Positions 1 through 36,621 of a stretch of DNA of 36,621 bases are shown here, in pieces. Position 1 is the stretch's first letter; each line of letters opens with the position of its first letter. The position numbers were made by a program, and so were the translations under genes. The stretch comes from Nitrososphaerota archaeon. GTDB taxonomy: Archaea; Thermoproteota; Nitrososphaeria_A; Caldarchaeales; Calditenuaceae. The stretch is from NCBI GenBank assembly GCA_038845265.1, contig JAWBQR010000011.1:1-36621 (forward strand), written 5' to 3'. The notes below the pieces were generated by a model. That model was not told the origin of the DNA. It did not search any database and saw only the letters and a list, made by a program, of their open reading frames with translations.

Positions 1-886
1 CCGTAGACATTACTGGCAATCCGCATGCAAGTGCCTCAACAACAACATTCGGGAACCCCTCCCACAGTGATGATAGACAGAAGAGGGTGCTCCGAGCCAT
101 ATACTTAAATGGATTACTCTTCCAGCCAAGGAAAAAAACTTTATCTTTTAATCCTAGTTCAGTGACAAGCCCCTCTAAATAGCCTCTTAACGGTCCGTCT
201 CCGATGAAGACGAGTTTGCAATCAGGCAGAACTTCGCTAACAGGTTTAAAGGAGCGTATGAGATGCCACTGGCCCTTCTGCACATCTAGTCTTGCACATG
301 ATACAATTACCGGAAAACTGAATAGTATTCGCTCCCCATTATCTAGCGGCTCTTCGACTAATTGACATATCTGATCAATATCAATTGGATTATAGACTAA
401 CAAAATATTTCTTGCAGGTATCTTATAATGAGTAATTAAATATTCTGATATGGCCTCAGAAATTGTAAATATTTTTCTCGGCAGTCTATATAGAATTCTA
501 GTCTTTATCCAATACGGAATCTTTCCACTTAAACCACGTATAGGCGGATTATAGGGATGAGTCTCTATCCTGAAAAATCTCTTAATACCTAAACAAAAAG
601 ACACGAGATTACGTCCCCTGCTTTTACAGCCAAGCATTGCGTCAACTCTTTCATATAACGATAATTTGTAAAGAGAAATAAGTGACCTGAGAAAATCTAA
701 TGGTGCCCCTCTCTTATAATTTTTTATTAAATATACCTTTGATCTCAATGGATATGATACACCTCGCTCCAAAACAGCAAAGATTACCTCAACGTCAGGA
801 GGAGCAAAGAGTGAAAGAAGAGATAACACCCTCTGTACCCCTCCACCGTATAATTTATCCGTAACAATAAGCAGTTTCTTTCTCAC
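1..886 (-). CDS. Glycosyltransferase family 4 (GT-B), 3' end truncated by window edge; not in ORF track
   Basis: Manual translation from GTG at 886 gives MRKKLLIVTDKLYGGGVQRVV...; the same frame at the window edge reads SLWEGFPNVVVEALACGLPVMST, the GT4 E-x7-E motif. Confidence 0.9.
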   Translation of the reverse strand, partial: MRKKLLIVTDKLYGGGVQRVLSLLSLFAPPDVEVIFAVLERGVSYPLRSKVYLIKNYKRGAPLDFLRSLISLYKLSLYERVDAMLGCKSRGRNLVSFCLGIKRFFRIETHPYNPPIRGLSGKIPYWIKTRILYRLPRKIFTISEAISEYLITHYKIPARNILLVYNPIDIDQICQLVEEPLDNGERILFSFPVIVSCARLDVQKGQWHLIRSFKPVSEVLPDCKLVFIGDGPLRGYLEGLVTELGLKDKVFFLGWKSNPFKYMARSTLFCLSSLWEGFPNVVVEALACGLPVMST

Positions 887-957
887 AAACTTTATTACAA
901 ACAAAGATAAAAATTAAGATTTCTATACTGTAAGGTTAGCTGGGCCTTTGTCAGAAA

Positions 958-1229
958 ATGTTCAAAGTAGCAGTGTTTAGGGGAAAAGACTATGGAGATA
1001 AAAAGGTGCTCGTTCAGGCTACATGTCCAAGCGGAAGACAAGCCATTAGAATATTTACTGAGAAGCTCTTCAAAATTATGAAAAAGCTTATCTAAGAGCC
1101 GTGAAGACAAGATGGGGTGATGAGAACCTTAGCTACAGTCTACAACTCCTAAGAGAAGGAGCCAAGAAGCTACGCTTAACTTTGGAAATCCTAGTTAAAA
1201 TTCCGGCTATTATCAGTATTTTGAGATGA
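958..1229 (+). pseudogene. Possible ~90-codon gene split by a -1 frameshift, function unknown
   Basis: ORF 958-1095 (MFKVAVFRGKDYGDKKVLVQATCPSG...) overlaps an open -1 frame 1062-1229 whose TGA forms an ATGA overlap with the flippase start. Confidence 0.3.
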
Positions 1230-2731
1230 GTAGGGCTAGGCTGAGACTCGCCGGCGCCATCTCTTTCACCTCGCAGGTTCTCGGATACATAATCGGAATA
1301 CTCTTCACAGCAATGGTCTCGAGACGACTATCAGAGAGAGAATTCGGAGCCTGGGCATACATAGGAACACTCCTAAGCTACGCAGTAACACCCACAGACC
1401 TCTTCGCGACCTGGATATACAGAGAGGCGGCCAGAGGCAGAAAAATACTCGGACATGCAGTCCTCCTAAACGCGCCAATACTCTTCACAGCAATCTTACT
1501 GTACATCGCATTCAGCGACAGAGCAGCAGCCTCAGCAGGACTACAACCCCAGTTAGTCCTACTAGGCCTAATAACACTACCACCACTCTACCTAACAACA
1601 GCAATAACAGACATAGCAAAAGGCTACGTCCCACAACACGTCGGCATCTCATCAATAATCTTCGAAACATCAAAACTAATACTCGGAATACTACTAGTAG
1701 CCCAGCTAAGACTAGGACTACAAGGAGCATTCACAACACTATCCATAGCCTACACTCTCCAACTCGTCTACCTACTCACAAGAATCAAACCACTAGCATC
1801 GAGACAAATAGACCTCACAACAATCAAGAGATGGATAAGAGGCTCAATATTCAAACTCGTTAGCCTCGCATCAGGCTACATATCACAACTCGACATAATC
1901 CTAATGACAACCATAACGACAACCACACTGATAACAGGATACTGGCAAGCAGCACTCCTCATCGCAATAATGGTCAAATCAACAGGAGACCTAATGGGAG
2001 GACTAACTCAGAGACTACTGGCAGGAGGAGACCAAAGAGACATCGACAAATCATTCACGTTCACAATGACCATCGCAGCACCAGCACTACTCGGAGCAAT
2101 AATCCTTGGAGGAGACATACTCTACGCATTCAGACCAACATACGCCTCAGCCTGGCCAGCAGCAGCAATACTAGCAGCAAGCACCTTCATCGGAATACTC
2201 ACAAACTTCTACTCATCAGCAATATTCGCGTCAGATAAATTCGACATAAAAGAAGACACACCATTAAAAGAATTCGCAAAAAGCCGAGTCTTCCAACTCT
2301 GGAGAATAGGCCTCTACACAGCAGCAGCATACACCGCACTAATAGCAGCCACCCTACTAATCCTCCAAACAAAAAATACAGAAATATTAACAATTATAAC
2401 CGCCATAGCCACAATACATCTAGCCATTAGTACAGCCCGACTCATAATATACAGAAAACTATCAGAGAAATACACACCTCATAGACCAAAACTAAAAACC
2501 GCATCACCATACATAGCAGCCTCACTAATAATGGCAGCAATACTCCTCCTTTCCAGGACATTAATAGACCCAAGAGCACCAAGATTAGCAGAGACGCTCC
2601 CACCCCTATTTTTACTGGTAACCCTAGGAGCAACAACATACTTCATCATCTTATATTTCATGAGCAAAGACTTCAAAATCCTCCTAAATGACATTAGAGC
2701 CTTCCTGAGAAGCCATATGATAAAAATATAA
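1226..2731 (+). CDS. Polysaccharide/oligosaccharide flippase (Wzx/MOP-superfamily membrane protein)
   Basis: 501 aa with many hydrophobic segments; N-terminal 'VSRRLSEREFGAW' matches the Polysacc_synt R-x-L-x3-E-F-G pattern; next to a GT4 gene. Confidence 0.8.
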   Translation: MSRARLRLAGAISFTSQVLGYIIGILFTAMVSRRLSEREFGAWAYIGTLLSYAVTPTDLFATWIYREAARGRKILGHAVLLNAPILFTAILLYIAFSDRAAASAGLQPQLVLLGLITLPPLYLTTAITDIAKGYVPQHVGISSIIFETSKLILGILLVAQLRLGLQGAFTTLSIAYTLQLVYLLTRIKPLASRQIDLTTIKRWIRGSIFKLVSLASGYISQLDIILMTTITTTTLITGYWQAALLIAIMVKSTGDLMGGLTQRLLAGGDQRDIDKSFTFTMTIAAPALLGAIILGGDILYAFRPTYASAWPAAAILAASTFIGILTNFYSSAIFASDKFDIKEDTPLKEFAKSRVFQLWRIGLYTAAAYTALIAATLLILQTKNTEILTIITAIATIHLAISTARLIIYRKLSEKYTPHRPKLKTASPYIAASLIMAAILLLSRTLIDPRAPRLAETLPPLFLLVTLGATTYFIILYFMSKDFKILLNDIRAFLRSHMIKI

Positions 2732-2758
2732 AATAAAAAATACATAAATTATTGAAAA

Positions 2759-3178
2759 TTACCGATACTCAACGATCTTTTCAGCAACAATCTTCATAAT
2801 TATACGTTTCTGTCCAGGCCTTCTAAATGGATGCTTTTCAACACCCATATACCTCTTTGCTAATTTGTCTATGTGTTCTTCAGCACCATCAACAGTCAGA
2901 TTCGATACTCTGCCTCTTATCTCCACATATTGAAGTGGATTTAGATGATCTACCACGACGAGTGAAACTCTCGGATCTCTCTTTACGTTAAGGTGCTTTA
3001 CCCTACCAATCACTGTATTAACAAGCACAATGTCCCCCTCTCTATCAACATACACCGGGCTGAGATGCGGCGACCCATCAGGCATAAGAGTTGCCAAGAT
3101 ACCTATATTCCTACCATCAATAAGCCATCTAGCAAACTCAGTAAGCCCCATCTCGAATAGTAATGAACATAAAGACAC
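2759..3178 (-). CDS. PPOX-class F420-dependent oxidoreductase (split beta-barrel); true start may be ATG 3151
   Basis: LATLMPDGSPHLSPV, K-x2-N-x-KRDPRVSL, YVEIRG, IDKLAKRY motifs. Confidence 0.9.
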   Translation of the reverse strand: MSLCSLLFEMGLTEFARWLIDGRNIGILATLMPDGSPHLSPVYVDREGDIVLVNTVIGRVKHLNVKRDPRVSLVVVDHLNPLQYVEIRGRVSNLTVDGAEEHIDKLAKRYMGVEKHPFRRPGQKRIIMKIVAEKIVEYR

Positions 3179-3212
3179 ATTTAAGCATTAGAAAATATCC
3201 ACACTCTTGGCA

Positions 3213-4382
3213 CTACAATTTTAGCTCTTCAATGCTCGCTAAGGTCTCCTCGACCGCCCCGTCTAGTCCCAGCCTATTCCACTCATCCATAAGTTCTGCA
3301 GGACTACACTTAGTAGAGGGGCTTCTTACAAGTATGGAGCAACAATCCTTATACTCCATAATCGAGAAACTATAAGTACCAATCTTCTTGGCTAGCTCGG
3401 TGATCTCTTCCTTATCCATGCCTATCAGTGGCCTATAAATGGGTAGCGAAATACCAACAGACGCTGAATATAGATTATCAAGTGTCTGAGACGCAACCTG
3501 ACCCAACGAATCGCCTGTCACAATGCCAAGCGCACCAATATTCATAGCTAATTTCTCAGCAACTTTAAGAATGAATCTCCTAAAGAGTGGCAGCTCGATT
3601 CTTGGGTCAGCGCTCATCGATGCCTTCATGAAGGGAATGAATGATGCTAGGAAAAGTCTTAAATCGGGGGAGTAGTTCTTTAAGACTTCGAAGAGGCTCA
3701 CAATCTTGCTTATTCTAACTTGTTCGATGCTTGGTAATGCATAGAAATGTAGCAGGTCTACGCGGCATCCTCGCTTCATCATGAGCCAGCTAGCTACTGG
3801 CGAGTCAATTCCACCCGAGAAGAGCGATAATACTCTTCCGCTTGTACCTACTGGAAGGCCACCGGGTCCTTCATGTCTATTCCAGATTATTATTGCCTCT
3901 GATGGGAGTATTGATATGTATAGTGTTTTTTGTGGGTTTTTTAGATTGACTCGTGCTCCTACTTGTTTGATTATTTCTGCTCCTATTTCACGCTCTATTT
4001 CTAGTGATGTTAGGCTGTATGATTTGTCGACTCTTGTTGCTTTGATTCTGAATGTTTCGTCTGGTTTGATGTGTTGTTTTGCGATTTCGACTGCTGTCTC
4101 TTTTAGTGAGTCTATGTCTTTTGGGATTGAGTATCCCTCGCCTATCCACTTTATTCCGAATACTTTCTTCAGCTTGTTTATTATGTTGATTGTTTGTTGG
4201 TTGTCCGTATCGTCGAGGTAGATTAGGAGTCTTCCTGGTCTTCTTTTGATCTTGATGTTTTGGTTGAGGATTTTTTCTGCGTTTTTTATGAGTTTGGTCT
4301 CGTATTGTTTTCTGTTTGTTCCTTTTAGTGCTATCTCTGAGTAGTGGATTGCGATTATTCTTTTTTCTTTTTGTTCTGTCAC
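3213..4382 (-). CDS. thiI: tRNA 4-thiouridine(8) synthase ThiI/TtuI (THUMP + PP-loop)
   Basis: YSEIALKG-x-NR, GPGGLPVGTSG, PP-loop SGGIDSPVA, TGDSLGQVASQT, RPLIGMDKEEI, DCC. Confidence 0.96.
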   Translation of the reverse strand: MTEQKEKRIIAIHYSEIALKGTNRKQYETKLIKNAEKILNQNIKIKRRPGRLLIYLDDTDNQQTINIINKLKKVFGIKWIGEGYSIPKDIDSLKETAVEIAKQHIKPDETFRIKATRVDKSYSLTSLEIEREIGAEIIKQVGARVNLKNPQKTLYISILPSEAIIIWNRHEGPGGLPVGTSGRVLSLFSGGIDSPVASWLMMKRGCRVDLLHFYALPSIEQVRISKIVSLFEVLKNYSPDLRLFLASFIPFMKASMSADPRIELPLFRRFILKVAEKLAMNIGALGIVTGDSLGQVASQTLDNLYSASVGISLPIYRPLIGMDKEEITELAKKIGTYSFSIMEYKDCCSILVRSPSTKCSPAELMDEWNRLGLDGAVEETLASIEELKL

Positions 4383-4428
4383 TTCTTTTCTATGTGTTGT
4401 TTGTCTTTTGTGAATATGAATCTTTAAG

Positions 4429-5703
4429 TTGGGGGTTGTGTATTATTTATTAGTTGTGGGGGTTTTGGGTTTGGAGGATGTGCCGGTTATTCTGGGGTCT
4501 GAGAGGGTTTTGGAGCGTGTGGTTTGTCCTGTCTGTCGTAATGTTGCTAGGTTTTGTAGGTTGTCTGTCTGTCCGTATTATAGGGGTGTCTATGAGGGTA
4601 TTCGTCGTTCTCTTTCGTCTGACGTGTTGTTTGGGCCTTCTCCTCCCGCGGTTCTTTTTGGCGAGTGGGGTTATCCGAGGGTTTTTGGTGGTTCTTGTGT
4701 CTCTTTTGTTGAGGGTGTTGAGCCTGGTCTTCTTGAGTCTCCGAGGAGTTGGCTGGATTTGTCGATTGATGATTTGTTGAGTCTTAGGCTTGGTCTTGTT
4801 CTCGGTAGGTTGAGGATGCCTGTTGTTGGTGCTCGGAGGCCTAGTAGGGTTTTGAGTGCTATTCAGGAGTCTGCGCTTTCATTTCTGCCGGTTGATGTTG
4901 AGTTGAGGGTTGTTGGTGGGTTTAGGGCGAGGCCTGGGTTTGGTGTTAGGGCTATGCCGCATGGGCCTTCTGTGAGGATTGATGATGTTAGGGTTGTTGG
5001 TAATGTTTCTGCTCCTAGGAGTGTTGAGAGTCTTGTTGGTGATGTGGATGTTTCTGCTGCTGTGGCTGTTGGTGAGCTTTATCGTCGTGGTGTTGATGAG
5101 TATTATTTGTCTAGGGTTTTTTCTGCTGGTCTTCTTGGTAGGAGGGCTGAGCGGCGGCTTGTTCCGACTGAGTGGAGTATTACTGCGATTGATGATTTGG
5201 TTGGTAGGATGCTTTTGAGGAGGGTTAAGGAGTTGAGGGTTATTGGTGAGTTTCGTGTTTATGAGGCTTCTGCTTTGTTTAATTCTGTCTTTGTTGTCTT
5301 GGTTCCTTTTCCATGGATGTTTGAGTTGCTTGAGGGTTGGGTTCGTTTTTTTGATGAGTCGCCTTATGTTGATTTTGAGTTTTATTGGGGTCGTAGTGAT
5401 TATGCTTCTGGGACTGGTGGGGCTTATTATGCGGTTAGGCTTTCTGTTTTGAGGTATCTTGTCTCTCGTGGTGAGCAGGCTGGTGCTGTTGTGTTTTTTG
5501 AGGTTGATCGTGGGTGGGTTCCTCTTGGTGTTTGGAGGTTTAGGGAGTTGACGAGGAGGGCTTTGGAGTCTGGTTTTCGTAGGTTTGGTTCTCTTGAGGA
5601 GGCGTTAGGGTATGTTGGGCCTAGGCTTAGGATTCCGTTGGGGAGGTATTTGTCGAGGAGTCGTTTGGTTCCTTTTATTAGGGGTCAGGCGAGGCTGGCT
5701 TGA
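4429..5703 (+). CDS. nre: Nre-family DNA repair protein (start probably slightly downstream, ~4471)
   Basis: N-terminal CxxC-x6-C-x4-CP, GPSPPAVLFG-x2-GYP, RRLVPTEWSITAIDD, GGAYYA-x-R, PLGVW, C-terminal PIP-like QARL. Confidence 0.88.
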   Translation: MGVVYYLLVVGVLGLEDVPVILGSERVLERVVCPVCRNVARFCRLSVCPYYRGVYEGIRRSLSSDVLFGPSPPAVLFGEWGYPRVFGGSCVSFVEGVEPGLLESPRSWLDLSIDDLLSLRLGLVLGRLRMPVVGARRPSRVLSAIQESALSFLPVDVELRVVGGFRARPGFGVRAMPHGPSVRIDDVRVVGNVSAPRSVESLVGDVDVSAAVAVGELYRRGVDEYYLSRVFSAGLLGRRAERRLVPTEWSITAIDDLVGRMLLRRVKELRVIGEFRVYEASALFNSVFVVLVPFPWMFELLEGWVRFFDESPYVDFEFYWGRSDYASGTGGAYYAVRLSVLRYLVSRGEQAGAVVFFEVDRGWVPLGVWRFRELTRRALESGFRRFGSLEEALGYVGPRLRIPLGRYLSRSRLVPFIRGQARLA

Positions 5704-5717
5704 TTTTTGGGTTAAGG

Positions 5718-5748
5718 TTTTTATTGGGTCTTTTATTCGGTATTGAGT
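5718..5748 (+). promoter_or_regulatory. Putative tRNA-Gly(GCC) promoter (TATA-like TTTTTATT plus TATTGAGT element)
   Basis: AT-rich box about 30 nt upstream of the tRNA; the 8-mer is shared with the other tRNA promoter. Confidence 0.5.
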
Positions 5749-5750
5749 GA

Positions 5751-5824
5751 GCGGCCGTAGTCTAGTCTGGTAGGACACCAGCCTGCCACGCTGGGGGTCC
5801 CGGGTTCAAATCCCGGCGGCCGCA
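5751..5824 (+). tRNA. tRNA-Gly(GCC), no intron, CCA not encoded
   Basis: Acceptor GCGGCCG/CGGCCGC-A, anticodon stem CCAGC/GCTGG with loop CT-GCC-AC, T arm CCGGG-TTCAAAT-CCCGG. Confidence 0.97.
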
Positions 5825-5841
5825 GTTGTTAAGTGCCTGTG

Positions 5842-5860
5842 ATTTTTTTCAATTTTTGCT
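5842..5860 (+). terminator. Oligo-T tracts downstream of tRNA-Gly(GCC)
   Basis: ATTTTTTTCAATTTTTGCT about 18 nt after the tRNA, consistent with archaeal intrinsic termination. Confidence 0.45.
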
Positions 5861-6018
5861 TAACAGTTTTTATTTCGTCTTTATGCTTCTCGGTAGGTTT
5901 TGTGTTTCTTTTCATTTTTCTTCGTTCTAGTATATATCACGATGTTGTAATTATAGTGTTTGTAGTAATTAAATAATTAATTATTTTTGAGTGGTTTGTT
6001 GGGTTTTAGGTGTATGTT

Positions 6019-6252
6019 TTATACTCGTCGGAGTTTTTGTAGTATTTCTATTGGAAGTTTTATTTCTATCTTGTTTGCGTCTTGGTCGTACGCTATTATT
6101 TCATCTTCTTTTTCTGCTGCGCATATTCTGTGTTTTCCGCTGCATATTGGGTATGTCTCGCTTAGGCCGCACATGCATATCCATACATTTTCACCGCTTT
6201 GGGTCGTGTATCTGTAGGGTCTTTTGGCTGTATGTATGACTATCCTGGCCAT
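6019..6252 (-). CDS. CDGSH-type iron-sulfur domain protein
   Basis: W-I-C-M-C-G-L-S-x2-Y-P-I-C-S-G-K-H fits the C-x-C-x2-S-x3-P-x-C-D-G-S-H consensus with variations. Confidence 0.88.
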   Translation of the reverse strand: MARIVIHTAKRPYRYTTQSGENVWICMCGLSETYPICSGKHRICAAEKEDEIIAYDQDANKIEIKLPIEILQKLRRV

Positions 6253-6348
6253 GATTATATTTTGTTCTGATTATTATAAAAATTTTTTGATAAATCTCTT
6301 CTCCGTATTGTTAAAAAATTGGTTTGGATTACTAATGTTTTTTGGATT

Positions 6349-7104
6349 TTATTTTACTGGTCTTCCGCATTTGCCGCAGAATTTGTCTTCTGGGTTTAGG
6401 GGGTTTCCGCAGTAGCCGCAGAACAGCCTTGCTGGTGTCGTTACTGGTGCTGCTGGCACAATCGTTGTTGATTCGTATATGTTTGAGGCTGACCTGCCGA
6501 CGAAGACCATTAAGACTGGTGAGAGTATGAGGGATATGAGCCATCCGATGTATGGTATGAATGAGAGTCCGCCCAGTATTAATCCTATTACGAATATTAC
6601 GACTATCCATAGAATATAGTTAAGCCAGCCTATGGCTTTGATTTTCGATAGTATTGCGTTGAAGTCGAACGCGTCTCCTAGTTTTCCCTTCTTGACCATG
6701 TGGACTATCGCCATGAGTGCTATAATCATTATGAAGAAGGCAAAAATCAGTCCTATGGCGACCAATATACTGCCTATGACTCCGAGCCCTGGCGTGGGCG
6801 TTAATATGCCGGCAACTATCGTCGAGGCCATTCCAGCAGCAAGCAGGGCTATCGGCACTATCATGTAGATGAGTGAGACGACGAAGATTTTCGCGCCGTC
6901 TACCCAGAGTTCTCCGTATTTCTCGAGGGGTGGCGGGGCATTGCTTTTTGGTGATTCTCTTATAACTTTTGCAAAGTAACCAGAGACGATGAAGTTGACT
7001 ATCGGAATTATGTTCAGAACTATGAGGATTGCGAGTCTCCCGATGTCTTTGAATAGCTTGGACGTATAGTCGAATGACTCTCTTAGATTTTCTTCTAGTC
7101 TCAT
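6349..7104 (-). CDS. DUF4013-like membrane protein with C-terminal zinc ribbon (start placed at ATG 7104)
   Basis: IIPIVNFIVSGY...P-P-L-E-K-Y-G-E-L-W-V-D-G pattern, several TM helices, C-terminal CGYCG...FCGKCG; GGAGGGG SD-like motif before ATG 7104. Confidence 0.8.
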   Translation of the reverse strand: MRLEENLRESFDYTSKLFKDIGRLAILIVLNIIPIVNFIVSGYFAKVIRESPKSNAPPPLEKYGELWVDGAKIFVVSLIYMIVPIALLAAGMASTIVAGILTPTPGLGVIGSILVAIGLIFAFFIMIIALMAIVHMVKKGKLGDAFDFNAILSKIKAIGWLNYILWIVVIFVIGLILGGLSFIPYIGWLISLILSPVLMVFVGRSASNIYESTTIVPAAPVTTPARLFCGYCGNPLNPEDKFCGKCGRPVK

Positions 7105-7109
7105 CTTTA

Positions 7110-7460
7110 TTACCCCTCCAGCCTTGAGCCGCATCTTGTGCAGTATAGTAGTTCAGGCTCGTTTGTCTTTCCACATTTTGGACAAATTTTCGTTGATGAC
7201 GTAGCGGTTTGGGTTGGCTCTGATGGCTTTTCTGGAGTTGTTGACTTGACAAGAATTACGTCTCCGAATGCAAGTATTTGGGATGAGGGTATTGCTTCCT
7301 CTCCACCGTCTCCAGACTTATCATATATCAAGACAATTTTTCCCTCCGGGTCGTATCCAATATCTTTAACCTTGCCGAGCCGCATAGCGGCATCAGATAT
7401 GATGTCCTTGCCTATAATTTCATCCCTTCTGAAATATTTTTTACTCAGAACAATCACCAA
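7110..7460 (-). CDS. PRC-barrel domain protein with C-terminal zinc ribbon
   Basis: IIGKDII-x5-LGKVKDIGYD...IP-x3-I-x-AFGDVILV (PRC barrel), P/T/S-rich linker, CPKCG...YCTRCG. Confidence 0.85.
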   Translation of the reverse strand: MVIVLSKKYFRRDEIIGKDIISDAAMRLGKVKDIGYDPEGKIVLIYDKSGDGGEEAIPSSQILAFGDVILVKSTTPEKPSEPTQTATSSTKICPKCGKTNEPELLYCTRCGSRLEG

Positions 7461-7491
7461 CCTATTACGTATTATAGGATATTTGTGCTGC

Positions 7492-8610
7492 TTATAAATT
7501 TTTAAACTTAAAGAAATTTTCTTTCCGATCGATTTTTAGTTTTTTATTTAGTCCGCCAATGTATACGTGGTCGAGGACCGTTCCGACTGCATCTTTTATC
7601 TTCATGTGTTCCACTAGACTTCTTGATTTTCCGCCTGCCAGCCCATCTGCGATGAGTGCCGCTCCCTGTGCGGCTGCCTTTGCCTTTGCTTGAAGCCCGA
7701 TTAATTTTTCGACTCTGGCTATATCGTAGATTCTCTTGCTTATTTCTTCGTAAATCTCGGGGATGTTGCTGAGTCTTCCGGATATGATGATTGCTTCTGG
7801 CTTCTTGACAGCTGCTTGAAGTGCTCTCACCGTCTTTTCGAGTCCCTCCATGAATGCTTCCCATGCAAGTCTTGCCCTAGGTTCTGTCTTGGCTCTTTTC
7901 GGGAAGTCTTCGGGTGTGAGACTGTCGTCTCCTACGATTGTCCTTACGCCGCCTGTGAAGAGTGTCGCCTTGCTGATGCCTCCAAGCAGGTATGCGACCT
8001 CGCCGTCTAGTGCGCCAGAGGTCAGAAAGCCTGGGCCAGCTCTTGTCCCTCCGATTCCGTCGACTATTCTTCCATTCTCTATTGCTATACCCGCGTTGTA
8101 TCCGAAGCCTATCTCAAGGAGAATTAATGAGACTTTATCAAACGGTACTCCATGCCTCTCGGAGTAGTCATATACAGCTAGAACTGCGCAGCAGAGCTTA
8201 TCTGCAGTCCCCATGTCTATTGCATTTACTTTCCTGTGCGTCGGCACTGTTGGTAGATGGACTACACCCGGGATAAAAATAACGTTGAGCCCATTTTCTT
8301 TTAGGAGTTTCACCGCCTTCGTGAGTCCAGTAAGTACGGGGATCTCGGCATCATCGGGCCTGACTAACACCATCTGGAAGATATCCTCCTCACTTATTTG
8401 GGATATGTGCTTTATGGGTAGTCCATAGCCAGAGGGGCCGACGACTAGGTCAAGTGGTCTTGCATCTGTTAGTAGTTTGACGAGAGATTCAGGGTTCTCC
8501 GCTATCTCTCTCGATGGTATTGACTCGTCGAGAAAGACCTTGCCGTCCTCCAGGCCGAGAATATCAAAGCTCCGAGTTCCCGGGTCAATACCTACGACTC
8601 GAATAGCCAT
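7492..8610 (-). CDS. DUF1464 family protein (ASKHA-fold, butyrate-kinase-like)
   Basis: VVGIDPGTRSFD, GPSGYG, PGVVHLPTVP-x-HRKVNAIDMGTADK, IVDGIGGT, AAQGAALIADGLAGG. Confidence 0.9.
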   Translation of the reverse strand: MAIRVVGIDPGTRSFDILGLEDGKVFLDESIPSREIAENPESLVKLLTDARPLDLVVGPSGYGLPIKHISQISEEDIFQMVLVRPDDAEIPVLTGLTKAVKLLKENGLNVIFIPGVVHLPTVPTHRKVNAIDMGTADKLCCAVLAVYDYSERHGVPFDKVSLILLEIGFGYNAGIAIENGRIVDGIGGTRAGPGFLTSGALDGEVAYLLGGISKATLFTGGVRTIVGDDSLTPEDFPKRAKTEPRARLAWEAFMEGLEKTVRALQAAVKKPEAIIISGRLSNIPEIYEEISKRIYDIARVEKLIGLQAKAKAAAQGAALIADGLAGGKSRSLVEHMKIKDAVGTVLDHVYIGGLNKKLKIDRKENFFKFKNL

Positions 8611-8773
8611 ACATCTAATACCGATACGGCCCGCTATTTAGTCTAAAACATAAATGCTCTTTCTTCTGAAACCTTCGAGAAAGCCTCTTCGATATTTTTT
8701 CAGTTAAACATGGGAATTCGTTAAGAATCTTTATTAAAAATTGACTTTTTCCATTTTTTAAAAAACTTATTAG

Positions 8774-9586
8774 ATGCTCTCGCCTCTATTTGACATGGCT
8801 CAAAGGTTTGTTTTGCCTTTTATTGCCTCTATTCCTGAGAAGGGGCTTAGGAGCATCTTTATCGAGCTTGAAAATACTCCTGGCACACTCGTCTCAGCAC
8901 TCGAGGTCGTCTCTGCTGCTGGTTTAAACATAGTAGGGATTCTCTCTAACATAGCGATGAACATTGAGCAGCCCGTCTACGTAATACTCTTCATCGATGC
9001 GAATGGATACTCCGACGAGGAGCTCGAATCACTCTTAAGAATCATCGAGAAGAAAAAAGGAGTAAGAAGACTAATAATGCATAAACAAATACCAACACAT
9101 ACATCAATCGCGCCGTTCTACAACGAATTAGGAATATACGACTTCAGAGCAGTAATAATTACTGACAGCGAGCTCAAAGGACTATTTGACGGTCTATATG
9201 AAAAGCTCGGAGAGCCCGCAACAAAGGCATTCCTCTATCACTTGGGACTACCCATGGGGAGGTCTGAGGCCCAGTACATAAAGAAGATCTTCCCCGGAAT
9301 GGGGACGACCCAAAAACTCGAAATTATTCCACTCACATCACTCGGATGGAGTCATAGAATAGACGTAGAGCAACTAGACAAAGACACCTACAAACTCAAG
9401 ATACATGGACTCATCGAATGCCAACTGCTCAAAAACACAACACACAAACCAGTATCAAACCTAATAAGAGGATACCTAACAGGCTTCATCTCAGAGATAA
9501 TGGGAGGCGAGTGGGAAGTCAACGAGCAGACATGCATAGCCAGCGGAGCAGAGGCCTGCATATTCATCGCACAGAAGAAGCAGTGA
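8774..9586 (+). CDS. ACT domain + V4R (4-vinyl reductase-like) ligand-binding protein
   Basis: IELENTPGTL...GLNI (ACT); LYHLG-x2-MG, EC...IRGYLTG...EQTCIASGAEACIF (V4R). Confidence 0.82.
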   Translation: MLSPLFDMAQRFVLPFIASIPEKGLRSIFIELENTPGTLVSALEVVSAAGLNIVGILSNIAMNIEQPVYVILFIDANGYSDEELESLLRIIEKKKGVRRLIMHKQIPTHTSIAPFYNELGIYDFRAVIITDSELKGLFDGLYEKLGEPATKAFLYHLGLPMGRSEAQYIKKIFPGMGTTQKLEIIPLTSLGWSHRIDVEQLDKDTYKLKIHGLIECQLLKNTTHKPVSNLIRGYLTGFISEIMGGEWEVNEQTCIASGAEACIFIAQKKQ

Positions 9587-9587
9587 A

Positions 9588-9662
9588 TGCGGCCGCCGGG
9601 ATTTGAACCCGGGTATTGGGCTCGGAAAGCCCACGTCCTAGTCCAGACTAGACCACGGCCGC
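9588..9662 (-). tRNA. tRNA-Gly(TCC), no intron, CCA not encoded
   Basis: Reverse complement GCGGCCGTGGTCTAGTCTGGACTAGGACG-TGGGC-TT-TCC-GA-GCCCA-ATAC-CCGGGTTCAAATCCCGG-CGGCCGC-A. Confidence 0.95.
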
Positions 9663-9673
9663 CTAGACATGCT

Positions 9674-9703
9674 ACTCAATATTGACGAAGAGCATTATTT
9701 AAA
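9674..9703 (-). promoter_or_regulatory. Putative tRNA-Gly(TCC) promoter (TTTAAATA TATA box plus TATTGAGT)
   Basis: TATA box at 9703-9696 on the minus strand; shared 8-mer at 9681-9674. Confidence 0.55.
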
Positions 9704-9757
9704 AATTGGCTAAAAAAGTATATCCATCCCCAAGCAGCAGAATCAAGCCAGCAAAAA

Positions 9758-11026
9758 ATGAGAAGAAGAATGAGGGGATTCGAGGAACTAACACCACTAA
9801 GCACAGCCATCGAGAAGCTTAGACAAAACCTAAGGCATAGAATAACGGAGAGAGAAACAATCAGGACAGAATCATCACTCGGAAGAATACTCGCAGAAGA
9901 CATAAGAGCAAAGAAGAGCATCCCAGAGTTCGACAGAAGCGCAGTCGACGGCTACGCAGTATTCGCAGAAGACACATACGGAGCAACGCCTACAAACCCC
10001 ACATCGCTGAGAGTAATAGGAACGATAGAGACAGGAGCAGACCCAAGCCAGCTGCCAGAGATAAAGAGGGGCACAGCCGCAAAAATCATGACGGGAGCGC
10101 CAATCCCAAAGGGAGCAACAGCCGTCGTGATGGCAGAACACACAGAGGAGAAGAACGGCACCTTAGAGATAACTAGGCAGGTAGCGCCATACCAAAACAT
10201 CTCGAGAAGAGGAGAAGACTACCAAGAGGGAGAACTAATCGCGAAGAGAGGAACAAGAATAAAGCCATGGCACATCGCTGCAATCATACAGCAAGAAATA
10301 ACAACGATACAGGTCCTGAGAAGGCCACACATCGCGGTAATCACGACCGGAGAGGAGCTCACGGAGCCAGGAACAGCCAAGACGCCGGGACAGATAATAG
10401 ACACAAACAGACCAATGCTCAAGGCGCTCATAATGGAGGAGGGCGCAGAGCCACTAGACCTAGGAAACACACCGGACGAAATAGAAGAGATAAAGAAGAG
10501 AATAGAGACAGGCCTAAGCCTCGCCGACATAGTAATCATCACAGGAGGAACAAGCCTGGGAGAGAGGGACCTAGTCCCAGAGGCCGTAAACAGCATAGGA
10601 AAGCCAGGAGTAATCATCCACGGACTAAGAATAAGACCCGGAAAGCCAACCGGTGTCGGAGTAATCAATGGAAAACCAGTATTCATGCTCTCCGGATTTC
10701 CAGTCTCCTCCTACATCGGCTTCAAGCTCCTCGTCAAGCCATGCATCTCTATGCTAACGGGCACGAGAGACCTACCACCACCCAGAATCAGGGGGAGAAT
10801 TACTAGGCGAGTAGCGAAGCCAGCAGGAATAAGGGCATTCGTCAGGGTCAGGGTAATGGACAGAGGCGGAGGACTCATAGTTGAGCCACTCATGCTGACC
10901 GGCTCAGGACTACTATCAACACTCACGAAGGGAAACGGTGTCCTAGAGATTCCAGAGATGCTTGAGGGACACGATGAGGGAGAGGAGGTGGAGGTCGAGT
11001 TGACACAGCCAATAGAGGAGGCCTGA
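9758..11026 (+). CDS. moeA: Molybdopterin/tungstopterin metal insertase MoeA
   Basis: PEFDRSAVDGYAV, IMTGAPIPKGATAVVMAE, TTGEEL, ITGGTSLGERD, RPGKPT, LSGFPVS. Confidence 0.96.
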   Translation: MRRRMRGFEELTPLSTAIEKLRQNLRHRITERETIRTESSLGRILAEDIRAKKSIPEFDRSAVDGYAVFAEDTYGATPTNPTSLRVIGTIETGADPSQLPEIKRGTAAKIMTGAPIPKGATAVVMAEHTEEKNGTLEITRQVAPYQNISRRGEDYQEGELIAKRGTRIKPWHIAAIIQQEITTIQVLRRPHIAVITTGEELTEPGTAKTPGQIIDTNRPMLKALIMEEGAEPLDLGNTPDEIEEIKKRIETGLSLADIVIITGGTSLGERDLVPEAVNSIGKPGVIIHGLRIRPGKPTGVGVINGKPVFMLSGFPVSSYIGFKLLVKPCISMLTGTRDLPPPRIRGRITRRVAKPAGIRAFVRVRVMDRGGGLIVEPLMLTGSGLLSTLTKGNGVLEIPEMLEGHDEGEEVEVELTQPIEEA

Positions 11027-11028
11027 GT

Positions 11029-12975
11029 ATGGCTTTTGTCTTCCATAGACTTGTAAAGGTCGAGGAGGCTTTGAAGATACTCGAGGAAGCAACGGGAGGA
11101 GTAGGTCCACTCGGTGTCGAGAGAGTAGCAGTCAATGAGGCTCTTGGCCGTGTACTCGCCGAGAACGTCAGCGCGGAGGTTGATTCTCCTCCTTTTGATA
11201 GGTCAATCGTCGATGGATACGCTGTGAACTCCGCCGATGTTTATGGAGCCTCTGAGGCCTCGCCTGTGAGGCTCAGAGTTATTGGTGAGGTTAAGATCGG
11301 GACTCCTCCGGAGATTGTTGTTGATAGTGGTTCGGCGGCCCGCATCTCTACCGGAGCTGTAATTCCTCGAGGAGCAGACGCCGTTGTCATGGTTGAGTAT
11401 ACAAAAGAGCTGGAAAAGTATGTGTTGATTTATAGGGCCGTCGCTCCGGGCGAGAATGTATCGACTGCCGGGTCAGACGCCGCCAGAGGCGACGTTATCC
11501 TCAGGAGGGGCAAGATAATTACTCCGAGAGAGATAGCGGCGCTAGTTGGGATAGGAATAAACTCTGTTCGTGTATATCGGCGGCCGAGGGTCGCGGTCTA
11601 CTCGGTAGGCGATGAGCTCGTCAAAAATAGTCATGAGCTGCGCCCAGGAAAAGTAATCGATGTAAATGGACCTGCATTGACATCTCTTGCAGCTGAGTGT
11701 GGCGCAGATGCTAGGTACTATGGGATTCTTCCAGACGACTACAAGACGATTCTCCATGCGCTTAGTCAGGTGCTCGCAAACCATGATGTCGTGATCACCT
11801 CTGGAAGCACCTCCGCCGGCTACGGAGACGTAATCTACAAAGTCTTCAGCGATCTTGGCAGAGTACTGATTCATGGACTGAACGTGAGGCCTGGGAAACC
11901 AACTGTTATCGGTCTCTCGAATAATGGTAAGCTCTTAATTGGGCTCCCGGGCTTCCCACTCTCCGCGATGATTATCTTCAACGTAATCGTGCGTCCAATA
12001 CTTGTTAAAATGAGTGGTGTACTGGAATTGGAGGAGTGGAGAACTCTAAGGGCAAGATTTCCCTTTAGGATGGAGGCGGGTGGGGGAAAGACAGAGTATA
12101 TTCCTGTGCAAATTGTCGAGACTTCTACTGGACTCTCTGCGTATCCATTACTGATCGGTTCTGGCTCCACTACGGCGCTCGCAATCTCTGACGGATTTAT
12201 TACTGTCAGTGAGGAGAGACAATTCATAGAGGAGGACGAGGAGGTCCAAGTTACTCTCTTCTCACAGAGTTATAGAGCGGCGAAGCTAAACATAATTGGC
12301 AGCCACTGCCCAGCAGTCGACCTACTGCTAGACATCTCCGGAGTAAGCAATGCCAGAATAATAAATGTAGGTAGTCTCGGAGGATGGAGAGCAATTAGGA
12401 GGGGCGAGGCAGACATAGCAGGCACACATCTACTCGACCCAGATACAGGTGACTACAATGTCCACATGATTCATGAGCTTGGGCTCGAAGGATTAGTCAC
12501 GCTCTACAGAGGATACGGCAGAAGAGTAGGACTAATTATCAGTAAAGGCAACCCCCTACGAATAGAAGGACTCAAAGACATCGTTGAGAAAGATCTCAGG
12601 ATAGTAAATAGGGTGAGGGGCTCGGGGGCGAGGCAGCTCCTAGACATTGGCCTGAAAAAACTCGGGGTCGAGCATCCTGAGAAGACAGTCAAGGGATACA
12701 CCTACCAAGTAGGGACGCATAACGCAGTAGCCATCGCCGTCAAGGAGGGAAGAGCAGACTGTGGACTGGGAATAGAACATGCGGCATGGCTCTACGACCT
12801 AGACTTCATACCAATCGCCACCGAGATATATGACTTCGCAGTAAGAATCGACCGACTCGCAAAAGAACAAGTACAAAAATTCCTCACAACACTTTCATCT
12901 GACAAGTTTAAAGAAGAACTGAAAAAATTTAGGGGATACACTACCCTGAGCGATACAGGAAGAAAAATAATTTAA
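11029..12975 (+). CDS. moeA: MoeA fused to a C-terminal periplasmic-binding-protein-like (PBP) domain
   Basis: PPFDRSIVDGYAV, SGSTSAG, RPGKPT, GLPGFPLS; C-terminal IIGSHC, VGSLGG, ADIAGTHLLD, NRVRGSG. Confidence 0.95.
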   Translation: MAFVFHRLVKVEEALKILEEATGGVGPLGVERVAVNEALGRVLAENVSAEVDSPPFDRSIVDGYAVNSADVYGASEASPVRLRVIGEVKIGTPPEIVVDSGSAARISTGAVIPRGADAVVMVEYTKELEKYVLIYRAVAPGENVSTAGSDAARGDVILRRGKIITPREIAALVGIGINSVRVYRRPRVAVYSVGDELVKNSHELRPGKVIDVNGPALTSLAAECGADARYYGILPDDYKTILHALSQVLANHDVVITSGSTSAGYGDVIYKVFSDLGRVLIHGLNVRPGKPTVIGLSNNGKLLIGLPGFPLSAMIIFNVIVRPILVKMSGVLELEEWRTLRARFPFRMEAGGGKTEYIPVQIVETSTGLSAYPLLIGSGSTTALAISDGFITVSEERQFIEEDEEVQVTLFSQSYRAAKLNIIGSHCPAVDLLLDISGVSNARIINVGSLGGWRAIRRGEADIAGTHLLDPDTGDYNVHMIHELGLEGLVTLYRGYGRRVGLIISKGNPLRIEGLKDIVEKDLRIVNRVRGSGARQLLDIGLKKLGVEHPEKTVKGYTYQVGTHNAVAIAVKEGRADCGLGIEHAAWLYDLDFIPIATEIYDFAVRIDRLAKEQVQKFLTTLSSDKFKEELKKFRGYTTLSDTGRKII

Positions 12976-12986
12976 AGAATTGTTTA

Positions 12987-14855
12987 TTATGCCTCAAGCT
13001 TTTTTCTAAGCACTCTGTCAACGTCCTCTAGGCCGAGTCTCTTTAAGGTCTCTGACGTCGGGATGCCCCTCTCGTCCCATCCTACTACTTTGTAATATTC
13101 CTGCTTAAGCTTCTCAATTTCTTCACGTGTAGGTGCTTGTCCCTTCTTTGGCCCTGATGGCAGCGGTTCATAGAACCTTGCAGGGTTCTCGTCGACCTTC
13201 CACTTAACGTCCGGCCCACCAATCAGGAGCAATGCCCTCTGAATCTCGATTATCCTCATCGCTATATCATAATACCACTCGTCGACAGTGTATCCAAACC
13301 CAGTCACAGCGTTGAAGAAATCGATTATCTCATCTTTTTTCAAGTATAGCTCATTGAATAGGCAGTATACGCCTGAGTCAGACATCATCATACTGTGGTC
13401 ACTCACACTCTTAGTTATCGGTAGGAGCGCAATTGATGTGTGGTCTCCTCCCTGGACTGAACATGCATATGACATCCCCATCGGATAGTCTAGGCCGCTC
13501 CTAATACCATGCGCACCTATCCCAATTCCCTTACACTGAACTGCGTATTTAAGAAGGTCCTGATTCTTCATCTTTCCTAGCCTTAGCGCGGCCCTGAACG
13601 TTCCCTCAGCCAAGATATCTCCTATGCCCTGCCTCTTCGCAATCATCTCGGCGAGCTTTGCGAATGCTTCCGCGTTGCCCCACTTGAGGTCCAGTCCTCC
13701 TAGCTCTTCCCTCGTAAGGATGCCTCTCTGGTAGAGTTCAGCGGCGAAGCCTAGCGTGTTTCCAACCTGTATTCCACAGAACCCCAGGTCCTCAATGACG
13801 CTCACCATGTATACATTATCCTCTGGAGTGAATATTCCGAGGTTCGTGCCCTCATATGCCTGTAACTCATAGTCAGGGTTGTCAGCGATAGCGTTCTTAA
13901 ACCTGCCTGTCCTGACGACGGCTAGTTTTAGACAAGTAGTAGGACATCCGAAGTCTCCCCAATACCTCTTAATCCATACCCTCCGTTCGAACTCGTCTAC
14001 CCCGAAGCTCCTCTCGTCATGCCACTCCTCCTGCCAATTCCTCACAGGCTCAGAGCTGTACTGAGCACCGACGTTATATCCAGCGTACCCAGTACCCCAC
14101 CTCCTCATCAAATCGTGCTCAAAATTAATTCTCCAGACATGCCTAATCATCTGCAGAGTCTTTTCATGGTCAGCCACCTCTGGCAGCGGCCCCGTGCCCT
14201 TCGCGAGGACTGCCTTTAGCTTCTTTGAGCCCATCACTGCGCCGTATCCTCCGTATCCTGCCCCGTGGGCCCACTTTCCAACCACGCCCGCGGTCCTGGC
14301 CTTGTTTTCTCCCGCTGGGCCGATCATGTAGATGGCCGGCTCCTTCCACTCGCCGTATAGTGGATTCTTCGTGTTAAGCTCATTCCTGACCTCCTTGACG
14401 AGCGTTAAATATGTCTTCTTAGCGTCCAGTCCCCATACATGACTCGCGTCTCTAATGTCTATCTCTGAGTCCTTGACTAGGATGTAGGACGGCTTCTCAG
14501 CCTCTCCCGTGATTATCAATCCATCCCATCCAGCACACTTCAGCTCGACTGGAAACTCGCCCGCAATCGTGCTTCCGACGACGCCGTTGCTCTGCGGAGA
14601 CTTGCCAGTTATGCAGATCCTGCCGCCCGGGAAGAATCCAGTCAGCGGCCCAGTAAGGAAGAGTAGTATGTTTTCAGGGCCAAGTGGGTCAACCTCATCC
14701 CACTTCTCACCAAGCCTATCCCAGAGTATCTTCACGCCCAGGCCCCTGCCGCCGACGTATTTCCTCAGAACTTCCTCAGAGAATCTAACCTCCTTTACGC
14801 TCCCGGTCGAGAGGTCAATCTCTGCATATTTCCCCGCGTATCCCCGCCCACTCAT
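12987..14855 (-). CDS. Aldehyde:ferredoxin oxidoreductase family (tungstopterin) catalytic subunit
   Basis: YVGGRGLG, KSPQS, ELKCAGWDG, IGPAGE, GAVMGSKKLKA, LAEG, GGDH, YY-x3-GWDERGIPT-x-ETLKRLGL. Confidence 0.95.
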   Translation of the reverse strand: MSGRGYAGKYAEIDLSTGSVKEVRFSEEVLRKYVGGRGLGVKILWDRLGEKWDEVDPLGPENILLFLTGPLTGFFPGGRICITGKSPQSNGVVGSTIAGEFPVELKCAGWDGLIITGEAEKPSYILVKDSEIDIRDASHVWGLDAKKTYLTLVKEVRNELNTKNPLYGEWKEPAIYMIGPAGENKARTAGVVGKWAHGAGYGGYGAVMGSKKLKAVLAKGTGPLPEVADHEKTLQMIRHVWRINFEHDLMRRWGTGYAGYNVGAQYSSEPVRNWQEEWHDERSFGVDEFERRVWIKRYWGDFGCPTTCLKLAVVRTGRFKNAIADNPDYELQAYEGTNLGIFTPEDNVYMVSVIEDLGFCGIQVGNTLGFAAELYQRGILTREELGGLDLKWGNAEAFAKLAEMIAKRQGIGDILAEGTFRAALRLGKMKNQDLLKYAVQCKGIGIGAHGIRSGLDYPMGMSYACSVQGGDHTSIALLPITKSVSDHSMMMSDSGVYCLFNELYLKKDEIIDFFNAVTGFGYTVDEWYYDIAMRIIEIQRALLLIGGPDVKWKVDENPARFYEPLPSGPKKGQAPTREEIEKLKQEYYKVVGWDERGIPTSETLKRLGLEDVDRVLRKKLEA

Positions 14856-15391
14856 AGAAACTCCTCACCCGCCTCTCCATAGAGCTGCAAGACCAGCCCC
14901 CTCGTAGCATCCTCAGGCTTCCTCGCATAGAGCCTATAGGCAAAGAGCTCCAAGGGATCATCAGTATGTGGAACAACCCTCAGGGCGTTCCATCCACCCT
15001 CAGTGCAGATCTTGGCGCATTCCGGGTCGCCTCCGCATAGGTCGCAGATCAACGCATAGTTAAGCGTAGGATGCAGGTGTGGAATCCTGCCCGGACAGGC
15101 ATCGACACATGAGGCACAGCCAGTACACATATCCCTATTGACATTGATTGCTCCTGTCTCGTCATTCACAGTGATCGCGCCGGTCGGGCATGCATCCATG
15201 CATGGATGGTCATGGCACTGGGCACAAAGGTGCGGATACTCAACTCCGGGGACAAGCATAAAGACTCTGACCCTCGAGGCCTCCGGCCATATCCTCCCCT
15301 CATGATGAAGCGAACAGACAATCTCGCAGAGCCTACAACCACTGCACTTCAAGAAATCGCGAGCAATCCAAACCTTATCCGATTTACTCAT
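14852..15391 (-). CDS. 4x[4Fe-4S] ferredoxin-like electron-transfer subunit (DmsB-like) coupled to the AOR gene
   Basis: CSGCRLCEIVC, CAQC-x4-CMDACP, CTGCASCVDACP, CDLC-x5-CAKIC; 4-nt ATGA overlap with the AOR gene. Confidence 0.93.
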   Translation of the reverse strand: MSKSDKVWIARDFLKCSGCRLCEIVCSLHHEGRIWPEASRVRVFMLVPGVEYPHLCAQCHDHPCMDACPTGAITVNDETGAINVNRDMCTGCASCVDACPGRIPHLHPTLNYALICDLCGGDPECAKICTEGGWNALRVVPHTDDPLELFAYRLYARKPEDATRGLVLQLYGEAGEEFL

Positions 15392-15442
15392 CTCAAGCTA
15401 TAATTGTAAAAATAATTTTACTTAAGGATTTCTAAGCAACAA

Positions 15443-16720
15443 TCAAGGTTGCTTTTTATTTCTTAATTCTTCGAGTATCTGCCTAGCCCTGTCTACCCTG
15501 ATGGTCTTCTCACTCACCATTTTTTCAGCGACGATGTCTATCTCATCTCCCACCGCGCCAGCCATCACGGCTATGTTCTTCGCGTGTAGAGACATGTGCC
15601 CCGCCTGTATTCCCTCAGCAGCAAGCGCCCTAAGCGCGGCTAAGTTCTGTACAAGCCCCACCGCGGCCATGACCCTGGCCAGCTCAGAGGCGGACTTAAC
15701 TCCAAGAATCTTCAGGGATATCTTTGCCAAAGGATTGGTCCTCGTCGCTCCGCCAACTATCCCGACGGCGAGAGGCATCTCTAGCGTCCCGAACAGGTCT
15801 CCATTCTCAGAGAGCTCCCAGGTGCTGAGCGGCTCATACCTCCCATTCCTCGCAGCGTATGCATGGGCGCCGGCCTCTATGGCTCTCCAGTCATTTCCAG
15901 TCGCTATCGCCACCGCGTCTATCCCGTTCATGATGCCCTTATTATGAGTGGCCGCCCTGTATGGGTCTGCGAGAGCGAAGGCATACGCCTCATAGATGCC
16001 CTCGGCCACCTCTCTTCCACCGATGGATGAGGCGGGAATCCTGGTCCTCGCCCTAACGAGTCGTCTGTCAGCGAGGTTCGAGATTATCCTCAGCCTGAAC
16101 CTGCCGCCAGTAATCGAAGCCAAGTGTGGAGCGATCGCCTCAGCCATAGTGTTTACCGCATTCGCCCCCATGGCGTCCTTCACGTCTACGTATAGATGAG
16201 TAATGAGCATCGGGCCAGCGATTGAGTGGATAATTCTAGCATCGATGTCTCTGGCACCTCCCCCTAGGCTGACCAAGACCGGGTCCTTCTCATTGGCTAT
16301 TCTGATAAGTTCTTCCTTCCTCTTGATTATCTCGAACCTCGCAGCATATGGGTCCTTCACGCCGACGAGCTGTATCTGCCCAATCATTATTTGTTCTGAT
16401 GCCCAAGTCTCTATCCCGCCGCCCTCTCTCGCCCATCTAGCCGCATTTGATGCAGCAGCTACGACTGATGGCTCCTCTATGACCATCGGAATCAAGTAGT
16501 CTTTTCCATCGATCAGGAAGTTTACAGCTATTCCGAGTGGAATCTGAAAGATACCTATAACGTTCTCAATCATTCTATTTGCAGTTGCAATGTCGAGCCC
16601 GCCCTTCAGAAGCATCTCCTGCTCCTCACTGCTAAGCCCTGCGAATTCTGAGACTATTCTTAACCGCTCCTCCACACTGAGCTGGTAGAACTTCGGAATC
16701 CTAGAGGTTTTCTCAGACAT
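15443..16720 (-). CDS. mvaA: Hydroxymethylglutaryl-CoA reductase, class II
   Basis: ENVIG, EEPSVVAAAS, DAMGANAVN, RIISNL, THNKGIMNG, GIVGGAT, GIQAGHMSLH. Confidence 0.96.
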   Translation of the reverse strand: MSEKTSRIPKFYQLSVEERLRIVSEFAGLSSEEQEMLLKGGLDIATANRMIENVIGIFQIPLGIAVNFLIDGKDYLIPMVIEEPSVVAAASNAARWAREGGGIETWASEQIMIGQIQLVGVKDPYAARFEIIKRKEELIRIANEKDPVLVSLGGGARDIDARIIHSIAGPMLITHLYVDVKDAMGANAVNTMAEAIAPHLASITGGRFRLRIISNLADRRLVRARTRIPASSIGGREVAEGIYEAYAFALADPYRAATHNKGIMNGIDAVAIATGNDWRAIEAGAHAYAARNGRYEPLSTWELSENGDLFGTLEMPLAVGIVGGATRTNPLAKISLKILGVKSASELARVMAAVGLVQNLAALRALAAEGIQAGHMSLHAKNIAVMAGAVGDEIDIVAEKMVSEKTIRVDRARQILEELRNKKQP

Positions 16721-16771
16721 CTGCTCATCGCCTCTAAATTGATTAATGATTCAGATATTAATAGATAGTTG

Positions 16772-17884
16772 TCACGCAATTTTTAGTCCGCTACCAGTCA
16801 ATAGTATCACTACTTCCTCGCCCTGCTTTATCTTTCCGTCCCTCATCCATTTTAGGTATGCGGCATGCGAGGCGGCTGAGCTCGGCTCCACGTACAGCCC
16901 CTCAGCAGCCAACTCTCTATGAGACTCTATAATCTCATAATCTTCAACAATCTCTGCAGAACCCTTTATCTCTCTCAGCGAGTCAACCATTTCTTGGAGC
17001 CTAATTGGCTTTGTGCTTATCAATGCGTCAGCTATGGTTGTTAATTGCTCCGGCGGCGTGTAGGGCTTATTCATAAGTGCATGATAGACTGGAGAGACTT
17101 CTACTGGCTGGACTGCAACGATTGTGGGTATTGCATCAATTACACCAGAGCTATACAAATGCTTGAATCCATTGATGACTCCAAGAATCAATGAGCCCGC
17201 AGATGTGGGTACGAATACGAAGTCCGGGGCAGTCCACCTCCTCTGCTCAGCAATCTCATACGCGATGGTCTTTGTTCCCTCCTGAAAATATGGATTCCAT
17301 GCATGACTGACGTATAGGCTATGCGCAGCTGTCTGTGCTGCCTTGGATACGACAGTCACGTCTCCCTTCAGCTTTACTACCTTAGCGCCATACGCCTCCA
17401 TCTGTCTCGCCTTGCCCTCCTTAATTGAAGCATATGTATAGACCGTACACTTGATTCCAGCGCGCGCCGCGTATGCCGCTACAGATGAGCCGGCATTCCC
17501 AGAAGACTCGATCGAGACTTCTCTGTATCTCTCACCATCTATCAGATGTTTCACCGAAGTGATAAGAACCGTTGAGCCTCTATCCTTATAGGAGCCGGTC
17601 GGCATGATGTACTCGAGCTTTGCATAGAGCTGTGGTCTTTTTGTCTTTATTAGGGGTGTATATCCTTCACCCATTGTGACGATCTCGTCGTGGGGTGCGA
17701 CTGCGATGAATCGTTTATATCTCCATAATGAGTGATCAGTTGACATTATCTCTGCCGGGTTAAATGGCTCATCAAAAATTATCCGATAAGGATATCCACA
17801 TCTTGTGCATCTCCAATGATCTTCTCGCTCTTGAGCAGAGCCACATCTCGAGCAAAGAACCTTGAACATTGATGCCAAATCCAA
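16772..17884 (-). CDS. thrC: Threonine synthase-like PLP enzyme (fold type II) with N-terminal zinc ribbon
   Basis: GEGYTP, PTGSYKDRG, SSGNAG, EGTKTIAYEI, VEPSSA, LTGSGLK. Confidence 0.82.
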   Translation of the reverse strand: MDLASMFKVLCSRCGSAQEREDHWRCTRCGYPYRIIFDEPFNPAEIMSTDHSLWRYKRFIAVAPHDEIVTMGEGYTPLIKTKRPQLYAKLEYIMPTGSYKDRGSTVLITSVKHLIDGERYREVSIESSGNAGSSVAAYAARAGIKCTVYTYASIKEGKARQMEAYGAKVVKLKGDVTVVSKAAQTAAHSLYVSHAWNPYFQEGTKTIAYEIAEQRRWTAPDFVFVPTSAGSLILGVINGFKHLYSSGVIDAIPTIVAVQPVEVSPVYHALMNKPYTPPEQLTTIADALISTKPIRLQEMVDSLREIKGSAEIVEDYEIIESHRELAAEGLYVEPSSAASHAAYLKWMRDGKIKQGEEVVILLTGSGLKIA

Positions 17885-17917
17885 TACTGCGGTATTTATT
17901 TTTAATTCTGTGCCTTA

Positions 17918-18496
17918 CTATTGCTCTGGCTGTTCGTAGGTGATGAGTCCTAACTTGTTAAGCTCCTCGGTAAGCTTGTTGATTGCTTCGTATACTTCTC
18001 GTTCATACTTTGCTCCAGTGCATACTAGTTTTCCACTCGCAAACATCAGTATGACTACTTTTGGAGAAGACATCCTATAGATGAGTCCCGGAAACTGCTC
18101 AGGCTCATACATAACGTTCTCGAGTTTCTGCGCAGCATTCTCTAAATTTATCTGGCCCCTGAGATCGATCGATGCGACTATGTTCTGAATCTCAATTATG
18201 GGTTCCTCACGTATCAAGAAGTTATACTTCTTCAATAACTTGACAACGGTCTTGACTGCCTTGATCGCCTCATCTTCACTCTTAGCACCAGTACACACCA
18301 TCTTGCCACTACTAAAGATGAGAGTGGCCGTCTTCGGCTTGGCTAGCCTAAAGACTAGGCCTGGAAATTGTGCAGGCTTATACTCAACCTCGGGGAACGC
18401 ATTCTGAATTGCTTGGAGATCGAGCCTCTGATTTAGAGTAACCGAGGCGACGACGTTCTGTATCTCTATTTTAGGTTCTGGATATTTTGAGGACAT
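17918..18496 (-). CDS. tbp: TATA-box-binding protein
   Basis: Two repeats of IQN[VI]VAS...Y-x-P-x-QFPGL...F-x-SGK-x-VCTGAK. Confidence 0.99.
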   Translation of the reverse strand: MSSKYPEPKIEIQNVVASVTLNQRLDLQAIQNAFPEVEYKPAQFPGLVFRLAKPKTATLIFSSGKMVCTGAKSEDEAIKAVKTVVKLLKKYNFLIREEPIIEIQNIVASIDLRGQINLENAAQKLENVMYEPEQFPGLIYRMSSPKVVILMFASGKLVCTGAKYEREVYEAINKLTEELNKLGLITYEQPEQ

Positions 18497-18599
18497 CTCT
18501 ATTTATATACCCCCTTATAAAACTGAGGAGAGTCATATTTAAGGCTTGAAAACTATACATCGTGGAAAAATCGCCCTTATTCCCGATTTATCCATTCTT

Positions 18600-19028
18600 T
18601 TAACGGCGTGGCTTCTTTACCTTGCCTAGGACTAGAAGTTTTAGGGGTACACCGTTGACCATGCTTACTTCATATCTGACGCCAGGTAGGTCGCCATAAC
18701 TCTTTCCAAGCGTTCCTCCGATTCCCTGGATAATTACCTCGTCATGTTCGTCGACCACGTTAAGCGCGCCATCGCCAGGCAGAAACGCGGTGACTACTTT
18801 TCCATTCTTAATCAACTGAACCCTAACACATTTCCTGACAGCGCTGTTGGGCTGCCTCGACTCGATTCCCTTCTTCTCAATGACGATTCCACGAGCCATA
18901 GGTGCCCCCTCGAGTGGATCAAATTTTTCCTTCAGCTTTAGCATTCTCACTCGATATCTACGTTGACTCCACCTAAACCTTTTTCTGACCTTGATTAAAC
19001 TTCGTGCCGCGTATTCTCCGTTTCCCAT
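18600..19028 (-). CDS. rps12: 30S ribosomal protein uS12
   Basis: [45 protein letters not shown]. Confidence 0.99.
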
Positions 19029-19101
19029 TCTTCAAAGATTGTCATTGATGGATTATTTAAGGCTTAATGCTCCGCGAATATCGAATAGACTCTCCGCTGA
19101 C

Positions 19102-20115
19102 TTATTCCCTATATGTCGACTTCAGGTATGGAATGACGTGTTTTCCATACATAGCAATTGTCTTACGCTCATCAGGGCTTGAGCTCGTTACATGAATGTT
19201 CCTGAATCCCAGCCTCAGGTATTTCTCGATATGTCTAATGTGGTCGTCAGGCGATGTCCCTATCATCCATGCCTTCTTGATGTGCTCATCACCTACAAGT
19301 TTGCCATAGGACTCGATCTCCCTCGGGTCATATATCGGATACTTGAACATGAATGGTAAGAGTGTTGCTGACCAGCATTTGACCGACCTCAAGGCAGCGT
19401 CATAATCCTCATCATATGAAACGTAGACCTCAACAGCCATATCTATCTCGTCAATGCTGCGGCCCGCCTGCTCCGCTCCCCTCTTAACCGCAGGAAATAA
19501 CACCTCGCGATAATGACTCTCCTCAAGCGGTATCGTCAAGAAGCCATCCGCAAGCCTCCCGGCCAGCTCAGCGACAGTCGGCCCGCTCGCTGCTACATAG
19601 ATAGGAATATGCCCAGCTGGGCGAGTGTAGAGGTTCGCCCTCCTGAGTGTGTAGTACTTTCCCTTGAAATCGACGAAGTTCTCCGTCCAGAGCTTTCTAA
19701 TCACTTTTATCGCCTCCTCAAGCATCTCGACCCTAGTCTTGAACGGAGGCCAAGAACAGCCAACTGGGACCTCGTTCATCGCCTCGCCAGTGCCAAGACC
19801 TAGGAAGATTCTGCCAGGATACATTGAGTCAAGCGTCGCGAATGCCTGAGCAACTATCGCTGGATTGTACCTCATCGTCGGGCACGTAACTCCGGTTCCA
19901 AACGAGAGCCTGCCGGTCCGCTCAGCGGCGGAGGCGATCCAGACCCATGCAAAGCCACCGGCAGCATTTGTGTGAAACCAAGGATGAAAATGATCGCTGC
20001 ACCATATCGAGTCAAACCCAGCCCTCTCTGCCTCAGGAACTAGGCTGAGGAGATAGCTCGGCTGGTACTGCTCCATCGAAGCAGTAAGTCCAATCCTCAA
20101 CAATCCGTGAGGCAT
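19102..20115 (-). CDS. F420-dependent LLM-class oxidoreductase (F420 glucose-6-phosphate dehydrogenase-like)
   Basis: EQY-x-P, SDHFHPW, GTGVTCPTMRYNPAIVAQAFATL, GLGTGEAMNE, AASGP. Confidence 0.9.
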   Translation of the reverse strand: MPHGLLRIGLTASMEQYQPSYLLSLVPEAERAGFDSIWCSDHFHPWFHTNAAGGFAWVWIASAAERTGRLSFGTGVTCPTMRYNPAIVAQAFATLDSMYPGRIFLGLGTGEAMNEVPVGCSWPPFKTRVEMLEEAIKVIRKLWTENFVDFKGKYYTLRRANLYTRPAGHIPIYVAASGPTVAELAGRLADGFLTIPLEESHYREVLFPAVKRGAEQAGRSIDEIDMAVEVYVSYDEDYDAALRSVKCWSATLLPFMFKYPIYDPREIESYGKLVGDEHIKKAWMIGTSPDDHIRHIEKYLRLGFRNIHVTSSSPDERKTIAMYGKHVIPYLKSTYRE

Positions 20116-20151
20116 TATCCTAAATACTGAATGCAGAATAATTTATTCTTT

Positions 20152-20883
20152 TCATGTCCCCAAGACTAAAATCAAGACTCCTATCACTATCAATAACATC
20201 CCCATCAATCTCTTGAGCATATCCTGCCTTAGTCTCTTCGAGCCCAGGAAACTTCCTATCGATGCGCCGAATATAATGAATGGCAACATCAATAATATCA
20301 ACATATTGAGATTAGTCGGAGAGTTACTAGCCAAGACCTTGCCTAACAGTCCTGAAGACGAGTTGAGAAGTATGAAGACCGTCGTTGTCGCGGCAATCTG
20401 TTTAGGAGACGCCTCACCTGAAAAGAATAGGAAGGGAGAGAGATATATGCCGCCGCCGATCCCCGTTATTCCTGCCAAGAGCCCTATAATAGCTCCGACT
20501 AAGACCTTCATGGATTCTTTTATCCTTCTTGGCCTGACATTTGTGAGGACTATGAATATGCCGGAGATAATTATTGCGCTACTGATGATTATTCTCAGCC
20601 AATAATCACTTATTCTTAGTTGTCCTCCGAGAAATGCTAGAGGGACCGCGCCGACAACATACCAAGCCATACTCCTTTCAAGATGCATACGCCAACGGAG
20701 AAGTGAGGCTGCTGCCGAAGCGGCATTAAATAGTAATCCATAGAAGCTTGCCTCAAACGGCTTGAGTCCAAGCAACAATAGCATCGCAACAAATGCAGAA
20801 CCACCAGAAAATCCCGCAGAGGTGTAGACAATCGTTATAATAGATAGTAAAAGAATTATTATGACTTGCCCTATGGTGATCAT
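20152..20883 (-). CDS. TauE/SafE (TSUP) family membrane transporter
   Basis: Duplicated AGFSGGS / TGIGGGIYLSP motifs, about 8 TM segments. Confidence 0.9.
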   Translation of the reverse strand: MITIGQVIIILLLSIITIVYTSAGFSGGSAFVAMLLLLGLKPFEASFYGLLFNAASAAASLLRWRMHLERSMAWYVVGAVPLAFLGGQLRISDYWLRIIISSAIIISGIFIVLTNVRPRRIKESMKVLVGAIIGLLAGITGIGGGIYLSPFLFFSGEASPKQIAATTTVFILLNSSSGLLGKVLASNSPTNLNMLILLMLPFIIFGASIGSFLGSKRLRQDMLKRLMGMLLIVIGVLILVLGT

Positions 20884-22073
20884 TTCTCCACCATCGTCAC
20901 TTCCTTTTTTACTATTGATGCACCGCCATATCTATAGGTTCGTCCTCTCCAATTCAGGTTGACTCCTCCCAACCGATACCTCAAAGCGACGAAGAGAAGA
21001 GCATAGAGAATTATTAAGACTGATAGAATGACTAGCGGGAAATAATAGATCGGGGCCCTCAGTCTCTTTAATTCGAAGGCCTGGATAAAAAAGATAAGCA
21101 GTAAGGGAATAATCGAGAGAATAGACGCAAGGGTTAGCGTCTCCATAAAGATGCCATAAAGAGCCAATGCAACCGGCAGCAACATGAATATCAATCCTGC
21201 CAGTAGGTACTTCAATATCCTTCTAACTCCGGCACCCACGGCGTACTCGGTGAATAATCTCAATAGAGCATTTAGGTAGCCATTGAATGTCTCATTGAAT
21301 TTTGCCCGCATCCTCTCACGGCCGTCAAGCAAAAGAACTCTGAACCCTCTAGATTTTGTCAGTTCTCCTAGGCTCTTGTCCTCGAGTATATGGTCTCTGA
21401 CTGCAGCATGGCCACCGACTGATTCATAAACATCTCGCCTGAAGAGCATGTATGAGCCATAGAAGAATGCAAGCTTGTCATTTGGATCATTACTCCTGCG
21501 TGGAGGGGTCAATAGATACATCAGTGCGGTGAGTGTCGGCAACATGGCCTTGGATGCGAGCGAGCTAGTGTCAAGCATTGGAATTAACGAGAGGGCGTCT
21601 ATGCCGTTATGAGTGGCATAAGCAAGTGTGTCACTGACTACATATCGGTCATTGAAGGAGGCGTCGGCGTCGATGAATAGTAGCCAGTCTCCACTTGACT
21701 CTAAGTATCCTCGGTGGCAAGTCCAACTCTTCCCGACCCACCCCTCCCTGGGGCTGCCAATTCTGATAAGCCTCACTCCATAGCTGAGATAATTACTTAT
21801 AACGACTGATGAAGTATCGTCTTCAGATGCGTCATCAACTACTATGACTTCCTTCTTTACTCCTTCTTGATTGAGCACGGCTTCAATGCATCTAGATATT
21901 GTTTTCTCCTCGTTTCTTGCGGGAATTATGACCGAGACTACGGCGTCTCTATTGCTGCCTCCCTGTCTCTCAAGTTTTGTTATGAATTTCTCTTCACTTA
22001 TTCTTTTCATTATAGATGCTATGCAGATAATTGTTAGGAATAATGAGACTGTGATTATGAAAAACTCTAGCAT
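20880..22073 (-). CDS. Membrane-anchored GT2 glycosyltransferase (CrtQ/CruC/HpnB-like)
   Basis: VIIPARNEE, VVDDASED-x-T, GWVGKSWTC, FIDAD, GGHAAVR-x2-ILED, C-terminal WRGRTY; N- and C-terminal TM helices. Confidence 0.88.
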   Translation of the reverse strand: MLEFFIITVSLFLTIICIASIMKRISEEKFITKLERQGGSNRDAVVSVIIPARNEEKTISRCIEAVLNQEGVKKEVIVVDDASEDDTSSVVISNYLSYGVRLIRIGSPREGWVGKSWTCHRGYLESSGDWLLFIDADASFNDRYVVSDTLAYATHNGIDALSLIPMLDTSSLASKAMLPTLTALMYLLTPPRRSNDPNDKLAFFYGSYMLFRRDVYESVGGHAAVRDHILEDKSLGELTKSRGFRVLLLDGRERMRAKFNETFNGYLNALLRLFTEYAVGAGVRRILKYLLAGLIFMLLPVALALYGIFMETLTLASILSIIPLLLIFFIQAFELKRLRAPIYYFPLVILSVLIILYALLFVALRYRLGGVNLNWRGRTYRYGGASIVKKEVTMVEK

Positions 22074-22158
22074 TCCTTTTCAAATAGTATTTTTCGAATA
22101 ATTATAGCTTGACTGATTAATCGAGTACGCCTTAAATAATACTGATGAGGAATGAATT

Positions 22159-22491
22159 GTGAGTATGAGTACTGCGGGATGTGAAAGACCAACATTGGAG
22201 AAGATAATGGATGCGCTGAAGACGTGCTATGACCCAGAGATACCTGTCAACATAGTTGACCTAGGATTAATCTATGACGTGCAGATAAGGGATGATAATT
22301 CTGTCTACATAAAGATGACGCTCACAGCCCCCGGATGCCCGATTGGCTTCTTCCTAGTTGAGAGAGTGAAGGATACGGTAAAATCTGCCTGTCCATCGGT
22401 CTCAGACGTCGAGGTCGACCTTGTCTTTGACCCACCATGGACTCCTGACCGCATGTCAGACGAAGCAAAGGAATTACTTGGATTCATTTAG
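22159..22491 (+). CDS. DUF59/SufT-like metal-sulfur cluster assembly factor
   Basis: DPEIPVNIVDLGLIY, MTLTAPGCP, FDPPWTPDRMS. Confidence 0.95.
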   Translation: MSMSTAGCERPTLEKIMDALKTCYDPEIPVNIVDLGLIYDVQIRDDNSVYIKMTLTAPGCPIGFFLVERVKDTVKSACPSVSDVEVDLVFDPPWTPDRMSDEAKELLGFI

Positions 22492-22545
22492 ATGTAATAA
22501 AAATAGAAATACTGCGGACAACTCATCATTATTAGGGCTCTTAAA

Positions 22546-22920
22546 TTGGCTAGAGGAGAACGAGGGTTAGTTCCTTATATATCAAGGACTGAAAGCGTCG
22601 CATACCGGCATCTTACCAAGAAGCTGACAGTTGAGACGCTCTGGATATATGTCTTGTCACTGCTAACTAATGGACCGTTATATGGATATGAGTTCCCAGT
22701 TAAGATTGAGGAGAAGTTTGGCTTTAGGCCAAACAAGATTACTTGCTATGTTGTCCTCTACAGATTATACCAGGAAGGGCTAATCAAGGAGGAGAAAAAA
22801 ATGCATAGCAATGAAGGACCAATGAGGAAGTATTATCAGATAACGGAGAAAGGGATGAGGGAGCTTGAGAATGCTGTTGCCTTTTTGAGAAGGGTCGCAG
22901 ACGTCATCACGCCGAGTTAA
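22546..22920 (+). CDS. PadR-family transcriptional regulator
   Basis: LSLL-x-NGPLYGYE, Y-x-VLYRL-x2-EGLI, GP-x-RKYY-x-ITEKG. Confidence 0.92.
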   Translation: MARGERGLVPYISRTESVAYRHLTKKLTVETLWIYVLSLLTNGPLYGYEFPVKIEEKFGFRPNKITCYVVLYRLYQEGLIKEEKKMHSNEGPMRKYYQITEKGMRELENAVAFLRRVADVITPS

Positions 22921-22953
22921 TGGTTATTTAGTAGTCTATCAATATAAAATACT

Positions 22954-24033
22954 ATGCCAAAGATTAAGGTAGCGATAGTCGGGGTCGGTAACTGTGCCTC
23001 GGCATTAGTCCAAGGCGTTGAATATTATAAGAACGCTCCTGACGACGAGTTCATCCCTGGACTAATGCATGTCCGAATAGGCGAATATCATGTTGGAGAT
23101 ATTGAATTTGTCGCTGCATTCGACATAGATAAGAGAAAGGTCGGAAAGGACCTTTCGGAAGCAATCTTTACACCTCCAAACTGCACATACAAGTTTGCAG
23201 ACGTGCCGAGGCTAGGAGTAGAGGTAATGAGAGGAATGACTCATGATAGTATTGGAAAATACTTAAAGGACGTAATTATCAAGGATGAATCCCCCACCGT
23301 CGATGTGGCCGATGTATTAAAGTCTAACAATACCGACGTGATGATTAACTTTCTACCAGTCGGAAGTGAGTCAGCTACCAAGTGGTACATCGAGCAGGCA
23401 CTCGAGGCAAGGGTCGGAGTGGTCAATGCCATTCCAGTATTCATAGCCCGCGAAAAGCGATGGAGAACAATCTTCGAGAAGCGCGGAGTACCAGTGGTCG
23501 GCGATGATATCAAGAGCCAATTGGGCGCCACAATTCTCCATAGAGTCCTTGCAAGACTCTTCGTAGAGAGGGGAGTAAAGATAGACAGGTCATACCAATT
23601 AAACTTTGGGGGCAACACAGACTTCCTAAACATGCTCGAGAGGGAGAGGCTTGCATCGAAAAAAGAATCCAAGACTTCGGCGGTAACCTCAATAATACCC
23701 TACAAGATCAATGAGAACGATATCCACATAGGCCCAAGCGACTATGTCCCTTGGCTAGAGGATAGGAAATGGGCATACATACGTATTGAGGGGAGAAACT
23801 TTGGGGGAGCACCTCTCTCAGTCGAGGTAAAGCTCGAGGTCTGGGACTCTCCCAACTCAGCAGGCGTCGCAATAGATGCAATTAGATGCGTAAAACTCGC
23901 ATTGGACAGAGGCGTATCAGGAGCACTTATCTCTCCATCGGCATACTTAATGAAGTCACCGCCAGAACAGTATCCAGACGATGTCGCGAGGAGAATGGTG
24001 GAGGAGTTTATCGAGGGAAAGAGGGAGCGATAA
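22954..24033 (+). CDS. ino1: myo-Inositol-1-phosphate synthase
   Basis: [56 protein letters not shown]. Confidence 0.97.
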
Positions 24034-24034
24034 G

Positions 24035-25135
24035 CTAGTTATGCTGCTTAGCGCCCCACCAGCCTAATAACCTAGAAACAATCATCTTCGAATAACAAGC
24101 ATTAAGCCTACTGTACTTCACTGCCTCTAATAATTCATAGAAAAGCTCCTCTACTCTTTCATCAATATTAATCGGCTTGAAATTATTGAATAGATCAGCT
24201 CTATCTATCAACGAGGGATTTATCCCTAGTAGCTTATTTGCACATATTGCCAAGAATCTCAGAGTCTCAGCACCGATTCCCTTCACTGATAAAAGCTCCT
24301 CAAAGTCTCTGAGCGATAAGCCATGAATCAAGCTAATGGTTTTCCAGTTTATCTTGACAGGCATCTTTAGAGGATTCTCATCACCAACTTGCCCAACACC
24401 AATCAAGGAGTTCAGAGTCATCTGTGATGGAGGAACAACAGCATTAAAGACGTTCCTTAACCTATTTATTGGAAGCGTAAGCGTCTCTAGTGTAGCCTCC
24501 CGGAGAGACTCATTTTCATGAAGCGTGAAATCCAGTGAGTACCTATTGAGCACGTCAGAAAGTAGCCCCGTATGGGGCTCATCTACAAAGCTCCTATTTA
24601 CTACTCTGCCAGAAAACCAGTGATAAATTCTATTAAGCGTCGACTTACATCCAATTTGAATAACTGCCCAATTAGCGTTTCGAGAGAATATGAATACGTG
24701 GAGCCAGAGCCTGTAACCATCTTGGACAGCGGCATCATCAATCTTTGCGACAATTCTGCTACTGTAAATCAACCGCTGAATAGAAAAGGGCGCAAGCCCC
24801 ATCTCCTCTCCAATATGCTCGATCTCCTTTGGGACGACAAATCTCTCAGTGAATGCGCCTCCAGCAATCCCTACCCCCATCTCGACCTTGACAGAGTCTT
24901 TCAAAGCAGTGAGGACGTATAATATGGAATTAGTATTAAATTCATCGAGCCCCGCAGAGATGCATAAAGCCGAGAATCCAGCAGGATTACCGACAAGCTC
25001 TACAAAATCATCCTCTCCGAAATATCCAATAAACGAGTCAGTAATTGTCCTAACATTAAGAAGAACTCTATTATAGAGTTGTTTGCTAAACCTATCTGTT
25101 GATCCCTCTAGGTCTCTTACTCCCGTCCTATACAA
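24035..25135 (-). CDS. Divergent DUF763-like protein
   Basis: Retains RTG-x2-DL, SR-x-VAKID-x2-AVQDGY, W-x-V-x-Q-x-G, R-x-YHW, F-x-DEPH, F-E-E-LL-x2-KGIG-x2-T-x-R (HhH-like). Confidence 0.72.
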   Translation of the reverse strand: MYRTGVRDLEGSTDRFSKQLYNRVLLNVRTITDSFIGYFGEDDFVELVGNPAGFSALCISAGLDEFNTNSILYVLTALKDSVKVEMGVGIAGGAFTERFVVPKEIEHIGEEMGLAPFSIQRLIYSSRIVAKIDDAAVQDGYRLWLHVFIFSRNANWAVIQIGCKSTLNRIYHWFSGRVVNRSFVDEPHTGLLSDVLNRYSLDFTLHENESLREATLETLTLPINRLRNVFNAVVPPSQMTLNSLIGVGQVGDENPLKMPVKINWKTISLIHGLSLRDFEELLSVKGIGAETLRFLAICANKLLGINPSLIDRADLFNNFKPINIDERVEELFYELLEAVKYSRLNACYSKMIVSRLLGWWGAKQHN

Positions 25136-25231
25136 GCTTAAGCAAAGAATAAGGTTCTCATATATATTTTATCAGTTAAAAAAAACTATAGAAATTTAAC
25201 AAAAATAATGTAACACTACGAGGATAATACT

Positions 25232-25471
25232 CTAAATCTTGACCTCGCTCTCCATTAATAATTTCTTTAACGGAATGTCCTCGTATGTCCCATCTGGATA
25301 CTTTCTCCGAATAATTATGGGCAAGACGCCGCTCTCAAGCTCCCTCTTAGCGATCGTGAATGGAGTATCATCAGGACGCGGCTCAACCAGTGGAAAGGCA
25401 CCTAGAGATATCTGTAGGGCCCTGCTACCAATAATCCTCGTAATCTCATATTTCGTTAATCCTTTATGCAA
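25232..25471 (-). CDS. rpoK: DNA-directed RNA polymerase subunit Rpo6 (K)
   Basis: LTKYEITRIIGSRALQISLGA, IAKREL-x2-GVLPIIIRR-x2-PDG. Confidence 0.97.
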   Translation of the reverse strand: MHKGLTKYEITRIIGSRALQISLGAFPLVEPRPDDTPFTIAKRELESGVLPIIIRRKYPDGTYEDIPLKKLLMESEVKI

Positions 25472-25484
25472 AGTCAGCCTTCAC

Positions 25485-27146
25485 TTAGTCGAAGCTGCTA
25501 CTAGTCTCTTCTCCGGACTCTTCTTCTTTCTCCTTCTTCTTTCCTTCCTTTTCTGAGAGCTTCGAAGCAGCGATTATGTCATCGATCTTGAGGATCATCG
25601 AGGCCGCTTCAATCGCCGATTTAATGACCTGCTTCTTAACTATTACTGGATCAATCACGTTTACTTGCATCATATCATGTAGCCTATTGCTAAGCACGTC
25701 GACGCCATACCACTTCTGCCCCTCTTTATGCTTCGACCTGAGGGTGACAATACTCTCAATAGGGTCGAGACCAGCGTTCTCGGCAAGCTGGACCGGCACA
25801 ATCTCAATCGCCTCAGCGAACTTCTCAACCGCTAGCTGCTCCTTTCCAGGCAGGCTCTTAGCATAGTCCCTGAGGTGAAGAGCCACTTCAATCTCTGGTG
25901 CACCACCGCCAGCCACAATCTTCGGCTCCTGTAAAACGTCCTTAACAACATTTATCGCGTCCTTAATCGATCTCTCAGCCTCATCAACAATTCTCTGAGT
26001 GCCTCCACGAATCAGTATCGTGACGGATCTTGGATTCTCACATCCCTCGACGAAGACCATCTTGTCTTCCCCTACTCTTCGCTCTTCCACCAGAGCGGCC
26101 TTGCCTAAATCTTCAGGAGTGATATCATCAATTCTACTAACGACCCTCCCGCCTGTCGCCTTTGCTAGTTTATCCATATCGCTCTTCTTTATCCTTCTGA
26201 CAGCCATTATGCCCTTCCTCGCCAAGAAGTGCTGTGCTAAGTCATCAATGCCCTTCTGGCAGAGCACAACGTTCGCGCCGACTGACGCAACCTTCTCAAC
26301 CATCTGCTTCAGCATCTCCTCTTCCTGCTGCATGAATGCCCTCATCTGCTCAGGCGACTCGATGTTTAACTTAGCATCAAACTCGGTCTTCTCGATCTCC
26401 AGCGACGCGTCAAGCAGAGCTATCTTCGCATTCCTAACCAGCTTAGGCATGTCCGGGTGGACGACCTCCTTGTCAAGTACTATTCCATCAATGAGTCTAG
26501 TATCCATTATTGATCCGCCTTCCTTCTTCTCTAGCTTAATGTCATCGAGGTCGACCTTCATCTTGCCATCATACCTCTCAGCCACACGCAGAACCGCATT
26601 GACTGCTAGCTCCGCCAGGAAATCAGCGTACTCGGATACAAGCTTGCTGATCAATGCTGTCTTAGCTATCCTCATGAGGGATGCCCTATCATTTACATTG
26701 ACTTCTACTCCTATCTTGTCCAGATAGCTTATTGCCTCGCTTGCGGCCTTCTTGTACCCTTCGATTATGATTGATGGATGTACCTCCTTATCGATGAGCT
26801 CTTCTGCCTTAGCAAGTAGTTCTCCAGCCACCACGACGCTTGTTGTTGTTCCATCTCCTACTTCCTCGTCCTGTGCCTTGGCGACCTCAACAAGCATCTT
26901 AGCCACTGGGTGCTCGACGTCCATCTCCTTCAGAATTGTTGCACCATCATTCGTGATCACGATATCGCCGAAACTATCGACAAGCATCTTGTCCATACCC
27001 CGCGGGCCTAGCGAGGACTTCATAGTCTCTGCGATAACCTTCGCAACCATAATATTCGCGGACTGTGCCTCTCTTCCCCTAGTCCGCTGTGTTCCCTCCT
27101 TCAAAATTATAACTGGAGTTCCCTGACTACCTGGAGCTGCTGCCAT
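25485..27146 (-). CDS. ths: Thermosome (group II chaperonin) subunit
   Basis: [36 protein letters not shown]. Confidence 0.98.
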
Positions 27147-27327
27147 TCCAGATTCACCGACACTTAATATATATGCTCCTTTTTATATACTCTTCACAGA
27201 CAATTATTATTAGAATTTTTGAGAATTAGTATTTGGATCTTTGGCTAAATTACTTTTTAGTGATTTTCGACGAGTGACTTAGCTAGTGTTTATATGTGAG
27301 GAGAGTATTTGATTAAACGATTTGATC

Positions 27328-27471
27328 ATGAAACTGATAAGTGTCAAGCTTCCTGAAGCACTCATCGAGGGTATGGATGAGCTTGTTAGAAGAGGAGTTT
27401 ATCCAAGCAGATCAGCTATCTTGAGAACAGCAGTGAGAGACTTACTGAAGCGTGAACTATGGAATCAATGA
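27328..27471 (+). CDS. Small ribbon-helix-helix (CopG/CdrS-like) regulator, 47 aa; not in ORF track
   Basis: Manual translation MKLISVKLPEALIEGMDELVRRGVYPSRSAILRTAVRDLLKRELWNQ*; TATA-like TTTATAT upstream. Confidence 0.92.
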   Translation: MKLISVKLPEALIEGMDELVRRGVYPSRSAILRTAVRDLLKRELWNQ

Positions 27472-28259
27472 GGCGAGGCAGCTCTTCGAGATGGTCTTAG
27501 CCATGGAGGAACGTCTACTAAGTTTATTATCCTTGCATAAAAATACTTCATATCTGTTATGTAATTGGTGAAACTAATATCCTCTTTGCCGTTGGCTGTT
27601 ATATATCTTAAGAATCCACCTGGCGGTTCCTCCTCTTCCTTGACATAGATAAACACTGGAAGCGCATTGGCCTCGTAGTAATCATAGAATGGCGCAAGCA
27701 CGCCTAAAATGTAGCCATCCATGTGTTTGAATTTCCATATAGGAGGCGCGCCGACGCTGTCCGTCATTATCAATAGAAGCCTGACCAGCGCGGTAATGTC
27801 CTTGGCCCTCGTCAATATTGGCCTAACTATCTTTCCACTCTTCTTTCTTCTTAATGCTTCCTCAAGGAATCGTGGTGGAGTAGCTGCCTCTACGATCGCT
27901 CCATAGAGATATTTAGGGTCGTCGTTAGAGTTTGTCAGGAAGGACTCCTCGGTGCCTATGTTGGTGTATGCAACGTATGCTGATGCCCCCTCATTACGGG
28001 GCAAACGTACGTAGGAGAATATTGGGAGATTACCGCGCCAATATGGTATTGAAAAGAGACTTCCGAGAATCCAAGACTCCCTGTGTTTAAACATCCAGAA
28101 TAATGTTTGAGTATCAGGTCTAGTCAGTGTGAGTCGCGCCAAGTTGGTTAGGTCAGCCACTTCTAATGGTACTGGAGGCTTCAGACGCTTAATATCCATC
28201 AATATACTAGCCATCTCCCTCTCTATATGAGTGTTATACTGTTGCTTAGCCAGAGTCAT
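27465..28259 (-). CDS. Conserved archaeal hypothetical protein with an internal tandem domain duplication
   Basis: Two alignable ~120-aa halves (see findings). Confidence 0.75.
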   Translation of the reverse strand: MTLAKQQYNTHIEREMASILMDIKRLKPPVPLEVADLTNLARLTLTRPDTQTLFWMFKHRESWILGSLFSIPYWRGNLPIFSYVRLPRNEGASAYVAYTNIGTEESFLTNSNDDPKYLYGAIVEAATPPRFLEEALRRKKSGKIVRPILTRAKDITALVRLLLIMTDSVGAPPIWKFKHMDGYILGVLAPFYDYYEANALPVFIYVKEEEEPPGGFLRYITANGKEDISFTNYITDMKYFYARIINLVDVPPWLRPSRRAASPH

Positions 28260-28447
28260 AGTGAATTTGCAGAGCCATATTAATCATTTATAGTGACAAG
28301 TCCTCCACTTGAAATGACAATTTCTACATATTCTTTACAGCTATCTAGTATCTAGAGTAGATAGTCTCTAACACGATTCGCGAGCTATAAGTGAAGAAGA
28401 GATAGGTTTATGGATATGCTAATATCATGAATGATGGGTAAACACCG

Positions 28448-29008
28448 TTGCACAAGGCACGTAGGGCTGTATTTATTGGAAGATTCCAGCCTTTTCACTT
28501 AGGACACCTAGAAGCAGTAAAACAGATCCTCCAAGAATGCAATGAGTTAATAATCGCTGTGGGAAGCGCTCAGTACAGCTACACGCTGGAAAACCCCTTC
28601 ACTGCAGGTGAAAGGATAGAGATGATCAGAATCGGGCTTGAAGCAGCGGGGCTCGATCTGAGGAGAATAATGATTATTCCAGTCCCAGATATAGGTGAAC
28701 ACTCGATCTGGGTCGCGAGGCTCAAATCTATGCTGCCAAAGTTTGATGTAGCATACACGAATAATCAGTTCGTAAAACTATTGTTAGAAGATCAAAATGT
28801 GCCAGTAATAGAGCCAAAACTAATCAACAGAGAAGAACTAAACGCGACGAGTATACGCGCATTAATGATTAGGAATGAAGACTGGAAAAGATTTCTCCAA
28901 CCTGAAGTTGCAAGCTATATAGAAAGCATCAGAGGGGATGATAGAATCAGGAAGATTGTTTCAAGTGAGCAGAGACAACTGATGAAGTCGTCAGCACAGG
29001 TAGAATGA
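28448..29008 (+). CDS. nadM: Nicotinamide/nicotinate mononucleotide adenylyltransferase (archaeal NadM)
   Basis: FIGRFQPFHLGH, GSAQ-x5-ENPFTAGERIEMI, ATSIR. Confidence 0.96.
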   Translation: MHKARRAVFIGRFQPFHLGHLEAVKQILQECNELIIAVGSAQYSYTLENPFTAGERIEMIRIGLEAAGLDLRRIMIIPVPDIGEHSIWVARLKSMLPKFDVAYTNNQFVKLLLEDQNVPVIEPKLINREELNATSIRALMIRNEDWKRFLQPEVASYIESIRGDDRIRKIVSSEQRQLMKSSAQVE

Positions 29009-29421
29009 TGCGTGAAGCTATGAAAGATGTGCTCGAAATTAAGCTAGAAGGCATGAATAAATTATCTAACAGTTTTGCATATCTCCTCTCAGAAAAACTA
29101 ATAGACTATAATGCATTTGCCTTCATTAAGAGGGATGTTATCGCTCTCGACCTATCTAATGCATCGGATTATCTGACACTAGACAAAATCGTTGAAATAA
29201 TTCATGAATGTATGAACAATTTAGAACTTAAGAATAATTATGTGATTACCATCGAGGGTAACAAGCTAGTAGTCAAGATTACGAATCCATCAATGATTCA
29301 GGAGGTTGAGAGAAAATACTCAGGCCAGCCCCAACAATTATTCATGTGTCCACACTGTGGATACGTGACTACTTATCCCGAGCTCCTCAGAGAGCACATA
29401 AAGATACATTATTTAATATGA
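29005..29421 (+). CDS. C2H2 zinc-finger protein with an uncharacterised N-terminal alpha/beta domain
   Basis: FMCPHCGY-x5-LL-x2-H-x3-H at the C-terminus; ATGA overlap with nadM. Confidence 0.85.
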   Translation: MMREAMKDVLEIKLEGMNKLSNSFAYLLSEKLIDYNAFAFIKRDVIALDLSNASDYLTLDKIVEIIHECMNNLELKNNYVITIEGNKLVVKITNPSMIQEVERKYSGQPQQLFMCPHCGYVTTYPELLREHIKIHYLI

Positions 29422-29438
29422 ATTATTTCACGACAGGA

Positions 29439-30515
29439 TTATATCTCCCACTCTACCGGTATGAACCTATTCTTAGTAAATGATCTAGGCGGTGACCCTA
29501 TTATTGCTATCTTATATCCGCAGTTCGGACACCTATTATCCTTTACGAGCCTCCATTCAAGGATGTCGAATCCATACCTCCTGACAACGATCTGTCCGCA
29601 TCCAGGGCAGTATGTACTCTCGTATGGATGGCCAGGGACATTTCCCAGATAAACATAGTTCAATCCTTCTTCACGTGCAATCCTCCAATGCGCCTCAAGC
29701 GTCTCTACAGAGGTCCATGGAAGATGCATCAGCTTATAATCTGGATGAAATCTTAAAAAGTGTATCGGTATATCCGGACCTAGATTATCATGGATCCACC
29801 TAACCAGTTTTCTCGCAGCCGCTAAATCGTCACCGATCTTAGGAACGACTAGGTCCGTGATCTCGATGTGTATCTTTGTCTTATCACGCATCTCTAAGAG
29901 TGTCTGAAAGACCGGCTCTACGTCTGGTATGCCTATGTATTTCCTCACAAAGCTTGTCTCGCCGTTACCTTTAAAGTCAACTGTTGCGGCGTCGAGGAAT
30001 TCAGAAGCAAGCTTGACAGATTCTGGAGTCCAGTAACCATTAGTGACGAATATGTTGAAGAGTCCATGTCTATGGGCCTCGACTCCTACGTCATGTGCAA
30101 ACTCCATGAAGATTGCAGGCTCATTGTAAGTATACGCTATGCCCTCAGAGCCATACTCGAGAGTCTTCTCCACTACCTGCTCCGGCGTTACTTCGATGCC
30201 TTCCACTCGGCGACGCTGACTGATATCGAAGTTTTGGCAGTATTGGCAAAGCCAGTTACAACCATTAGTAGCAATGCTGAATACTCTTGTTCCCGGCATA
30301 TAATGGACTACTGGTTTTTTCTCGATTGGGTCTACGTGGCTCGCTATTATTCTCCCATAGACATATAGGTACAGCTTACCGTCAATTACTCCTCTTACAC
30401 CGCAGAGCCCAGTCTGTCCCTCCCTCAATTGACAATACCTAGCGCATGCTGTACACTTTGTTCTATCAGAACTGATCTGCTCGGAGAGAACAGCCACCCT
30501 CCCTATTGGGCTCAT
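29439..30515 (-). CDS. amrS: AmmeMemoRadiSam system radical SAM enzyme
   Basis: CTACARYC, DPIEKKP, GCNWLCQYCQN, IAYTYNEP, HFLRFHPDYK, YVYLGNV, TYCPGCG. Confidence 0.95.
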   Translation of the reverse strand: MSPIGRVAVLSEQISSDRTKCTACARYCQLREGQTGLCGVRGVIDGKLYLYVYGRIIASHVDPIEKKPVVHYMPGTRVFSIATNGCNWLCQYCQNFDISQRRRVEGIEVTPEQVVEKTLEYGSEGIAYTYNEPAIFMEFAHDVGVEAHRHGLFNIFVTNGYWTPESVKLASEFLDAATVDFKGNGETSFVRKYIGIPDVEPVFQTLLEMRDKTKIHIEITDLVVPKIGDDLAAARKLVRWIHDNLGPDIPIHFLRFHPDYKLMHLPWTSVETLEAHWRIAREEGLNYVYLGNVPGHPYESTYCPGCGQIVVRRYGFDILEWRLVKDNRCPNCGYKIAIIGSPPRSFTKNRFIPVEWEI

Positions 30516-30586
30516 TCATTATAATATTGATTGATAGATCTTTTAAGGCTTTTGGACTTATCCATACGCGAAGACATTAAGGCATA

Positions 30587-31627
30587 TCAGGCTCTACTCG
30601 TAATTCCAGGCCACTCATCGATGCGCTGAGTTGACCTAACAATATGCATGCCGCTTTTCTCAAATTTTCTAAACATCGTCTCGGCGAATTCAGTATAGTC
30701 GACTGCGTCTTTAACCACTACCGGCGATGTACAGTCTTCTAAAAGATAGATTTTGTTGAGCAGTGATGGCTCGATGTCCATGAAGTTTTTCTGAAGGTCC
30801 TCGACGGTCCATGCAACGCAGTGGCTCTTCGCCTGGCCCGCAATTATTATGGCGTCGAAGCCTGCCAAATAGTTTATCAACTCCACGTCGAGGGCTCCGA
30901 TGAGCTCGCCGTCCGGCCCACTTCTCACCTCTGGGCTGAGCGCTGAGTAGTGCTCTGTTAATGGATTGTTTCCCTTGATTCTCATGATGGGTTGGCATGA
31001 CCTAGCAATGCTGTGGAAGAAGACTGCCTCCTCGACTGATGGTACGAGGGCATGCCCAACGCCTCCAAGCAATGTGTGGTAGGGCCATACTGTGAGCCTG
31101 AACTTACTGCCCCTTTCTAGCGTCTCGACGTAGTGGAGAAGATACCTATCGGCATATTCTCGTGAAATCCTGAGGGTCCTGCATGCCTCTGGGCTTATCC
31201 TCCACCTACCAGCCCTCACGTCCTCAGTCGTTATCAATGTGTACGGCTCCGGATGACGACCATTTTCATCGACCAGGAATACGGAATGAAATATCTGAAA
31301 TACCTGATGAGTATCAAGCGTAAGCACAATCTGAGAAATATTTGTAAGATTTCTATAGATAAATCTACAGAGTCGCTTATTGTCATCGACAGCTCCTCGC
31401 CCAGTTCTGCCAGCGACAAAGAGCTCAAAGCTTGGAATACAGAAGGAATTCTGCAAATCTATCAATAATAGACAGGTTCTAAACTCATCACTAGACGATG
31501 GAGATATCTCATGTTTTTTAGCCCACTCCTCAGCTTCTGCCGCCCTCTTCTGGTAGGGCACGTTCCAGATCTTGCTAACCAAATCCTCATCAAAGTGTGG
31601 CGGTACTGGAAGCTCCCTAAACATCAT
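30587..31627 (-). CDS. Isochorismatase-superfamily cysteine hydrolase, long form; probable nicotinamidase
   Basis: LLLIDLQNSFC, TLDTH, WPYH, IKG, AGQAKSHCV (D-K-C triad); divergent from pncB. Confidence 0.8.
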   Translation of the reverse strand: MMFRELPVPPHFDEDLVSKIWNVPYQKRAAEAEEWAKKHEISPSSSDEFRTCLLLIDLQNSFCIPSFELFVAGRTGRGAVDDNKRLCRFIYRNLTNISQIVLTLDTHQVFQIFHSVFLVDENGRHPEPYTLITTEDVRAGRWRISPEACRTLRISREYADRYLLHYVETLERGSKFRLTVWPYHTLLGGVGHALVPSVEEAVFFHSIARSCQPIMRIKGNNPLTEHYSALSPEVRSGPDGELIGALDVELINYLAGFDAIIIAGQAKSHCVAWTVEDLQKNFMDIEPSLLNKIYLLEDCTSPVVVKDAVDYTEFAETMFRKFEKSGMHIVRSTQRIDEWPGITSRA

Positions 31628-31688
31628 CCAAAACCCTAATCAGGGTTCTCGGATATATATTCTTGAAGTCTCGTGAATATTCTGCGTA

Positions 31689-31700
31689 GTGATTAATCAC
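31689..31700. promoter_or_regulatory. 12-bp perfect palindrome GTGATTAATCAC, candidate operator
   Basis: Lies in the divergent spacer between the nicotinamidase-like gene and pncB. Confidence 0.35.
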
Positions 31701-31731
31701 GGCCTAAAAGAAGACTTTTTTATTAGCATTA

Positions 31732-32967
31732 GTGTTTATGAAATCAAAAATGAATGCCAAGAAGTGTTCAAGATTTCACATCGCAGGTGAGGAGTCAATA
31801 CTGAGGGGCGAGGTAACCGATGTCTATTTCCAGAGGGCCAGGGAAATCCTGACAAGAATGGGCGCAGCAGACAGAGTAGTCACGGCAGACGTGCATTCAT
31901 ATGGCTTTCCAGAAGGATATGATTGGGCAGTACTCACAGGAATAGAGGAGGTGGCCAAGCTTTTGGAGGGCAGGAAAGTTGATGTTTACTCAATGAACGA
32001 GGGCGAGCTCTTCAGGGTGTACGAACCAGTAATGGAGATCACAGGGCCATACATCGAATTCGGAGTATATGAATCAGCAATGCTCGGAATACTTAGGCAC
32101 GGAACAAGCGTGTCCACGAAGGCTGCGAGAATAAAGCTCCACTCGCTTGATAAACAAGTTATCTTTTTTGGGATAAGATGCGTACACCCAGCAATCACTC
32201 CATTCATTGATAGGGCAGCATTCATAGGTGGATGTGACGGGGTATCAGGAGTCATGGGCGCAGCGATGCTTGGTGAAAAACCCATAGGGACAATGCCGCA
32301 TGCATTAATCATAGTGGCAGGAGACCAGAAACTTGCCTGGAAGGCCTTCGACCTAGTAATGCCGAGTGATGTGCCTCGAATAGCGCTATGCGACACTTTC
32401 CTAGACGAGAGAGAAGAATCGTTAATGGCGGCAGAAATTCTCGGCGAGCGTCTTCAAGGTGTGAGACTTGACACTCCGGGATCAAGGAGGGGAAATATGA
32501 AACAGATAGCACAGGAAGTTAGATGGGTCCTAAACCTGAGGGGTCATAGACACGTCAAGATACTGATAAGTGGGGGAATTGATGAAGATGAGATTAAAGA
32601 GCTCCACGACGTCGCTGATGGCTTCGGCGTGGGGACGTCAATAGCTTTTCCCAAATCGGTGGACCTTGCACTAGACATAGTTGAGGTTAATGATAAGCCA
32701 ATCTCTAAGAGGGGAAAGCTACCCGGCGCAAAGCAAGTCTATAGATGCCCAAACCTGCATGATACTATTACGCCGAGAAGCAAAACTTTAGAGAGATGTC
32801 CAAGATGTGGCGGACCGGTAAAGCCACTTCTTCAGCAAATCATCAGGCAGGGAGAAATAATAATAGACATTCCAAGCCCGAGAGAGATAAGAAATAGAGT
32901 CGTTGAATATCTCGAAAAAATAAAGAAGCTAGGAGTATTTGAGCCCCTGCCTATTCTTCTTTCCTAA
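31732..32967 (+). CDS. pncB: Nicotinate phosphoribosyltransferase (start may be ATG 31738 or 31750)
   Basis: TDVYF, FG-x-R-x2-HP, GTMPHA, VRLDTP, SGG, FGVGT, ISKRGK. Confidence 0.95.
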   Translation: MFMKSKMNAKKCSRFHIAGEESILRGEVTDVYFQRAREILTRMGAADRVVTADVHSYGFPEGYDWAVLTGIEEVAKLLEGRKVDVYSMNEGELFRVYEPVMEITGPYIEFGVYESAMLGILRHGTSVSTKAARIKLHSLDKQVIFFGIRCVHPAITPFIDRAAFIGGCDGVSGVMGAAMLGEKPIGTMPHALIIVAGDQKLAWKAFDLVMPSDVPRIALCDTFLDEREESLMAAEILGERLQGVRLDTPGSRRGNMKQIAQEVRWVLNLRGHRHVKILISGGIDEDEIKELHDVADGFGVGTSIAFPKSVDLALDIVEVNDKPISKRGKLPGAKQVYRCPNLHDTITPRSKTLERCPRCGGPVKPLLQQIIRQGEIIIDIPSPREIRNRVVEYLEKIKKLGVFEPLPILLS

Positions 32968-34381
32968 AGCTGCTAGGAATAATTAGACCGCCCCTCGACA
33001 TTTTCTCGACGTCAAAAATCTTCTCTGCAGTTCCACGGTCAAGATATCCCGTATCTACCAATAATTCCTTTATTGTAATTCCTTCCCTCTGGGCCCTAGC
33101 TAGTATTTCTGCTGCTTTATCATATCCTATCAGTGGAGCAGCGACAGTTATAAGAGCGGTGCTTCTCTCTGCATAGTGCCTACACTTATCAATATTCGCC
33201 CTGATACCCCTCAATGCCTTTTCAGAAAGAACGTCTAACGCATTTGACAACACTTCGATTGACTGTAGCAACAAATATGCAATGAGGGGGTTGCCAAGAT
33301 TTAATTCAAGCTCGCCGACCCTCGACGCCTCAACTATTGCTGTGTCATTACCAATGACTAGGCAGGACGCCAGCATAGCCGCTTCGATTATGACCGGATT
33401 TACTTTACCGGGCATTATAGAGGACCCTGGCTGAACAGGCGGTATTTCAATTTCATTGAGCCCAGTATTCGGGCCCGAGGACAGCAACCTGAGATCATTG
33501 CAGATCTTGAGTAGATTTAAGGCAACTGTTCGAAGAGATGCGCTCACCTCCAATACAGCACCTTGACTCCCCATCGCTTCAAATCTATTATTGGTAATTT
33601 TGAACTGCAGTCCAATCTTCTCGGATAAATATTCAGCAACTTTTTTACCGAACTCTGGATGCGTGTTTAGGCCTGTCCCAGTAGCAGTTCCACCGATGGG
33701 GAGCTCTAGCAGCCCCTCGGAAGCCCTAACAATACTAGAAAGACCTTTCCTCATCATCTCGGCGTACCCACTGAATTCTTGTCCAAGCGTCACTGGGACA
33801 GCATCGCGAAGATGTGTCCTACCACTCTTAACAACGCCCCTGAATTCTTCAGACTTTAATTCAAGTGCCCTTATCATTTTTTCGAGGCTAGGTATAAGTT
33901 TTTTGTTTATTTCTTCTGCTGCTGCCACTCTAATGGCAGTAGGAACGACGTCATTTGAGGACTGTCCCATATTTACGTGATCATTCGGATGAATAAGGGA
34001 TTTATCGCCCTTTTCTCCGCCTAGCATTTCAGCTGCCCTGTTAGCAATGACCTCATTCATATTCATGTTGATTGAGGTTCCTGATCCTGTCTGAATGACA
34101 TCTATTGGAAAATGCTCATCCATTCTGCCCTCTACCACTTCTATGGCAGCAAAATAGATTGCTTCTCCTCTCTTTTTATCCAATAGGCCTAAACTCATGT
34201 TTGCAAGTGAGGCACATGCCTTTACCATTGCAAGAGCCCTTATGAATGCATGCGGAAATCGAAGCCCAGAGATCCTAAAATTCTCAAGCGCCCTGACGGT
34301 CTCAGCTCCGTAATACGCATCTTTAGGCACAAGTACTTCACCCAAGAAATCCTTCTCAACTCTAAATCTCTCGGCGTTCAT
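32951..34381 (-). CDS. fumC: Class II fumarate hydratase
   Basis: QTGSGTS-x-NMN, HPNDHVN-x2-QSSND, GRTHLRDA, GSSIMPGKVNP; TGSGT favours fumarase over aspartase. Confidence 0.88.
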   Translation of the reverse strand: MNAERFRVEKDFLGEVLVPKDAYYGAETVRALENFRISGLRFPHAFIRALAMVKACASLANMSLGLLDKKRGEAIYFAAIEVVEGRMDEHFPIDVIQTGSGTSINMNMNEVIANRAAEMLGGEKGDKSLIHPNDHVNMGQSSNDVVPTAIRVAAAEEINKKLIPSLEKMIRALELKSEEFRGVVKSGRTHLRDAVPVTLGQEFSGYAEMMRKGLSSIVRASEGLLELPIGGTATGTGLNTHPEFGKKVAEYLSEKIGLQFKITNNRFEAMGSQGAVLEVSASLRTVALNLLKICNDLRLLSSGPNTGLNEIEIPPVQPGSSIMPGKVNPVIIEAAMLASCLVIGNDTAIVEASRVGELELNLGNPLIAYLLLQSIEVLSNALDVLSEKALRGIRANIDKCRHYAERSTALITVAAPLIGYDKAAEILARAQREGITIKELLVDTGYLDRGTAEKIFDVEKMSRGGLIIPSSFRKEE

Positions 34382-34421
34382 CTCGTTAAATAGCCGAGTA
34401 CGGTAAGATTAATATGAAACT

Positions 34422-34721
34422 CTACGGGCGAGTTACTCTAATTATGCTTCCCAGCCCAAGCCCGGGAGGCCACTCGCCTGAACCAATTTTTTCAAACTCG
34501 ACGATTATCGCTTCTTCAGACACCTCAACTATCTTTCCAACCCAGACCACCCCATTAAAGTCCTCATACCTCGCATTAAGTCCCTTCAGGACGCTGAGCC
34601 GTAGAGAGCCAAGCGACGATGTAGGAGAAGCTATGATCCGATTATCCTCGTCAAAACCCACAACTATAAAATCGATCTCTTCCCCAACATCCCCGTCTGT
34701 CATATTCTTTTCTAAATTCAA
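34422..34721 (-). CDS. Acidic small beta-barrel protein resembling ribosomal protein eL33 (L35Ae)
   Basis: S-x-L-x-G...G-x4-GKIV-x-V...A-x4-FEK...PG-x2-LG pattern; fills the gap in a run of co-oriented genes. Confidence 0.6.
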   Translation of the reverse strand: MNLEKNMTDGDVGEEIDFIVVGFDEDNRIIASPTSSLGSLRLSVLKGLNARYEDFNGVVWVGKIVEVSEEAIIVEFEKIGSGEWPPGLGLGSIIRVTRP

Positions 34722-34781
34722 TCAACTTATCAGAATTTAAATCTTTGATAAATTTGCACCTCGTAAAAATTCATAGGAGGC

Positions 34782-35960
34782 CTATGTGATGAGGTCCTTT
34801 AGCCTACCTATCTTCACTGCTTCTCGTATCTCCATCGCTATTCTCCTGCCAACGCTCATTGTCTCGCCCCAGAGATATTCGGAGTATGGAGTAAACTTTG
34901 TTCCCGGAGAGCCTGGAACCCTTACACTAACGTCATAAACAACTATCTCTTCATGAGGCGGGCCTGGAACAATCATTGACTGTAAAGCGAAGGGCCCAAT
35001 AACTCCTGGAGGATACTCATCCATACATACCTTCAGGAATTTCTCAGCAAGTTCAAACGCCCTCTCGAGTAATGACTCCCTGACGGTGCACGAGATATGT
35101 CCCACCTCGATGTTTCTTTGCTCAATATATCTCAGCGCCTCTTCCTGGACTGGTGCTGGGATCCTCATCAGTCCCTCCAGATTCGTCTGTCTTCTCGTAT
35201 CTATCCCGAGTAATTCCAGCTCATCATCAAGAGGCGAATAGAAGAAATTAAAGTTAAATGGAGATCCTATAATGAATTCCTCAATGACTGCCTTTTCGAG
35301 ACTCTCTTTATTTATTAATCCTCTCCTTACCATCTCATCCGTCTTTCGATAATATTCATCTACTGAAGAGGCAATAAAGAACGCCCTCTCAAACCCCCTT
35401 GATGCTTCAGGAGCCTTGACCATTACCAATCCATCAATATCTGAAGGCTCTTTAATAATTCTCGGGTGAGGAATATCTGCCTTCTCAAGTAAGTAGTACT
35501 GATTCTTCTCAACGTCGCGCTCCTCAATTCGTAAAAGATGCCTGTTGCCAAAAAGCGGCACCCTCAAATCATTCTCCAACGACTCGTAACCAAGATAGAC
35601 GCAGAGAGACCTATGAGGAATAATGATGCTATTCTTGGATCTGAGCTTCTCCTGAACTTCATCACGGACCATATCTCTAAATCTCTCGAGTAAAACTACC
35701 TCATCAACACAGCCAACATATCTCCCAAATCTCCTCCTGGAAATATAGTATCCCACATATGTCTTTTCTCTCCCCTTTTGGCAAATGACAAGCGTTCTAA
35801 ACCCCTCATCCTTTGCCCCCCTACAGATCTCAAGAGCCGAGTGGCTTCCAAGTACAGCAATACATAACTCATCTGGCGAATATTCATCCAACGCCCGAAT
35901 CATATCTCCTCTACTAATCATTTCTACAAAACCAACCACCAAAAGGACCTTATAAAGCAT
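34782..35960 (-). CDS. purP: PurP-family FAICAR synthetase (ATP-grasp); start probably ATG 35921
   Basis: LGSHSALEI-x2-GAKDEGF, PLFGNR, ERAFF, RRQTN, RESLLE, GPFALQ, RVPGSPG, GRRIAME. Confidence 0.92.
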   Translation of the reverse strand: MLYKVLLVVGFVEMISRGDMIRALDEYSPDELCIAVLGSHSALEICRGAKDEGFRTLVICQKGREKTYVGYYISRRRFGRYVGCVDEVVLLERFRDMVRDEVQEKLRSKNSIIIPHRSLCVYLGYESLENDLRVPLFGNRHLLRIEERDVEKNQYYLLEKADIPHPRIIKEPSDIDGLVMVKAPEASRGFERAFFIASSVDEYYRKTDEMVRRGLINKESLEKAVIEEFIIGSPFNFNFFYSPLDDELELLGIDTRRQTNLEGLMRIPAPVQEEALRYIEQRNIEVGHISCTVRESLLERAFELAEKFLKVCMDEYPPGVIGPFALQSMIVPGPPHEEIVVYDVSVRVPGSPGTKFTPYSEYLWGETMSVGRRIAMEIREAVKIGRLKDLIT

Positions 35961-35978
35961 TAAACTAAATCAAAATAA

Positions 35979-36290
35979 CTACTTCGTGAAATCTGTCCAC
36001 TCACGCATGAGTTTATCATACCAATCATCGCTCTCCTCAATGGTCTCAAAGTTTCCAGTCTTTATCGCGAGATTAACCGCCTCAATATGATAGCAATAAG
36101 GCTTTGAGCCATGAATAACCCTAAAGAAATAATCATCACAACTACAGTAAGGAACATTAATCAGAACAATATAGTCTCTATGCCTACCAACAACAATCCA
36201 TCTAACCCTACCACTCGGCCTAAACACATATTTCTTTACATGCTTCCCCATCACAATCTCTTCTACTCCACGCGTCTCTCTAATCCTCAA
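35979..36290 (-). CDS. SWIM zinc-finger protein
   Basis: W-x-VVG-x3-DY, YCSCDDYFF...CYHI (CxC-xn-CxH). Confidence 0.9.
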   Translation of the reverse strand: MRIRETRGVEEIVMGKHVKKYVFRPSGRVRWIVVGRHRDYIVLINVPYCSCDDYFFRVIHGSKPYCYHIEAVNLAIKTGNFETIEESDDWYDKLMREWTDFTK

Positions 36291-36296
36291 TACAAA

Positions 36297-36621
36297 TCAT
36301 CCCCTACCCGAAGAATTTTCTTGAGTACTCTTAAGAATCACGCCTTCCAAAGAAAGGACAAGTGCATTCTTAACATCAAATACACCCGACCTCAACAATG
36401 GGCTCCCCATCTTACTATGGATTAATTGTTCGACCTCTACGCCTCCTGCAGCCGGGTTAAAATGAGGCATCACTAGAAGCTTCATGTTACCTCTCCTCCC
36501 ATAGCTTTTAACCAACTCGCCATACCCCGGCCTAGTTTCTAGGGCATCGTACAGACGCGACCTCCGGCTCTTCATAAATAAATAGACACGCTGCCTAGTG
36601 GGCAGCTCATCCTCAACCAGC
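36297..36621 (-). CDS. C-terminal part of an ICC-like metallophosphoesterase, 5' end outside window
   Basis: Frame is open to the window edge (LVEDELPTRQRVYLFMKS...); LLVMPHFNP-x2-GG and SPLL...A-x-V-x2-LEG-x2-L resemble archaeal COG1407-type C-termini. Confidence 0.6.
   Translation of the reverse strand, partial: LVEDELPTRQRVYLFMKSRRSRLYDALETRPGYGELVKSYGRRGNMKLLVMPHFNPAAGGVEVEQLIHSKMGSPLLRSGVFDVKNALVLSLEGVILKSTQENSSGRG

What the first reader, a model, noticed from the sequence alone, without database searches (positions are those of the whole stretch)
1300..11400. Alternating kb-scale G+T / A+C strand-skew domains that ignore gene orientation and largely track the tRNA genes
Seen: the + strand is A+C-rich at ~1.3-2.75 kb (41/60 A+C at 1861-1920), extremely G+T-rich at ~3.9-6.4 kb (46/60 G+T at 4981-5040), A-rich and T-poor at ~9.0-10.9 kb, then switches back near 11.1-11.3 kb. 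The G+T domain spans divergent genes (5' half of thiI on -, nre on +). Switches fall inside genes (thiI ~3.7-3.9 kb, ACT-V4R ~8.9 kb), so transcription direction or codon preference alone cannot explain it. Each tRNA-Gly sits in a domain where its own sense strand is the T-rich one, extending 1.3-1.9 kb upstream. The rest of the window looks much more balanced. Inference: a localised strand-asymmetric mutational process anchored at fixed sites, such as local replication initiation or fork stalling, R-loops or persistent single-strandedness near highly transcribed RNA genes, or strand-specific repair. The scale is far below that of replichore skew. Domain boundaries are estimated by eye.
Basis: partly seen in the sequence, partly recalled or inferred. 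Interest (0 to 1): 0.7.

Follow-up and report, generated by a model that had tools for sequence, protein, structure and literature searches.

The report
Kilobase strand-skew islands in an archaeon
In this hot-spring archaeon, a few dozen kilobase-long stretches of the chromosome have one DNA strand almost stripped of A and C at freely changeable sites, whichever way the genes point; the pattern is real, is kept up in related species, is not tied to tRNA genes, and I found no published description of it.

Summary
At fourfold-degenerate sites nre is 95% G+T and the conserved membrane-protein-like ORF at 1226-2731 is 91% A+C. thiI flips in mid-gene, from 48% to 86% G+T on the + strand.

The window holds three of 33 such islands in this 1.37-Mb genome (54 kb, 4%). 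Two congeneric genomes carry the same islands with the same edges, although synonymous sites between the species are near saturation. So a local, strand-specific force is still acting. Polarised substitutions confirm this (C>T 43/92 against G>A 15/219), and transversions are asymmetric too.

The skew ignores gene orientation: 20 genes have a G+T-rich sense strand and 23 an A+C-rich one. Signs alternate within a few kb, so replichore-scale effects are excluded.

The tRNA link fails. 4 of 43 tRNAs lie near islands against 2.7 expected, and 29 of 33 islands have no tRNA.

My best reading is unequal handling of the two strands in fixed tracts: one strand exposed or used as template, its partner renewed or protected. 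The trigger is unknown.

The scan noted the same kind of island before, in this genome and in other archaea. I found no published description.

The parts
1051..2850 (-). Island A. The - strand is G+T-rich and the + strand A+C-rich. It covers the conserved 501-aa membrane-protein-like ORF 1226-2731 (+), whose sense strand is A+C-rich.
   Evidence: Phase-max scan. Fourfold sites are A .62, C .29, G .06, T .03. The left change point is 1356 in all three species. The ORF has no Pfam or NCBIfam match, but codon-position identity to G002 of .79/.90/.59 marks the + frame as coding.
2851..3629 (.). Unskewed spacer between islands A and B: PNPOx-like gene 2759-3178 (-) and the 3' part of thiI.
   Evidence: Fourfold G+T in the thiI 3' half is .48. 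Pfam PF01243 and PF02568.
3630..6348 (+). Island B core, with the + strand G+T-rich. It holds the 5' half of thiI (gene on -), nre 4429-5703 (+), tRNA-Gly(GCC) 5751-5824 (+) and a small CDGSH gene 6019-6252 (-).
   Evidence: G+T is .68-.76 at all sites. On the + strand, fourfold G+T is .95 in nre and .86 in the thiI 5' half. Edges: 3630 at third positions in all three species; 3887/3874/3918 at all sites. Pfam Nre_N/Nre_C, ThiI and zf-CDGSH at 30.6 bits.
6349..8610 (+). Island B tail, with weaker G+T skew on the + strand. It runs over three genes on the - strand (DUF4013, PRC-barrel, DUF1464).
   Evidence: Sense fourfold G+T is .27/.35/.30, i.e. .73/.65/.70 on the + strand. Shared by G001 and G002.
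8774..11026 (-). Island C. The - strand is G+T-rich; the + strand is A-rich and T-poor. It holds ACT-V4R 8774-9586 (+), tRNA-Gly(UCC) 9588-9662 (-) and moeA 9758-11026 (+), and ends at the start of the balanced moeA-PBP paralogue.
   Evidence: Sense fourfold G+T is .25 (ACT-V4R) and .19 (moeA), against .41 in moeA-PBP. Phase-max island at 9001-10950. Change point at 8948/8938.
5751..5824 (+). tRNA-Gly(GCC). It lies inside island B but is not its anchor.
   Evidence: ARAGORN. Genome-wide tRNA tests are negative.
9588..9662 (-). tRNA-Gly(UCC). It lies inside island C but is not its anchor.
   Evidence: ARAGORN. Genome-wide tRNA tests are negative.
35701..36600 (-). Weak A+C (+ strand) island at the end of the contig.
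   Evidence: Phase-max scan, 3 windows, maximum deviation .22. GC skew -0.4.

Best explanation
The three domains are members of a genome-wide set of 'strand-skew islands'. These are discrete tracts of 0.75-3.5 kb in which an ongoing, locally fixed, strand-specific substitution bias removes the amino bases A and C from one strand (X) and so loads them onto its partner (Y).

The bias acts at the level of the DNA strand. It crosses gene boundaries, stops in mid-gene, and gives genes on opposite strands mirror-image codon and amino-acid usage. It is independent of tRNA genes, of the direction of the annotated genes and of replichore.

The most likely mechanism (inferred, not shown) is that the two strands are handled unequally, again and again, at these sites. 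Strand X is the one exposed or kept as template, so its lesions and mispairs become fixed. Strand Y is renewed or protected. This could happen in polar repair or recombination tracts, or in persistent R- or D-loops started from a local cis element. What sets the place and polarity is unknown.
For: SHOWN.

(1) Strength and neutral-site origin. Fourfold G+T is .95 in nre and .09 in ORF 1226-2731. There are 33 islands covering 54.3 kb of 1,374,253 bp.

(2) The effect follows the DNA strand. Of 43 Pfam-verified genes or gene parts inside islands, 20 have a G+T-rich sense strand and 23 an A+C-rich one. 42 of 43 follow the island's strand sign. About 40% are only partly inside an island.

(3) Heritable yet actively maintained.
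- Islands and edges are the same in G000, G001 and G002.
- Fourfold sites between these species are near saturation: identity in excess of the compositional expectation is .02-.39, alike in islands and flanks.
- The nre orthologues of 17 other genomes of the order are unskewed, with fourfold G+T .33-.53.
- Island placement differs in another family. None of the 6 G024 islands that gave hits maps to a G000 island.

(4) Polarised substitutions at fourfold sites on strand X. These are pooled over the island B tail plus three other islands, two lineages, with counts taken and tested:
- C>T 43/92 vs G>A 15/219.
- A>G 9/29 vs T>C 46/494.
- G>T 63/219 vs C>A 5/92.
- A>T 4/29 vs T>A 13/494.
- C>G 14/92 vs G>C 3/219.
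- P ranges from 1e-2 to 4e-15. Flanks are symmetric.

(5) Likelihood on a three-species star tree, using flank branch lengths (923 island sites, 391 flank sites). lnL values:
- Flank model: -3542.8.
- One multiplier on X-type changes: -3343.2.
- One multiplier on Y-type changes: -3317.4.
- One push-pull parameter: -3279.8.
- Full 12-rate model: -3210.8, with amino>keto changes x1.1-2.45 and keto>amino changes x0.06-0.93.

(6) Proteins are reshaped. Nre has 1 Lys, against 6-30 in the 17 other genomes of the order.

INFERRED: unequal exposure or renewal of the two strands, which would give both the push and the pull.
Against: - No cis element was found. The 24-nt blocks conserved in all three species near the edges share no motif.
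- Islands show no consistent 5'/3' edge asymmetry: the 3' edge is wider in 15 of 25, P=.85. A process with a fixed start and variable end should leave one.
- Neighbouring islands show no significant geometry: 13 convergent, 6 divergent, 18 of the same sign.
- A is depleted more than C, and transversions are as asymmetric as transitions. Simple hydrolytic deamination of exposed DNA does not predict either.
- The push-pull pattern is equally what selection or biased gene conversion would give.
- The rate estimates rest on near-saturated sites, small counts for A and C, pooled heterogeneous islands and an assumed equal time depth in islands and flanks.
- No direct evidence of single-stranded DNA, nicks or R-loops exists. 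The RNA data were uninformative.
Confidence: 0.45

Rival explanations
1. Fixation bias, not mutation bias. Selection on strand or transcript composition, or a keto-biased gene conversion in polar heteroduplex (possibly filtered by the EndoMS/NucS mismatch endonuclease), favours G/T on one strand.
For: - Among one-parameter models, a single push-pull parameter fits best: lnL -3279.8, against -3343.2 and -3317.4.
- Keto>amino changes run at 0.12-0.64x the flank rate.
[quoted passage not shown] This is a keto/amino axis (abstracts of PMC4838380 and PMC6159521).
- Among 41 genomes of the order, those with NucS have more hits to the island proxy pattern: median 70.5 vs 10, P=.0007, not corrected for kinship.
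- Window 1.2-6 kb was exchanged recently between two species.
Against: - G>T (63/219) far exceeds C>A (5/92). Both changes are neutral under selection for keto bases.
- At genus level the NucS link has P=.11.
- In the phylum sample, 30 of 38 high-hit genomes have NucS against 70 of 113 others. One family with NucS in 3 of 22 genomes includes the highest count of all.
- No function is known for a G+T-only strand.
- Other islands show no excess inter-species identity.
Confidence: 0.22
2. One reading: the skew is anchored at highly transcribed RNA genes (tRNAs), through R-loops or persistent single-strandedness, or at a local replication origin or fork-stalling site.
For: - Both tRNA-Gly genes of the window lie in islands with their sense strand G+T-rich.
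- Islands A and B diverge from a 0.8-kb spacer, as skew does at an origin.
- In G000, 3 of 4 island-associated tRNAs obey the orientation rule.
Against: - G000: 4 of 43 tRNAs lie near islands against 2.67 expected (P=.275). 29 of 33 islands have no tRNA.
- G024: 7 of 44 against 4.81 expected (P=.20). None of its 13 strong islands has a tRNA, and the orientation rule holds for 1 of 7.
- Upstream oriented skew is -0.004 in G000 and -0.063 in G024.
- Signs alternate within a few kb (G024 715-726 kb: +,-,+,-). Divergent pairs (6) are fewer than convergent pairs (13).
Confidence: 0.05
3. Transcription-associated asymmetry: the non-template strand is damaged and the template strand is repaired, in long transcripts that need not match the annotated genes (read-through or antisense RNAs, self-reinforcing R-loops).
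For: - A protected strand paired with an exposed strand is what transcription-coupled repair plus non-template damage would give.
- The islands are of transcript size.
- The highest plateaus in G000 (.97-.99) cover whole genes whose sense strand is G+T-rich: nre, proteasome beta, L2, Bmp and an HTH protein.
Against: - 23 of 43 verified genes in islands have the G+T-rich strand as their template. G024 is similar, with about half of its 13 strong islands each way.
- rpl3 is unskewed while rpl4-rpl23-rpl2 in the same cluster are skewed.
- Several islands begin 300-900 nt upstream of the G+T-sense gene, inside a divergent neighbour.
- No strand-resolved RNA data could be had.
Confidence: 0.15
4. 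Imported DNA: the islands were acquired from a replicon with extreme strand bias (a virus, plasmid or hairpin-ended element) and are slowly ameliorating.
For: - In G024 many strong islands carry defence or surface genes: Eco57I-like RM, two cas modules, HEPN, a glycosyltransferase cluster and a 2596-aa surface protein.
- Window 1.2-6 kb shows a recent inter-species exchange.
- The scan has noted a strand-biased linear archaeal element elsewhere (e1-3372980; not tested here).
Against: - G000 islands hold core orthologues (L2/L4/L23, the RpoA 3' part, IleRS 5' part, proteasome beta, nre) and stop in mid-gene.
- Skew persists at the same edges in three species despite saturated synonymous sites.
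- Substitution rates inside islands still push towards the skew, the opposite of amelioration.
Confidence: 0.05

Closest known systems
Heavy/light-strand asymmetry of vertebrate mitochondrial DNA
   Same: One strand is G+T-rich to near saturation at fourfold sites. Excess C>T and A>G fall on the strand thought to be exposed. Codon and amino-acid usage depend on the strand. (Knowledge of the mitochondrial case is recalled; review PMC3269012 was seen only in the search listing.)
   Different: The mitochondrial bias covers a whole small replicon and grades with time spent single-stranded. Here it sits in about 33 separate 1-3 kb tracts of a chromosome, with no consistent gradient and alternating signs. 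Transversions are asymmetric too, and A is depleted more than C.
Replication-associated leading/lagging skew of bacteria and some archaea
   Same: Both lie on the keto/amino axis (G+T-rich against A+C-rich strands) and are independent of gene orientation.
   Different: Replication skew is replichore-scale, with one switch at the origin and one at the terminus. Here 96% of the genome is unskewed, and neighbouring islands flip sign within a few kb. A 2026 survey of archaeal skews (PMC12999951, passages read) does not mention kb-scale islands.
Transcription-associated mutational asymmetry and R-loop-prone GC-skewed promoters
   Same: Both are of gene to transcript scale, with the non-template strand enriched in G and T and a protected template strand. 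(The mammalian work is recalled; PMC3787257 was seen only in the search listing.)
   Different: Those skews follow the sense strand. Here 20 genes have a G+T-rich sense strand and 23 an A+C-rich one, and the islands cut through genes.
Strand-coordinated mutation clusters (kataegis) on single-stranded DNA at breaks
   Same: Both are kb-scale, strand-coordinated and include C>T with C>G on one strand. (Recalled from memory, not from a call.)
   Different: Kataegis is a single somatic event with enzyme-specific sequence context. Here the pressure is heritable, recurrent and fixed in place over species-level time. Sequence context was not tested.
GC-biased gene conversion
   Same: A local, recombination-scale fixation bias that mimics selection. 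The push-pull rate pattern fits.
   Different: gBGC favours G:C pairs whichever strand carries which base. Here the favoured state depends on which strand carries the keto base, which requires strand-polar heteroduplex. No such process is known.

Membership tests
Replication-associated strand asymmetry | The sign is constant over a replichore and switches only at an origin or terminus. | tested here: not met
   33 islands cover 4% of G000. In the complete G024 genome, 81 islands carry mixed signs, e.g. +,-,+,- within 715-726 kb.
Replication-associated strand asymmetry | The skew is independent of gene orientation and visible at neutral sites. | tested here: met
   42 of 43 verified genes follow the DNA strand. 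Fourfold G+T reaches .95.
Transcription-associated asymmetry (non-template damage / template repair) | The G+T-rich strand is the sense strand of the transcribed gene. | tested here: not met
   20 genes have a G+T-rich sense strand and 23 an A+C-rich one. G024 is about half and half. Unannotated transcripts could not be tested.
Single-strand deamination model (mitochondrial type) | Excess C>T and A>G on the exposed strand. | tested here: met
   C>T 43/92 vs G>A 15/219. A>G 9/29 vs T>C 46/494.
Single-strand deamination model (mitochondrial type) | The asymmetry is confined to transitions, C is depleted more than A, and the skew grades along the tract. | tested here: not met
   C>G 14/92 vs G>C 3/219. 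A>T 4/29 vs T>A 13/494. G>T 63/219 vs C>A 5/92. Fourfold A is .01-.03 against C .04-.05 in island B of G000. There is no edge asymmetry.
   G000: 4/43 tRNAs near islands vs 2.67 expected. G024: 7/44 vs 4.81 expected. The orientation rule holds 3/4 and 1/7.
Horizontally acquired (alien) DNA under amelioration | The genes are non-orthologous or absent in relatives, and composition drifts towards the host's. | tested here: not met
   nre is found in 41 of 41 relatives. The loci are syntenic in G001 and G002. Substitution rates maintain the skew.
Biased gene conversion / selection (fixation bias) | Favoured changes are raised and disfavoured changes lowered relative to neutral flanks, and polymorphism spectra are skewed. 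| tested here: inconclusive
   The divergence-based push-pull is seen, but G>T far exceeds C>A, which a fixation bias does not predict. Polymorphism spectra were not obtainable.

The most novel reading that the evidence does not exclude
Many Thermoproteota carry fixed chromosomal sites where a strand-polar DNA transaction recurs every few generations. Candidates are one-strand replacement synthesis, polar heteroduplex formation or a long-lived displacement loop.

This would create heritable 'mutational micro-domains' that rewrite the codon and amino-acid usage of whatever genes lie there.

A periodic-pattern proxy for such islands gives at least 200 hits in 38 of 151 sampled genomes of the phylum. 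The phenomenon may therefore be a general and so far undescribed feature of archaeal chromosome biology.
Probability: 0.3. Interest if true: 0.85.

Novelty: new variant of a known kind. Interest (0 to 1): 0.74.

Why it matters
Strand compositional asymmetry is a main sequence-based clue to how DNA is replicated, transcribed and repaired. All accepted causes act at replichore or gene scale, and they follow either fork direction or the sense strand. These islands follow neither. Yet they are strong enough to remove nearly all lysine from a conserved repair-associated protein and to give neighbouring genes mirror-image codon sets.

If the cause is mutational, the islands mark sites of a recurrent strand-specific DNA transaction in archaea that nobody has mapped. 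If the cause is a fixation bias, they would be the first case of a conversion or selection acting on which strand carries the keto base.

There are practical consequences too:
- Such tracts will be miscalled as foreign DNA.
- They distort phylogenies and dN/dS estimates.
- They produce long spurious ORFs, because stop codons need both A and T.

The question is directly testable in cultivated relatives and in existing hot-spring metagenomes.

Tried and rejected
(1) RNA evidence. Contigs from two RNA-Seq metatranscriptome runs and two runs filed as metatranscriptomic but flagged as probably DNA were laid on 1-13000. Cover was patchy, with no strand information and tRNA peaks from other organisms. 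This gave no test of the transcript hypotheses.

(2) Cis element. The 24-nt blocks conserved in all three species at three islands share no motif.

(3) Polarity. The 3' edge is wider than the 5' edge in 15 of 25 islands, P=.85.

(4) Geometry of neighbouring islands. 13 convergent, 6 divergent, 18 of the same sign; not significant.

(5) Reverse-transcriptase route. RVT_1 was found in only 1 of 5 genomes (G001). It was not found in G000, G002 or G024.

(6) Loss of deamination repair. EndoV and UDG are present in 5 of 5 genomes.

(7) Y-family polymerase. Found only in G003 and G024; no pattern.

(8) EndoMS/NucS.
- It looked promising: present in G000, G001, G002 and G024, and not found in G003 and G020.
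- The order sample gave P=.0007 by genome.
- At genus level it fails (P=.11). It is weak in the phylum sample (30/38 vs 70/113).
- I keep it only as a lead.

(9) Runs of consecutive G/T as a proxy for islands do not discriminate. The 30-codon periodic pattern does on five calibrated genomes. It also hits low-complexity repeats, so the phylum counts are upper bounds.

(10) A first likelihood fit with a free root gave unstable branch lengths. It was replaced.

(11) Look-alike stretches in the scan's own index: none.

(12) Literature. Six searches and passages of PMC12999951, PMC3082918 and PMC2780954 gave no description of kb-scale, orientation-independent islands. Subscription journals are not covered.

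Full report
WHAT IS THERE

The window is the whole of contig 11 of a 1.37-Mb, 34-contig genome (93% complete, 1.9% contamination).

Pfam confirms the genes:
- glycosyltransferase, 2-904 (-)
- a conserved 501-aa ORF, 1226-2731 (+). It has no Pfam or NCBIfam match, but its codon-position conservation is that of a coding frame (identity to G002 .79/.90/.59).
- PNPOx, 2759-3178 (-)
- ThiI, 3213-4382 (-)
- Nre, 4429-5703 (+)
- tRNA-Gly(GCC), 5751-5824 (+)
- a small CDGSH protein, 6019-6252 (-)
- DUF4013, PRC-barrel and DUF1464 (all -)
- ACT-V4R, 8774-9586 (+)
- tRNA-Gly(UCC), 9588-9662 (-)
- MoeA, 9758-11026 (+)
- MoeA-PBP, 11029-12975 (+)

The three regions lie 4.4, 7.6 and 3.2 standard deviations from the genome mean for same-size windows.

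The decisive point is that the skew is greatest where selection is least. At fourfold sites:
- nre is A .01, C .04, G .22, T .73.
- ORF 1226-2731 is A .62, C .29, G .06, T .03.
- thiI changes inside the gene, from 48% to 86% G+T on the + strand.
- moeA is 19% G+T, while the adjacent moeA-PBP paralogue is 41%.

At neutral sites the layout on the + strand is therefore:
- A+C at 1.05-2.85 kb
- balanced at 2.85-3.6 kb
- G+T at 3.6-8.6 kb (core to 6.35 kb)
- A+C at 8.8-11.03 kb
- balanced beyond, up to a weak island at the contig end

The little non-coding DNA inside island B is also G+T-rich. That argues against selection on codons.

IT IS A GENOME-WIDE CLASS

I used a frame-agnostic statistic: the most extreme of the three codon-phase G+T fractions in 600-nt windows. 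Its core runs .35-.65, with tails reaching .03 and .98 (9,042 windows).

Merging windows gives 33 islands of 0.75-3.45 kb, 54.3 kb in all, or 4.0% of the genome. One is the rpl4-rpl23-rpl2 island that this scan reported earlier (e1-1354267; re-found).

I checked 138 candidate ORFs in and around the islands against Pfam. With the window's own Pfam-confirmed genes, this gave 43 verified genes or gene parts of at least 300 nt inside islands:
- 20 have a G+T-rich sense strand and 23 an A+C-rich one (19.3 kb against 18.8 kb).
- The mean deviation is equal in the two groups.
- 42 of 43 carry the sign of the DNA strand, not of the gene.
- Roughly 40% are only partly inside an island: RpoA 2174 of 3795 nt, IleRS 932 of 3180, OTCase 384 of 912, ThiI 782 of 1170.

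THE tRNA LINK DOES NOT HOLD

ARAGORN with introns allowed finds 43 tRNAs in G000.
- 4 lie within 500 nt of an island, against 2.67 in 2,000 random placements (P=.275).
- 29 of 33 islands have no tRNA.
- The mean keto skew on the tRNA's sense strand over the 1.5 kb upstream is -0.004, and 14 of 41 values are positive.

In the complete genome G024:
- 7 of 44 tRNAs lie near islands, against 4.81 expected (P=.20).
- None of the 13 strong islands has a tRNA.

The two tRNA-Gly genes are bystanders.

THE ISLANDS ARE INHERITED YET ACTIVELY MAINTAINED

nre has a match in 41 of 41 relatives searched. Only the three genomes of the window's genus are skewed there: fourfold G+T is .95.89 and .62, against .33-.53 in 17 other genomes of the order. 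Nre has 1 Lys and 60 Val in G000, against 6-30 Lys and 26-44 Val in those 17.

G001 and G002 are colinear with the window and show the same three domains. The change points match: 1356 in all three species for the left edge of island A, 3630 in all three for thiI third positions, and 3887/3874/3918 at all sites. Three further islands (contigs 5, 2 and 10) are likewise shared.

In 319 kb of G001 aligned to G000 there is one island. It is the orthologue of a G000 island, and none is private to G001.

Yet synonymous sites between the three species are close to saturation. Identity in excess of what composition alone gives is .02-.39, and it is no higher in islands than in flanks. A skew merely inherited from an ancestor would have decayed by now. 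So each lineage still applies the same force at the same places.

Placement is lineage-specific at greater depth. Of 8 G024 islands compared, 6 had homologues in G000, and none of those lies in a G000 island.

THE DIRECTION OF CHANGE

I used three-species parsimony at fourfold sites, oriented to the G+T-rich strand X. The sample pools the tail of island B with three other islands and two lineages. Counts come, and the tests are.

| Change on X | Rate | Complementary change | Rate |
|---|---|---|---|
| C>T | 43/92 | G>A | 15/219 |
| A>G | 9/29 | T>C | 46/494 |
| G>T | 63/219 | C>A | 5/92 |
| A>T | 4/29 | T>A | 13/494 |
| C>G | 14/92 | G>C | 3/219 |
| A>C | 6/29 | T>G | 57/494 (not significant) |

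Flanking genes are symmetric.

Relative to the flanks, changes that start from A, C or G>T on strand X run at 0.7-2.1x. Their complements run at 0.12-0.64x, with one at 1.15x.

A likelihood analysis allows for multiple hits and borrows branch lengths from the flanks (923 island sites, 391 flank sites).

| Model | lnL |
|---|---|
| Flank rates | -3542.8 |
| One multiplier on X-type changes | -3343.2 |
| One multiplier on Y-type changes | -3317.4 |
| One push-pull parameter | -3279.8 |
| Six X-type multipliers | -3233.3 |
| Six Y-type multipliers | -3239.5 |
| All twelve rates free | -3210.8 |

Two conclusions follow.
- First, the asymmetry is ongoing and in place. This excludes amelioration of imported DNA.
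- Second, it is not deamination alone. Transversions are as lopsided as transitions, A is more depleted than C, and part of the effect is a slowing of changes that would put A or C on strand X.

Caveats: the sites are near saturation, counts for ancestral A and C are small, the islands are pooled, and I assume equal time depth in islands and flanks.

WHAT IT IS NOT

- It is not a replichore effect. 96% of the genome is unskewed, and signs alternate within a few kb (G024 715-726 kb: +,-,+,-).
- It is not driven by transcription of the annotated genes.
- It is not an artefact. Three independent genomes show it, and 14 of 21 listed runs from 8 studies hold the locus.
- It is not due to loss of uracil or hypoxanthine repair. 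UDG and EndoV are present in 5 of 5 genomes.
- It is not due to a reverse transcriptase, found in 1 of 5 genomes and not in G000.

MECHANISM

What is shown is a local, strand-specific push-pull on base composition. What I infer is that the two strands are treated unequally at these sites. Lesions and mispairs on strand X are converted into substitutions, while those on strand Y are erased.

Recurrent replacement of Y using X as template would give both halves of the pattern. So would a polar repair or recombination tract, or a persistent displacement loop in which X is exposed. A fixation bias (selection, or a conversion bias acting on polar heteroduplex) would give them too.

The excess of G>T over C>A speaks for a damage and repair asymmetry and against pure selection for keto bases. 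The better fit of a single push-pull parameter speaks the other way. I therefore give the mutational reading about twice the weight of the fixation reading, no more.

I found no motif at the edges. I found no consistent edge polarity (15 against 10, P=.85) and no significant geometry of neighbours (13 convergent, 6 divergent, 18 same sign). What fixes the place and the polarity is therefore open.

THE ENDOMS/NUCS LEAD

[quoted passage not shown] Of the repair activities I looked at here, it alone discriminates along the keto/amino axis.

- It was found in the four island-rich genomes and not in the two island-poor samples.
- Among 41 genomes of the order, those with a full-length match have more hits to a 30-codon periodic G/T pattern: median 70.5 against 10, P=.0007 by genome but P=.11 by genus. 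I had calibrated that pattern on five genomes.
- In 151 genomes of the phylum, 30 of the 38 with at least 200 hits have it, against 70 of the other 113.
- One family with NucS in 3 of 22 genomes contains the highest count of all.

NucS is therefore not required. I keep it only as a lead.

BREADTH AND NOVELTY

- G024, from another family of the order, has 81 islands covering 102 kb, 13 of them strong.
- 400 kb of G003 and 100 kb of G020 have none.
- By the periodic-pattern proxy, 141 of 151 sampled genomes of the phylum have at least one hit, 38 have at least 200 (G000 has 836) and 10 have none.
- The proxy also catches low-complexity repeats, so these figures are upper bounds.

The scan's own notes report the same kind of island before. 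One is in this genome (e1-1354267). Two are in other archaea (e1-353857, e1-3228854), and I did not test those.

Six literature searches and three papers read in passages gave no description of such islands. Subscription journals are outside that library.

I file the finding as a new variant of a known kind: strand-asymmetric substitution bias, at a scale and with an anchoring that no accepted cause explains.

VERDICT

- Observation: confirmed.
- Interpretation: partly supported. The process is local, fixed and strand-asymmetric, but it is not anchored at tRNAs.
- Interest: 0.74.

Noticed in passing
window 1208-~6000: This looks like a tract recently exchanged between species. Fourfold-site identity between G000 and G001 is .75-.85 from ORF 1226-2731 through nre, including the unskewed PNPOx and thiI 3' half. 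It is .30-.45 in moeA-PBP, AOR and beyond. Genome-wide nucleotide identity is about 71%, against about 89% in this tract.
   Followed up: partly
window 6019-6252 (-): A 77-aa CDGSH iron-sulfur-type zinc-finger gene (PF09360, 30.6 bits against a cut-off of 29.5) sits in what looks like the spacer after tRNA-Gly. Its sense strand is A+C-rich, like the other minus-strand genes of island B.
   Followed up: yes
window 3781-4221 (+), 10219-10686 (-), 10267-10806 (+); G000 contig 7 71299-75327 (+): Islands and other T-poor or A-poor stretches carry long ORFs with no family match in wrong frames and on the wrong strand. One on contig 7 runs to 1342 aa and overlaps an aminotransferase and an aldehyde dehydrogenase. 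The cause is that stop codons need both T and A. Gene callers may be misled there.
   Followed up: partly
window 9758-12975: Two MoeA paralogues lie head to tail. The first is inside island C (fourfold G+T .19, T .05). The second carries a PBP-like domain and is balanced (.41). The island edge coincides with the 2-nt gap between them.
   Followed up: partly
L032 (G000 contig 10, 31201-39130) against G002 contig 10: In G002 the ATPase gene of this island lies about 9.4 kb further from ThrC than in G000. The break falls next to tRNA-Arg, which suggests an insertion at the tRNA. Many short tRNA-like matches elsewhere come from the two tRNAs in the query.
   Followed up: no
G000 and G024, flanks of all tRNA genes: The keto skew on the tRNA sense strand is weak but consistent, and it changes sign across tRNA genes. 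In G024 it is -0.063 over the 1.5 kb upstream (9 of 44 positive) and +0.060 downstream (33 of 43 positive). In G000 it is +0.027 downstream (31 of 41 positive).
   Followed up: no
G024 contig 1, 963-973 kb and 715-726 kb: In the second genome, two convergent CRISPR-cas modules (Csa3-Cas6-Cas1-Cas4, and Csa1-RAMP-Cas10) are both islands with a G+T-rich sense strand. A cluster holding an Eco57I-like methylase and Cas_APE2256 forms four islands of alternating sign. Defence and surface genes look over-represented among that genome's strong islands.
   Followed up: partly
phylum sample, handles G098, G169, G159: Three genomes have far more hits to the 30-codon periodic G/T pattern than G000: 6128, 3509 and 1670 against 836. 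They may be much richer in islands, or skewed over whole chromosomes.
   Followed up: no
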